Shown in pieces: positions 1 to 64,000 of a stretch of 64,000 nt of DNA (its first letter is position 1; each line of letters starts with the position of its first letter). Location: positions 62,001-126,000 of the forward strand of contig NIVC01001823.1 of NCBI GenBank assembly GCA_002269645.1. Direction: 5' to 3'. Made by a program: the position numbers and the translations under genes. The stretch comes from Macrostomum lignano (lineage: Eukaryota). The notes under the pieces were generated by a model that did no database searches, was not told the origin of the DNA, and saw only the letters and a list, made by a program, of their open reading frames with translations.

Positions 1-82
1 AAGTTTGGGGAGTTGATATCTTTGCTTCACTGTTATAAAGAAGGATAGAAGCGGAAAACAGCATTTCTATTCCATGGACACA

Positions 83-215
83 GGGGGACACGTAGCCCAG
101 TGGTCTGACGCGGCGCTCTGATGTGCCAGAGGCCCAGGCTCGATTCCAAGTGCAGTCACAATTATTTGGGGCTATGTTGGAATCTCGGCTTGGCACTGCT
201 CGTGCAGTTAACGTG
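83..215 (+). mobile_element. tRNA-derived SINE (related copies at about 24812-24935, 46142-46275, 47348-47475)
   Basis: A box TAGCCCAGTGG, B box GCTCGATTCC, shared downstream AAGTGCAGTCACA in four dispersed copies. Confidence 0.6.
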
Positions 216-249
216 AAGTGTACATGCCTAACGTACAGGTGTAACGTAA

Positions 250-470
250 GGGCGTTGTAGCCTTGTTGTTAGAGTCCGCACGACTTGAATGTCGGGGGTT
301 CGATTCCCGATACCACTCGAAAAAATGTTGTGTCCTTGAGCAAGACACTTAACTCTGCATTGCTTCAGTTCACCCAGATGTAAAATGGGTGCCAGCATTA
401 GCTGGGATAGTTGAGGGTGTGTGTGTGGCGACCCCCAGTCCTTGGACTGAACAGCCGTACGCAGCCTTCA
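250..470 (+). mobile_element. tRNA-headed SINE with a CORE/Meta-like central domain (paralog about 46308-46520)
   Basis: B box GGTTCGATTCC followed by TGTGTCCTTGAGCAAGACACTTAAC...GTAAAATGGG, similar to CORE-type SINE domains. Confidence 0.5.
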
Positions 471-1559
471 GATGAGCCGCGTAACAGCTGCCGCTGAGCT
501 GTCGGTTGTACACTCCTGTGTGAGTGTGTGCCTGCTCAGGACAATATCGCTTAAAATGCACCATGGTTCACACGGCTCTTTGCCTCTAGTAAAAAGCTGA
601 AAGAGATAAGCCTAAGCCTGATGTTGCAAAGAAGCAACGCACCTGCTAGGAAAGTGCCCAGCCGACTGGCGTTCTCCTTCAGCGTGCTGGCCCACTGGTG
701 GCAGCACAGGGCGGGCACCCCGGCCAGAGTCATCAGCAGGGCCGTCTCCACCGGTTTCTCCAGTCTGAGCTGGTCGCTTCGCTTCACAACGTCGATTTTG
801 CTCTGCCGCAGGAAGCTCTGGCTGGTCTGGGCCATGTCGAACAGGGCCACCAGGCGGCAGTCGGTCAGGCCCAGACTGGCCACCGCGTGTGGCGGCACGT
901 AGGCCAGGAATCGCTCCATGCCGTAGAAAATGAAGCCGGTGCCCTCGCGAAGGTAGACTTCGTACTCGCCGACGCTTGGCGCGTGGTCGTCGCCGGTGAC
1001 GCCGAGCCAGCGCGGCGTGAACTGCTGGGCCCTCTCCGGGCGCTCCATCATGGCTCGGAACTGGTCCAGCGGCTTCCACTGCTCGGTTTCGGCGCAGTCT
1101 AAATAAGGATCGACCACGTGACGGATGTGGCTCGTGTCCACGGCCAGGTGTCCTGGAGGAACCGGGCGCACCTGGGAAGCGTGGAGAATTTGCTTATCAT
1201 TCAACTGAGACACGATGATTGCTCGAAATTAGAAAGGTCAGGTCTGGTGATGGTGAGCCAACGTCTGCTGGTGGACTGAACGGCGTTGAGGGCCAACCCC
1301 CAAGGCACAGTGGCAGTACGTATCCGCACGCTTGTGCGCTTGCTCAGGAGAGTCGGCAGAATGGGCAGCAATGCCTCTCGCCGGTTGTGCGACAATGTCG
1401 CTTACAGTGCGCCAGGGTTCACGCAGCCCCACTCACCAGCGGGATGATCTTGCTCTGCTTCTTGCTGGCATCGCGCAGGCCGGGGATCCTGCTGATGGCT
1501 TTGGAGGCCTTGTCCTTGCCCGCCTTGCCGCCCGCGCCACCGCCGCCGCCGCCGCCCAC

Positions 1560-1880
1560 TTCTTCTTCTTCTTCTTCTTCTCGCTTTTTGTCGCCTTTCG
1601 GCATAGCTCACCGGGAGTCCCTTACTCCAGCTCTTACGCTTCGCATTGCCGATCTTGTCTCTCTCGCCTGCTCTCTCCGGTGATTCACGATGGTTTTGTT
1701 TAAAGAGGTCCCACGGTTCGTTATGCCGTGGTCACTCTGCCGGGTGCGGTTTTGCCCGCGGGACGTGGTTTTCAAATCACGGCCGCGGGCCTCACCGCCC
1801 CCCCGGTTCCTTATTTGCCAGACTGGCACGCCAGTCTGCCCGCTTGGCACCAATCGTGGAGGTTGGGAACCATCGCCAAG
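1560..1880 (-). mobile_element. 5'-truncated non-LTR retroposon insertion with (GAA)n tail
   Basis: Absent from the copy B exon (47632-48162); flanked by direct repeat CGCCGCCCAC (1550-1559, 1881-1890); (TTC)n at 1560-1580. Confidence 0.8.
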
Positions 1881-2352
1881 CGCCGCCCACCGCGGCAGCT
1901 CTCTGGTCGTCGTCTTCTTCATCGTCGCCCGCTCCGCCGCCCGCGCCGCCGTCCTCGTCCAGCAGGTGCTTGGAGCCGAAGAGGCGACGCGCCACCAGCT
2001 GCAGGCTGAAGTCGCGGCTCATGCCTGACAGGCTGTCGAAGTGCAGCTGCTGAAGAGCTTCGAGCGGCAGCTCGGCCAGGTTGGGATCGATCAGCAGCAC
2101 CAGGCAGTCATCTGGCTGCTGCTGCTGCTGCTGCTGCTCCCGTCGGCTGGTGCTGACTGTGGTTGCCGAGCTGGGTCGGTTGAGCCGCTAAAATCTGTGC
2201 AGCGCGGGGCCGATGTACTCGGCGGTGTCGGCGACGAGGCGGGCGAACCAGGTCTGCAGCAGCTCGAGGTCGGCCTTGTGCTCCTCGGTCAGGTGGTTCT
2301 GAGAAGGTGAGAAAAATGTTCTTGTAGAGTTTTTCAATGCATCTCGGCAGCG

Positions 2353-2358
2353 AGCTTG
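2353..2358 (+). other. Target-site duplication AGCTTG (left copy; right copy 12709-12714)
   Basis: The paralogous empty site reads GCAGCG-AGCTTG-ATTTTCAG (48211-48230) with a single AGCTTG. Confidence 0.93.
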
Positions 2359-2878
2359 ACTACTAAGGACTGGCAGATCCGTTGATTTTGCGAAGGTCCG
2401 TCGGGCTGATGTCGGCCTCTAGCACCGCGGCAAGGTGCTCCCTCGGGGTGTACCACCTCCCCCGGGGTGTACCTCCAGCTGGGTGGGCGTCCAGCGAGTG
2501 TACCTCCAGCTGGGTGGGCGTCCAGCGAGTGTACCTCCAGCGGGGTGGGCCTCCTGCGAGTGTACATCCGGCAGGGTGGGCGTCCAGCGAGTGTACCTCC
2601 AGCGGGGTGGGCCTCCCTCGGGGTGTACATCCGGCGGGGGGGATTCCCACTCGTGTGCACGCGGCCCCCTGTAGCAGTATGAGGCGGGGTACAGAGAGAC
2701 ACGGGGTGCTGGGACAGAGAGTGCGTGGAGGCACCCTGCGCCGCCCCGGCATGTCGCAGCACGCGGCGTGGACAGAGAGGGAGTGTGAGTCACACGGAGG
2801 GACAGAGAGCTTCCCCAGGCCGGGGTGGTAGAGGGACAGACCGGCGGTGAGTGATAGAGAGCCCCCAGGCTGCAGAGG
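2359..2878. repeat. Left terminal inverted repeat (~520 bp)
   Basis: Reverse complement of 12070-12708 apart from internal indels; GC-rich with internal ~31-bp repeats of the type GTGTACCTCCAGC(T)GGGTGGGCGTCCAGCGA. Confidence 0.93.
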
Positions 2879-2959
2879 AATTGAAAAGAAAAAACACGTA
2901 ATTCAGTTGTTTCAGGTTCAGGCCATCCGGCAAACAGAGCAAAGCTCTCCAACAGTGTT

Positions 2960-3613
2960 TTATTTAGCATAAACTACGGGGTAGCGCCCCAACACATTAG
3001 CATAGTAGCGAACAGATGCGTTCTGCAAGCAATTAACAATCAGGTAGGAGTAGGGCTCCCTAGTGGCGTCTTCGTACATTTGAACAAAACTTTTTGGGTT
3101 AGCGGGGACAAGCTGCTTTGCAATATGGGCGACTGTACTAACGTCCCGTACATTGCGGAACAATACAAGGTAGTTTGCGTTAAGGGATTGAGTGCGGTGC
3201 TCCTTGCCCTTGGCAAACAGGTTTTGTACAAGGTACCAAAGCCGGAATCCCACATTGCTGACTTTGCGAGTGAAAAATGCGGTAAAAGCAGCGTTTTTTT
3301 CCATGGCTTGCATTTGATCATCGACAACGAGTAGAATATTCGGAGCGGGAACATAGGTTTCAGGGTTAAATGTAGACGAGCGAAAATTGACAGGGTACGG
3401 TAATTCAAACAGTTCCGGGTCTTGATAGTGCCCAAACCAATCAACGCGAACAGGCTTAGGGTCCTGAAAAAACTCGTTTCGCAGCAATTCTTTAACAAGA
3501 GTTGTTTTTCCGCTCTGGTTAACACCAGCAAAAATCGCCGAAGTATTTGGAGCAAACTTTAGAGCGTCAGGATCAATTGTTTGGTACATTTTCAGGGCGA
3601 GTTGACACTCCAA
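2960..3613 (-). CDS. A32/FtsK-HerA family genome-packaging ATPase
   Basis: Walker A GVNQSGKTT, Walker B LLVVDD, and YLVQNLF...RTQSLNANYLVLFRNVRD typical of Polinton ATPases. Confidence 0.92.
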   Translation of the reverse strand: MECQLALKMYQTIDPDALKFAPNTSAIFAGVNQSGKTTLVKELLRNEFFQDPKPVRVDWFGHYQDPELFELPYPVNFRSSTFNPETYVPAPNILLVVDDQMQAMEKNAAFTAFFTRKVSNVGFRLWYLVQNLFAKGKEHRTQSLNANYLVLFRNVRDVSTVAHIAKQLVPANPKSFVQMYEDATREPYSYLIVNCLQNASVRYYANVLGRYPVVYAK

Positions 3614-3623
3614 ATATTAAAAA

Positions 3624-4061
3624 CTATTTTATTTGTAGAACATGTTTTCGAACCATCAAATCATTTTCAAGCAGATTGGTAGAGTAACATTCCCTTAAAA
3701 TCTTTTCAATCGACAACCCCTCTAAAAAGTGCTTTTCGGCCACAAAAATCACATGCGGCCCACACGCTACACTTAGAGGGTGTTGAACAGTGTGGCGATT
3801 CATAGCAACAGGTGAATGTACATGCTTCGAGATCCAAGCCGAGAGCAATTCCGGCACGGGTTCAATACACAGGGGGTCAAAAAATGTCACACTCTTATCA
3901 TCGTGTAGGCAAATCAGTCCCCAGTGGGTGCCTGGCAGATTGCCCGTGTCAAAATTAATTACATATGCAGCAGGGTAAACAGGTGCAGGAATTCTGTCAA
4001 GAGGGCAAACGCGCACTTCCACAGGTAGTTTTAAACGTTCCAAAATTTCCAACGTGTCCAT
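3624..4061 (-). CDS. Adenain-like (C5 family) cysteine maturation protease
   Basis: Catalytic motifs GTHW, FFDPL and Q...SVACG. Confidence 0.9.
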   Translation of the reverse strand: MDTLEILERLKLPVEVRVCPLDRIPAPVYPAAYVINFDTGNLPGTHWGLICLHDDKSVTFFDPLCIEPVPELLSAWISKHVHSPVAMNRHTVQHPLSVACGPHVIFVAEKHFLEGLSIEKILRECYSTNLLENDLMVRKHVLQIK

Positions 4062-5337
4062 ACGTAGTCCAGAATGGGCTGGCGGCCTCTAGTGATTTGC
4101 ACCGCGTTGTCAAAGTAACCAAACACCAAAACGTTAATCCCGACAGGTAGGGCTGCAGAAAACTTTATCTGTAGGGTAAGATTCCCTCTCTCGCGAGGCA
4201 TGCTATGTCCACCCAGTTCCATGTCGGGCATTAGATTCCACGCAAATAAACAGTAACCAGCGCGATAATCCGAATATGACAGGTCAATGTCCAAATCACG
4301 ATTCATTTTCCCTAGGCTCTTAAACAGCATGGCGTATTCGCGAGCATAGTTTTGGGCAGCGAACCTTGGAGTGAATGGTTGACCGCACAGGCTGACCCCG
4401 TCCTTGTACAGGGCCACACTGTCCGCCCCAAATGGCTCGAAATTGAACGGATTATGGGTGGCCACCCCGTTATATGCGGCACTATTTACCATCCCCATAA
4501 TGACAAGTTTGGGCTTCTGTTCCGGGAAAATATTATTGATTGACACGTCGCGAACTCCTACAGCGACAGAGGTGTTGTGTACAACGAGGCGCTCGATGGG
4601 GTAGACTGCATTCTGAGTTGCCAGCTGTTCTTCAATCTCCAAGGCCAGTTGGGGGTTAGCCTTTACCCGACGAACGTGTAATTTTGCACTTTGAAGAACC
4701 AACTTTGCATCAACCCCTTCGGCGTGATTCTCCACAACGAATCCAGAATTTTGCAGAGTGAGCGTAACCATATCAGTGTAGGGTAGCAGCATACGATCGT
4801 TGGTGACAAAAAAGTCGAGACTAAGAGGGCCATACAGATGAAATGTTCGAGAACCGGCAGCCATCGCCTTGCGAGTTACAAAGCCAGGATTTCCAACCGC
4901 AGCCATTTGACCCCCAGCGTCTTTAGCGTAGCCCATCATCCGCAGTTGGTTAGACTTTGAATCAGACCCATAACTCAAGCATGTACGAATGTACGCCTTG
5001 TAGGCGTGGTTGTTGTTGCTAGACTCGATATGTGTACCATTTATGGAAAGAGACACGTTTTTGAACATGGTCTCCAGAGGTAATTGATTGGCGCCACGTT
5101 TGAATCCGCCGCCAAATCGGCTCCATTAGCTCTCTTAATACAACCTTTAATCTCGAGATCAATGTCATTAAGATCGACAAACGTCTCGCCGCCCACAATT
5201 CTAAACTCGACCACACTCGCATTTTCGACGCTGGCAACCGGGTGGATTTCTTCAGTAGTTGAACCTACAGCGGCAATCTGGTGGGCTCGAGGGGCAAAGA
5301 GCTCAAACTCGGACTTTGTACACAGACACTCGGACAT
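4031..5337 (-). CDS. Double jelly-roll major capsid protein (PY/hexon), one frameshift near 5078
   Basis: N-part MSECLCTKSEFELF...VEFRI...FVDLNDIDLEIK (5041-5337) joins C-part (L)ETMFKNVSLSINGTHIE..NNNHAYKAYI...NPFNFEPF...GYCLFAWNLMPD (4031-5068) across a 1-nt indel. Confidence 0.9.
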
Positions 5338-5366
5338 GTTTAGTAGACAGACTCGATTCGGCGAAT

Positions 5367-5711
5367 CTAATTGAAGCGGGGCTTTTTATTTATAGTGCTG
5401 AAAATGTCTGAATTGAGACGCTTCGGAGCCTTTTTTCTTCTTCGTCCGCTACCCCTTTGGGTAACCGTGTCTTTAAAGGCGTCCTTGGCAGCCTGAACAG
5501 AATTGCGCAGGACAGACTCTTTCAAATTGCCTCCTTGCTCGAGGCTATCGTTAACCGTAGTTGCTAGGGCTCTAGTACCATGACGGAGAATGTTTTTACC
5601 AAAACTCTTTAGAATTGGCAGCGCGAAGCGGGCAATGCTTCCAAACAAACCGTTGCCCCTCTGGGCGCCTGCGAAAACAGGCAAAGCTCCACCAATCAGA
5701 ATAGAAGGCAT
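5367..5711 (-). CDS. Small virion-type protein with QRGxG motifs, amphipathic helix and basic C-terminus
   Basis: LIGG and QRGNGLFGSIARFALPILKSFGKNIL; RRRKKAPKR near the end; position next to the MCP as in many Polintons. Function is inferred. Confidence 0.65.
   Translation of the reverse strand: MPSILIGGALPVFAGAQRGNGLFGSIARFALPILKSFGKNILRHGTRALATTVNDSLEQGGNLKESVLRNSVQAAKDAFKDTVTQRGSGRRRKKAPKRLNSDIFSTINKKPRFN
5383..5394 (-). promoter_or_regulatory. TATAAATAAAAA (TATA box plus AATAAA) upstream of MCP
   Basis: About 46 nt before the ATG at 5337. Confidence 0.5.
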
Positions 5712-5749
5712 GATTAAGCACTAGGATATAGTTTACTGAGGCTGTGTTG

Positions 5750-5759
5750 TTTATTTATA
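5750..5759 (-). promoter_or_regulatory. TATAAATAAA overlapping the penton stop, upstream of ORF 5711
   Basis: Minus strand CTATAAATAAAC; includes the TAA stop of the penton. Confidence 0.5.
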
Positions 5760-6890
5760 GCTTCTTTTCGCGGATGTTAACGCTCAAGACGGTCTTGCCC
5801 TCATTACTTTTGTCATATCCCTGCCCATATCATCGTTAATTTGTACTTCAATAGTTTTGAATGGGTGCTTAACCAGTGGTAGATATGCCGGATTGACAAA
5901 CTCGTAGTACTCGCGACCGCCCTGAACTTTGGGATCCATCGGTATAGCCCCAACAGAGGAACTTTAACGTCTCCTACAATAACAGAATCGACTATGCTCG
6001 AATAGATGTACATTGTTTGTATTCCACCGGTTAATTCCATTGATGCGTTTGCGTAGAATTCCGATATACCGAAAAATGGGGTTGTATAATCATGCTCTGG
6101 GAAACCAAGCACGCTGGTCAAGCGCCCCAGCCCAAACATGTAATCCGTCGAGCCAATGTAATAACACCTATTCGTAACTTCGCTGTATCTGAAAAAGTCC
6201 GTTCTAGTGCTGGAGCCGCTATGAGATCTTTGATATGTTTCCAAATTATATCGTTGAGTTCCTCCACCAATCTTTTAGGTGTACTATAGTATCCTCCCTG
6301 CATAAAAAAGATTTGATCAGACGCTGCGCTAGTAACTTGTCTTATTATTGGAGCATGGTCCATTGACTGTACAGTCGGTTCCTCAACAACTGCGGTGATG
6401 GAGGCTGCACACCCCGCGTGTAATACGAGTTCAGTAGGTAGATCCTCATTAGACTCGAAGCCGGCGACTAGTTTAAACACCTTGGGTAGGGTATCCGGGA
6501 ATTTGATGCCGACGGTGGATTTTGAAGTATTCACAATCATAAAGGCGGTTGGGGATGTTCTTAAAAAGACAATTTTCTTATTATCCCCTTCAACGTATCG
6601 GATACCGTTTAGAAAGCCGGAAATACATTCTTCAGGGGTTTTCAGACCCGCTGCGAGACAAAGTTTGCAAACGACGAAGCCGTCAAGAGGCCCTCCTGTT
6701 CGCGAATGGTGATCGGTATAGATTTTTTGAAAGATTCAAATTCTTTGGTAAAGTAGATCCGTTCGAGGCAAACCTCATGATTCGGAAAGTGGAGAGTGTC
6801 CGGTAAATTAATAAAATAATGAGCCGGATTATTTTCGGGATAGTGCTCGGGGCACGCATTGCTAGGCAGAAAGAGATGCATGGTAGCCAT
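5755..6890 (-). CDS. Minor capsid protein (PX/penton), several frameshifts
   Basis: N-terminus LFLPSNACPEHYPENNPAHYFINLP..EVCLERIYF. C-terminal YIYSSIVDSVIVGDVKVPLL, EFVNPAYLPL..FKTIEVQINDDMGR and GKTVLSVNIR are read across frames (shifts near 6655, 6200, 5950, 5800). Confidence 0.82.
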
Positions 6891-6893
6891 GCA

Positions 6894-7981
6894 TTAGTTA
6901 TTATTACGTTGACGTATATTTATAACTTCATTTACAGGTACAAATGAATTAAAAGTGTCGGGATAACCGCGCCAGCTAACGTAATGGTGCGCAACACCAT
7001 TTATTAACACGTTTCTACGCAAAACTTTATTGATTACAAAACGCTCGGGTCGGGTAGATTTGGACAGTTCATTGTAGTAAAACCGTCCCTCAATCACTTC
7101 ACCAGACAAATCAGAAATACGATAAAAATGTGGGGGTCCAGGACAAACTTTGGATATAATGTACACCTCCTCACTATACATGTCGTACGCCTCCTTGTCG
7201 AATGCCCTGCGAGATTTCGAAATTCTCACAAAATCCCCCTTTTTATATACGGGGTCGTCTTTTTGCTGATCCGGGTAGAGCTTTTCCCACACACGCTTCT
7301 GATTGTGGAACCCGAACTTGACGGTTTCATCTCAATAGTAGAATGCGTCGTGTTGTTGTAATTGCCTACCAAATTAGGTAAGTAGTCAACCCAACGCCAC
7401 GTGTTGTTGTGCTCAAAGTAGCGAGCCAGACGCTTTCGAAGAGTTCTAATCAGCCTCTCGGCCATGTTTGCCTTGTACACAGAGTTGGTGCTGTACATTT
7501 TAACATTATTGTCTTTTAGTATGCGGCGCATTCGCTGATTATAAAACTCGGTACCCCGATCCACGTGAAGGTAAAGGGGGCGGGCAGGGAAATCATTCGC
7601 CAACATTGACTCAAACGCTGCGGGGGTATCACTCTTTAGTTTAATTGCCCTACAAAAAGCCTGCTTACTAAGCACATCAATAATAACTAGTATATATTTA
7701 TGTCCGTCATTCCAACGTTTGTATCGCGACATGTCCATCAAATCGGCTTGTAGAGTTTCCATGAATCCTCCCGACATTACTTTTCCCGTTTTAAATGTCC
7801 TGTTGACTCTCCGGTGACGGGTGTAACTCGGTTGGGTTTCTAGCCATTCCCTGGTTTGGCGTCTTGTCAGGTTTGGCGCCAGACGTTTGGCCTCCTGATA
7901 GACACGGGCAGCATTTGAAAAAGCGGCGGCTCCTTGTTCGTAAACTCGACGAAGAGCGGTTAGAGCCCTCATTGACAACAA
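6894..7981 (-). CDS. Retroviral-like (rve, DDE) integrase with C-terminal chromodomain, frameshift near 7300
   Basis: LQADLMDM..YILVIIDVLSK, HVDRGTEF, KANMAERLIRTLR, NYNNTTHSTIEMKP; the 6894-7292 ORF carries GDFVRISK...YVSWRGYPDTFNSFVP (chromodomain). The true start may be near 8069. Confidence 0.93.
6915..6924 (-). promoter_or_regulatory. TATAAATATA upstream of penton
   Basis: About 25 nt before the ATG at 6890. Confidence 0.5.
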
Positions 7982-8103
7982 GTGTGGATGCGCAGCATGA
8001 ATAGTTGCACGTAATGTCGGCTGGGGAGTTGTCTACACAAAGCTTTGACGCGGCGGCTGCTGCGCCCATGACCGCCGGGCGCGGTTATGTATGGATTAGG
8101 GTT

Positions 8104-8112
8104 CTATTTATA
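8104..8112 (-). promoter_or_regulatory. TATAAATAG upstream of integrase
   Basis: About 35 nt before the ATG at 8069. Confidence 0.45.
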
Positions 8113-8144
8113 AAGAGTATCGTATTTTCGGTTCCGGGGCGGTC

Positions 8145-8731
8145 TTAGTTGGTAATCGTGATATTTACCCATCCCGGCACCTTGATCCACAAGTTGGGCA
8201 TAGCATTTACACCTTTGTTGCGCGTGGTCGTTAAATCGCGGGTGTCTGTCGCAATTGTGTGCTCATATTCATCGCGGTAATCATCGGTACCAACCATATG
8301 GTCAACCTTCTTTTCCTCCACAGGGAGCTGTTTCCGGCCGAGCATAGACATTGGTATACGGGCCTTGTCTAGCAGAGCCCAGAAAGCGGTCGAATATTTC
8401 GGGTGATTATTAGTGTTGGTGGTGACGGCTTGTAGAAGATCAAAAACGTTGCTACCACCCCAAGTTTCACCATCAAAAACGACTTCCCACGATTGGTTGT
8501 AATTTAGGCTGGGGTGCTTTTCTGTTAGTATATTCCATATACGTTGTTGCCTATCAGAAAATAGCTGCTTTGTCGTCTTTGGGGTTTTACTTTAGCCAAT
8601 TGGGTCTGTAGCTTTGCATTGTACTCTACAAGTTTTTCGTACTCCGATTTTGGGGCAATTTCTCGCGGAGTACCCTGTCTAAGCTGATTGAATTCCTCCT
8701 CGGGGACCACAACGTACTTGTCCATTTTCAA
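8145..8731 (-). CDS. Polinton-type hypothetical protein, frameshifted
   Basis: Fragments MKMDKYVVVPEEEF..., ...VVFDGETWGGSNVFDLLQAV...FWALLDKARIPMSM... read across ORFs 8525-8731 and 8145-8351; resembles an uncharacterised Polinton protein from memory. Confidence 0.45.
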
Positions 8732-9116
8732 CGTCGTTGTCCTAGCAGACCACCAAACAGTCCAGTGATTAACGGTGCAGCAATCTTGGCGAGAATTGGT
8801 AGGAATCCTCCAACTTGAGGGTCCGATAGTATCATATTCTTCTTCCTATTTATAGACAGTTTTTTGTCGGCCATGTCATGCAGGGCTTCTCTATAACGTT
8901 TCAACCTTGCAAACTGTCTAGGGGATAGATCGATATTGCCCTTGAGTACATTGTACTTAACTCGCACAGACACTGCATCAACTCATTATCGGCTCCCCTA
9001 ATAATGGCCCTCCTTCGATGTGGTCGCGCGTCACCGAGCTCCTCTAGCTCGCGACGGCAAGAACAAAGACGAGAAATTCCGTTTGTCATTATTAAGGTGG
9101 TAAGCATTGCGTGCAT
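8728..9116 (-). CDS. Small basic protein with adenovirus pX-like GGFLP tail, frameshift near 8958
   Basis: RRAIIRGADNELMQCLCEL joins YNVLKGNIDLS...QVGGFLPILAKIAAPLITGLFGGLL by a 1-nt indel; GGFLP..I.AP resembles the adenovirus pX C-terminal segment. Confidence 0.65.
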
Positions 9117-9132
9117 ACATGTGCATATTTTG

Positions 9133-9142
9133 TTTATTTATA
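9133..9142 (-). promoter_or_regulatory. TATAAATAAA between the TBP-like and pX-like genes
   Basis: About 17 nt before the ATG at 9116. Confidence 0.5.
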
Positions 9143-9154
9143 AGCAAAGCATAA

Positions 9155-9673
9155 TTAGAGTTGCAGAATAGCAGTCACGTGGTCGTACATTTTACACAGT
9201 TCGTCATAGTTTCGTATTCCTAGGAACACTAACCGACCATTCTTTCCGCACAGCAGGCACTTGGCCTTGCGGAATGGGGACTTTATTACAAGCCCATTGA
9301 ATACCTCACTCTCCCACTCAACCCAGCGCGAGCTCGAGTTGGCAAGGCGGAAAAAGTTTGGCTTAACATTAACTTCTGCACGATAAGTACCGGTAGTGAT
9401 AACAACAGAGTTTGGTTTACATTGAGCAAAAAGACGCAGCACATCGTTGGTTGATTGGCAACCAAAAACAATGGCAGATAATGAACGTTTGAAAAAGTTT
9501 ATTGTACACTTTCCGATCCTCAGGTTGTACAATGCCCGGGGTCTATGAAACGTTCTAGCGCGCGCCCAGTCCAAGTTCGGTAGGCTGTTCCACCTTGCGC
9601 AAAACACCCTGTTTACGCACACGACGTTCTGCAAGCGGTTTTTTCGGTTGCTTTTGTTTCCGCTCAGCTCCAC
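9155..9673 (-). CDS. Divergent TATA-binding protein (TBP)-fold protein
   Basis: LQNVV matches TBP LQNIV; [47 protein letters not shown] matches TBP [46 protein letters not shown]; length about one TBP core. Aligned by eye. Confidence 0.65.
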   Translation of the reverse strand: [172 protein letters not shown]

Positions 9674-10264
9674 CAGCTCCGCGCTTGCGTCCTACCTTGA
9701 TTTTTAACGGTGGAATCCAGTAGCAGCGGTCAAACGCCTGCTTGGGAGCTTCTATGAATTGCAGTTGTTGAATTTTTGGTACCGCGGTTAGAACCGAGTC
9801 GTGAATCACCGCCGTGTCTAGGGCGAACAGTACTCTATAGTAGCCCGTCTTGTTCTTGTAGTCGACAACTTGCCGCTCTTGTCGTACATTTTAAAGTCGT
9901 GAGCCAATCCGAATGCAGCGCTGTCGCAGCCAAAAGTGGGGTTGTACCCCAATAGCGCCATTCCTTGGATAGAGAGCTGGTGACACACGGAATTAAACGC
10001 TTCTGGTATGCAGCTCTCCAAGTGCTTTTGGGAAAGAATGATGAATTCGCGGCCTTCATTGTCGGTTCTCACACCCTTGACAATCAGTACGGGCGTCGCA
10101 TTGGCAAGATAGAGAGGGCCCTGTTCGTCGTACTCAATGTCGTACGTCTCGGTTCCGTTGTAGCTTGGACCTCTCGACTTGAGAGAGAATAGGTCGATCC
10201 TAACACTATTGTAGTCTTGAACGGTATCCATGTTGCTGCTGCTGTTGCTGAGAGTGGGTCTCAC
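9555..10264 (-). CDS. Hypothetical protein, possibly an OB-fold ssDNA-binding protein; frameshift near 9870
   Basis: ORFs 9818-10264 and 9555-9809 join as KMYDKSG/VVDYKNKTGYYRVLFALDTAVIHDSVLTAVPKIQQLQF, a pattern reminiscent of T7 gp2.5-like/NCLDV SSBs. Weak, by eye. Confidence 0.35.
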
Positions 10265-10336
10265 ACCCTGAGCGCCTCCTTATATACCCTTGGGGCGGAG
10301 GGTGGGGTGGCTGGGCGTTTTTGTTATAGTGCTTCT

Positions 10337-10840
10337 TTAACGACACTTTCCGGTGTTGGAAATCCGGAAAAAAATAAACCTTTTGTTTCGATCTTCTGGT
10401 CGAGGGGTTTGAGGCGTGTCGTTAATGCAGCTGCAGTGAGGGTTGATAGTCAACTTCGCTAGCACTGGTCTACTGTGTTTAGGTCGCCAAATCCTTTGGT
10501 GTTCCGTCCACGAGGGAGCAATCGGCTGGTGATTCCGGTACCGTATTTTCTCACGATGATCCTCTTGTAATATTGGGGCAATTATCTGCTCCATTCTTTG
10601 AAGATTGGCTTTGAAATGCATCTTGTCTCTAAAGTAGTAGTCAATTCGGGCATCTGTATATTCTTGGGTGCTGTAAGGCCCTTGCCCAATTTCGTCTACC
10701 TCGACATTAAAGGTGACTAATCGTTCGGGAATTGGTTTGCCGTGACAAATGCATAACCAGTCTGTGGACTTTTTCAGGGTCTCGTACTCTGCCCTTTCTT
10801 TGCTCGATAAAAGCGGGTAGTCTCGAGAAATCCAGCTCAT
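10337..10840 (-). CDS. Hypothetical protein of the Polinton
   Basis: 167-aa ORF, same strand, stop/start overlap with 10837-11214; no recognised motif. Confidence 0.45.
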   Translation of the reverse strand: MSWISRDYPLLSSKERAEYETLKKSTDWLCICHGKPIPERLVTFNVEVDEIGQGPYSTQEYTDARIDYYFRDKMHFKANLQRMEQIIAPILQEDHREKIRYRNHQPIAPSWTEHQRIWRPKHSRPVLAKLTINPHCSCINDTPQTPRPEDRNKRFIFFRISNTGKCR

Positions 10841-11214
10841 TCCTCTGACTCGTCAGATTCGTCGAGAAAGAAATAGTGGAAGAAATTGTCGACTCTATTC
10901 TTTTCAACTGCACAAAGTATTTTGTCTGACAGGTGAAATTCACAGTCTCCTTTTACGTACAGGCGCTTCCCGTCGATAACTTTGATAGATGCGCCGCCTC
11001 CGAGATCGTAATCTGTGCAGCTAGTGCCCAGAAATTTCATTCGATGCCATTGTGCTCGACTAAACACGGCTCCTGGACAGCTACAGTTTTGACAGTGGAT
11101 GCGGAAACGCGGCTTGTTTGGGTCCCAATATCCCACTTCCAGCACTGCGTTGTCAACGTGGGTGTACACTATTTCCGATTGCCAGTACATTTCGATATTG
11201 TTGAGAAATACCAA
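10837..11214 (-). CDS. Hypothetical protein, possibly PC4/Whirly-like fold, acidic tail
   Basis: LEVGYW..RFRIH....PGAVFSRAQWHRMK weakly resembles the PC4 pattern GISL..EQW..L; likely ATG at 11190. Confidence 0.4.
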   Translation of the reverse strand: MVFLNNIEMYWQSEIVYTHVDNAVLEVGYWDPNKPRFRIHCQNCSCPGAVFSRAQWHRMKFLGTSCTDYDLGGGASIKVIDGKRLYVKGDCEFHLSDKILCAVEKNRVDNFFHYFFLDESDESEE

Positions 11215-11215
11215 T

Positions 11216-11229
11216 TTTATTTATTTATA
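11216..11229 (-). promoter_or_regulatory. TATAAATAAATAAA overlapping the predicted Fic stop
   Basis: About 26 nt before the ATG at 11190. Confidence 0.5.
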
Positions 11230-12021
11230 GGCTGCCGTCTGAACAGATTTCCAACCATTCCCTCCACTGTAGAACGGTTCTCTCAATTGATAAAAGTAAA
11301 TACGCCGCTAGGAGCCCCCGTTGCTGCTGCGCGCTTCGTAAAGACAGTTGAGATATGTGTCTCTATTTGCATACGCAAATGATACGGGTTCTGGCAGAAT
11401 CCGGTTGAGCAACTTTGATAATAACAACCTAGCAGTTCTACCATTGCCGTCGCTAAAGGGGTGTATGGTGAGAAACTTTTCTAGGAAATATGCTCCTGTC
11501 ACTACTGCATTACGCAAGATTTGAGGCTCTTTTATGTCTCTAGTTAATTTTACCAGCTGCCGTTCGATATTTTCTGGGGCACTGTAATACATACTCGCGC
11601 CTGCTGGCTTAGCGTGCTTAATTCTATACGATCCCGCATTCGGGAGCAGTCCTCTGCACACGCGTGTGTGAACTTGTCTAACAAACTCTGTGTCAATTAA
11701 CCCCCTCGTGTCATTGAGGTGTATTGCCGCACTCCATAGATTGGCTGTGACCATACAGGACCGGGTTTTTATCGCTTCTTCTGCTTCCTCCCAAGTCAAC
11801 GCCACCTCTCTCTCCTCAATGTTTACTTCTGTTACGAATGCCAGCCGTGCTAGATGTGTGAATTCTAAGCGCTCCTTTGCGGTCAATCCCGCGATTCTTT
11901 TCCTAGTGTCTGATAACAATCTTTCAATGAGGGGTAATCTGGCGCGCACGCTCTCGTTGCTGAAATAGGGGTTATCAGTTATACCCTCTTCCATGTTCTC
12001 CATACAGAGGGTTTTGTACAC
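11225..12021 (-). CDS. Fic (Fido) domain protein, predicted AMPylase; last helix apparently frameshifted near 11320
   Basis: Canonical HPFSDGNGRTAR motif, GSYRIK loop and RDTYLNCLYEA; an alternative frame continues GLLAAYLLLSIERTV...CSDGSL to TAA at 11225-11227. Confidence 0.9.
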
Positions 12022-12069
12022 TGCTTCTATTTATGGTTGAATTAACACGTTGCTCGCGGCCTGTCTGTC

Positions 12070-12708
12070 CCTCTGCAGCCTGGGGGACTCTCTATCACTC
12101 ACCGCCGGTCTGTCCCTCTACCACCCCGGCCTGGGGAAGCTCTCTGTCCCTCCGTGTGACTCACACTCCCTCTCTGTCCACGCCGCGTGCTGCGACATGC
12201 CGGGGCGGCGCAGGGTGCCTCCACGCACTCTCTGTCCTAGCACCAGCACCCCGTGTCTCTCTGTACCCCGCCTCATACTGCTACAGGGGGCCGCCTGTTA
12301 TCTGTCCCCTGCTACAGGGGGGATGGCGGCTCTCCACGCACTACCCCTCCTGCTACAGGGGCTGCTCTCTGTCCCCAGCTACAGGGCTGCATGCTCACTG
12401 TACAGGGCTGCGTCAGCATCGGGGTTCCCCCAACACTAACCGCGTGCACACGAGTGGGAATCCCCCCCGCCGGATGTACACCCCGAGGGAGGCCCACCCT
12501 GCTGGAGGTACACTCGCTGGACTCCCACCCTGTCGGATGTACACTCGCGGGAGGCCCACCCCGCTGGAGGTACACTCGCTGGACGCCCACCCCGCTGGAG
12601 GTACACCCCGGGTGTACACCCCGAGGGAGCACCTTGCCGCGGTGCTAGAGGCCGACATCAGCCCGACGGACCTTCGCAAAATCAACGGATCTACCGTTGC
12701 TTAGTAGT
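12070..12708. repeat. Right terminal inverted repeat (~640 bp)
   Basis: Inverted copy of 2359-2878 with an extra internal segment at about 12290-12440. Confidence 0.93.
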
Positions 12709-13639
12709 AGCTTGATTTTCAGTCTGGGATTTAAGCCTGATGGAGTTTCAGTAGACATGGGCTTACATTATACACTGGTACAGTCTCGGAATGTTAAAAA
12801 GTAATCAGTGAGAACACATCCACTCAGATATCTACCCAGACTGCCACCTGGACATCCGCAACACGCATCTATTGCGCATCCACCACGCATCCATCCAAGC
12901 ATCCGCCCACGCATTAACCAATAACTCTACCCAGGCATCCACCAATATCTTCACACACGCATCCACTCACGCATCAAAATAATGCACCTATCTAAGTATC
13001 CACCCATTTGTTCAAAGCAAGTTACAGTTGAAACAAGTCTTCTAATGCGAATTAAAGTGTAACAAATCAAACTGCAGTGTTTGACTAGAGGTTGGGCCTG
13101 CTGGTAGTTCAAGGGTTCCTAGTTAATAACGTGTTGAATTACGATAAAAATCATTATTTTCAAAAGAAAATGTTACATGAAGACACAGTAAAAAGGTTTG
13201 GTTAGTCTGTGCTCAAAACTGACGCAATGAAAATGACATCAAACGAAGTCTTGAAGCAGACGGCAAACGAGGATCAGCACATTCTGCAATAAGCAACAAA
13301 AATGTTGGAAGGAAAAGCTTTTAAGCCAAGGCAAGCCGCCCAGTGCTTCTTCACTGCATTCAGAAATGAATTCTTACAGAAGTTGATTCTGTTGATCGCT
13401 GAAATTTTTATTGAATAATGACATAAAGCCAGAGTATCATTTACAATCGGGCATGTCTTGTTAAGCCATTCTGCTAATTGATTAAGGTGCGAAATTCCCA
13501 ACACCTCGTCAATCATGACGCGCGAAGCAGTCAACTGAGATGCTGAGTTGTGTTACACAGGTAGTTCATAAACTGTTTTGGAAACGGAGGTCACTTCCTC
13601 ACAGCTGGCTTATACATTACAATTCTCAAATCCCATCAA

Positions 13640-13870
13640 CAGATTCCAGAATCCCATCATCAACCATCCCAGAATCCCATCATGAACCATCACAGAATCC
13701 CATCATGAACCATCCCAGAATCCCATCATGAACCATCACAGAATCCCATCATCAACCATCCTAGAATCCCAACATCAACCATCCCAGAATCCCATCATGA
13801 ACCATCCCAGAATCCCATCATGAACCATCCCAGAATTCCATCATTAACCATCCCAGAATCCCACACCAAC
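13640..13870. repeat. 23-bp minisatellite CATCCCAGAATCCCATCATGAAC
   Basis: Direct inspection; shorter copy at about 48565-48730. Confidence 0.85.
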
Positions 13871-14269
13871 CATCTCACTATCCCATAATCAACCGATCCC
13901 AAAATCCCGACTTCAACCGATCCCACTATTTTTGAAATAACCTCAAATCAAAATATTTGATTCTGTATCAAAACCTGATCGATAAACAAACAATTTCACT
14001 TCTTATTTTCATTGCTTCATCACTCACAGCGGATCCGCTTCTTTCTCCATCAACGCCAGCCGTGATGGCCTCCAGCATCCGCTTCTGCTTGGCCGCCTGA
14101 CTCCGCTGGTACTCGTGCTTGAGCACCAGGGTGCCGACCTCCGATTTGAAGTCGCGAACTTCGTCCAGCAGCCGCTCCAGCCGCTCCTTGCTGGTGTCCC
14201 GGCGCAGCACGAAGCTGCGGCTCTGCAGCGGGTGGCCGGCGGCGCCTGCGCCAGACTGGGCGGCTGAAA

Positions 14270-14850
14270 TGTTTGAGGGGCCGCCGTTCATTTGAGGGGG
14301 CGCCATTCATTTGAGGGGCTGCCGTTCATTTGAGGGGCTGCCGTTCATTTGAGGGGCGCCATTCATTTGAGAGCGCCATTCATTTGAGGGGCTGCCGTTT
14401 ATTTGAGAGGCCGCCATTCATTTGAGAGCGCCATTCATTTGAGGGGCTGCCGTTCATTTGAGAGGCTGCCGTTCATTTGAGGGGCTGCCGTTCATTTGAG
14501 GGCTGCCGTTCATTTGAGGGCTGCCGTTCATTTGAGGGGCTGCCGTTCATTTGAGGGCTGCCGTTCATTTGAGGGGCTGCCGTTTATTTGAGGGGCTGCC
14601 GTTCATTTGAGAGGCTGCCGTTCATTTGAGAGGCTGCCGTTCATTTGAGGGGCTGCCGTTTATTTGAGGGGCTGCCGTTCATTTGAGAGGCTGCCGTTCA
14701 TTTGAGAGGCTGCCGTTCATTTAAGGGGCTGCCGTTCATTTGAAGGGCTGCCGTTCATTTGAGGAGCTGCCGTTCATTTGAGGGGCTGCCGTTCATTTGA
14801 AGGGCGCTATTCATTTGAGGGGCGCCATTTATTTGAGGGGCGCAATTTCA
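14270..14850. repeat. 19-bp minisatellite TTCATTTGAGGGGCTGCCG
   Basis: Direct inspection; only about 3 units at 49100-49160. Confidence 0.9.
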
Positions 14851-14864
14851 TTTAAGGAGGCGCC

Positions 14865-15425
14865 AGAACCAGGGGCCTTAGCACCAGGGGCTTTAACACC
14901 AAGGGCTTTAGCAACAGGGGCTTTAGCACCAGAAGCTTTAGCACCGAGGGCTTTAGCACCAGAATCCCAGGGGCTTTAACACCAGGGGCTTTAGCAACAG
15001 GGGCTTTAGCACCAGAAGCTTTAGCACCGAGGGCTTTAGCACCAGAATCCCAGGGGCTTTAACACCAGGGGCTTTAGCACCAGGGGCTTTAGCACCAGGG
15101 GCTTTAGCACCAGGGGCTTTAGCACCAGGGGCTTTAGCACCAGGGGCTTTAGCACCAGGGACGCCAGCACCAGGGGCTTTAGCAACAGGGGCGCCAGCAC
15201 CAGGGGCGCCAGCACCAGGGGCGCCAGCACCAGGGGCTTTAGCACCAGGGGCTTTAGCACCAGGGGCTTTAGCACGAGGGGCTTTAGCACTAGGGGCTTT
15301 AGCACCAGGGGCTTTAGCACCAGGGGCGCCAGCACCAGGGGCGCCAGCACCAGGGGCTTTAGCACCAGGGGCTTTAGCACCAGGGGCTTTAGCACCAGGG
15401 GCGCCAGCACCAGGGCCGCCAGCAC
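14865..15425. repeat. 15-bp minisatellite AGCACCAGGGGCTTT
   Basis: Direct inspection. Confidence 0.9.
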
Positions 15426-16204
15426 ACCAACAGCTCCAACTCACAAACAGCTTCAACTCACCTTTCCCAGGCTTGGCGGCCCTCTGCCTCTCCATGGCCC
15501 CAGCGTAGAGGTACCGGCAGTCCGGGCTGTGCTGCAGCGCCAAGAAGCCCAGGAAGGGCGGCAGCGACTTGCCGATGTCCTGGTGCGCGTGGTCCACGCA
15601 GCTCTGGCGCCAGGCCTGAGTCGGGATGAGATGAAGAGAGAGAATATTTTTTACAGTTGATTTGCTGATCGCTCTACTATGAGTAGTTTATGTCATGGTG
15701 GGGACTACTGGCAGTTCCATGCTCCATCAGCTCACTCCAGCTGCTCAAACCGGACTCACCAGAGAAGTCCTCCTCAGGGTGTCCTTGGCGGCGGCCGCCA
15801 CCCGGCTCTGCAGGCCGTTGCAAAACGCGGCCTCAGCCTCCAAGTTGTCCAGCTGGTTGATGAGGGCCGCCGTCTCGGACATGTTCGAGTCTCTCAGGGC
15901 GAGACGGAGAGTCCTGCGAAGCTGCTTGGCCGTCTCGCAGGACTGATGCAGAGTGAGCTGCTGCCACGCGATGCTGAGGTCGAACTGACCGATGCACTCC
16001 AGCAGCTCCTGGCTGGCTTGGCTGGCCACGTCCTGCGGTTCGTGTCATGGAATTCGGTCATGGGCAATTGCATTCGGTCATAGGCAATTAAATTCGGTCA
16101 TAGGCAATTAAATTCGGTCATAGGCAAATACATTCGGTCATAGGTAATAAATATAGCAGAGACTATCGGTTTAAATCACCCGACGGCATCACAGAGCCAT
16201 GAAC

Positions 16205-16550
16205 AACACCAGTCGGTCCAACAAACTCCCCAGAACAACTCACAGGTCGGTCCAACAAACTCCCCAGAACAACTCACCAGTCGGCCCAACAAACTCCCCA
16301 GAACAACTCACCAGTCGGTCCAACAGACTCCCCGGAACAACTCACCAGTCGGTCCAACAGACTCCCCAGAACAACTCACCAGTCGGTCCAACAAACTCCC
16401 CAGAACAACTCACCAGTCGGCCCAACAATCTCCCAAGAACAACTCACCAGTCGGTCCAACAAACTCCCCAGAGCAACTCACCAGTCGGTCCAACAAACTC
16501 CCCAGAGCAACTCACCAGTCGGTCCAACAAACTCCCCAGAACAACTCACC
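16205..16550. repeat. 34-bp minisatellite CTCACCAGTCGGTCCAACAAACTCCCCAGAACAA
   Basis: Direct inspection; larger array at 51340-51957. Confidence 0.9.
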
Positions 16551-18279
16551 AGAGCGTCCTTGTGCAGCGCCACAGTCTGCGCCTGCTGCAGCACCTCCGT
16601 GGCCTGCGCAAGCCGGTCGCGGCTCCGCTGAAACGCCGTCCACGCCTGCCGGGTCCGCCTGGCGGCTTTGGCTTCGCGTTCTCGAGCCGCGGCTGCCACC
16701 AACAGCGGCGTCTTGACAGCCGTCGCCGAGGAGTCTTTGTCTTCGCCTGCCTCCTCCGCGACCTCAGCTTCGGTGCCGGCTGCTGCCGCGGCCGTCGTAT
16801 CGCCGGAATCTCCAGCTGGCCAGGCAGACGGGTCGATGTCCAGCAGGCGCCACTGAGCGGGCGAGTCCGGGTCCAGCCGGCTCGCCAGGAGGCGCAGGGC
16901 GCGGCCGATCAGCGCCAGGCTGCGGGCGCGAGTCGGCAGGGGGCCGCCAGGCGAGCTGAGCGAGTGCGCGTCCTGCAGCTGCCCGACAGCGAGGTCGAAG
17001 GCCAGGCGGACCTTCGACATCCAGGCGGACTGGGACTCGGTGAGGCGGGGCGTCTCCTGGACGAATTCCTCGACGGCTTTGGTGTCCGCGGACTTTGCGA
17101 GCTGGAGCTCCGCCTGGGTGCGCTCTTCGTCCACCTGCGAGTTGGGTGCGGGTTTAGTGACTGGGATGGTTTAGTGGGTTCTCAGAGGGTGTCCTGAGTT
17201 CTCTAGGGCTGTGAAGGCAGCAACTGAGGATCTGGGAGGCTGGCCCAGCAACTGAGGATCTGGAGGCTGGCCCAGCAACTGAGGATCTGGAGGCTGGCCC
17301 AGCAACCAACACGGGATGGATGCGTGGGTGGATGTGATGTGTTCCTTATTACCCGACTTTCGATAGTCAAGGAACAATCACTTCTAGCTCAACAGCTAGG
17401 CAACCCAGTTAGTCAAACGAAGGTATTTAATTACCTTTAATCCGGATTTGAACTTCTTGAGTAGTTCTCGCTAGGAACTCGTCAGTAGATCTCGTGTAGA
17501 TCTAGTCACTGTCTTGGATCCGCTTCTCTGGTCCTGATTCTTCTTTTGCTTCCAACGAAATTACTTCCGGCCGGTATCTGCAGTCAGGACCAATCAGAGG
17601 CCTCGTATCAACAATGGGTACCCTGCGCCGAACAGCGGTTTGAATTAAGCCTCCTTCTTCTAGCAGTGCCTTTATGCACTCTAGGTATGGCTCCGGAAAC
17701 CACTGATAGTCCTCTAAGATCTATCAGGGGCAGTCCTTCTGGAGACTGCAACCAATGGAGTCTAAACAGACTCAAGAGTCTCAACAGACCCAAATAGACT
17801 CAAGTCTCAATAGACTTGAGCGAGACGTCTCTAACACAACGGGCGCAAATAAGGAAGGCTTACCGCAACAACTCGACCGAGTCTCGATTGACTTGGTGAT
17901 CAGGAAGTCCTCCTGAGGCTTCCTCTTCGGAGCTTCTCCTCTCGTCGGGAGTTGGCTCCTGGTCCGCTTCGGACCGCTTGTATTTATAGGCAACTTTTTG
18001 ATCCAAAATAGCATCATTACAATCCACGTGTTGCGCTAAAAGGGGAAAATGGCTCATGGCGTATCATTTTGGTAACATCTTTTCCTGGTAGCGTGATTCA
18101 TTCAAAGCTTAGGCGCACATGCGTGTACTTACTTACTTATAGTAGCATTATACGATTATCTTCTTTTAACCTTTTTTAACGGGAGGTAGAACACTCTAAA
18201 GATGCGTGGGCGGTCAGCTAAGAAGCTCATCGCTCACCTATTGCCCTCCTCATCATTGGCCAACCGGCTCATCTCCATC

Positions 18280-18910
18280 TGAAAGAGTGAAGGGAGGGAA
18301 AGAGTGAAGGGAGGGAAAGAGTGAAGGGAGGGAAAGAGTGAAGGGAGGGAAAGAGTGAAGGGAGGGAAAGAGTGAAGGGAGGGAAAGAGTGAAGGGAGGG
18401 AAAGAGTGAATGGAGGGGAAGGAGTTAAGGGAGGGAAAGAGTGAAGGGAGGGAAAGAGTGAAGGGAGGGAAAGAGTGAAGGGAGGGAAAGAGTGAAGGGA
18501 GGGAAAGAGTGAAGGGAGGGAAAGAGTGAAGGGAGGGAAAGAGTGAAGGGAGGGAAAGAGTGAAGGGAGGGTAAAGAGTGAAGGGAGGGAAAGAATGAAG
18601 GGACGGAAAGAGTGAAGGGAGGGTAAGAGTGAATGGAGGGAAAGAGTGAAGGGAGGGAAAGAGTGAAGGGAGGGTAAAGAGTGAAGGGAGGGTAAGGAGT
18701 GAAGGGAGGGAAAGAGTGAAGGGAGGGAAAGAGTGAAGGGAGGGTAAGAGTGAATGGAGGGAAAGAGTGAAGGGAGGGAAAGAGTGAAGGGAGGGAAAGA
18801 GTGAAGGGAGGGAAAGAGTGAAAGGAGGGAAAGAGTGAAGGGAGGGAAAGAGTGAAGGGAGGGAAAGAGTGAAAGGAGGGAAAGAGTGAAGAGTGGGGAA
18901 AGAGTGAAAA
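18280..18910. repeat. 17-bp purine-rich minisatellite GGGAGGGAAAGAGTGAA
   Basis: Direct inspection. Confidence 0.9.
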
Positions 18911-19349
18911 GCCGAGAGATTAAGGAATGATGAAAGCTGACTCCGGATCCAGTTGAGTTCGGAAGGAAAAGTTTTGTGAACCGCAGAGCGCATGGGTAAT
19001 AAATCAATTACTCAACTTTTCTTTTCACTTTCAGACTGTTTTTCCTGTCCTGTTTTCACGCGTTGCACCTGGTTTTCTGTTGCTATGCAAGTTTGTTATT
19101 TAGTTTGGACGTTTGAAATTTTTAGGAAAAAATTAATTATGAAAATTCCATTTGATCGCTTATCGGCGGTCATCAAATTTGAGGCGTTTTAAAATTTCGA
19201 AACATACTCGCGCATATGAGACTTAGCTGCATCAGCTGTAAGAAGGGTTTGTTAAATTATTCAATTTCTTCTTATAATTGCTTCTTTTTCAACTTGAATT
19301 CATACTTGCTTTTGGCTAAGTTGCTTGCGAGCTAAAGATTAAATATTTC

Positions 19350-20460
19350 TAACTAGACATTTATCACCTGGATAATGGGGTCTCTAACTGGAGATTTATT
19401 ACCTGGATAATGGGGTCTGTAACTAGAAATTTATTACCTGGATAATGGGCTCTCTAACTAGAGATTTATTACCTGGATAATGGGCTCTCTAACTAGAGAT
19501 TTATTACCTGGATAATGGGGTCTGTAACTAGAGATTTATTACCTGGATAATGGGGTCTGTAACTAGAGATTTATTACCTGGATAATGGGCTCTCTAACTA
19601 GAGATTTATTACCTGGATAATGGGGTCTGTAACTAGAGATTTATTACCTGGATAATGGGCTCTCTAACTAGAGATTTATTACCTGGATAATGGGGTCTGT
19701 AACTAGAGATTTATTACCTTCATAATGGGGTCTCTAACTAGAGATTTATTACCTGGATAATGGGGTCTCTAACTAGAGATTTATTACCTGGATAATGGGG
19801 TCTCTAACTAGAGATTTATTACCTGGATAATGGGGTCTGTAACTAGAGATTTATTACCTTCATAATGGGGTCTCTAACTAGAGATTTATTACCTGGATAA
19901 TGGGCTCTGTAACTAGAGATTTATTACCTGGATAATGGGGTCTCTAACTAGAGATTTATTACCTGGATAATGGGGTCTGTAACTAGAGATTTATTACCTG
20001 GATAATAGGGTCTCTAACTAGAGATTTATTACCTGGATAATGGGGTCTCTAACTAGAGATTTATTACCTGGATAATGGGGTCTCTAACTAGAGATTTATT
20101 ACCTGGATAATGGGCTCTCTAACTAGAGATTTATTACCTGAATAATGGGGTCTCTAACTAGAGATTTATTACCTGGATAATGGGCTCTGTAACTAGAGAT
20201 TTATTACCTGAATAATGGGGTCTCTAACTAGAGATTTATTACCTGGATAATGGGGTCTCTAACTAGAGATTTATTACCTGGATAATGGGGTCTGTAACTA
20301 GAGATTTATTACCTGGATAATGGGCTCTCTAACTAGAGATTTATTACCTGAATAATGGGTTCTCTAACTAGAGATTTATTACCTGGATAATGGGGTCTCT
20401 AACTAGAGATTTATTACCTGGATAATGGGGTCTCTAACTAGAGATTTATTACCTGGATAA
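19350..20460. repeat. 35-bp minisatellite CTAGAGATTTATTACCTGGATAATGGGGTCTCTAA
   Basis: Direct inspection. Confidence 0.9.
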
Positions 20461-20752
20461 TGGTTGAGCTCATATGCATGGCAGCTTTCACATGCTCCCT
20501 GAATTTTATTCACGCATACACTGCATTTTACAAGTCAACAAAATATAGCAGTTGTCATGGCTACCGGGTATGCCAGGTGTCTGCAGGAAAAGAATTGCTG
20601 CCAGCTAAAACGCGATTGGCTTTCGTCAAGAATTATAAAAGCTTTTTAAGCTGTCTACTGTGTTGAAAGAGTTGAGTCTACTCTGCATCAGTTTAACAAA
20701 ACTCAACTGCTCTGCTGGTGAATCATTGATCAAAATTCACACAATAGAAAGC

Positions 20753-22537
20753 ATGTTCCTGCTGCTGCTGTGGGCGAACCTTGTCACCACCTGTTGTGCG
20801 GTGGAGCCGTCGCAGCCTCTGGGGTTTGCCTACATCGGTTGCTACTATGACGGCGACAACAGTGACCGAGACCTCATCGGGCTCAAAGGGCTCAGCAGCT
20901 TCGGTCCGCATGGAACAGACCCCGGCGCTCCGGCCTTTGTCAGCAGCTCCGCGATGACGCTGGAAATGTGCGGCCGAATCTGCGCTTACGGTCGGTTCCG
21001 CTACTTCGGGGTGCAGGCAAACGATTACTGCTGCTGCGACTCAACCTACGGTTCGAGAGGTGCCGCTTCTGAGGGTGACTGCCGCGCGACATGCACTGGA
21101 AATTCGAGCCAGGTCTGCGGTGGATATTCCAGGAATTCAATCTTTGAACTGTTCTACAGGCCGTGTAAGTTTAAGCCAAAATAGCCGGGCAGTCAACGCC
21201 TGCATGTACATGTAGACCTGTACATGGGCTTCGTCATAGATTTTTTAGTGGTCGGGGGGCCAAGCCAATAATTCCACATGGCTAGATTCCTACATTATAT
21301 TATTGGGAATCTGTATATTGTAAGCACTCATTTTGGCGCCACAGGTACTCATTTTGGCACCGCAGCACTCACTTTGGCACCGCAGACACTCATTTTGGCG
21401 CCGCAGACACTCATTTTGGCGCCACAGGTACTCATTTTGGCGCCGCAGCACTCACTTTGGCGCCGCAGGCACTCATTTTGGCGCCGCAGCACTCATTTTG
21501 GCGCCACAGAAACACATTTTGGCGCCCTGAAGCAAAGTTATCGATGTCCATAACGGGTCACAATTAAGGACAAAGCATTGGCATGCCCCCAATAGCTTAT
21601 ACTGACCCCCTGTCCCCAGGGGACTAAACTTCAAAGAAAAGTCTGGGCCGCTGTGAGCGCCCCGTGTGAGCGTGTGTGCCTGCGTACGTATCTGTGTCTG
21701 TGTTTGTCCATATAGTAAGTCAGCGGAATGGACATGACTGCTCACCTCCTGGTTGACTCTTATAGTAAGTCAGCGAAATGGACATGACTGCTCACCTCCT
21801 GGTTGACTCTTATAGTAAGTCAGCGAAATGGACATGACTGCTCACCTCCTGGTTGACTCTTATAGTAAGTCAGCGGAATGGACATGACTGCTCACCTCCT
21901 GGTTGACTCTTATAGTAAGTCAGCGGAATGGACATGACTGCTCACCTCCTGGTTGACTCTTATAGTAAGTCAGCGGAATGGACATGACTGCTCACCTCCT
22001 GGTTGACTCTTATAGTAAGTCAGCGGAATGGACATGACTGCTCACCTCCTGGTTGACTCTTATAGTAAGTCAGCGGAATGGACATGACTGCTCACCTCCT
22101 GGTTGACTCTTATAGTAAGTCAGCGGAATGGACATGACTGCTCACCTCCTGGTTGACTCTTATAGTAAGTCAGCGGAATGGACATGACTGCTCACCTCCT
22201 GGTTGACTCTTATAGTAAGTCAGCGGAATGGACATGACTGCTCACCTCCTGGTTGACTCTTGCATATTCCTACCTTTGAAAATTCCTTCCAGTTGGTTCA
22301 ACAATGAAGAAGTTCTCCGTCTCCGCCATGCCGGTGATCTCAGCTGTCGATGGAACCGTCGTTAAGAACAGCTTCCCAGCGGCCGTTGAATTCCAGTGCG
22401 CTGCCACCTGCCAACGCAGCCCCGACTGTCTCGGCTGCGTCTTCGCGTCTTCGAGTCGAGTGTGCCGTCTGCTGAAGTTCTTTGCTGTGCCTGCCGAAGT
22501 GGCCAGCGAGGCTGAGTGGGTTTGGATGAAGCTGTGA
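20753..22537 (+). CDS. Secreted WSC-domain + PAN/Apple-domain protein, copy 1 (exons 20753-21164, 22293-22537)
   Basis: Signal peptide MFLLLLWANLVTTCCA; WSC motif YIGCY..MTLEMC..C....YFGVQ..YCCC..C..C.GNSSQVCGG; second exon CAATC..SPDCLG......CRL; phase-1 GT-AG intron. Confidence 0.8.
21712..22261. repeat. 50-bp tandem repeat, about 11 copies, in the WSC/PAN intron
   Basis: Unit ATAGTAAGTCAGCGGAATGGACATGACTGCTCACCTCCTGGTTGACTCTT. Confidence 0.9.
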
Positions 22538-23910
22538 GGCTGGGTGGGTCTGGATGAAGCTGTGAGGCTGAGTGGGTTTTGATGAAGCTGTGAGGCTGGG
22601 TGGGTCTGGATGAAGCTGTGAGGCTGGGTGGGTCTGGATGAAGCTGTGAGGCTGGGTGGGTCTGGATGTAGCTGTGAGGCTGAGTGGGTTTGGATGAAGC
22701 TGTGAGGCTGGGTGGGTCTGGATCTGGATATGAGGCTGAGTGGGTTTGGATGAAGCTGTGAGGTTGGGTGGGTCTGGATCTGGATGAAGCTGTGAGGCTG
22801 GGTGGGTCTGGATGAAGCTGTGAGGCTGAGTGGGTTTGGATTAAGCTGTGAGGCTGGGTGGGTCTGGATGAAGATGTGAGGCTGGGTGGATCTGGATGTA
22901 GCTGTGAGGCTGAGTGGGTTTGGATGAAGCTGTGAGGCTGGGTGGGTCTGGATCTGGATGAAGCTGTGAGGCTGGGTGGGTCTGGATGAAGCTGTGAGGC
23001 TGAGTGGGTTTGGATTAAGCTGTGAGGCTGGGTGGGTCTGGATCTGGATGAAGATGTGAGGCTGGGTGGATCTGGATGTAGCTGTGAGGCTGAGTGGGTT
23101 TGGATGAAGCTGTGAGGCTGGGTGGGTCTGGATCTGGATGAAGATGTGAGGCTGTGTGGGTCTGGATGAAGCTGTGAGGCTGAGTGGGTTTGGATGAAGC
23201 TGTGAGGCTGGGTGGGTCTGGATGAAGCTGTGATGCTGAGTGGGTTTGGATGAAGCTGTGAGGCTGGGTGGGTCTGGATGTAGCTGTGAGGCTGAGTGGG
23301 TTTGGATGAAGCTGTGAGGCTGGGTGGGTCTGGATGAAGCTGTGAAGCTGAGTGGGTTTGGATGAAGCTGTGAGGCTGGGTGGGTCTGGATGTAGCTGTG
23401 AGGCTGAGTGGGTTTGGATGAAGCTGTGAGGTCGGTTGGGTCTGGATCTGGATGAAGCTGTGAGGCTGGGTGGGTCTGGATCTGGATGAAGCTGTGAGGC
23501 TGGGTGGGTCTGGATGAAGCTGTGAGGCTGAGTGGGTTTGGATGAAGCTGTGAGGCTGGGTGGGTCTGGATCTGGATGAAGATGTGAGGCTGAGTGGGTT
23601 TGGATGAAGCTGTGAGGCTGAGTGGGTTTGGATGAAGCTTTGAGGCTGGGTGGGTCTGGATCTGGATGAAGCTGTGAGGCCGGGTGGGTTTGGATGAAGC
23701 TGTGAGGCCGAGTGGGTTTGGATGAAGCTGTGAGGCTGAGTGGGTTTGGATGAAGCTGTGAGGCTGGGTGGGTCTGGATCTGGATGAAGCTGTGAGGCTG
23801 TGTGGGTCTGGATGAAGCTGTGAGGCTGGGTGGGTCTGGATGAAGCTGTGAGGCTGGGTGGGTCTGGATGAAGCTGTGAGGCTGTGTGGGTCTGGATGAA
23901 TCTGTGAAGC
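22508..23910. repeat. 28-bp minisatellite GAGGCTG(A/G)GTGGGT(T/C)TGGATGAAGCTGT
   Basis: The first unit is the last codons of the PAN exon. Confidence 0.9.
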
Positions 23911-26310
23911 TGAGTTTGTCTGGGTAATTTACTACTTTCATAGCGCATCAAAACATAGAGCTTCAAGCTTAATGAAACTATTCAACTTTGAATTTAAACA
24001 AAGGAATTGATGAAAGAAACCATCTTGAAAAATATAAATGTTTATCCATCCGCCACTTCTACAAGCGTATGATAGCCAACTATGAAAAGAACTTTACGTC
24101 TACATATTTACTTCATTCATAACTTATTTAAAATTTCTCAACTTTTTGGGTCTCAGAAAAAGGTAGAGTGGCTTTCGTGTGACTCACCCCTGAGGGCCAA
24201 CCCCCAAGGCGCAGAGGGTGTGTACTCCTGACAGGATCAGAAAGTCAGGCCGCTGCACACCCTGTGTGAGCGTGTGCATGAGTGCGGGCCTGCGCGTATT
24301 GGTGCGCTTGTGTGTGCTCAGCGGAATGGGCAGAATACCGTCAGCGCTGGTTGTGGGACGCTGTCGCCGAAGGCGCTGCGCCAGGGTGCCCGCATCCCTC
24401 CCGTGAATGAGTGAAAATGCGCTTGTGGAGTGAGTGATGAAATCTCTATTCTCAACAGTAAAGCTTCTAAGAATGAACTCCCAGCCAAGCAAAGTTGCTA
24501 TTTGTCCAAGCAGTTCCTTTTTTATTTTTAGACTTCTTTTGTTTATCGATCAATATACCAACATCCAACACGAATGCACTGAACATTGCTAAGAGTTCTC
24601 GTCCAGTTAAAAGCCAGTGCATTAAAAGGAGCGAAAGCGTTAAAACGCAGCTTGGCTCAGCAAATAGCTTGTATTTTATCATGTCTTTCAACTTTGCTTG
24701 TGATCGTTCCTTTTTCTGCAATCTGGCTCATCACTCAACTGAGACACGATGGTTGCTCGCAAACAGAGTCGTGAGAATGCCATCTGCTACATGCTAGGGG
24801 ATCCAATATGGGTGGGCCGTAGCCCAGGGGTCTGGCGTGGCGCTCTGATGTTCCAGCGGCCCCGGCTCGATTCCAAGTGCAGTCACATTTATTTTGGAAC
24901 TAAATAGCTAGGAATCTCGGCTTGGCTCTGCTCGTGCAATTAACCCCACTGATGGGCCAACCCCCAATGCACAGTGAAGTGTGCGGCCGCTGTACACTCC
25001 TGTGTGAGTGTGTGCCTGTATGCATGACTGCGTACATATCCATGCTCTTGTTTGCCTGCTCAGGGGAGTCGGCGGAAAGGGCAGTAATGCCTCTCGCCGG
25101 TTGTGTGAGTGTGACAATGTCCCTAAAGTACGCCAAGCTGCACACATGCAGCGCCTGCCACTTAAACTAAAAAATACGGAAGCTTAGCGTCTTACTTAAA
25201 GTAGTCGATATGAATCTTATCAAATACATAACTATGATGTTGCCATGGAGATGCGGAGTCTGACAAATTATTTGAACAAGATGAAAAATGAGTTCATCGT
25301 CAGTTTTTGGAGCTTCGTCTAAACAATTCACGCAGCCCACACGGGCTAATAAGATACTCGCATTTGCATGCAAAGTTGTACATTTAATTAGGCAGCTCTA
25401 CACCTGTCAGAAATTTTTTAAATCTAATTGTAATTCACAACGTCACTTCATATTACACTCGTCTTCCAATCAAAGGCTCAAAATAAGGAGGCTGGCTCGG
25501 GGCAGAACAACTCAGTGGTCAATGCGTTCGATTCTTGCGCCATAGTACCCCGGGCTCGACCGTTCTCGGCCAAATTCCGATAATTTGAGTAAATTTTGCC
25601 CCCTTGATGGCCAATCCACAAGGTGCAGAGTATGCAACGTGCGCCGTCCTTTTAGTTGAGGCTCAACGCTGCAACCGCGAACTTGCAAGCTGTTTACAGA
25701 TGTTGCTTTGTTAAAGAAAAGATAAAATTTCTCGCAGCACGTGTGCTATGCTTACGCCAGTCACAATAAGAACAAAAGCATTCAATGAATGAATTTCATT
25801 GCTGGAAGCCAATGGAGTGGCTGAGTCTCCCGTCTGGCCTAAGATCGATGTACAGTGCTTTGTAATGCAAGCTGAAGTAGCTGGAAACTCTGTTATTTCT
25901 CAACTGCTTGAAGCCTCTCCATTTCAATCCGAAGAGCTGGCTAGATGTGCTAGAAGCAGAATATACTGCTTGGAGGAGCAGCTGCTGCTGAGACAATGTC
26001 ACTGAAAGCGTTGCGCCAGGTTGCCTACCGTTTCCAACCGTTGCCAACTGGCAGTATAAGGAGCTGGGAATTGAGTTGCAAATGCATTTGCTATCCAATG
26101 ACAAGCATATAGTGTTGTAGTGTACGCCCCTCTACGCCTGTAGGCTTGTATGTGACTCTAGCTTGAGTTCTCTCGACCAACGTGCGCTAGCTCTGCCCCG
26201 CTCCCCCCCTTAACCATTGCACAACGTTGTAGCCGCACGTCGGCAGTGACTATATATGAACTCAAATATATGGTCCACGAGACCACTTTATACTTCGCGC
26301 ACAAGCGCAC

Positions 26311-27505
26311 TACAAGTGTGCATAGGAGCTGTATCCAATGACAAGCATCCAGTGTGCATAGGAGCTGTATCCAATGACAAGCATCCAGTGTGCATAGGAG
26401 CTGTATCCAATGACAAGCATCCAGTGTGCATAGGAGCTGTATCCAATGACAAGCATCCAGTGTGCATAGGAGCTGTATCCAATGACAAGCATCCAGTGTG
26501 CATAGGAGCTGTATCCAATGACAAGCATCCAGTGTGCATAGGAGCTGTATCCAATGACAAGCATCCAGTGTGCATAGGAGCTGTATCCAATGACAAGCAT
26601 CCAGTGTGCATAGGAGCTGTATCCAATGACAAGCATCCAGTGTGCATAGGAGCTGTATCCAATGACAAGCATCCAGTGTGCATAGGAGCTGTATCCAATG
26701 ACAAGCATCCAGTGTGCATAGGAGCTGTATCCAATGACAAAAATCCAGTGTGCATAGGAGCTGTATCCAATGACAAGTATCCAGTGTGCATAGGAGCTGT
26801 ATCTAATGACAAGCATCCAGTGTGCATAGGAGCTGTATCCAATGACAAGCATCCAGTGTGCAAAGGAGCTGTATCCAATGACAAGCATCCAGTGTGCATA
26901 GGAGCTGTATCCAATGACAAGCATCCAGTGTGCATAGGAGCTGTATCCAATGACAAGCATCCAGTGTGCATAGGAGCTGTATCCAATGACAAAAATCCAG
27001 TGTGCATAGGAGCTGTATCCAATGACAAGTATCCAGTGTGCATAGGAGCTGTATCTAATGACAAGCATCCAGTGTGCATAGGAGCTGTATCCAATGACAA
27101 GCATCCAGTGTGCATAGGAGCTGTATCCAATGACAAGCATCCAGTGTGCATAGGAGCTGTATCCAATGACAAGCATCCAGTGTGCATAGGAGCTGTATCC
27201 AATGACAAGCATCCAGTGTGCATAGGAGCTGTATCCAATGACAAGCATCCAGTGTGCATAGGAGCTGTATCCAATGACAAGCATCCAGTGTGCATAGGAG
27301 CTGTATCCAATGACAAGCATCCAGTGTTCATAGGAGCTGTATCCAATGACAAGCATCCAGTGTGCATAGGAGCTGTATCCAATGACAAGCATCCAGTGTG
27401 CATAGGAGCTGTATCCAATGACAAGCATCCAGTGTGCATAGGAGCTGTATCCAATGACAAGCATCCAGTGTGCATAGGAGCTGTATCCAATGACAAGCAT
27501 CCATG
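26311..27505. repeat. 36-bp tandem repeat, about 33 copies
   Basis: Unit CCAGTGTGCATAGGAGCTGTATCCAATGACAAGCAT, head-to-tail, no spacers. Confidence 0.92.
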
Positions 27506-27634
27506 CGCATCGTAGCTGTATCCAATGACTGAGCAGCAGCAGCTATAGATACAATGATAATATCAATGATATTAACGCTAAGTCTGCAGCACAGGTGTAA
27601 AGCAGCGGCCGCAATGAAAGTGTGCGATAAAGAT

Positions 27635-28915
27635 ATGCCGCTGGAAACATTCTTCGCTGGTTATTTTCTGTTGCACTCTTGTCTCTGGAGCTGCATGGTC
27701 TCCGCAACTCCGATTCCGCTGGGTCTTCAGTGCATCGGCTGCTATGCGGACGGTCTCTATAACAGCAGCCGAGACCTGCGAGGACTTCAAGGCATTGTCA
27801 AGTTCGGTCCGTACGCCACGAAACCGACTGTGCCCGCCTTTGTGCAGAAGCCGGGCGAGATGACGCTGCAACTGTGCGCCGACATCTGCAAGTGCGGCCG
27901 TTTCCGCTACTTCGGCGCTCAGTTCGCCGAGTACTGCTGCTGCGGGTCGGCCTACGGCTCTCTCGGAGCCGCTCCTGACTCCCAGTGCAATCTCAAATGA
28001 GGCGGGAATGTATCTCAGGTGTGCGGTGGTGGCAATCGAAATTCAATCTATGAAATCATCTACCCGAAGTGTAAGCGAATGAAATGTTTGTCAGAATGGG
28101 TAACTTCTGCTTCGTGCACATGATGGGTTCCGTTCGGGTTTGTATGTTAAAAGGCATGACCTCACAAGCTGAAGATTTTAATGTGAGCCAGCACAAGGGC
28201 TTCAGCACCAGGGGCGCCAGCACCAGGGGCTTCATCACCAGGGGCTTTAGTATCAGGGGCTTTAGCACCAAGAGCTTCAGCACCAAAGGCTTCATCACCA
28301 GGGGCTTTAGTATCAGGGGCTTTAGCACCAAGGGCTTCAGCACCAGGGGCTTCATCACCAGGGGCTTTAGCATCAGGGGCTTTAGCACCAAGGGCTTTAG
28401 CACCAAAGGCTTCATCACCAGAGGCTTTAGCATCAAGGCAACACTTTGTAAGCTAATTCAGCCCAAATAATAGACCCAGGACTCACAGCTCTTTACATTC
28501 TTGAAGGCTCAGATTGCGATTGCAATATAGATAGAATCAGAAACGGAATGAAAATTTACATTCAAGAGACATGGAAAATGGAAGAAACAAGGATGCTCAT
28601 AAAGTTTTATGCTGCAGAACTGCAATTGGATTTGCTAGAAAAATATCAAATTACCATTTATTCCAACCAGATGAAAACATTTCGAAGAAGCTGGCAGCTG
28701 CATCGATGCCCAACATCACCAGCGCTCAGAGCTCCATGACTCACAGCAGTTTCCCAGCCAGAGTTGAATTCGAGTGCAGCGCCGCCTGCCACAGCAGCCC
28801 GAGCTGTCTGGGCAGCACCTTCTCGCCGTCAGGCCGGATGTGCCGCCTGCTGAAGTTCCACGCTGTGCCCGAGGAGTTGGCCAGCGAGTTCGAGTACGTC
28901 TGGATGAAGCCGTGA
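27635..28915 (+). pseudogene. WSC + PAN/Apple protein, copy 2, with in-frame TGA at 27998-28000 (exons to 28070; 28671-28915)
   Basis: Paralog of 20753-22537; CNLK*GGNVSQVCGG aligns with CRATCTGNSSQVCGG. Confidence 0.7.
28195..28435. repeat. 15-bp minisatellite related to AGCACCAGGGGCTTT
   Basis: Direct inspection. Confidence 0.8.
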
Positions 28916-30524
28916 GGCTGAGAGCAGCCAGCAGCTGCCAGAATGGAATCCATTGCAATAACTAACCAATTAGAACTCTGGGCTCTGGGAATGTTGAAGG
29001 AACAACTTTAAGTTGGTTTTTATTGCCTGATTGGAGTTCCCTCGTATGACGCAATATTTCTACTCGGAATGGGTCTGTAACAGAGACTTTTTAAAAATTT
29101 CAGTGGAACTCAACGAGGCTGGAATCTATCTGATTCTCGATATACGTATAAATGTACTTTTCATGTGCTCCGTTCTTGAGTCTGTCAGTGTATCCTACCC
29201 ACGACATAGATTCTTTTGAGTTTGAGTTCAGAGTTGAAACGAAGTTTCTTCTTTAATCTGTACTCTACTTTGTTTCTGTTTAACAACCTGAATCTTGCGG
29301 CTTTGTGCTCATTTTAAAGTGTAGCACTCGTAATTGCCAAAATAAACAGATATACGATTAAAGAGCGCTTTGTTCTGAATTATTTACGAATTATGTGAAC
29401 TGACTTTTATGGGCGATTCTTATAGAAGACGATTGCTCAATGAGTAGCCTCAGTGCATGCCGGTTGACTCGATGGCTACTTGAAACTTCAAGGCCAGCTT
29501 TTTTACCTGTATTTAGTGATGCTTGCCTTAAAAAAGCATTCTATTGAAATGTTTTAAAGAAACTTGCACTAGCTGTGTGCTAAAAAATGCAAGTATACAT
29601 GTATTTTATAAGGCCTTAATCTGTATAATTTGCATATTTACCGTATAAAAGCTAAAAATGAGGAAAAAATGTTTTAAACGATTGAATCCAGCAAAATTTT
29701 AAGCAGTGCACGAGAACAATTTGAAACCAACTCAGCAGTTAAGGCGACATCCAAATTATTTTAAAATATACTATACCAAGGAAAATGCGCTTCGCTTTCA
29801 CACCTAGAAATACCTCAAAGTGCAGCTATACAAAATGTACTTCAAAACGACATATGTACTTTCGTAGAAGTAGCTCACACCTAGAAATCCGCATGCATTC
29901 ATTAGGCAGGTGACTGTAGCGATGGCAATTGTAGGGATGGTGAGTGAAGGGATAGGGACTGTAGGGGCCACAAGGGCCGTTTGCCCCCTGTTTAAAATAT
30001 GAACAGAAAGAGCGGAAGTGATTCAATTGCACTTGTAAATTCAACCCAGCGGATTCTCATGGCCTGACCTGCGCCCGAGAGGAGCAGAGGCGAGATTTCG
30101 CCGACTCACCTGGCCAGAGTGCAGAGTGAGAAAGAAAAAAGGCCCAGTTTAACAATGCATTTTCTTGTACATTTGGCCGCCTCCTCAAACCGATGCACTG
30201 CGGGATTGAGCAGTATTTTACTCCGCTCAGTAGGCCATTAAATGCCTAAATGCATTTAAAGATCTCAAACTGCACTGAGGCACAATGGGTCAGCTCAGCT
30301 TCATCAAGTACAGCTTGGGGTGGCCCCTGCAGCCGCAGTCTCTCCGTTGCCATGCTGGGTGCACAGAGGCGAAGGCGGCGGACTCAGCGCTCATGCTCGG
30401 GAGAGAAGTTTCGGCTGCTCAGGCCGGGGGTGGTCGGCCTCTCCAGAGGCTGAAAAAGGGAGGGCAGCTGAGAGATGAGGCGGTAAAATCTTTCTGGCAA
30501 CCGGCTGCAGAAACCTTTGAAACA

Positions 30525-30745
30525 CCTGCCACTCTGGCAGCAGCCGTGACTGACATCTGCCACTCTGACAGCAGCCGTGACTGACATCTGCCACTCTGAC
30601 AGCAGCCGTGACTGACATCTGCCACTCTGACAGCAGCCGTGACTGACATCTGCCACTCTGACAGCAGCCGTGACTGATATCTGCCACTCTGACAGCAGCC
30701 GTGACTGACATCTGCCACTCTGACAGCAGCCGGGGCTGACATCTG
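30525..30745. repeat. 31-bp minisatellite GACTGACATCTGCCACTCTGACAGCAGCCGT (paralog 59920-60325)
   Basis: Direct inspection. Confidence 0.88.
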
Positions 30746-30929
30746 CCACCCTCAGCCAAGGATCATTGGTAGGGTTCATATATATTTTTATAAATTCGTT
30801 TCAAAAATTTAAAGGAGCGAAGCCACCCTTCTTCTCCCCCTCTCCCTCCCGCTTTCTCCAGCAGGATTCAAAGCGCCTCTTTCTCCCTGTCTAAAGCCTT
30901 GGACCGCTCTTTGACACGGAAGCCGCACA

Positions 30930-33900
30930 ATGGGCCAAAAACTCAGCAGCCATAGGGCCGTCATCAGCGGCAACATCCCGGCAGTGAGAGCTCATCTGTG
31001 GATTCGACCGGGACAAACACGGAAGACACGCTTTTGCATAGAAAATACTCGACTGGCTGCGCAGCATGGTAAGTTGAGAGTCGTCGAGTTTCTCGTGTCA
31101 CAAGTCGCTGACGAAGCAATCAGAGATCGCTGCTGCATTCATGCTGCCGAATCTGCTGCAAGAGATGGTGAGTGGGAAGTCGTCAGGTTTCTCATGCCTC
31201 AAATTGCTGACCAAGAAAACAGAGGTCGCTGCTGCATCGACGCTGCCAAATCTGCTGCAACAAATGGTCACTTAGAAGTCGTCAAGTTTCTCGTGCCACA
31301 AGTCGCTGACCAAGCAAACAGAGATCGCTGCTGCATCTACGCTGCCAAATCTGCTGCAAGAAATGGTCACTTAGAAGTCGACAAGTTTCTCGTGCCACAA
31401 GTCGCTGACCAAGCAAACAGAGATCGCTGCTGCATCTACGCTGCCGAATCTGCTGCAAGAGATGGTGAGTGGGAAGTCGTCAGGTTTCTCATGCCTCAAA
31501 TTGCTGACCAAGAAAACAGAGGTCGCTGCTGCATCGACGCTGCCAAATCTGCTGCAACAAATGGTCACTTAGAAGTCGTCAAGTTTCTCGTTTCTCAAGT
31601 CGCTTACCAAGCAAACAGAGATCGCTGCTGCATCAAAGCCTCCAAATCTGCTGCAGAAAATGACCAGTGGGAAGTCGTAAAGTTTCTCGTGCAACAAATC
31701 GCTGACCAGCAAAACAGAGATCGCTGCTTCATCAAAGCCTCCAAATATGCTGTAGAAAATCGTCAGTGGGAAGTCGTCAAGTTTCTCGTGCCACAAATCG
31801 CTGACCAAGCAAACAGAGATCGCTGCTGCATCGACGCTGCCGAATCTGCTGCAACAAATGGTCGCTTGGAAGTCGTCAAGTTTCTCGTGTCACAAGTCGC
31901 TGACCAAGCAAACAGAGATCGCTGCTGCATCGACGCTGCCGAACCTGCTGCAATTTGCGGTCAGTGGAAAGTCGTCAAGTTCCTCATCTCGTGTATTTCA
32001 AGTCCGGATCACAAAACGAATCTCCGTATCAAATACGTAGATCTAGCTTGCTCTCGTCTCGAAGAAAATATCGTTGCCTCCCTAGGCCTCGAGCCCGACT
32101 GGCTCTTCCAATCCAGCACCATCCTCAGCTTCACTGCAGCAATGGCCATCGAAGGCAGGAATTTTGTTCTCACCGACACTCTCTCTCGAATGCAGCCAGC
32201 TCACATCACACAGCTGCTCCGTCTCTCCATCTCTCAAAGACACGTCGCTCTTGCTGTCACACTGATCAATGATGAGCGAGTCAGCACACAGCATGTCGAT
32301 CTGCCAGACAGCACTGGAGCCACTGCTCTCATGCTGGCAGCTGATGCAGGTCATCACGAGCTCATTGAGAAACTCATCGATCTTGGTGCGTCAGTGCGTG
32401 CTGAAGACAGTCAGGGTCGGACTGCTCTGTCACGAGCGTGCGAAGCCGGTCACGTGCGAGCAGCAAAGGCTCTGATGGACAGAGGAGCGGATGCGAGTCA
32501 TCGAGACGGTCGGGGTCTGACGTGTGCGCAGGTGGCACAGCGATTTGAGCAGCAGCAGGTGCTGCGGCTGCTGGATCTCAGTGGAGCGGGGTGAGTGAGG
32601 CGAAATGATTTAGCGAATATTTTCGGTGCTGTATCGTGCTTTAGTAGAGCATTGTTGTAATTTTATTTGAAGAACCTTGTTAAACTGTTTTAGTTAGAAA
32701 AAATACAAGCATATTTGGTTTCAAGAGAAGAGGCGAACACGGAAACGAGGGAAAAACTGAGGAAAAAGAGGGAAGAGCGAAGACAAAAAAGACAAAGAAA
32801 GGATTAATTTTATATTTTTAGATCAGACAAGGGAGGACTTCATTGCCCCACACGGAACGTCAAAAGATAATGGAGTAAAGCGAGCTCATGTGACAAAATA
32901 TTTTATTTATTGTAATGCTTGAGTAAAGTAAAAATGATACTAAATTTGCGCCTGCTTCTGCCCCCCTCTCACTCCGCTTTTTATTTTTCCTACCTGAAAA
33001 GCTGCATGAGAATCTAAGACTCAATTGCTGTGACAACGCTGGCTTTCCTTCCCGCATTGCAGAAGCCCAGAGGCCCGGCAGGCAGCCGCTCACCGTTTGG
33101 ATTCGGGTCTTCATCGGTGAGTCTGATCGGTTCGGCTTTCACTGCCGCATTGCACCTTCCGACAGGCTGGCAGCTTGGGGCAGAAATTGCAGCGAAACTC
33201 AGCAGAGTTGAGATTGGGTTGGACTCTCAGCTCTCCTGCTTGAGATGCCAGTCTGAGTGCTGCAGCAGCTGCACTCTCAGCTCTCCTGCTTGAGATGCCA
33301 GTCTGAGTGCTGCAGCAGCTTCACTCTCAGCTCTCCTGCTTGAGATGCCAGTCTGAGTGCTGCAGCAGCTGCACTCTCAGCTCTCCTGCTTGAGATGCCA
33401 GTCTGAGTGCTGCAGCAGCTGCACTCTCAGCTCTCCTGCTTGAGATGCCAGTCTGAGTGCTGCAGCAGCTGCACTCTCACCTCTCCTGCTTGTTCTGTCC
33501 ATCCAACTCTGAACAAGTCACCCACACGCATCTCGCATCATTCCAGGCTCTCAGACGACTCCCAGCAAGACAGGCGCCTGAGCGAGGAGCTTCATCGACT
33601 GCTCAGCGATGCGGGATTCACCGAGCAGAGAGCAAAGTGTCAGCAGAGTCTGGCTGACTGGCTGCAAGGAGTCGCTCGAGTCCTCACACAGGATCGCAGG
33701 CAGATGACGGGCAGCTACGCAGAGGGCTGGGCCAACAGTCTGGTGCAAGTGAACGGCAGGACAGCTGCAGACTCGGACATTGACTGGACTGTGCTGGTTG
33801 CTGGACAAGAGTTTCATCTGAAAGGTGGCTGCAAAACAAAGAAAGACTCATGCAGAGCCGCCACTCGGCTGCAGGTCATGGAGGGCCACGCACAGGTGAC

Positions 33901-35927
33901 AGCGGGAGCAGGTGAGTGAGGCTGGGTTCATCATCAGAATGCTGAGATCCGCATGCAACTGGAAGCCCATTAACTTTGCTCAATTTTAAATTCGCAACTG
34001 AGTGGCGCCCAGCCTCCAGCAGCTTCTGTGACTGCGAATGTCGGCTTGGGTGCTGAAACAAGCGGCAGGCGAAATTGAAAAGAAAACTCTGATGCCGATT
34101 TGCTGAGCCGGGCCATTGGGTTTTGAATTCACAGGCTCCGATGGTAGCAGAGTGGGTGCAGCGGTGCTTGGGTGACCTACGATAGGCAGCATGACTCTGC
34201 TGAGGTGCTGCTGCTCTCACTTGGAAAATTTCAAACAAAATAAACCGAAGCCGCCCTGACTGCCTGATTGGTGCCTTGCTGCGGGGCACTGAGTCCTGAT
34301 AATAACTTGTCGACAATCAAATGACACGGCCTCAATCGAACGATATCTTAAATAATTTTCATATTTTTTTCTTAATGATATAACTTGAAATTCCCAACCA
34401 GCCAAGCCAAAAACTGCAGTTTCAAACCAACCCATGTTTTTCACTCCCCACAAAGCCATTTTCCGCTCACTGCGCTCTGCAGGCAGCCAACCTGCTGTGA
34501 CAGCCACGGCGTGCGGTGTGCGGCCTGCACAGGACACGTGCCATGCGATCCAGTGCTGCAGCAGTTTCTGTGAGGACAGAATTAGAAAACTGCTTCCATT
34601 CGGTGCTGATGTTCACCTCATTCGGGCGACCAGACCGAGCTCGACCAACGAGCTCAGAGTGAGCTTCAGCTTCCAAGAAAAATACATCATGAGACGGCTG
34701 AGCACAGTCCAGGGCCAGCTGTTTACACTCATCAAGTTCATCTTCAAGAGACACTTGCCGCTCAATCTGGACACACCTGGACTCAAGACCTACCATGCAA
34801 AGACTCTGCTCTTCTTTATGCTGGAGAAGCATGGCACAGATCCTGAAACTGGCGCTTGGCAGCCCCACAATCTGATCGCTCTGCTTAAGGAGTCTCTCGA
34901 CAGGATGCTGAGCTTCATCGACTCGAGCAGCTCGCCCGATGAGTGCATGCCGCACTTCTTCATGCCCGACGCTCCGCTCTACTTCAAGAACGCTGGAATC
35001 GGCGGCGACTTCGACAACACAAAGGCGAGGGTTCGAGACCGACTTTGTGAGCTGAGAAGCGACGTCGGCGGAGTGGCCGAGCAGCTGAGGAGACTCGTGA
35101 GACCTCTGCAGTCAGAGAAGTTCTACTTTTACATGTTCACTCTGCTGCCTCTGACAGCGCCGCCTGCTGTCACGGAGATCAGGAAAGGAATGTATTCTCC
35201 AAAAATGTACTACAAGTTTGCAGACGTTTACAGTGTGGTGCACCAGTGTGTGAGCGAGCTGCAGTCGGAATCGAGCGACAGAGACACCCTGATGAGGCAG
35301 CTCAGTCTCCTTCATGAGCTGCAGTGGTGCAAGTGCGCCGCCCTGTGCATGACCGCCATGGCGCATTTGAAGTTCGGAGAATCTGAGGAGGCTGAAAGAC
35401 TCGCGATGGAGCTGCAGAGACATCAGGTTGAGTATCAGGTTGATTCAGGGTTGAAGCCACAGAATATTGAAACAGATCAATTTAGGTCTACTGAATTGCC
35501 ATCAGACTCAGACTGGGCGTGGAGGTTCTGCCTCCCCTGCGACTCTCCGCCTCGCTTCCCATTCCTTCCCGAGTTCACGCAGACTCTGTTCACAGCCAGA
35601 CTGTCGCAGCCTCTCTCCTCCCACCTGTACGTGAACTTCCGCTGTCTGAGCTGGAGTCTCCAAGCTGAGCTGCTCCGCAATCGCGCACCTGCAATCGCAT
35701 TCGATCATTGGATTGAACAGCTGCTTGGAGACCCGGACTTGGAGGAGCTGCTCACTCTGGCTCACTACAGCGACTGCCGCGAGCACGTGGAGCTCAGCCT
35801 GCAGCAGATGGAGATGATCGAGAAAGAGAGACGCGTCGCCATGGAGACACAGGACGAGGAGAAGATCGGTTGGGTCAGGCAGAAGCTGAAGAGACTTGAT
35901 GAAGCCCGCCAGAGTCCTCAAAATTGA
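30930..35927 (+). CDS. Ankyrin-repeat cGAS-like receptor (Mab-21 nucleotidyltransferase), copy 1
   Basis: Phase-consistent exons 30930-32590 (38-aa repeats plus canonical ANK TALMLAA..GH), 33063-33116, ~33467-33911 (GSYAEGW...DSDID) and 34483-35927 (QDTCHAIQC, ELRVSFSFQE, KTYHAKTLLF, CMPHFFMP). Confidence 0.78.
33222..33480. repeat. 50-bp intronic tandem repeat (paralog 63290-63650)
   Basis: Unit CTCTCAGCTCTCCTGCTTGAGATGCCAGTCTGAGTGCTGCAGCAGCTGCA. Confidence 0.88.
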
Positions 35928-36829
35928 GTCTTAAAGTCGGAACAGGAAGGCTGAGTCAGAGTGACTGTCTGGTTCGGTGTTCGATAATGACACAATTTAC
36001 TTTGGAGTTGTTCAAACTGTTTATTCTGATGCATGCTTAATTGTTGAGGCTTGTCTGGATTTCGCCTGAAAACACCTGGAATCACCTTTACATCTCAACT
36101 CCTGCTATGAACTGCAGTTTTACACATGTGCTGCAATTCAATTTGTACTGCATGCTAAGTTGCTTTTCCGTTCAAACTGCTTGTCTGCTTTGATACGGGC
36201 TTTTCTCTGCGATTTTGTTCTGCGGACTTCAATACCCAATTGCCAATGCTGTTTAATGAAATATTCAAGCCAAATGTACAGGTAGCAGTTGTCGGCATGA
36301 ACCTGGAAAACCCTCCTGAACAATCAGTGACTGACAGCCTGAACGCTCCCAGTGTCTCCCTCTCCTCTCTCCTGAACTCTCTTATTGCTATTCAAATTTC
36401 ATTGACTCAAATGTTTAGCGCTGCACTCAGTATGTTTTCAACTCGCTACTGTTAGCTCGTACTATTTTTATAAAATCATGTTCTGCCCAAACAATAAAAC
36501 ATGGATAGAAAATCAGTTTGCATTGTCTGCTACTGTCAGTAGAATCGAAGACATTCGCAGCGTTAAACAAACGCCAATGCAGTCTCATCCGGCATTCAGT
36601 TTCTGAGTGAACAATCCAGTGCGAACTTCAGCCAGCCATCCGGGATACAAGGAAGCTGCTGCAGATCCCCCAAGTTATTGCAATTTGCTGGAGCCGATCA
36701 TCAGCCAAGGGGCCACCAGGGGAGCGGGACGCGAAGCCCCTTCCCCCTCTTCCTTCCTTTTGCCCCATCCGATTTCGCCACAAATCTTCTGCATCAGTAG
36801 GAGGCTGGAGGCTGATAGGACGGAATTAC

Positions 36830-37010
36830 TCTCCTTTCCTCTTCTCTCCTCTTCTCTCCTCTCCTCTCCTCTCCTCTCCTCTCCTCTCCTCTCCTCTCCT
36901 CTCCTCTCGTTTCCTCTTCTCTCCTCTCCTCTTCTCTCCTCTCCTCTCCTCTCGTTTCCTCTTCTCTCCTCTCCTCTTCTCTCCTCTCTTATCCAGTCCT
37001 CTCCTCGTTT
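36830..37010. repeat. (CCTCT)n microsatellite
   Basis: Direct inspection. Confidence 0.9.
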
Positions 37011-37769
37011 CTCCTGGCCGAGTCTACTGCGGTTTCGCTGACAGTCCCATCGGTCTCTGGTGAATTTGAGCCGTGATCACGAAACAATTGTAGGTTTCGA
37101 TTTGTAGATCGAAATTGAGCTTTGGTCAAAAAGCACGCGGAGCAGACCGCTCCTTCTTTCATAGGATTCTCTAAATGCCTCTTAACCATTTAAGACGCTT
37201 AAGACAAACGCAGTTCTGAGCACAAACTGAACATTGTGGAAGCCATGTACATTAAGAAGTTCAATCCAAAGCTCAGCACTCAGCTGGTGCATAGTTGTGG
37301 GCCGTCATTTACTCCGAGTATTTTAGAGAGGGGGTGCACCTGCACTCTCGCATTCCGATTTGTATCGTTGACTTTGCTGACACTTGTTTGTTTAATTGAT
37401 CCTGTTCTAATGTACTTGAAAACTTTTAGTACAACTGTTTTAATTCACCCATTACGTAATCCACTTCGTTTATAACCCGTGTTTCCAATAAAACTTTAAC
37501 TTCACATCGCATGAGACTGATCTGAGTTGATAGAAACGCGTCGCAAGTGATTAAACCTAAGTAGATTATTTTTTCTGTGTCTGTTAAAGCGATCTACTAT
37601 ACCTAAATGCCTCTCCTTGACAACAGAACTCACTCGCACTGTTTAGAGTGGGGATGATGCAGCCTCTGATGAAGTGTAACCGGAAAGCACTGAACTAGCC
37701 TGTTGTTAGGGGGTCCGCACTGCCCTGTCGAGAGTAGCGGAGTTCAGGGGGGGGAGAGGCTTTCGCATT

Positions 37770-38700
37770 GGCTGAGTTGAATGCAGCCCAACCATAGAGT
37801 CAGATACAGGTGCAGGTGCAGATGGAGGTTGAGTTGGATGCAGCCCAGCCATAGAGTCAGATACAGGTGCAGGCACAGATGGAGGTTGAGTTGGATGCAG
37901 CCCAGCCATAGAGTCAGATACAGGTGCAGGCACAGATGGAGGTTGAGTTGGATGCAGCCCAGCCATAGAGTCAGATACAGGTGCAGGCACAGATGGAGGT
38001 TGAGTTGGATGCAGCCCAGCCATAGAGTCAGATACAGGTGCAGGCACAGATGGAGGTTGAGTTGGATGCAGCCCAGCCATAGAGTCAGATACAGGTGCAG
38101 GTGCAGATGGAGGCTGAGTTGGATGCAGCCCAGCCATAGAGTCAGATACAGGTGCAGGCACAGATGGAGGCTGAGTTGGATGCAGCCCAGCCATAGAGTC
38201 AGATACAGGTGCAGGTGCAGATGGAGGCTGAGTTGGATGCAGCCCAGCCATAGAGTCAGATACAGGTGCAGGCACAGATGGAGGCTGAGTTGGATGCAGC
38301 CCAGCCATAGAGTCAGATACAGGTGCAGGCACAGATGGAGGCTGAGTTGGATGCAGCCCAGCCATAGAGTCAGATACAGGTGCAGGTGCAGATGGAGGCT
38401 GAGTTGGATGCAGCCCAGCCATAGAGTCAGATACAGGTGCAGGCACAGATGGAGGTTGAGTTGGATGCAGCCCAGCCATAGAGTCAGATACAGGTGCAGG
38501 CACAGATGGAGGTTGAGTTGGATGCAGCCCAGCCATAGAGTCAGATACAGGTGCAGGTGCAGATGGAGGCTGAGTTGAATGCAGCCCAGCCATAGAGTCA
38601 GATACAGGTGCAGGTGCAGATGGAGGTTGAGTTGGATGCAGCCCAGCCATTGAGTTAGATACAGGTGCAGGTGCAGATGGAGGTTGAGTTGGATGCATAA
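37770..38700. repeat. 57-bp tandem repeat
   Basis: Unit GATGCAGCCCAGCCATAGAGTCAGATACAGGTGCAGGCACAGATGGAGGTTGAGTTG. Confidence 0.9.
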
Positions 38701-39397
38701 AATCCGTTTGTATAAAATCAGAGGCAGAAGCCAGAAGTAAAAAAGGGCATTTACATAAAAAATATTGGATTATAAAAGGATTTAAAAGGCGGAAGCATTT
38801 ACGGCGAATCACAGGGCTGCAACAGCGTTAAGGTGAGCTCAGCTTTTAGCACTGCTACTTATTTATTTTCTGGGTCATGGGCACTCACGCCTGGTCCAGC
38901 ACTCGCCGTCTTCCCAACTTTTCAACCCAAGCAACTTGCACTTTTGGATGCGAATGCGCGATGAAACGCATTGGTGGCAAACAGATGAGCATTTCTGCTC
39001 TTTCTCTACTGACTTTTATCCATTCAGTTATCATTAATTATGATTCAATAAATAATCGAGCTTTGAAGCGTCCGAACTCCCATTGTCCCGAACTCCCATG
39101 TAACTCCCATTGCGAATTTTTGCGGTGCGCGCCAATCAAACAATAACTTAAATCACATGATTTTCATACTTTTTTTGTATTGTTTTTATATTTTTATTTA
39201 TCTTCTAAGTTTCCGCCTTATAAGAGGTGAAAATGAAGTGAAAAATGCTACCTTTCTGCTTCGATCGTACAAAGGATAATTCATTGAACAGTAGAATACT
39301 GGAAAGTCCCAACCAGCCAAGAGAAAATCTGCACTTTCAAACCAACCCATCTTTTTCACTCGCCACAAAGCGACTCTCCACTCACTGCGCTCTGCAG

Positions 39398-40866
39398 GCA
39401 GCCAACCTGCTGTGACAGCCACGGCGTGCGGTGTGCGGCCTGCACAGGACACGTGCCATGCGATTCTGTGCTGCAGCAGTTTCTGTGAGGACAGAATTGA
39501 AAAACTGACTCCATCCAATAATGATAATGTTCACCTCGTGCGGGCGACCAGACCGAGCTCGACCAACGAGCTCAGAGTGAGCTTCAGTTTCCAAGAGAAA
39601 GACATCATGAGACGGCTGGGCACAGTCCAGGGCCAGCTGTTCACACTCATCAAGTTCATCTTTAAGAGATACTTGCCGCTCACTCTGGACACACCTGGAC
39701 TCAAGACCTACCATGCAAAGACTCTGCTCTTCACAATGCGGGAGAAGCGTGGCTCAGATCCTGAAACTGACGCTTGGCAGCCCCACAATCTGATCGCTCT
39801 GCTCAAGGAGTCTCTCGACATGATGCTGAGCTTCATCGACTCGAGCAGCTCGCCCGATGAGTGCATGCCGCACTTCTTCATGCCCGACGCTCCGCTCTAC
39901 TTCAAGAACGCTGGAATCGGCGGCGACTTCGACAACACGAAAGCGAGGGTTCGAGACCGACTTCGTGAGCTGAGAAGCGACATCGGCGGAGTGGTCGATC
40001 AGCTGAGGAGACTCGTGAGACCTCTGCAGTCACAGAAGTTCTACTTTCACCCGTTCGCTCTGCTGCCTCTGACAGCGCCGCCTGCTGTCACGGAGATCAG
40101 GAAAGGAACTGACAATCCAGAAATGTACTACAAGTTCGCAGACGTGTACAGTATGTTGCACCAGTGTGTGAGCGAGCTGCAGTCGGAATCGAGCGACAGA
40201 GACACCCTGATGAGGCAGCTCAGTCTCCTTCATGAGCTGCAGTGGTGCAAGTGCGCCGCCCTGTGCATGACCGCAATGGCGCATTTGAAGTTCGGAAAAT
40301 CTGAGGAGGCTGAGAGACTCGCGATGGAGCTGCAGAGACATCAGGTTGAGTCAGGGTTAAAGCCACAGGATATTCAAGAAGATGATTTCTTTCCAAGAAG
40401 AATAAACAGAAAAATAAAACTGCCAGATAAGTCAGACTGGGCGTGGAGGTTCTGCCTCCCCTGCGACTCTCCGCCTCGCTTCCCATTCCTTCCCGAGTTC
40501 ACGCAGACTCTGTTCACAGCCAGACTGTCGCAGCCTCTCTCCTCCCACCTGTACGTGAACTTCCGCTGTCTGAGCTGGAGTCTCCAAGCTGAGCTGCTCC
40601 GCAATCGCGCACCTGCAATCGCATTCGATCATTGGATTGAACAGCTGCTTGGAGACCCGGACTTGGAGGAGCTGCTCACTCTGGCTCACTACAGCGACTG
40701 CCGCGAGCACGTGGAGCTCAGCCTGCAGCAGATGGAGATGATCGAGAAAGAGAGACGCGTCGCCATGGAGACGCAGGACGAGGAGAAGATCGGTTGGGTC
40801 AGGCAGAAGCTGGAGAGACTTGAAAAACTCGAGGTCAGAAAAGCAATCTTGGTTAAATCAGACTGA
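39398..40866 (+). CDS. Duplicated Mab-21 C-terminal exon (alternative last exon or orphan)
   Basis: Open paralog of 34483-35927 with the same acceptor CTCTGCAG|GCAGCCAA in the same phase; no NTase exon between 35927 and 39398. Confidence 0.72.
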
Positions 40867-43224
40867 CTGCCTGGTGCGGTGCTCAATGCTGACACAATTT
40901 TCATGCACTTTTGGTTTGATTAGTAAAATGTTAATTTTGATGCCTGCTGACTTGATGAGGGTTTTGCGTGTTCTGCATAAAAACATTTGGTGTCGGCTCT
41001 AATTTTATACTGCGAATGCATGGCTGGAAACTGCCAATATCTGTCTAATTTAGCAACGGAAATGCCGCTTTTTGTTTGTCTGCTTTTCTAGGAAATGAGC
41101 ACATCGAGAGCCATCGACCAGCTATGAACTGCAGTTTTGTACATTTGTGCTGCAATTCAATTCCCACTGCATGCTGACTTGCTTTTCCCGTTCAAACTGC
41201 GTGTCTGCTTTGATGCGGGCTTTTCTCTGCGATTTTGTTCTGCGGACTTCAATACCCACTTGCCAATGCTGTTTAATGAAATATTCAAGCCAAATTCACA
41301 GGTAGCAGTTATCTGCATGAAACTTGAAAATTCAAAGGTCGTCTGGGTCAGGGAGAAGCTGGGGAGACTTGATGCAGAAGCTTGAGTTGAACTCGTATTT
41401 TGTAAGCTTCTCTAGCTTTTGAGAAACTTTTCTGTAAATTTCCAATAAAATTTTAGATGTAGTTGTATGGCTCAAAATATTATGCGTACATGCTTCTGGA
41501 TTGTACAAGCACTTTCTCTCAGAATCAGCTAAATCAGTGTTGTAACCCGGGTCGGCTTGGGTGCCCAGTCCCGAGTACAATATATATTATATGTGATATA
41601 ACAGGCGTTGTGACGCTCTGTCTGTACTTTTATGAATACGACGAGCAGGCGTGGCGACGCTCTGTGATAATAATTCGATCCCTCTGGTGTTGTGACACTC
41701 AGAGTTCACGCTGCGGCTCGAGGTGTGGTGACACTCTCGAGTGCTTCTATTCTCTATACCGTAGGGTGTACGCAATATATATGGTAAACGGTACCGTACT
41801 ACAGAAGCTATATGGTCTCCCGGCGTTATGACGCTCTGGCAAGAATTCGGCCTAGCAAGCTTCCCGAAAAGAAAGGACTCAAACAGCAGGCGGCTTACCA
41901 GTGGCCAGATGACTGTTCACCGTTTATTATTCGTAGGTCTCAAGCGCAGTTTCCGACTTCTTCTTAATTCTCCAAGACTCTTCTCAATTAGGCTATTGTG
42001 TTTCTTTTATCGAAGTAGCTAATGTTGCTGTTTCTTTTATCGAAGTAGCTAATGTTGCTGTTTCTTTTATCAGGTCTCGCGCTTGCCCTCTCGGAGCACA
42101 CCAAAACACAAAAAGTACGCAGGAGGTGGGCAAGAGCCAGAGTCGCACCATAAATAGCACCCAAACCCTGGGGCAGACGGCCCCACCGGCTAAGCTCACC
42201 AAAACAAACCACGCCGGCCCAGCCAATCAAAACTCCGCCTAAGGGGGGAGGGGCTGCGCCCGCGCCAAAGCTGGCCCGGCCGCAGCCAACCAGCCCTGAG
42301 CACGGGGCAGGGGCACGGCTGGGGAGGGGCACGCGCAAAGCCCGGCCGGGGGCCAGACCCTGCCACGCCCGCCAACCCCCCCAACCAGCCCCAAAGTGCA
42401 ACGCGCCCTGCCAACTGACAAGGGCGCATGCACTACATCAGTCTGAAAATAGATTTCTTCATGTACTTTTACCATGTACCCATGTACCAGCCTGACACCT
42501 GACAGCCTGACAGCTCCCTCATGAAAATTCAGTGATTGCCCACCCCCTTGTATTTGCTTAAGTTAAACTGTATTTTTACTCGCAACTGTTTTTGATTTTA
42601 TCTAAAATTACACTCAGCACAAACAATAAACATGGATAGAAAATCAGTTTGCATAGTATGCTACTGACAGCAGAGTCGAAGAAATTCGCAGCCTGAAACA
42701 AACGCCAGTGCAGTCTCAGCCGGCATGCAGTTTCTGAATGAACATCCAGTGCGAACTTCAGCCGGCCATCCGGGATGCCAAGAGGCTGCTGCAGATCCCC
42801 CCAGTTGTTGCACTTCGCCTTTCTCGACTCCCCCTCAGGCAGCAGAGATGCCGCGCACTGATAAGATGGAGCCGATCATCAGCCAAGGGGCCACCACGGG
42901 AGCGGGACACGAAGCCCCTTCCCCTCTCCCTTCCTTTTGCCCCATCCGATCTCGTCACAAATCCTCACCATCATTAGGAGGCTGGTAGGATGGAATTACC
43001 AGCAGAAGAAGCCACGAGCTTCTGCCTGCATTGGTTCGGCTTTCTTAGGGCGAGCGGCTGATGCGGACCAGGCTGTCCGGTCACCGGGAGTGGGGGCTGC
43101 CGCAGTTGTGAGCACAGGGTGTTGATTGGCCACCCCCGTGTGTTTGCTTGAGCTGAGCTGTGCAGCCCGTGCTTTATTTAGCTGAGGGTCAGTGCTGCCT
43201 GCCTGTTTTGGCTGCTTTGGGACT

Positions 43225-43560
43225 TGCCTTTCTGCTGAGCTGAGTGCTGATGCTGGCTCTGATTGCTGCTGAGCTGAGTGCTGATGCTGCCTCTGATTGC
43301 TGCTGAACTGAGTGCTGATGCTGGCTCTGATTGCTGCTGAGCTGAGTGCTGATGCTGGCTCTGATTGCTGCTGAGCTGAGGGCTGATGCTGGCTCTGATT
43401 GCTGCTGAGCTGAGTGCTGATGCTGCCTCTGATTGCTGCTGAGCTGAGTGCTGATGCTGCCTCTGATTGCTGCTGAGCTGAGTGCTGATGCTGGCTCTGA
43501 TTGCTGCTGAGCTGAGTGCTGATGCTGGCTCTGATTGCTGCTGAGCTGAGTGCTGATGAC
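43225..43560. repeat. 34-bp minisatellite GCTGAGCTGAGTGCTGATGCTGGCTCTGATTGCT
   Basis: Direct inspection. Confidence 0.88.
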
Positions 43561-44270
43561 TTTCTCGTCTCCTCTCTCGTCTCATCTCTTTACTCTTCTC
43601 TTCTCTATCTTTTCTCTCATCGCATCTCTCATATCCTTCCTCTTCTCTCCTCTATCCACTCTACTTTTCTCTCTCCCCTGGCCTGCAGCAATTATCTAGA
43701 CTCTTTATCTGGATTATGAGGTTAAAAAATTTTCTGACCCTGTCGCAACAGAATCCTGACTGTACCAACGACCTTGGATCTCTCTATTGCATTCAGTCTC
43801 TCGATCAGGTGAAGTTGAGAGCCGCGATCACTAAGGCAAAGAAGCATGGTTTTTTACCCCAATTAGTACTCCATGGGGTATTAGTCAATTGATTTGGGGT
43901 ACTGTTTTGCCCAGGGATACCCCAGAATAGGGGAATTGCTTTTTTCGAGTTGAAACAGGTTAAGCCTTTCTTTTCTGAAATTAGCATTTGATTAAATACT
44001 ATTTGAATCAGAATATGTACTGTTTTGTGAGTAAAAAATGCATACCATCAGCAGCAAAAGGGCACTAACTTGAAGTAAGTCAGTGGACAGAGTTGGTGTG
44101 GATGTGGGAGGGGGTGCATATTGAAGCCAGACTGGCCGAGCAAACTTGCCGGGAGGGGAAGGGAATTGGGATCCTGCCGAGGCTGGGTATGAGTCTTTGT
44201 ACATCTGCTCGTGGGGTGAGCCATACTAAGAGTTAGAGAGAAAGTTGCTTCAAGACTGTAATTTTATGGG

Positions 44271-44542
44271 GGGGCTTCATGAGACCTAAATTTCACAACG
44301 CCTAAATTTCAAATTGCCTAAAATAAAAAACGCAGCCTCCTTCACAATGCCTAAATTTCAAAACGCCTGAATCTCTGCACGCTCCTTCACATTCAGTTTT
44401 AGGTGTTGTGAAATTTAGGCGATATGAAATTTAGGCGATATGAAGTGGCGATTTTAGGCCTTGTGAAATTTCGATGTCATGTTTTTTGGTCTTGTGAAAT
44501 ATGATGTTTTGGCATTGTGAAATTTTGGTCTTATGAAGCCCC
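44271..44542. mobile_element. MITE-like palindromic element (second partial copy about 44680-44830)
   Basis: Termini GGGGCTTCATGAGACCTAAATTTC and GAAATTTTGGTCTTATGAAGCCCC, internal CCTAAATTTCA repeats in both orientations; TSD not resolved. Confidence 0.55.
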
Positions 44543-46084
44543 ACCAGAGAGAGTTGGAATTGTGAAGGTAATACTCAGTCCTCAGAGTGGGCCCACAGCC
44601 CCCAGGGCCATTGTTAATGACCCAATAAGCCATGCAGTCAAACATTAGCAGCTGAATATAAACTTTGGAGACGCTTTTCATTAGACCTAAATTTCATATC
44701 GCCTAAATTTCACAACACCTAAAACGGAATGGGGAGGAGTGTGCAGAGATTTTAGGCGTTGTGAAATTTAAGTGATGTAAAGTCCTGTGCTTTAAAGGCG
44801 TTGTGAAATTTAGGTCTGATGAAGTGCCCCCAAGCATTGATTAATATTGATTGATTTTTCGGCTAGAATCACAATTTTTATAAGAATTCAGGTATTAGGA
44901 ATTCCATGGGGTATTACTCCTCCAAAATGGGGTACTACTCAGAGGCTTGATACCCCAAATTGGGTACCAATCAACAGCGAGAAAAGCACTGCTTGGGTTG
45001 TCACTAAGATCCTCAGCCTTATTTTTTGTCAGTTGGGTCTCAACCAAGGCAAAAAACCAAGCATTTCAGTGATTCTGTCTGCATCAAATCATCACCTTTT
45101 CCGCTCAAAAAATATTCCGCTCAAAAGTATTGCTCGCTTAAGCAAATGCGAGCCTTTCATGTTGCCATAAAGTGGTGAGCTCACAATGCACCACATAAGT
45201 AATCTCTCCCTAGAACGCATCGTTGCGTTAATTGAAAGTGAATCACGAACTGAGTATTCAATGGATCAGTATTGCAACAACCCTTCTAGGGGCCCCTGTC
45301 AGCTTTGCCTCTAATGAATTGCAGAGGTTGGTTTTTGCAAGACACATTTCATTTCCATTTGCCAGCTGTCTCATTGTAGAATATTCTGCAAGGTCCAAAA
45401 AGCCTTTTTTATGTTTGACATCGGAATCCTCATTGCCAACTGAGCCGGCTTGTGAGAATTCAATCTTAATTATAAAATCGGACGTTTATTTAAAAAACAG
45501 GGTAGTAAGCTTCGATATCACAGGAAGGAAGCAAGTTGGCCTACAAACACAAATATTCTGACTGCAGTTATTGTGCATCTTCCACAGCTAGCATTGGCCT
45601 CTGTCGCAAATCATCGAATTCAAATGGGCTTCTGTAAACGGATTTATCATACAAATACGCCCCAGCTCCACTCCACAGAAGGTCACTTGTCAATCAGGGT
45701 GACGAGAATGTTCGGCAGGCCGTACAGAATCATGTTGAATGACGTCCGGTTCGCTGCGGCCGCATCCGCCTCGGAGCCGTCGGTGGCCGCAGCTCCAGCT
45801 GGCGTCTCCGTCATCACTGTTCCAGCATCCGCGCTAGTAGCTGTCGCGGCATCCTGCAGAGCCTGACCGTCAGGCACTTCAGCGGCTGCTGCGGCTGCGT
45901 CACCATTGATCGCCTCGACAGTTGCAGGGGCCGCAGGCTCGTCAGAAGCTGCAGCTGCGGAATCCTCGGGGTTGGCGCGCTTGTACGGCTCGTAGACAAA
46001 GTTGACGGCTTGGCCCACCGTCTTGCCGCCCTCGAGCACGTCTGAGGGATTTCGAAGGCAAGTTTGGGGAACTGTTAGCTTTGA

Positions 46085-49000
46085 TTCACTGTTATATAGA
46101 AGGATATAAGAGGTAAATAGCATTTCTATTCCATGGATACAGGGGGAGACGTAGCCCAGTGGTTTGACGCGGCGCTCTGATGTGCCAGAGGCCCAGGCTC
46201 GATTCCAAGTGCAGTCACATTAGTTTGGGGCTGAATTGGAATCTCGGCTTAGCACTGCTCGTGCAGTTAACGTGAAGTGTACATGCCTAACGTATAGGTG
46301 TAACGTAAGGGGGTTGTAGCCTTGTTGTTAGAGTCCGCACGACTTGAATGTCGGGGGTTCGATTCCCGATACCACTCGAAAAAATGTTGTGTCCTTGAGC
46401 AAGACACTTAACTCTGCATTGCTTCAGTTCACCCAGATGTAAAATGGGTGCCAGCATTAGCTGGGATAGTTGAGGGTGTGTGTGGCGACCCCCAGTCCTT
46501 GGACTGAACAGCCGTACGCAGTCTTCAGATGCGCCGCGCAATAGCTGCGGCTGAGCTATCGCTTGTTTACTCCTGTGACTGTGTGCCTACAGAAGGGAGT
46601 CGCTTAAAGTGCGCCAGGGTGCACGCAGCCCCTGCTTCTAATAAATAACAGAGAGAGATAAGCCAAGGCCTCTTGTTACAAAGAAGCAACGCACCTGCCA
46701 GGAAAGTTCCCAGCCGACTGGCGTTCTCCTTCAGCGTGCTGGCCCACTGGTGGCAGCACAGGGCGGGCACCCCGGCCAGAGTCATCAGCAGGGCCGTCTC
46801 CACCGGTTTCTCCAGTCTGAGCTGGTCGCTTCGCTTCACAACGTCGATTTTGCTCTGCCGCAGGAAGCTCTGGCTGGTCTGGGCCATGTCGAACAGGGCC
46901 ACCAGGCGGCAGTCGGTCAGGCCCAGACTGGCCACCGCGTGTGGCGGCACGTGGGCCAGGAATCGCTCCATGCCGTAGAAAATGAAGCCGGTGCCCTCGC
47001 GAAGGTAGACTTCGTACTCGCCGACGCTTGGCGCGTGGTCGTCGCCGGTGACGCCGAGCCAGCGCGGCGTGAACTGCTGGGCCCTCTCCGGGCGCTCCAT
47101 CATGGCTCGGAACTGGTCCAGCGGCTTCCACTGCTCGGTTTCGGCGCAGTCTAAATAAGGATCGACCACGTGACGGATGTGGCTCGTGTCAACGGCCAGG
47201 TGTCCTGGAGGAACCGGGCGCACCTGGGAAGCGTGTGGAGAGTTTGCCTATCATTCAACTGAGACACGATGATTGCTCGCAATCAGAAACGTGAGGTCTG
47301 GTGTTATGGAATGACATCTGCTACATGCTAGGCAAGGATCCAATAGGAGTGGGCGTAGCCTGAGAGGTCTGGCGCGGCGCTCTGATGCGACAGCGGCCCA
47401 GACTCGATTCCAAGTGCAGTCTCATTAAGTTGGGACTAAATTGGAATCTCGGCTTGGCTCTGCTCGTGCAATTAACGTCATTGAGGGCCAACCCCCAAAG
47501 CATAGAGGCAGTACGTATCCGCACGCTTGTGCGCTTGCTCAGGAGAGTCGGCAGAATGGGCAGCAATGCCTCTCGCCGGTTGTGCGACAATGTCGCTTAC
47601 AGTGCGCAAGGGTTCACGCAGCCCCACTCACCAGCGGGATGATCTTGCTCTGCTTCTTGCTGGCATCGCGCAGGCCGGGGATCCTGCTGATGGCTTTGGA
47701 GGCCTTGTCCTTGCCCGTCTTGCCGCCCGCGCCACCGCCGCCGCCGCCGCCCACCGCGGCAGCTCTCTGGTCGTCGTCTTCCTCGTCATCACCCGCTCCG
47801 CCGCCGGCGCCGCCGTCGTCGTCCAGCAGTTGCTTGGAGCCGAAGAGGCGACGGGCCACCAGCTGCAGGCTGAAGTCGCGGCTCATGCCTGACAGGCTGT
47901 CGAAGTGCAGCTGCTGAAGAGCTTCGAGCGGCAGCTCGGCCATGTTGGGATCGATCAGCAGCACCAGGCAGTCATCTGGCTGCTGCTGCTGCTGCTGCTG
48001 CTCCCGTCGGCTGGTGCTGACTGTGGTTGCCGAGCTGGGTCGGTTGAGCCGCTCGAATCTGTGCAGCGCGGGGCCGATGTACTCGGCGGTGTCGGCGACG
48101 AGGCGGGCGAACCAGGTCTGCAGCAGCTCGAGGTCGGCCTTGTGCTCCTCGGTCAGGTGGTTCTGAGAATGTGAGAAAAATGTTCTTGTAGAGTTTTTCA
48201 ATGCATCTCGGCAGCGAGCTTGATTTTCAGTCTGGGATTCAAACCTCATGGAGTTTCAATAGACATGGGCTTACATTATACACTGGTACAGTCTCGGAAT
48301 GTTAAAAAGTAATCAGTGAGAACACATCCACTCAGATATCCACCCAGACTGCCACCCGGACATCCGCAACACGCATCTATTGCGCATCCACCACGCATCC
48401 ACTAAAATCTTCACCCACGCATCCACCAAAATCTCCACCCACGCATCCACCAAAATCTCCACCCACGCATCCACTCACGCATCAACATAATGCACCTATC
48501 TAAGTATCCACCCATATGTTCAAAGCAAGTTACAGTTGAAACAAGTCTTCTTATGCGAATTAAAGAATCCCATCATGAACCATCCCAGATTCCCATCATG
48601 AACTATCACAGAATCCCAACATCAACCATCCCAGAATCCCATCATCAACCATCCCAGAATCCCAACATCAACCATCCAAGAATCCCATCACCATCCCAGA
48701 ATCCCATCATCAACCATCTCATTATCCCATAATCAACCGATCCCACTATTTTTTAAAAAACCTTAAATCAAAATATTTGATTCTGTATCAAAAACTGATC
48801 GATAAACAAACAATTTCACTTCTTATTTTCATTGCTTCATCACTCACAGCGGATCCGCCGCCTTCTCCATCAACGCCAGCCGTGATGGCCTCCAGCGTCC
48901 GCTTCTGCTTGGCCGACTGACTCCGCTGGTACTCGTGCTTGAGCACCAGGGTGCCGACCTCCGATTTGAAGTCGCGAACTTCGTCCAGCAGCCGCTCCAG

Positions 49001-52000
49001 CCGCTCCTTGCTGGTGTCCCGGCGCAGCACGAAGCTGCGGCTCTGCAGCGGGTGGCCGGCGGCGCCTGCGCCAGGCTGGGCGGCTGAAATTTTTGAGAGG
49101 CTGCCGTTCATTTGAGGGGTGCCGTTCATTCGAGGGGCTGTCGTTCATTTGAGGGGCGCAATTTCATTTAACGAGGCACCAGCACCAGGGGCTTTAGCAC
49201 CAGGGGCTTTAGCACCAGGGGCTTTAGCACCAGGGGCTTTAGCACCAGGGGCTTTAGCACCAGGGGCTTTAGCACCAGGGGCTTTAGCACCAGGGGCTTT
49301 AGCACCAGGGGCTTTAGCACCAGGGGCTTTAGCACCAGGGGCTTTAGCACCAGGGGCTTTAGCACCAGGGGCTTTAGCACCAGGGGCTTTAGCACCAGGG
49401 GCTTTAGCACCAGGGGCTTTAGCACCAGGGGCTTTAGCACCAGGGGCTTTAGCACCAGGGGCTTTAGCACCAGGGGCTTTAGCACCAGGGGCTTTAGCAC
49501 CAGGGGCTTTAGCACCAGGGGCTTTAGCACCAGGGGCTTTAGCACCAGGGGCTTTAGCACCAGGGGCTTTAGCACCAGGGGCTTTAGCACCAGGGGCTTT
49601 AGCACCAGGGGCTTTAGCACCAGGGGCTTTAGCACCAGGGGCTTTAGCACCAGGGGCTTTAGCACCAGGGGCTTTAGCACCAGGGGCTTTAGCACCAGGG
49701 GCTTTAGCACCAGGGGCTTTAGCACCAGGGGCTTTAGCACCAGGGGCTTTAGCACCAGGGGCTTTAGCACCAGGGGCTTTAGCACCAGGGGCTTTAGCAC
49801 CAGGGGCTTTAGCACCAGGGGCTTTAGCACCAGGGGCTTTAGCACCAGGGGCTTTAGCACCAGGGGCTTTAGCACCAGGGGCTTTAGCACCAGGGGCTTT
49901 AGCACCAGGGGCTTTAGCACCAGGGGCTTTAGCACCAGGGGCTTTAGCACCAGGGGCTTTAGCACCAGGGGCTTTAGCACCAGGGGCTTTAGCACCAAGG
50001 GCTTTAGCACCAGGGGCTTTAGCACCAGGGGCTTTAGCACCAGGGGCTTTAGCACCAGGGGCTTTAGCACCAGGGGCTTTAGCACCAGGGGCTTTAGCAC
50101 CAGGGGCTTTAGCACCAGGGGCTTTAGCACCAGGGGCTTTAGCACCAGGGGCTTTAGCACCAGGGGCTTTAGCACCAGGGGCTTTAGCACCAGGGGCTTT
50201 AGCACCAGGGGCTTTAGCACCAGGGGCTTTAGCACCAGGGGCTTTAGCACCAGGGGCTTTAGCACCAGGGGCTTTAGCACCAGGGGCTTTAGCACCAGGG
50301 GCTTTAGCACCAGGGGCGCCAGCACCAGGGGCTTTAGCACCAGGGGCTTTAGCACCAGGGGCTTTAGCACCAGGGGCTTTAGCACCAGGGGCTTTAGCAC
50401 CAGGGGCTTTAGCACCAGGGGCTTTAGCACCAGGGGCTTTAGCACCAGGGGCTTTAGCACCAGGGGCTTTAGCACCAGGGGCTTTAGCACCAGGGGCTTT
50501 AGCACCAGGGGCTTTAGCACCAGGGGCGCCAGCACCAGGGGCGCCAGCACCAGGGGCGCCAGCACCAGGGGCGCCAGCACACCAACAGCTCCAACTCACA
50601 AACAGCTCCAACTCACCTTTCCCAGGCTTGGCGGCCCTCTGCCTCTCCATGGCCCCAGCGTAGAGGTACCGGCAGTCCGGGCTGTGCTGCAGCGCCAAGA
50701 AGCCCAGGAAGGGCGGCAGCGACTTGCCGATGTCCTGGTGCGCGTGGTCCACGCAGCTCTGGCGCCAGGCCTGAGTCGGGATGAGATGAAGAGAGAGAAT
50801 ATTTTTTACAGTTTATTTGCTGATAGCTCTACTATGAGTAGTTTGTGTCAGGGTGGGGGCTACAGGTAGTTCCATGCTCCATCAGCTCACTCCAGCTGCT
50901 CAAACCGGACTCACCAGAGAAATCCTCCTCAGGGTGTCCCTGGCGGCGGCCGCCACCCGGCTCTGCAGGCCGTTGCAAAACGCGGCCTCAGCCTCCAAGT
51001 TGTCCAGCTGGTTGATGAGGGCCGCCGTCTCGGACAGGTTCGAGTCCCTCAGGGCGAGACGGAGAGTCCTGCGAAGCTGCTTGGCTGTCTCGCAGGACTG
51101 ATGCAGAGTGAGCTGCTGCCACGCGATGCTGAGGTCGAACTGACCGATGCACTCCAGCAGCTCCTGGCTGGCTTGGCTGGCCACGTCCTGCGGTTCGTGT
51201 CATGGAATTCGGTCATGGGAAATTACATTCGGTCATAGGCAATTGCATTTGGTCATAGGCAATTACATTCGGTCATAGGTAATAAATATAGTAGAGACTA
51301 TCGGTTTAAATCACCTGACGGCATTACAGAGCCATGAACAACACCAGTCGGTCCAAGAAACTCCCCAGAACAACTCACCAGTCGGTCCAACAAACTCCCC
51401 AGAACAACTCACCAGTCGGTCCAACAAACTCCCCAGAACAACTCACCAGTCGGTCCAACAAACTCCCCAGAACAACTCACCAGTCGGTCCAACAAACTCC
51501 CCAGAACAACTCACCAGTCGGTCCAACAAACTCCCCAGAACAACTCACCAGTCGGTCCAACAAACTCCCCAGAACAACTCACCAGTCGGTCCAACAAACT
51601 CCCCAGAACAACTCACCAGTAGGTCCAACAAACTCCCCAGAACAACTCACCAGTCGGTCCAACAAACTCCCCAGAACAACTCACCAGTCGGTCCAACAAA
51701 CTCCCCAGAACAACTCACCAGTAGGTCCAACAAACTCCCCAGAACAACTCACCAGTCGGTCCAACAAACTCCCCAGAACAACTCACCAGTAGGTCCAACA
51801 AACTCCCCAGAACAACTCACCAGTCGGTCCAACAAACTCCCCAGAACAACTCACCAGTCAGTCCAAGAAACTCCCCAGAACAACTCACCAGTCGGTCCAA
51901 CAAACTCCCCAGAACAACTCACCAGTAGGTCCAACAAACTCCTCAGAACAACTCACCAGATGGTCCTTGTGCAGCGCCACAGTCTGCGCCTGCTGCAGCA

Positions 52001-52047
52001 CCTCCGTGGCCTGCGCCAGCCGGTCGCGGCTCCGCTGAAACGCCGTC
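46085..52047 (+). repeat. Segmental duplication of 25-2358 plus 12715-16640 (Polinton-free copy)
   Basis: Colinear near-identity including SINEs, exons and minisatellite seeds. Confidence 0.9.
49175..50580. repeat. Expanded, highly homogeneous 15-bp minisatellite AGCACCAGGGGCTTT (about 90 units)
   Basis: Paralog of 14865-15425. Confidence 0.93.
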
Positions 52048-54111
52048 TGAAAGTTTCTTTTTTTGAAAGCTGTACTTTACTTTGTCGCTCCTTAACAACC
52101 TGAAACTTACAGCTTTGTGCTTCTTTTAAAGTGCACTACTCGTAAATCACAATAATAAACATATCTAAGATTGAAAAGCGCTCTGTTCTGAATTATTAGC
52201 TCATTCTTTGAGCTGATTTTTACTGCTGATTATTTTAAAAGACGATTGCTCGATGAGTAGCCTCAGTGCATGCTGGTTGACTCGATGGCTACTTAAAACT
52301 TTGCGGCCCGCTTGTACTTGCCAAATACTTGCAAAAGGGCATTCTATGAACTGTAAAAAAAAAACTTGGACTGCTTTGTGCTCCAAAACTGAAGGTATAT
52401 TTTTAAGGCCTTAATTTGTATAATTTATACATTTATTGTATAAAACGCTAAAATGACAAATAACGCGTTTCTCTAGAAGACATTGACTTGTTGATTCTTA
52501 GCAGATCTTGTCTATCTTCTTGGGACTTGCAAGAACATGCAGGATCTTTGCTATAATAATACTTAGGTAAACTTTCCAGATCTGGGCGACTTGCTACATC
52601 ATACAAGATTTTAGCTTTTTATATCTTTTTATAGCTTCGAATCGCATATTTTCTTAAATTTATTGTCCCACTTTGTCATAGAATAAAATATAGTTCAGCT
52701 AGAACACTTTAGCCAAATGAATAACAAAACAAATATACCTCCCATCTTAGAAGATCCTGCAAGAACCGAGCAGTTTGAGAAACAGAATGTCCTCAAACAA
52801 TTGAAGCCGGAACTGCTGGATTCTAACAATTGAAGGCGGAAAAATCCAAGCAGTGCACGAAAACAATTTGAAACCAACTCAGCAGTTATGGCGACATCCA
52901 AATGATTGTAAAAATATACTCTACCAAGCAAAATATGTTTCGCTTTCACACCTGGAAAGACCTCAAAGTGCAGCTATACAAAATGTACTTTAAAACTACA
53001 TGTGCACTTTTGTAGAAGTAGCTCACACCAAGAAATCCGCATGCCTTCATTAGGCAGCCCCAGATGTCCCTTCGAAAGTTGAGCAGCTCAAAAGCCGCGA
53101 TGCCAAACCTTGAAAAATGCACATTTTTACTCCTTGAGAACACCTTTTTCACCTTTTGATGTACAGAAGTACAAAAGTTCTAAAAATCTTCATCCCATTA
53201 TTGCTGCCTATAAATGGCCACCCAGGCTCATATAAAGCGTTAAGCGACACCATATACTGAATCCTACATTTTTACAATTCGATTTTCGTTAAAGACGAAA
53301 AAACGCGGTTTCTGTTGCCATGGCAACCAACATGGCGTGCTTGACTACTAAACACAGTTGACCTGAAAGCCCTTGGTGTTTGACATGTCTCAGTGAAAGC
53401 CGCATCCCTCTGCTGTGCAGCATTCTCAAACAGCGACTGTGAGAATTAAAAGATGTCGTTTTTTAATCTGTTCATTGATGTCCCGTGTTATCAAAGATTG
53501 TCTCGCTTCGCTCGGCTTCCCTTTTTGTCCTTACTGGCTCACGTATCTCGCAACCAGCTTGGTGCCACAGAAGCTCCAAAAAGATATATGCTATAATTTT
53601 CAAGTGTTTAGCTTGTTTATTCTACTCATTTAGGGTTTTTATGTCATTACATGCAACATTGCAACGCGTTTAAAACTTGCTATGCTTTTATGCAAACATA
53701 CCGTTATACAATACAGTAAATTCAACAAAACTTGTAAAAATTTACCAGACTGGGGTTTCTAACTGATTTACTGTTTTTTTGCACAATTCTGACACCAATT
53801 TTAACAACTGAACTAGCAATATAGACGCAAGGACCACTAGGGAACGCATCGTTAAAGAAAGACGTTGCACTCTTTTCAGAAATACTTCAGTCTAGCAGTT
53901 GTTGCATAGACATTGCTCAACTATTGTCAGGGGTTAGGTGTTGCTTAGTATATTTTGAAGCACACTGCGTGAGACGGTTTTGCAGCAGCAGCGGGTCGGA
54001 GCCGGTCTCAGCTGACTGAGCCGAGGCCGCCGCTGAAGGAGGCAGCTGCGCGGCCTGCCGCTGGCATCTGTGGTGGCCACCGAGCCCGCAGCGGCAGCGA
54101 ACGTCTTCATT

Positions 54112-54430
54112 AGCTCTGTCTCGCCCTCGCTCTGTCTCGCCCTCACCCTCGCTCTGTCTCGCCCTCGCTCTGTCTCGCCCTCGCTCTGTCTCGCCCTCGC
54201 TCTGTCTCGCCCTCACCCTCGCTCTGTCTCGCCCTCGCTCTGTCTCGCCCTCGCTCTGTCTCGCCCTCGCTCTGTCTCGCCCTCGCTCTGTCTCGCCCTC
54301 GCTCTGTCTCGCCCTCGCTCTGTCTCGCCCTCGCTCTGTCTCGCCCTCGCTCTGTCTCGCCCTCGCTCTGTCTCGCCCTCGCCCTCGCTCTGTCTCGCCC
54401 TCGCTCTGTCTCGCCCTCGCTCTGTCTCGC
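54112..54430. repeat. 16-bp repeat CTCGCCCTCGCTCTGT
   Basis: Direct inspection. Confidence 0.88.
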
Positions 54431-56069
54431 CTGTGAAGCCGAAATTGTATATAGAGACTCAGTTGCCAACTCGATGACAAAGGGGTGGCGACTGAAGGCT
54501 TGGGGATTTCCAGCTGCCTGTTTGATATGTCAAGCGACGGTTTTTCTGATTGGACTAGCCTTGGATGACCCGCTCGACTCTGATTGGCTGACCTCAAAAC
54601 CCCAAACCCTATTTTTACAGAGCGGCCTCTCGAACCCCGTTTAACTGTGGAAACACTGTGGAAGCATGGAACAAGACTTGATTTAGATTGCGTAACCATA
54701 TTGCTAACTTTAATGGAGGCTGATACTGACTGGCTGAGAAATCGATTACGTCATAATTGCTTTCTGTTTTTTTTTACCTTAACCGACTTGATTTGAGTGT
54801 TGAATTATAAGTAGTACAACACATATCAGCTACATAAACGTGAGCAAACTGAACTTCTAATGCAGTGACATGGGTTCGAATTTTTACAGTGTAATTCTTT
54901 ATCAAACGATTTTATGAAGTGAAGAAAACTTTAACGAAAGGAAGAAATAAAAAGAAGCGTCAAGCCAAACATAAAAAGCGTCATGTCAACCATAAAAGAA
55001 TAACATTTATACCATAACAGACTCATGAGGGAATAGGCTCATGGGGGGGGGTTAACTGCTGAGTTGTCAGGTTTCAGGGGGAAATATACTCAGCAACAGT
55101 CAAAAGGAACCTCCAAATTGCGAAAACTTCACACTCACAATTCAACTCTCAAGTTACGCAACTAAGCCGCCGCGAGGAAGGGAAAGTTGATTGACTACCA
55201 ATACTCGTAGTAAAATCATAAATTTTTTATGCAATATTCAGTTAGAATTGCGATGCGTGTGGGATCCCCTTGCACGCAGAAGCGCGACGACTCTGCGGGG
55301 CATCCTAATGATGAGGCGGCGCAGAAAGTCCTGGGGAAGCCGCCGGATAAATGATTGAAATGATTGAAAGTGGGGCGGGGTGGGGTGGGGCGGGGCAATC
55401 CGAGAGGAGGGGGTGGGTCTGAGGTTGGTTAAGCAATGACGCAGGCCTACACACCTTGTCCCTCCCCCATGGTATACTGAGAGAGAGACATAAGGACCTA
55501 GGCAGAGCTGTGGTTAGTTCAACTCTGACGCATTTGCACTGGGGAGATAGGCGGCAATGCTAAAGGATAGGGCATTGCGGTGCATTTGTAGCTGTGCTGG
55601 GGTATGAATGAACACGGACTACTTAAGTTGTTTTGAGTTCGTTGCAGTGATTGTGAAGTATATCATAACTAAAGTTTTAATATCAGAATCTCCCCGTGAA
55701 TATTTAGCTAACTGCAAAATTCTGAGCATTCATTTTTAATTAGTTCAAGCATTATTGTGTAAAGCTGATATTTAATATGAGATACAAGCAGTTTTTCCAC
55801 ACATTGTTTGCAGCGGAAGGGGGTGTGGGGACGGAGCCCCACCTTGTAATAAAACCATATCAGATTAGCTGCAAAGCTTCAAAAAGGACAATAGTTCACC
55901 GTTCATTATACTCATACTCTATACCTAAACAACTCAAGCGCAGCAATTGTTTATGCTCATGGTGAAGGAGAGATGTTTCAAGGTATAGGGAACCATTGAG
56001 CTCAACAGATATGCTTACTTCATTATTGATATTAGTTTAAATTTGGTTTTGTTTCAATGGCTTCCAGAT

Positions 56070-56560
56070 ACTTTGGTTGTGAGGGTCTCACTATTGGTGG
56101 GGAATGCCAAAATTCCCTTGCTTATACAGAACTCCCGAAAATTGCTATTGATGAACTCTTTTCCTCGTGGCTGGCGCTTTGAGCACCTCAGAATACTCTC
56201 GAATGCGAACTTGACTTCTGCAGCTGATTTGTTCTGATCAGAGGCCTGGCCCAAGCAGACTTAGAGAGGACAACTATGCATGTGAGAATATACTTGATAG
56301 CCGTTATTGTATTTTGCAAATGGTATCGTCTCAACCAGGTCAAGCTCCCACTGATCGTCAATAGCTCTAACAATGATTGGTGCTCTAGGATAGCGTCTCC
56401 TAACTTGCTTGTACAGTGTGTACACAGGCTGCTCAGGCAGCCATTGTTCAATGCTCTTTTTAGATCCACGATTATCCTGTGTTTTCTTGAGCTCATGCTT
56501 TGAGACACCAGAGAAACTAGCAGGCTGAGCAGGGTTGTAGTAAATATTTTCCATTATCCA
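56070..56560 (-). pseudogene. Degenerate N-terminal/core fragment of a second Polinton integrase
   Basis: IYYNPAQPASFSG...WLPEQPVYTLYKQVRRRYPRAPIIVRAIDDQWELDLVE..AKYNNGY, then VLSKSAWARPL and KSAAEVKFAFESIL..RGKEFIN in other frames. Confidence 0.85.
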
Positions 56561-57136
56561 AATCAAGCTGAATGAAAGGCCGAAAAACAAATTTTCTTAA
56601 TTTCTCTTTTGCATTAATTTCGTTTGCTTTTTTACATTTAAAGACTGTAAAGTAGGTGACAAGAAAAAAGCAGTTTTGACAGTTCACCCAACAAAATCTA
56701 TAGTCAGTTCACTCGTCATTTTCAACCTCCGTCAGCTTTGGAAACTTGATTGCATCGAACCGGCGCAGCGGCCATGCCAGTTTCCGCTTACGACTTCCAA
56801 TGCAGCTGCTGCTGCTGCTGCCGCTCAGGCCTGTGGCCGCACGAGCCTGGTACCAGATCGGATCATGCGTCAAGTCGCTGTCCTGCTGCGGGATGTTCAA
56901 TTGTGGCGTCGAAGATGCAGCTCCGAAGTTGCATTTTCCGACTGACCGATGAGCAGCGTCTTGTCACTGTCAGCATCATCGGCCTCGTAACCAGAAAGAT
57001 GAGCCACCTGCTGGTCGGTGTGCGTGCCTGCTTCAGTCTTGACATCCTCCGGCTCCAGCTCGTACTCGCTGTCTGCTGACGGTGACTCTGCTGAGCCAGT
57101 CCGCCTTGCTCCACAGCGCTCGCCACAGACGGGGTG

Positions 57137-57439
57137 TCAGTGCGATTTGAGTTTCGCCGCAGATAATCTTCCGTACAGTCGTCCGGGAGCCGCTTCAGCC
57201 AAATTGTTCCCCGCCTGACTTCCACGAGCTTGTCGAAGCCAAGTTTGGCGGTGACGCTGTGCCGGTTGAACAAGTTGGCGCCTCAGTTGCTTCAGTCTCT
57301 CCCACTGAAAAGAGTTCAAATTGAAGCCTGGGATGCCCGGCTTCAGGTCTCCTTCAGCAGTGTACAAGCGCCGAATTGCGATAAATCGGTTGCCCTCATA
57401 TTCTTGTACTTGCACTTTGAATCCGTCGCAAAGATCCAT
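57137..57439 (-). CDS. PC4 (transcriptional coactivator p15)-domain ssDNA-binding protein, probably frameshifted downstream
   Basis: MDLCDGFKVQVQEYEGNRFIAIRRLYTAEGDLKPGIPGFNLNSFQWERLKQL matches PC4 [46 protein letters not shown]. Confidence 0.75.
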   Translation of the reverse strand: MDLCDGFKVQVQEYEGNRFIAIRRLYTAEGDLKPGIPGFNLNSFQWERLKQLRRQLVQPAQRHRQTWLRQARGSQAGNNLAEAAPGRLYGRLSAAKLKSH

Positions 57440-58616
57440 TGTGGAGATTCACGTGATGCTGCTGCAGAAGTGATGCTTTTCCTGATTTTTCCTCTCTCTC
57501 TTTCAGAATCAGCTCGAAATCCCACGTTTTATACCCTCGGAGGGGGTGGGTGGAGTTTATCCTCACCTTGAAAAAAAATGATTATTACTTTATGCCTACC
57601 CAGCAAACAGCGGCCCCCACACAACTAGTGTAATATCTGGAAGCCATTGAAACAAAACCCAATTCAAACTAATAGCAATAATGAAGTAAGCATATCTGTT
57701 GAGCTCAATGTTTCCCTATACCTTGAAACATCTCTCCTTCACCATGAGCATAAACAATTGCTGTGCTTGAGTTGTTTTCACTCCACAGTATAATGAACGG
57801 TGAACTATTGTCCTTTTTGAAGCTTTGCAGCTAATCTGATATGTTACTATTACAAGGTGGGGGCTCCGCCCCCACACCCCCTTCCGCTGCAAACAATGTG
57901 TGGAAAAACTGCTTGGATCTCATATTAAATATCAGCTTATAGTAGCAAGCAAACTCACACAGAGGCTGTCTCTATATTCGACAATTCATTTTACTTCCTG
58001 GAAAAAAGTATATCCAATATTATTTTTTGTGTTCTCCACCAGCCAAACGTTTGTCAATTCCCACACTGCAAATTTACCTTTTAGAACCTGATCTGGATTG
58101 CTGCAGTTGGCACCCAATGCAGCATTTACAGAATTGTAGAGAATTGTAGGGTTGTGCAACTCAAATAAGAAATCTACATATAGCAGCTGCCCTAGTTGTA
58201 GGAGTTGGCTTTCAAAACTGGGTTCGTGTGACGTGTAAACGTTTACCCTGGCAGCTGCAAACTCTGATATTGAACACCCATACAGACGGAACAAACTAAA
58301 TTTTTACCTCTGCGATCAGCTATTGTAGACGCTGAAAAATGAAGGCTACGAGCGTATGTTCTATACTGAAATTCAAAGTAGTCTGCTAAATAGTTAACCA
58401 TATTTGGACCCTGCAAAATGCTGTGGATAATGGGGAAAATTGCTGAGATGCAAAGAGTCAACTGGGAGTTGTTTTTGGTACGCCATGACTTAAAGGAAGT
58501 CATTGAGACCGCTGATGCTATTTTCCCTCGGATGCTAACAGTAGCGACTGTACAAAATTTATACCCGCTTGTCAGCTTGGAGCTACAAGCTGGTCTTTGG
58601 TGTCTTGGAGCGCTAG

Positions 58617-59310
58617 ATGGTGACTGTAGGGATGGTGACTGTAGGGATGGTGACTGTAGGGATGGTGACTGTAGGGATGGTGACTGTAGGGATGGTGACT
58701 GTAGGGATGGTGACTGTAGGGATGGTGACTGTAGGGATGGTGACTGTAGGGATGGTGACTGTAGGGATTGTGACTGTAGGGATGCTGACTGTAGGGATGG
58801 TGACTGTAGGGATGGTGACTGTAGGGATGGTGACTGTAGGGATGGTGACTGCAGGGATGCTGACTGTAGGGATGGTGACTGTAGGGATGGTGACTGCAGG
58901 GATGGTGACTGTAGGGATGCTGACTGTAGGGATGGTGACTGTAGGGATGGTGACTGTAGGGATGGTGACTGTAGGGATGGTGACTGTAGGGATGATGACT
59001 GTAGGGATGGTGACTGTAGGGATGGTGACTGTAGGGATGATGACTGTAGGGATGGTGACTGTAGGGATGGTGACTGTAGGGATGCTGACTCTAGGGATGG
59101 TGACTGTAGGGATGGTGACTGTAGGGATGGTGACTGTAGGGATGGTGACTTTAGGGATGGTGACTGTAGGGATGGTGACTGTAGGGATGGTGACTGTAGG
59201 GATGGTGACTGTAGGGATGGTGACTGTAGGGATGGTGACTGTAGGGATGGTGACTGTAGGGATGGTGACTGTAGGGATGGTGACTGTAGGGATGGTGACT
59301 GTAGGGATGG
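58617..59310. repeat. 15-bp minisatellite GATGGTGACTGTAGG
   Basis: Direct inspection; a few degenerate units at about 29905-29965. Confidence 0.92.
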
Positions 59311-59509
59311 GGACTTTTATTAATATAATCGTAATTATTCGTAGGATGTTAAAGACGAAGAACGGCAGTGATGAGAGGCTTCTGCAGAAAAGCGAAAGAA
59401 TGTCAATTATTGCCGCTAAATGCACTCGCCAAACTCAGCCCAGCAGACTCTCAACTGCCTGAGATGCGCACAAGAGAGACAGTGAAAGCATAGGAGAGTC
59501 TGCAGTTAA

Positions 59510-62500
59510 GAAGGCCAGAGTGCAGAGTGAGAGAGAAAACTGGCCAAATTTAGCAATGCATTTTCTGTACATTTGACCGCCCCCTCAAACCGATGCACTG
59601 CGGGACTGAGCAGCATTTTACACCGCTCAGTGGGCCATTAAATGCATTTAAAGATCTCACACTGTACTGAGGCACAATGGGTCAGCTCAGCCTCATCAAG
59701 TACAGCTTGGGGTGGCCGCTGCAGCCGCAGCCTCTCCGTTGCCATGCTGGGTGCACAGAGGCGAAGGCGGCGGACTCAGCGCTCATGCTCGGAAGAGAAG
59801 TTTCGGCTGCTCAGGCCGGGGGTGGTCGGCCTCGCCAGAGGCTGCAAAAGGGGGGGGGGGCAGCTGAGAGATGAGGCGGTAAAATCTTTCTGGCAACCGG
59901 CTGCACAAACCTTTGAAACACCTGCCACTCTGACAGCAGCCGTGACTGACATCTACCACTCTGACAGCAGCCGTGACTGACATCTGCCGCTCTGACAGCA
60001 GCCGTGACTGACATCTGCCACTCTGACAGCAGCCGTGACTGACATCTGCCGCTCTGACAGCAGCCGTGACTGACATCTTCCACTCTGACAGCAGCCGTGA
60101 CTGACATCTGCCACTCTGACAGCAGCCGTGACTGACATCTGCCACTCTGACAGCAGCCGTGACTGACATTTGCCACTCTGACAGCAGCCGTGACTGACAT
60201 CTGCCACTCTGACAGCAGCCGTGACTGACATCTGCCACTCTGACAGCAGCCGTGACTGACACCTGCCCCTCTGACAGCAGCCGTGACTGACATCTGCCAC
60301 TCTGACAGCAGACGTGACTGACATATGCCAAGGATCATACGTAGGGTTCATAAATAAAATTTTAATGCAGCGAAGCCATCCTTTTTTCTCACCCTCTCCC
60401 TCCCTTTCCCCCCTTTATTGAAAAAATAAAGAGCAGTCAGACCACATCTCTACCTCCCTCCCCGCTTTATTCCTACTCAACTCATTAGCTCTTTCCTCTC
60501 CTTCCCTCTCCCTCGCCCTCTCTTTCTCCATCCACTCTTTCTCCCTTTCTGAAGTCTCGACCCGCTGTTTAACACGGCAGCCGCACAATGGGCCAAAACC
60601 TCAGCAGCCGTCAGGCCGTCACCAGGGGCAACATCCCGGCAGTAAGAGCTCATCTGCGGCTTCGACCGGGACAAAGAAGGAAGACCCGCTTTTGCATAGA
60701 AAATGCTCAACTGGCTGCAAGAAATAGCCAGTGGGAAGTCGTCAAGTTTCTCGTGCCACAAGTCGCTGACCAAGCAAACAGAGATCGCTTCTGCATCGAG
60801 GCTGCCAAATCTGCTGCAGAAAATGGTCAGTGGGAAGTCGTCAAGTTTCTCGTGTCACAAGTCGCTGACCAAGCAAACAGAGATCGCTGCTGCATCGAGG
60901 CTGCCAAATCTGCTGCAGAAAATGGTCAGTGGGAAGTCGTCAAGTTTCTCGTGTCGCAAGTCGCTGACCAAGCAAACAGAGATCGCTGCTGCATCGAGGC
61001 TGCCAAATATGCTGCAATACTTCGTAAGTGGGAAGTCGTCAAGTTTCTCGTGTCGCAAGTCGCTGACCAAGCAAACAAAGATCGCTGCTGCATCGAGGCT
61101 GCCATATCTGCTGCAAGATATCGTCAGTGGGAAGTCGTCAAGTTCCTCGTGTCACAAGTCGCTGACCAAGCAAACAGAGATCGCTGCTGCATCGAGGCTG
61201 CCAAACCTGCTGCAATATTTGGTCCCTTAGAAGTCGTCAAGTTTCTCGTGTCACAAGTCGCTGACCAAGCAAACAGAGATCGCTGCTGCATCGAGGCTGC
61301 CATATCTGCTGCAAGATTTCGTCAGTGGGAAGTCTTCAAGGGCCTCGTGTCACAAGTCGCTGACCAAGCAGACAGAGATCGCTGCTGCATCGAGGCTGCA
61401 AAAACTGCTGCAGGAAATTTTCAGTGGGAAGTCGTCAAGTTTCTCGTGTCACAAGTCGCTGACCAAGCAAACAGAGATCGCTGCTGCATCGAGGCTGCCA
61501 AACCTGCTGCATTATTTGGTCTCTTAGAAGTCGTCAAGTTTCTCGTGTCACAAGTCGCTAGACAAGCAAACAGAGATCGCTGCTGCATCGAGGCTGCCAT
61601 ATCTGCTGCAAGAAATCGTCAGTGGGAAGTCGTCAAGTTTCTCGTGTCACAAGTCGCTGACCAAGCAAACAGAGATCGCTGCTGCATCGAGGCTGCCAAA
61701 TCCTCGTGTCTCTCAATTCCGGATCAGAGAGCGAATCTCCATTTCCAATGCGCAGTCGCGGCTTGCTCTCGTCTTCGCGAAAATGCCGTTGCCTCCCTTG
61801 GCCTCGAGCCCGACTGGCTCTTCCAATCCAGCACCATCCTCAGCTTCACTGCAGCAATGGCCATCGAAGGCAGGAACTCTGTTCTCATCGACACCCTCTC
61901 TCGAATGCAGCCAGCTCACATCACACAGCTGCTCCGTCTCTCCATCTCTCAAAGACACGTCGCTGTTGCTGTCACACTGATCAATGATGAGCGAGTCAGC
62001 ACACAGCATGTCGATCTGTCAGACAGCACTGGAGCCACTGCTCTCATGCTGGCAGCTGATGCAGGTCATCACGAGCTCATTGAGAAACTCATCGATCTCG
62101 GTGCGTCAGTGCGTGCTGAAGACAGTCAGGGTCGGACTGCTCTGTCACGAGCATGCGAAGCCGGTCACGTGCGAACAGCCAAGGCTCTGATGGACAGAGG
62201 AGCGGATGCGAGTCATCGAGACGGTCGGGGTCTGACGTGTGCGCAGGTGGCAGAGCGATTTGAGCAGCGGCAGGTGCTGCGGCTGCTGGATGCCAGTCGA
62301 GCGGGGTGAGTGAGGCGAGAATTGCGCGAATCCTTTCAGTACTGCATCGTGCTTTAGTGAAACATTTCTGTAACTTTATCAGAAAAATCTTGTTAAAATG
62401 ATTCAGTTATAAAATGTAAGCCTGCTTGGTTTTAGGAGATGAGGCGAATGCGGGGAGCGGGGACGAGGGTAGACGTGAAGAAGAAAGAAGAGAAGAAAAG

Positions 62501-64000
62501 GAGTGGACAGAAGAGACCCAGAAAGTTTTTTTGAATTTTACATTTTCGGATGAGGCAAGGGATAATTTTTTGTCTCACAGCGCGGAACGGCGAAAAATGA
62601 AGGAGTGAAGCGGGCTCATGTGAAAAACCCGAAAATCCAAATTTTCTTGGGATGTAATGCTTGAGTATAAAGCGAAAAGTCACAATTTTCAGTTTTTCAC
62701 TTTATTGCCCAATCGTTCCATTAGCGAGCATGCTGCGTTTTGCACGTTGTCCATTTAGGGCAGTCAGGATGTAAGATGTTTGTCGCGAGTCTGCATTGCC
62801 GTCTCTTGCTTCTCCCTTCGGCCGTTCCACTAAATTTGTGGCTTCTCCGGCTCATTGCCAGGGGCGAACGGCTCTCTCTGGCTCATTGCCAGGGGCGAAC
62901 GTCTCTCTCTGGCTCATTGCCAGGGGCGAACGACTCTCTCTGGCTCATTGCCAGGGGCGATCAGCTCTTTCTGGCTCATTGCCTGCTTTCTCTCGGTCAT
63001 CTGCTTCTGCCCGCCCACCACTCAGTTTTAACTGAAAACTTCTAACTGTATATTGATGAAGCTGAGCAATCTGGAAGCCACGCGTGAAAAACAATTGGAT
63101 CGGAGTTTCTGAGTCAATGAAGTGATTTTGAGTCAATGAGTCAATCAACTGCTGAGAAAATTGGCTTTACTTCCCCATTGCAGAAGCCCAGAGGTCCGGG
63201 AGGCAGCCGCTCACGGCTTGGATTCAGGTCGCCATCGGTGAGTCTGACCGGTTCGGCTTTCGCTGCCGCATGGCGGATTGGTGCTGCAGCAGCTGCTTTC
63301 TCAGCTCTCCTGCTTGAGATGCCAGTCTGAGTGCTGCAGCAGCTGCCCTCTCAGCTCTCCTGCTTGAGATGCCAGTCTGAGTGCTGCAGCAGCTGCCCTC
63401 TCAGCTCTCCTGCTTGAGATGCCAGTCTGAGTGCTGCAGCAGCTGCCCTCTCAGCTCTCCTGCTTAAGATGCCAGTCTGAGTGCTGCAGCAGCTGCACTC
63501 CCAGCTCTCCTGCTTGAGATGCCAGTCTGAGTGCTGCAGCAGCTGCACTCTCAGCTCTCCTGCTTGAGATGCCAGCTGAGTGCTGCAGCAGCTGCACTCT
63601 CAGCTCTCCTGCTTGAGATGCCAGCTGAGTGCTGCAGCAGCTGCACTCTCACCTCTCCTGCTTGTTTTGTCCATCCAATTCTGAGAAAATCACCCACACG
63701 CATCTCGCATCATTCCAGGCTCTCAGACGACTCCCAGCAAGACAGGCGCCTGAGCGAGGAGCTGCATCGACTGCTTAGAAAGGCGGGATTCACCGAGCAC
63801 AGAGTAAAGCGTCAGCAGAGACTGGCTGATTGGCTGCAAGGAGTCGCTCGAGTCCTCACACAGGATAAAAGAATGATGACGGGCAGCTACGCAGAGGGCT
63901 GGGCCAACAGTCTGGTGCAAGTGAACGGCAGGACAGCTGCAGACTCGGACATTGACTGGACTGTGCTGGTTGATGGGCAAGAGTTCCATCTTGTTAGTGG
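59510..64000 (+). repeat. Segmental duplication of about 30110-33830 (52050-53055 also matches 29240-29890)
   Basis: Shared upstream region, 31-bp minisatellite, ANK exon, small exon, 50-bp repeat and NTase exon. Confidence 0.85.
60588..64000 (+). CDS. Ankyrin-repeat cGAS-like receptor, copy 2 (runs off the window end)
   Basis: Exons 60588-62305, 63184-63237 and ~63636-64000 with GSYAEGWANS...DSDIDWTVLV; paralog of 30930-33911. Confidence 0.78.

What the first reader, a model, noticed from the sequence alone, without database searches (positions are those of the whole stretch)
2359..12708. Compact Polinton/adintovirus with a full virion module and integrase but no DNA polymerase
Seen: both TIRs and the TSD are present, and the interior is tiled almost without gaps by 13 same-strand ORFs (ATPase, protease, MCP, small protein, penton, integrase, hypothetical, pX-like, TBP-like, SSB-like, hypothetical, PC4-like, Fic). 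No pPolB, helicase or remnant of either is visible, and the largest gap is under 200 bp. Established: Polintons/adintoviruses are defined by a protein-primed PolB of about 1000 aa and are usually 15-20 kb. Inference: this may be a helper-dependent (satellite-like) integrating virus lineage that packages and integrates itself but borrows a polymerase, rather than a random deletion derivative.
Basis: partly seen in the sequence, partly recalled or inferred. Interest (0 to 1): 0.9.

Follow-up and report, generated by a model that had tools for sequence, protein, structure and literature searches.

The report
Polymerase-less Maverick virus element in flatworm
This is an integrated 10.35-kb Maverick/Polinton-type virus-like element of the flatworm Macrostomum lignano that keeps capsid, packaging and integrase genes but has no DNA polymerase, and a second copy elsewhere shows this polymerase-less form has itself been spreading.

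Summary
Window 2359-12708 has 0.5-0.6-kb terminal inverted repeats (TIRs) ending in ACTACT and a 6-bp target-site duplication (TSD), AGCTTG. The interior is gene-dense, with no gap over about 100 nt.

All genes lie on the minus strand: Fic, g2, g3, g4/TBP-like, g6, g7, rve-chromo integrase, penton, a small protein, a double jelly-roll major capsid protein (MCP), an adenain-like protease and an A32-like ATPase.

No protein-primed polymerase (pPolB) or remnant exists anywhere in the 64 kb. A PolB HMM scored E = 0.94 at best. The same PolB query readily found PolB in all five MCP-relative contigs over 11 kb.

The host is Macrostomum lignano. A second copy at an unrelated locus is collinear over 10.1 kb (about 97.5% identical). 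Differences between the copies are mostly synonymous (dN/dS 0.18; MCP 0.02), so the PolB-less form evolved under selection. A divergent relative, L009, shares the accessory block with no PolB between Fic and integrase.

Corrections: as assembled, 8 genes of the window copy carry about 12 small frame-shifting indels but no nonsense substitutions, so long-read errors are possible. The SSB-, PC4- and pX-like labels are unsupported.

A helper-supplied polymerase is the best but untested explanation. This is a new variant of a known kind.

The parts
2353..2358 (.). Left target-site duplication, AGCTTG
   Evidence: Identical hexamer directly outside both TIR ends.
2359..2866 (.). Left terminal inverted repeat. 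Starts with ACTACTAAG and contains 5.5 copies of a 31-nt tandem repeat at 2467-2639. GC about 62%.
   Evidence: Inverted-repeat pairs I1, I2, I4, I9; tandem repeats; composition.
2960..3613 (-). Genome-packaging ATPase (A32/FtsK-HerA type), intact in the window. Walker A is GVNQSGKT and Walker B is LLVVDD.
   Evidence: Homologous to the ATPase of PolB-bearing relatives (E 3e-23). In the family alignment A4, 12 of 18 members hit Pfam Pox_A32 and 6 hit Adeno_IVa2. The window protein alone gives only weak AAA hits.
3624..4061 (-). Adenain/Ulp1-like cysteine protease, 145 aa, intact. Carries THW...Q-x6-CG motifs.
   Evidence: Pfam Peptidase_C48 at E 0.009, below the cut-off. 73% identical to the L003 protease. 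More distant relatives carry weak Peptidase_C5 hits.
4031..5337 (-). Major capsid protein (double jelly-roll). The window copy has one frame-shifting indel; the L008 copy is an intact 427-aa ORF.
   Evidence: Homologues of 427-440 aa. An AlphaFold model of P0001 (81% identical; pLDDT 85) matches PBCV-1 Vp54, SGIV, mavirus and Sputnik MCPs at E 1e-14 to 1e-18. The best BFVD hit is a Maverick-derived protein in Cotesia bracovirus. Frame count.
5367..5711 (-). Small 114-aa protein between penton and MCP, intact. A conserved position in relatives; presumed virion or core protein.
   Evidence: 73% identical to the corresponding ORFs in L009 and L003. No family hit.
5755..6890 (-). Penton-like minor capsid gene. 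The window copy is broken by 2-3 frame shifts and L008 by 1.
   Evidence: Homologous to the gene(s) between integrase and MCP in L009, L010, L003 and L001. Frame counts. The fold was not tested.
6894..7993 (-). Retroviral-type (rve, DDE) integrase with a C-terminal chromodomain. There is one frame change between core and chromodomain in both M. lignano copies; relatives have a single 355-361-aa ORF.
   Evidence: Pfam rve at E 7.7e-10; Chromo at E 0.058. Homologues P0080-P0084 are 67-71% identical. Frame counts.
7791..8069 (-). Conserved 92-aa Cys-rich ORF starting MGAAA (N-myristoylation-like). It overlaps the 5' end of the integrase gene in another frame.
   Evidence: Conserved in L009 (49% identical) and L010. 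Translations.
8104..8731 (-). g7: conserved gene of unknown function (210 aa in L008), possibly a scaffold or core protein. The window copy has 2 frame shifts.
   Evidence: Homologues in L009 (50% identical) and L004. Only weak Pfam hits such as T4_CASP. Frame counts.
8728..9116 (-). g6: conserved small protein (129 aa in L008) shared with PolB-bearing adintovirus-like contigs. The window copy has 1 frame shift.
   Evidence: Homologues in L009, L001 (E 4e-14) and L004. Frame count.
9155..9691 (-). TBP-like ORF. It has no ATG of its own and overlaps the end of g4 in another frame. The same arrangement is seen in L008 and L009.
   Evidence: Pfam TBP at 22.6-22.8 bits against a cut-off of 22.9. 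PDB TBP chains hit at best E 0.0035, through the shared FxGL...G+xVxxG motif. 67% identical to the L009 ORF. The AlphaFold single-sequence model failed.
9555..10346 (-). g4: lineage-specific gene of unknown function (263 aa in L008). The window copy is frame-shifted (2 frame-disrupting indels).
   Evidence: Only 3 hits among 1.84 billion representative proteins. 54% identical to L009. No Pfam, PDB or PHROGs hit.
10324..10840 (-). g3: lineage-specific gene of unknown function (171 aa in L008). The window copy has 1 frame shift near the 3' end.
   Evidence: Homologue in L009 (44% identical). Frame counts.
10837..11214 (-). g2: 125-aa ORF of unknown function with an acidic tail, intact.
   Evidence: No family or PDB hit. 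Not found in L009, which has a 98-aa ORF at that position.
11225..12003 (-). Fic/Fido-domain protein with the canonical HPFSDGNGRTAR motif. The window copy has 1 frame shift near the 3' end; L008 has the intact 259-aa form, annotated as BOX15_Mlig029518g1.
   Evidence: Pfam Fic at E 3.5e-14. 97% identical to P0029. Bounds.
12083..12708 (.). Right terminal inverted repeat. Ends ...CTTAGTAGT, contains 31-nt tandem repeats at 12465-12606, and has about 140 nt extra relative to the left arm.
12709..12714 (.). Right target-site duplication, AGCTTG

Best explanation
The element is an integrated member of a family of compact (about 10.3 kb) Maverick/Polinton-type, adintovirus-like endogenous viruses of the flatworm Macrostomum lignano.

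Shown:
- It carries a full virion module: a double jelly-roll MCP, a penton-like gene, small core-like proteins, an adenain-like protease and an A32-like packaging ATPase.
- It carries an rve-chromodomain integrase.
- It carries a lineage-specific accessory block: a Fic AMPylase-type protein, a TBP-like protein and g2-g4.
- It has no protein-primed polymerase or terminal protein, and no other recognisable replication protein.
- It has Maverick-style ends: long TIRs, a trinucleotide repeated twice at each terminus, and a 6-bp TSD.
- The PolB-less architecture is shared by at least two copies at unrelated loci, and these diverged under purifying selection.

Inferred: its linear DNA is copied by a protein-primed polymerase with fused terminal protein supplied in trans by a PolB-encoding Maverick in the same cell. 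The DNA is then packaged by the element's own capsid and ATPase and inserted by its own integrase. That would make it a satellite-like, helper-dependent integrating virus.

The window copy itself is either slightly decayed or carries long-read assembly indels.
For: - Boundaries: TIRs and TSD.
- Virion and integration genes: DJR MCP; ATPase family; integrase and Fic.
- No PolB anywhere in the window. As a positive control, the same PolB query finds PolB at E 1e-91 or better in all five MCP-relative contigs longer than 11 kb.
- Second copy: L008 is collinear over 10.1 kb at about 97.5% identity, with unrelated flanks.
- Selection: 54.5 synonymous against 34.5 non-synonymous differences, dN/dS 0.18, binomial p 2e-15; MCP 17 against 1. 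The same reasoning was used for vertebrate Mavericks in PMC8097293.
- Divergent relative: L009 has the same accessory block and no PolB between Fic and integrase.
- Termini: they begin with (ACT)2, and (ACT)3 in L008. A trinucleotide repeated twice is the conserved end-motif of vertebrate Mavericks (PMC8097293). From established knowledge of adenovirus and phi29-type replication, such reiterations serve protein-primed initiation by sliding or jumping back.
- In polintons the terminal protein is a domain of pPolB (PMC11161782), so both functions are missing here together.
- No hairpin-forming ends were found that would allow self-priming.
Against: - No helper was identified. M. lignano assemblies could not be searched for pPolB genes or for other elements with ACTACTAAG termini.
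- The L009 contig ends inside its inverted Fic gene, so a PolB beyond it is not excluded. The age of the PolB-less state is therefore unknown.
- Both M. lignano copies show a frame change in the integrase and one in the penton gene. If these are real and ancestral, the element would also need integrase and penton supplied in trans.
- Divergence is uneven along the element. Some of the synonymous-biased differences could have been imported by recombination with other, possibly PolB-bearing, relatives.
- Four accessory proteins (g2, g3, g4, g7) have no assigned function, and one of them could be a novel replication initiator.
Confidence: 0.5

Rival explanations
1. Recent non-autonomous deletion or rearrangement derivative. 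An ordinary 15-20-kb M. lignano Maverick lost its PolB end in a single event, perhaps the same rearrangement that inverted Fic relative to L009. The copies seen are short-lived passengers amplified in trans, with no independent evolutionary persistence.
For: - polB-lacking polinton derivatives that amplified alongside polB-bearing relatives are reported in Pieris mannii (10.1101/2025.02.07.637071).
- Fic has the opposite orientation in L009, so this end of the genome has been rearranged.
- All long contigs of MCP relatives carry PolB.
- The two copies differ by only about 1.2% in the interior.
- The window copy carries about 12 frame shifts.
Against: - Differences between the two PolB-less copies are strongly biased towards synonymous changes (dN/dS 0.18; MCP 0.02). 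This is not expected for passengers whose proteins are dispensable.
- No deletion scar was found. The space between the TIR and the integrase is filled by conserved genes shared with L009.
- There are no nonsense substitutions.
Confidence: 0.25
2. Self-sufficient small nuclear DNA virus that uses host DNA polymerases. One of the unassigned proteins (g2, g3, g4/TBP-like or g7) would act as an origin-binding or initiator factor, so no helper virus is needed.
For: - Four conserved proteins have no assigned function, and g4 and the TBP-like ORF are lineage-specific.
- The TIRs carry 31-nt tandem repeats that could be binding sites.
- From established knowledge, small DNA viruses of similar size (polyoma-, papilloma- and parvoviruses) lack polymerases.
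Against: - Those viruses all encode a helicase or nickase initiator, and none is detectable here.
- The termini keep the trinucleotide reiteration typical of protein-primed genomes.
- The termini do not fold into hairpins.
Confidence: 0.15
3. Assembly artefact: the PolB region was collapsed or dropped when the repeat was assembled.
For: The two copies differ by many 1-bp indels (33 of 41 indel events have lengths that are not a multiple of 3), with none of the nonsense substitutions that real decay should also produce. This suggests consensus errors in long-read assemblies.
Against: Two copies at loci with unrelated flanks give the same continuous 10.1-kb layout. A third M. lignano gene model (UniProt A0A1I8G3E6) is built from the same accessory genes. 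Indel errors do not remove 3-4 kb.
Confidence: 0.03

Closest known systems
Mavericks/Polintons of animals (adintoviruses; class Polintoviricetes)
   Same: - DJR MCP most similar to Maverick- and adintovirus-type MCPs.
- Penton, adenain-like protease and A32-like ATPase.
- rve-chromodomain integrase.
- The integrase-penton-small-MCP-protease run is in the same order as in the PolB-bearing relative L001, whose ATPase lies elsewhere.
- Long TIRs, a 6-bp TSD, and a trinucleotide repeated twice at each terminus.
   Different: - No pPolB or terminal protein, which defines the group (PMC5499653 abstract).
- 10.35 kb, against the usual 13-25 kb (PMC10748475).
- The end motif is (ACT)2 rather than (AGT)2 or (AG)3.
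- The accessory block of Fic, g2-g4 and TBP-like was found in none of 80 metagenomic MCP relatives.
polB-lacking polinton derivatives reported in the butterfly Pieris mannii (Pannagram preprint, 10.1101/2025.02.07.637071)
   Same: Polinton-derived insertions that lack polB yet have amplified, which raises the same question of how they are mobilised.
   Different: There polB loss coincides with a LINE or gypsy insertion, and highly similar polB-bearing copies are present. Here no foreign insertion or scar is seen, the space is filled by conserved genes, the copies show purifying selection, and a divergent relative shares the block.
[quoted passage not shown]
   Same: Small genomes with a DJR MCP, penton and ATPase (with or without a protease). 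Many lack pPolB, and some depend on another virus.
   Different: PLVs mostly lack rve integrase and encode other replication proteins such as primase-helicases or pPolB-S1H (PMC11161782). Here rve is present and no replacement replicase is found. The hosts are protists or giant viruses rather than an animal. MCP sequence relatives of this element are PolB-bearing adintovirus-like contigs.
Capsid-less transposon-like Polintons (Krupovic, Bamford and Koonin 2014, PMC4028283)
   Same: They show that Polintons can shed whole functional modules.
   Different: The loss described there is of the capsid, protease and ATPase module, with PolB and integrase retained. This element is the mirror image.
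Helper-dependent viruses such as dependoparvoviruses (a functional analogy only; from general knowledge)
   Same: They encode their own capsid and can integrate, but need functions from a co-infecting virus.
   Different: They are unrelated in sequence and in replication mechanism. Dependoparvoviruses still encode a Rep initiator.

Membership tests
Polinton/Maverick (adintovirus) | [quoted passage not shown] | tested here: not met
   tblastn gave a best E of 2.1. A PolB HMM run against all six-frame pieces gave a best E of 0.94. Pfam scans were negative. Positive control.
Polinton/Maverick (adintovirus) | Retrovirus-like (rve) integrase | tested here: met
   Pfam rve at E 7.7e-10, above the cut-off. 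There is a weak chromodomain signal. As assembled, the gene has one frame change.
Polinton/Maverick (adintovirus) | Double jelly-roll major capsid protein | tested here: met
   A model of the 81%-identical homologue P0001 (pLDDT 85) matches PBCV-1, SGIV, mavirus and Sputnik MCPs at E down to 3e-18. BFVD hits include a Maverick-derived bracovirus protein and MELD or adintovirus entries.
Polinton/Maverick (adintovirus) | Penton (single jelly-roll minor capsid protein) | tested here: inconclusive
   It is homologous to the gene between integrase and MCP in L001, L009 and L010. There is no family hit and the fold was not modelled.
Polinton/Maverick (adintovirus) | FtsK/HerA (A32-like) packaging ATPase | tested here: met
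   Walker A and B motifs are present. 12 of 18 members of alignment A4 hit Pox_A32 and 6 hit Adeno_IVa2. The window protein alone gives only weak AAA hits.
Polinton/Maverick (adintovirus) | Adenain/Ulp1-like maturation protease | tested here: inconclusive
   Peptidase_C48 at E 0.009, below the cut-off. His and Gln...Cys-Gly motifs are visible in the sequence. Relatives carry weak Peptidase_C5 hits.
Polinton/Maverick (adintovirus) | TIRs of 100-1500 bp, a 5-8-bp TSD and short reiterated terminal motifs | tested here: met
   TIRs are 508 and 626 bp, the TSD is 6 bp, and the termini are (ACT)2. Definitions come from PMC10748475 and PMC8097293.
Polinton/Maverick (adintovirus) | Size of 13-25 kb | tested here: not met
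   10,350 bp.
Polinton-like viruses (PLV) | No pPolB and no rve integrase; an alternative replication protein (primase-helicase, pPolB-S1H or PolA-S3H) | tested here: not met
   The rve integrase is present and no alternative replicase was detected.
Non-autonomous (helper-mobilised) Polinton derivative | An autonomous partner in the same genome with matching termini | not testable with these tools
   No eukaryotic genome collection can be searched here. There is no PolB elsewhere in the 64-kb window.
Non-autonomous (helper-mobilised) Polinton derivative | Several copies of the same truncated layout at independent sites | tested here: met
   The window copy has a TSD. The L008 copy has unrelated flanks. 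A further M. lignano gene model derives from another copy.

The most novel reading that the evidence does not exclude
This represents an evolutionarily persistent clade of satellite-type adintoviruses, present in flatworms and in environmental metagenomes. The clade would have discarded the whole replication module (pPolB with terminal protein) but kept a selected virion module and integrase. It would also have acquired a Fic plus TBP-like accessory block, relying on PolB-encoding Mavericks for genome copying. That would be a capsid-encoding, polymerase-less parasite of other Mavericks.
Probability: 0.3. Interest if true: 0.75.

Novelty: new variant of a known kind. Interest (0 to 1): 0.6.

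Why it matters
Polintons/Mavericks are defined by their own protein-primed polymerase. The losses described so far either remove the capsid module or are ad hoc polB deletions.

A compact form that keeps capsid, packaging and integrase genes under purifying selection, while carrying no replication gene at all, would show that virus-on-virus dependence exists within animal Mavericks. It would parallel satellites and virophages. It would also widen what should be searched for when Maverick-like elements are catalogued, because PolB-based screens miss it.

The finding adds Macrostomum lignano, a laboratory flatworm model, to the hosts with apparently young Maverick-type insertions. It also flags a Fic enzyme and a TBP-like protein as virus-borne accessory genes.

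Tried and rejected
- Close relatives in IMG/VR: none found with the MCP, integrase or g4 as query.
- Exact-sequence look-ups of 9 distinct element proteins from the window and L008: none is in the collection. P0095 is not on record for contig look-up.
- Rfam: no hits in the window.
- AlphaFold on the TBP-like ORF as a single sequence: pLDDT 43, unusable.
- PDB, Pfam and PHROGs searches of g2, g3, g4, g6, g7, the penton and the small protein: nothing usable. I therefore rejected the labels 'SSB-like', 'PC4-like' and 'pX-like'. As a control, Pfam readily finds a real PC4 domain in another ORF of the window.
- Hairpin telomeres: the termini fold no better than shuffled sequences, so rolling-hairpin self-priming was rejected.
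- Introns as the cause of the integrase frame change: rejected. The unaligned stretch is shorter, not longer, than in the single-ORF relatives.
- Fic neighbours: the contexts of the closest outside Fic proteins are a giant-virus contig and unrelated contigs, not related elements.
- Complete TIR-bearing genomes among the relatives, to compare termini: none of the contigs has TIRs.
- 80 JGI metagenome loci with MCP relatives: all are distant (22-34% identical) and none carries the accessory block.

Full report

The boundaries are as described.
- Inverted-repeat arms lie at 2359-2866 and 12083-12708, 96-99% complementary. Each holds about five copies of a 31-nt tandem repeat.
- Both arms end in ACTACTAAG, and the hexamer AGCTTG sits directly outside each end.
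- The TIRs are GC-rich (about 62%) and the interior is about 46% GC.
- The terminal 41-mer occurs nowhere else in the window.

The interior is tightly packed, but all genes are on the minus strand. As assembled they are not 13 clean ORFs. A stop-to-stop reading shows several genes spread over two or three frames.

**2. Gene content**

Order on the minus strand:
- **Fic:** Pfam E 3.5e-14, with the HPFSDGNGRTAR motif.
- **g2, g3, g4:** no assigned function.
- **TBP-like ORF:** Pfam 22.6 bits against a cut-off of 22.9. Seventeen PDB TBP sequences hit, best E 0.0035, through the shared FxGL...G+xVxxG motif.
- **g6 and g7:** conserved in relatives, function unknown.
- **Small Cys-rich ORF:** overlaps the integrase start.
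- **rve integrase:** E 7.7e-10, with a weak chromodomain signal.
- **Penton-like gene.**
- **114-aa protein.**
- **MCP.**
- **Adenain/Ulp1-like protease:** E 0.009, with His and Gln...Cys-Gly motifs.
- **Walker A/B ATPase.**

The MCP has homologues of 427-440 aa. An AlphaFold model of the 81%-identical P0001 (pLDDT 85) matches the double jelly-roll MCPs of PBCV-1, SGIV, mavirus and Sputnik at E 1e-14 to 1e-18. Its best BFVD hit is a Maverick-derived protein in a Cotesia bracovirus.

In an alignment of ATPase relatives, 12 of 18 members hit Pox_A32 and 6 hit Adeno_IVa2.

As a control, Pfam does detect a genuine PC4 domain in another ORF of the window.

**3. No polymerase**
- A 1266-aa PolB from the relative L001 finds nothing in the window by tblastn (best E 2.1, outside the element).
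- An HMM built from the PolBs of five relatives was run with filters off against all 1793 six-frame pieces of at least 20 aa. The best E was 0.94.
- As a positive control, tblastn with the L001 PolB finds PolB at E 1e-91 or better in all five contigs longer than 11 kb that encode an MCP relative (L001, L033, L034, L040, L043).
- No gap between genes exceeds about 100 nt once gene bounds are projected from the intact copy. There is no room for a remnant.
- No helicase, primase or Rep domain appears.

**4. Host and a second copy**

The Fic ORF is 97% identical to BOX15_Mlig029518g1 of Macrostomum lignano.

The contig that carries this gene (L008; GCA_002269645.1, NIVC01001485.1) holds another copy. 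It is collinear over 10,104 aligned positions at 97.4% identity, and it has no large indels and no PolB. Its flanks are unrelated to the window's flanks. The contig ends inside the far TIR, so only one terminus is visible there: ACTACTACTAAGG.

A UniProt M. lignano gene model (A0A1I8G3E6) is stitched from a TIR ORF, the end of g2 and g4. It differs from both copies, which indicates at least one more.

No paper in the searchable library links Macrostomum with Polintons or Mavericks.

**5. State of the copies (counts only)**

| Gene | Window copy | L008 copy |
|---|---|---|
| Fic | 1 frame shift | intact |
| g2 | intact | intact |
| g3 | 1 | intact |
| g4 | 2 frame-disrupting indels | intact |
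| TBP-like ORF | intact | intact |
| g6 | 1 | intact |
| g7 | 2 | intact |
| Integrase | 1 | 1 |
| Penton | 2-3 | 1 |
| Small protein | intact | intact |
| MCP | 1 | intact |
| Protease | intact | intact |
| ATPase | intact | 2 |

- Relatives have single-ORF integrases of 355-361 aa. The integrase frame change in both M. lignano copies is therefore a break and not an intron, because the unaligned stretch is shorter than in the relatives.
- The two copies are not identical in that stretch (2 gap columns). Whether the break is inherited or independent is open.
- The window copy has no nonsense substitutions in about 2900 codons checked.
- Most indels between the copies are single bases, and about 40% lie in homopolymers.
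- This pattern fits consensus errors of long-read assemblies at least as well as it fits real decay.

**6. Selection**

I used only codons that are in frame in both copies as they stand (3093 codons). The copies differ by 54.5 synonymous and 34.5 non-synonymous changes, giving dN/dS 0.18. For the MCP the counts are 17 against 1. The binomial p is 2e-15.

Both copies share the PolB-less layout, so this divergence arose after that layout existed, and under selection on its virion genes. PMC8097293 used the same reasoning to infer propagation of vertebrate Mavericks through particles.

One caveat applies. Divergence is uneven along the element (0.2-3.2% per 500 nt in the interior), so recombination may have contributed.

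**7. Relatives elsewhere**

- **L009** (Logan run SRR23617227, 8.8 kb) is collinear. Its order is Fic (nearly full length, opposite strand, at the contig edge), a 98-aa ORF, g3, g4, the TBP-like ORF overlapping g4 in another frame, g6, g7, the small Cys-rich ORF, the integrase, two penton paralogues, the small protein and the MCP. Identities to the M. lignano proteins run from 43% to 82%. There is no PolB between Fic and the integrase. What lies beyond Fic is unknown.
- **L003 and L010** (ENA metagenomes) cover parts of the same lineage.
- **More distant MCP relatives** (22-38% identical) include classical PolB-bearing, adintovirus-like contigs. L001 has the order PolB, a 192-aa gene, ATPase, g6-like, a 275-aa gene, PLA2, integrase, penton, a 190-aa gene, MCP, protease.
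- None of the 80 JGI loci carries Fic, g2, g3, g4 or the TBP-like gene.
- g4 has only three hits among 1.84 billion representative proteins.

**8. Mechanism**

Shown: Maverick-type ends, a complete virion module, an integrase and no replication gene.

From the literature:
- Polintons by definition encode pPolB and integrase (PMC5499653).
- Their terminal protein is a domain of pPolB (PMC11161782).
- Vertebrate Mavericks end in a trinucleotide repeated twice (PMC8097293).

This element ends in (ACT)2 or (ACT)3. Its ends do not form hairpins.

Inference: the genome is still built for protein-primed copying, but the polymerase and terminal protein must come from elsewhere. The most plausible source is a PolB-encoding Maverick in the same cell. 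Packaging and integration would use the element's own proteins.

I give this about 0.5. The rivals are:
- a recent deletion or rearrangement derivative without persistence (0.25);
- host-polymerase replication with an unrecognised initiator (0.15);
- an assembly artefact (0.03).

**9. Comparison and novelty**

The element works like, and is clearly derived from, animal Mavericks/adintoviruses. It fails their defining feature (pPolB) and their size range.
- It is not a PLV, because it has an rve integrase, no replacement replicase, and an animal host.
- polB-lacking polinton derivatives that amplified are reported in Pieris mannii. There the loss accompanies a retrotransposon insertion, and polB-bearing twins are present.
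- The module loss described in 2014 was of the capsid genes, not the polymerase.

I rate this a new variant of a known kind, with interest 0.6. The main gaps are the unidentified helper and the unknown age of the PolB-less state.

Noticed in passing
window 7791-8069 (-); L009 3814-4023; L010 316-552: A conserved small Cys-rich ORF starts MGAAA, an N-myristoylation-like start. It overlaps the 5' end of the integrase gene in a different frame. It is 49% identical between M. lignano and L009, and it may be a membrane-associated virion or entry protein.
   Followed up: partly
window 9155-9691 and 9555-10346 (-); L008 11658-12849; L009 1712-2789: The TBP-like ORF has no ATG of its own in M. lignano. 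It overlaps the 3' end of g4 by 120-190 nt in another frame, and the arrangement is conserved in the divergent relative L009. This suggests splicing, a programmed frame shift or an unusual start rather than damage.
   Followed up: partly
window 56087-56557 (-) and 57140-57439 (-): There is a second, isolated fragment of a Maverick-type rve integrase, 29-33% identical to the integrases of L001, L002, L004, L005 and L072. Just upstream is an ORF with a genuine PC4 domain (Pfam E 1.2e-7). No other Maverick genes are nearby, so this may be the remnant of a different element.
   Followed up: partly
window 30930-32594, 60588-62309 (+); 34434-35927, 39412-40866 (+): The neighbouring long ORFs encode two ankyrin-repeat proteins and two Mab-21-like (cGAS-family C-terminal domain) proteins. 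These are paralogous pairs in the flanking host DNA.
   Followed up: no
L012 10001-10834; L013 4867-5700: The closest Fic proteins outside the lineage (41% identical over half the length) sit in giant-virus contigs that carry an NCLDV capsid gene. Fic genes seem to circulate among eukaryotic DNA viruses.
   Followed up: partly
L009 5000-7328; L010 1472-3719: The environmental relatives carry two tandem penton-like paralogues (347/437 aa and 364/367 aa). The M. lignano element has one.
   Followed up: no
window 2359-2400, 12667-12708; L008 9254-9300: Across the three termini available, bases 1-9 (ACTACTAAG) are conserved and so is everything from about base 27 inward. Bases 10-26 differ between the termini, even between the two ends of the window copy.
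   Followed up: no
UniProt A0A1I8G3E6 (P0095): An M. lignano gene model named 'PGA_cap domain-containing protein' is a chimera of a TIR reading frame, the end of g2 and g4 with an internal duplication. It is a mis-annotation of a copy of this element.
   Followed up: partly
window 13634-15461: Dense arrays of tandem repeats lie just downstream of the element: a 23-nt unit x12.6, a 19-nt unit x30.5 and a 15-nt unit x37.5. Very strong GC skew is also seen at 18-19 kb and 23-24 kb.
   Followed up: no
L001 5158-5670 and 13949-14476: The PolB-bearing relative contig carries two diverged, inverted copies of the packaging ATPase gene, 66% identical at the nucleotide level.
   Followed up: no

Follow-up and report, generated by a model that had tools for sequence, protein, structure and literature searches.

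Viral TBPs are known from herpesviruses, poxviruses (PMC12917281), and NCLDVs, and a TBP label stands in one figure legend on MELD viruses (PMC8502044). In beta- and gammaherpesviruses, the vTBP (KSHV ORF24 and its kin) combines a TBP fold with an extra domain, works with host RNA polymerase II (Pol II), and acts on a short TA-rich late-gene box, an arrangement like the one that we model here from sequence. ORF24 needs five partner activators, and no such set was recognized in the element described below. By PMC12529657, four intercalating phenylalanines are a rule of the TBP family, and ORF24 keeps all four, lacks the acidic residues for TFIIB, and is modelled as TFIIB incompatible. Poxvirus VETF-l and VITF-3 and the TBP homologues of NCLDVs are divergent viral TBP folds for stage-specific promoters (PMC12917281). 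They serve a virus-encoded RNA polymerase; neither such a polymerase nor a TFIIB-like partner was recognized in our 10-kb element. In the work on MELD viruses with adintovirus-like PolB (Starrett et al. 2021, PMC8502044), the TBP label stands in a figure legend only; what it has in common with the element reported here is a TBP-like gene in a Polinton-class element. Because the label was already in print, an earlier note on this DNA overstated the novelty of a Polinton TBP. Neither "promoter" nor "splic" occurs in the main text of PMC8502044, and one supplement gave no match to TBP. In the literature searched, which takes in few subscription papers, figures, or bioRxiv supplements, neither spliced TBPs nor boxes paired with them are described for Polintons, nor is a split Polinton, and nothing pertinent appeared on Polinton late genes together with promoter and splicing.

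When analyzing a 64,000-nucleotide stretch of Macrostomum lignano contig NIVC01001823.1 (the window), we delimited an element with the following parts.

2359..12708, minus strand: Polinton-type element, 10,350 bp, every gene on the minus strand; termini ACTACT...AGTAGT; without pPolB
2353..2358, no strand: 6-bp TSD AGCTTG, left copy
12709..12714, no strand: 6-bp TSD AGCTTG, right copy
2359..2866, no strand: left terminal inverted repeat (TIR)
12083..12708, no strand: right TIR
11308..12003, minus strand: Fic-domain gene (PF02661, E 3e-14)
6894..7972, minus strand: rve integrase with chromo-like end (PF00665, E 7.5e-10; chromo, E 0.07), split over two frames in the window copy
5813..6890, minus strand: putative minor capsid protein, in three pieces in the window copy, without family match
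4031..5337, minus strand: putative major capsid protein, in two frames in the window copy, without family match
3624..4061, minus strand: cysteine protease (PF02902, weak match, E 0.009)
2960..3589, minus strand: packaging-type ATPase (Walker A GVNQSGKT)

The genes follow one another on one strand in the order Fic, two unknown ORFs, an upstream gene, the TBP-like frame, small ORFs, integrase, putative minor and major capsid, PZ-like, protease, and ATPase. The minor capsid, major capsid, and PZ-like labels are ones that we presume, with no family match behind the capsid labels; the putative major capsid protein is 26 to 31% identical to the like gene of pPolB-bearing elements. The TIRs, 6-bp TSD, and retroviral-type (rve) integrase are those of Polintons, Mavericks, and adintoviruses, and the ATPase motif, the weakly matched protease, and the putative capsid would be shared with them too. 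Unlike them, the element has no pPolB, for which no match was found in the window or in any of the eight family A/B elements tested (0/8); pPolB lies on a separate element with matching ends. The earlier description of the TBP-like protein as encoded by a Polinton is therefore apt for the ends, integrase, and virion genes and needs a qualifier for the absent polymerase.

A genome search gave 91 matches (93 candidates scored), comprising family A, which matches at 99%, and family B, which matches at about 75%. Family A copies differ by a mean of 0.3% over the TBP-like exon, which indicates recent spread. Multiple genes are frameshifted in the window copy; when the window is compared with contigs of four public runs, small indels separate them at 12 or more places, so some of these breaks may be copy specific or assembly errors. 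The Fic gene is present in family A and unmatched in the family B copies examined; its domain (window 11308-12003) carries the motif HPFSDGNGRTAR and is a possible AMP-transferase cargo. The middle of the putative minor capsid gene (window 6118-6735) is 26% identical between A and B, against 70 to 90% for its neighbours, and may be a variable surface region. Outside the element, host tandem arrays with units of 15, 17, 28/34, 35, and 36 nt (window 14819-15559, 18193-20524, 22505-23948, 26171-28470, and 58466-59462) account for many spurious long ORFs.

The TBP-like frame and its surroundings comprise the following features.

9155..9628, minus strand: TBP-like coding exon of 157 codons and a stop codon, with two half-saddles of which the first is shortened
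9629..9695, minus strand: predicted intron, 67 nt, phase 0; donor AAG/GTAGG, acceptor TTGCAG/AAC
9632..9634, minus strand: TTG, rival non-AUG start, inside the predicted intron
9696..10231, minus strand: upstream gene, about 181 aa to the donor, frameshifted in the window copy (frames 9818-10231 and 9555-9890), without family match

Pfam PF00352 matches the frame at E 9.7e-5 over the second repeat only, with 22.6 bits, 0.3 bit under the curated cutoff of 22.9; the ENA relative P0002 scores 18.1 bits. The much better conservation of the second repeat, seen earlier by eye, is thereby borne out. TBP made up 19 of the 20 PDB sequence matches at E<=10 (best E 0.003). Among language-model neighbours in the ESM Atlas, a TBP family set was common to 28 of 30 matches (best 0.95), and a profile of seven family members aligned with three cellular TBP-family rows over both lobes (93%, E 3.4e-7, residues 33-158 counted from TTG 9634). 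A 16-residue match and a C-terminal helix match proposed before reappear in the PDB sequence matches and in the profile alignment. Structure prediction gives the bilobed alpha/beta saddle expected of two TBP repeats. With four family rows as its only input, the AF2 model is poor (pLDDT 47), yet TBP chains head its PDB matches, weakly, at a best E of 1.8e-3 and with none at E<=0.001; a second model, to which family C and host TBP rows were added and which they bias, has pLDDT 76 and a TMq of 0.65-0.79 against TBP chains. In a search against viral models, the best named matches were NCLDV TBPs; herpes UL87/BcRF1-type and poxvirus early factors ranked lower.

Identity to host TBP is only about 20%. 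Residues are given here by what we take to be the yeast TBP numbers of their equivalents. In alignment with host TBP, both stirrup glutamates (E186 and E188), F190, and the phenylalanine at F116 are kept, and N69 and V71 probably are; the equivalents of F99 and F207 are lost, N159 and V161 are replaced by threonine, the proline after F190 (P191) is asparagine, and the first lobe lacks about 12 residues of helix 2. Two of the four intercalating phenylalanines thus remain, one per lobe, as the remark that only some are left had anticipated. Counted from TTG, the stirrup glutamates are E108 and E110, invariant in 14/14 rows of alignment A2 and 7/7 of A3; the first acidic residue is aspartate in clade D. 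Compared with cellular TBP and TRF (PF00352; PDB 1ytb and 1cdw), the exon shares the two-lobed saddle, the E-x-E-x-F stirrup motif of the second repeat, and the phenylalanines at F116 and F190, and it differs in overall identity, in the lost F99 and F207, in the short helix, and in having no start codon of its own. With two of the four phenylalanines and the second asparagine lost and the helix of lobe 1 short, TATA binding may be weak or changed.

The domain is constrained. Between the window and five family B copies, dN/dS is 0.071 to 0.074 (dN 0.14 to 0.15; dS close to saturation at about 2). The two repeats give like values, three other frames show no such signal, and the TBP-like frame is intact in all 20 of the top 20 family A loci. 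A dN/dS of about 0.07 indicates that the domain is under purifying selection and functional at the protein level.

Phylogenetic analysis groups clade D with A/B at 99/98 support. Recent capture from the host was tried as an explanation, and a grouping with host TBP was rejected (p-AU 0.0003), as was a grouping of A/B with family C (p-AU 0.009). A single origin of all Polinton TBP-like proteins, at 84/79 in a tree with only three cellular rows, is neither established nor rejected. Few relatives turned up in protein collections (P0002-P0004 and P0006). None of the 67 candidate stretches from viral contigs proved to be a relative of family A/B, nor did any of the 56 for family C, and the only metagenome match (L099, MAAC01018510.1) was discarded as a chance likeness to a small gene within an operon of bacterial type. 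For host TBP and for a TRF2-like paralogue, three contigs each were found (L037-L039 and L043-L045), with the core in one open frame. A survey of other Polintons in the same genome, as had been proposed, yielded two further TBP-like families, C and D, each with its own box.

Two classes of promoter-like boxes were recognized in the window element.

10278..10289, minus strand: class-2 box GGGTATATAAGG, 55 nt before the ATG of the upstream gene; predicted early promoter of the TBP unit
11222..11229, minus strand: class-1 box TATAAATA, before ORF 10837-11190
9135..9142, minus strand: class-1 box TATAAATA, before ORF 8728-9137; overlaps AATAAA just past the TBP stop
8847..8854, minus strand: class-1 box TATAAATA, upstream of ORF 8145-8725
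8105..8112, minus strand: class-1 box TATAAATA, before ORF 7791-8069 and the integrase
6917..6924, minus strand: class-1 box TATAAATA, before the putative minor capsid gene
5752..5759, minus strand: class-1 box TATAAATA, before the PZ-like core protein gene
5387..5394, minus strand: class-1 box TATAAATA, before the putative major capsid gene

All seven class-1 boxes are on the coding strand and none is on the opposite strand, a count for which 0.15 was the expectation and 2 the highest value in 300 simulations; 53.6 kb of flank contains one. Six of the seven sit 26 to 57 nt before an ATG, four overlap an AATAAA poly(A) signal, and neither the protease nor the ATPase gene has a box of its own before it. 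Each of two family B copies also carries seven, at matching genes. The TBP unit has a different box, GGGTATATAAG, and the same class (GGGTATATAA) precedes the PC4-like gene of pPolB-only elements. Family C, with a stand-alone, ATG-started TBP-like gene beside pPolB, has TTAAGAA seven to nine times and TATAAATA not once; family D has TATAAGC seven times in the one element counted and again no TATAAATA. The herpesvirus late box, TATTWAA, is non-canonical, whereas TATAAATA is canonical-like and a non-canonical box occurs only in family C. This pairing of a TBP variant with its own box, in three families and hence few independent cases, is the main argument for a promoter role, which it suggests. 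The argument is tempered by TATAAATA being an ordinary TATA box, and thus a host TBP site as well, and by the four overlaps with AATAAA. The family C box also precedes the family C TBP gene itself, so that a simple early-to-late cascade fits less well there. In a pPolB-bearing Polinton of another lineage (L079-L080, G000:C2506), the stretch examined has neither a TBP-like match nor a box clearly biased towards one strand; it is a single AT-rich example and a weak control.

The earlier note had read the frame as a 172-aa ORF. The minus-strand frame 9155-9673 is real and TBP-like, with 172 aa from a GTG (178 aa from stop to stop, 9155-9691); the 172-aa length did not hold up, since there is no ATG near its start, the GTG region is unconserved in family B, and A-B DNA homology ends at about 9655 and resumes at 9691. 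Donor AAAATCAAG/GTAGG and acceptor TTGCAG/AAC, both in phase 0, are found in 20/20 family A loci and in all 11 family B copies examined, across a spacer of 67 nt in A and 196 to 206 nt in B. A and B agree in all eight codons at these sites, against a background of 122 identical among 243 same-residue codons; the chance of this, about 0.005, is a product of per-residue rates for sites chosen after the fact. Read unspliced, the predicted intron encodes a lysine-rich tail of the upstream protein. The search for family D, whose TBP-like frame is near pPolB and has no ATG at its start either, gave 72 matches of 79 candidates. In this sister clade, the upstream gene has a GTRAG donor at an invariant K-x-L/V-S within an otherwise unconserved basic tail in 13/13 copies examined, and a polypyrimidine-YAG acceptor lies directly before the ATG-less TBP frame in 11 of the 13; four broken copies of the 17 (L120, L124, L127, and L128) were left out of these counts. 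The TBP-like frame is thus probably an exon joined to the upstream gene rather than a 172-aa gene. The A/B acceptor is purine rich and has no polypyrimidine tract, and no longer fused protein was found among candidates of 280 to 2,000 aa, a weak test.

The proposed match of LQNVV to LQNIV of TBP is probably coincidental: P0002 reads QSIR there with CVNxVF kept, the profile alignment leaves these residues out, and LQ belongs to the TTGCAG acceptor. Because LQ falls inside the acceptor, the first TBP strand is more likely VNRVFCARW, mirroring TTGTYRAEV of the second repeat. Splicing was preferred over a programmed frameshift, which appears less likely given a spacer length of 1 mod 3 in A but of 2 mod 3 in six of ten measured B copies. 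As the upstream gene is frameshifted in the window copy, the fusion would be out of frame there. In one family A copy (L106:2480-3604, G000:C4486), the spacer is shorter by one base, so that upstream gene and TBP-like exon form a single open frame of 375 codons; this may be a mutation or an assembly slip. In a clade D subfamily (L118:940-2346, G000:C297; L119:903-2321, G000:C1431), the TBP-like frame continues in frame into a kinase-like domain (469 to 473 aa), which we presume to be a nucleoside/thymidylate kinase; the two are separate in other clade D subfamilies.

A search with the terminal motif gave 26 matches versus 0 in the control. Among the elements with this motif, C491 (10.1 kb) and C986 (9.8 kb) carry pPolB, a PC4-like gene, and 6-bp TSDs, and gave no match to integrase, capsid, or TBP-like queries. 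The end of both is identical over 32 nt to a family A copy, C2210 (the first 32 nt of its right TIR); C3516, of which one end was examined, resembles them. The window element has ACTACT termini, versus AGTAGT in the pPolB-bearing elements C114, C754, and C2506 of the same genome. The simplest reading of these ends is mutual complementation between pPolB-only and capsid/integrase elements. Segments of Bidnaviridae have matching termini (PMC8502044), and the window element and its probable pPolB-only partner resemble them in this respect, being separate elements with matching ends.

Beyond the 32 nt shared with family A, the pPolB-only ends (L088 and L089) continue with GGTGGGTGTCA, a sequence also present in family B TIRs. 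A second pPolB-only type with a dUTPase (L085-L086, G000:C1263) has ends resembling family B. The same terminal motif lies on elements of 1.3 to 18 kb (G000:C56:643541-661960, C3682:17099-24839, C1597:101984-103293, and C3395:15140-16451), of which C56 and C3682 match no Polinton query and may be non-coding hitchhikers of the system. In the window itself, a 2.2-kb element with inverted ends (55762-57938) has a PC4-like frame (57137-57439) close to that of the family C Polinton (E 4e-31) and is probably a deleted derivative.

We propose, at roughly an even chance of being right, that the element encodes a spliced TBP-fold late-promoter factor that would bind TATAAATA and recruit host TFIIB and Pol II. 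The proposal starts from TBP homology, purifying selection, a conserved donor and acceptor, two classes of promoter-like boxes, no pPolB in cis, and termini shared with pPolB-only elements. Early on, host TBP would read the GGGTATATAA-class box of the TBP unit. Unspliced mRNA would give the upstream protein with its basic tail, and alternative splicing at the weak acceptor would turn part of the mRNA into a fusion of upstream domain and TBP. The fusion would then bind the class-1 box and bring host TFIIB and Pol II to the particle and integration genes. A pPolB-only partner element would supply DNA polymerase in trans and would in turn use the integrase of the TBP-bearing element. Between the two roles suggested before, promoter-specificity factor and decoy, the former appears the better supported, given one recurrent box per TBP-like family and the kept acidic stirrup, and the latter is retained as a rival.

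A less probable, indeed unlikely, alternative is that the protein serves replication or packaging: the spliced product would tether an SSB-like domain to AT-rich duplex at termini or origins, and host TBP alone would read the TATA boxes. Both box classes agree with TATAWAWR, which we take to be the usual TATA consensus, and host TBP could accordingly read TATAAATA unaided. The box class of the TBP unit is shared with a gene of the polymerase element, and in two sister clades the TBP-like exon is predicted to be joined to a basic-tailed upstream gene, which would suit this role. Comparison of the A/B upstream gene with that of D does no more than hint at homology (E 0.02 in each of two runs, probability 2%; blastp E 3e-4 over 31 aa). 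The SSB identity itself, a presumed resemblance to the T7-type (gp2.5-like) viral SSB, has no tool behind it, the upstream protein having no match in Pfam, PHROGs, PDB, or the ESM Atlas, and the role leaves unexplained why each TBP-like family has its own box and why the stirrup glutamates are kept. SSBs of T7 type are reported from related viruses (bioRxiv 2024.02.29.582850).

Slightly more doubtful is a decoy or repressor, a TBP mimic that would soak up host TFIIB or TBP regulators or block early or host promoters. The best-kept surface is the TFIIB-facing stirrup and the DNA face lacks half of its key residues, the reverse of the pattern in KSHV ORF24 (PMC12529657). Family-specific boxes would be unexpected for a pure decoy, however, and a phenylalanine in each lobe together with a T/S-x-T strand motif common to all Polinton families aligned suggests a DNA face that is retained and altered.

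More doubtful again is the same promoter role exercised by a stand-alone 159-aa mini-TBP from the conserved TTG (9634). This codon is present in all A and B copies examined, P0002 has its start called at the same position, and family C TBP-like genes stand alone with an ATG. Four runs, taken by guess to be RNA, have contigs that pass through the intron unspliced, and no spliced joint over it was found; none of the 24 runs listed is an RNA run on record, and the flat contig cover over the locus is not evidence of expression. However, no promoter box precedes the TTG, its start context is poor, a conserved donor would go unexplained, and clade D has neither TTG nor ATG there, yet has textbook acceptors. 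Finally, a captured host TBP fragment in functionless drift, which the about 20% identity and the score below the Pfam cutoff would suit, is very improbable, being refuted by the low dN/dS and opposed by the 20 intact loci and the rejected grouping with host TBP.

The proposed spliced late-promoter factor bears on the timing of Polinton gene expression and on whether Polintons are true viruses with a late program. Three TBP-like families in one genome, each with its own box, lend themselves to a swap experiment on promoter recognition. If the proposal is true, a 157-residue saddle without half of its intercalating phenylalanines and with the TFIIB stirrup would show how little is needed for private promoters on host Pol II, by a way unlike those of herpesviruses and poxviruses, and the split between polymerase and capsid/integrase elements would add a segmented lifestyle to the Polinton group.
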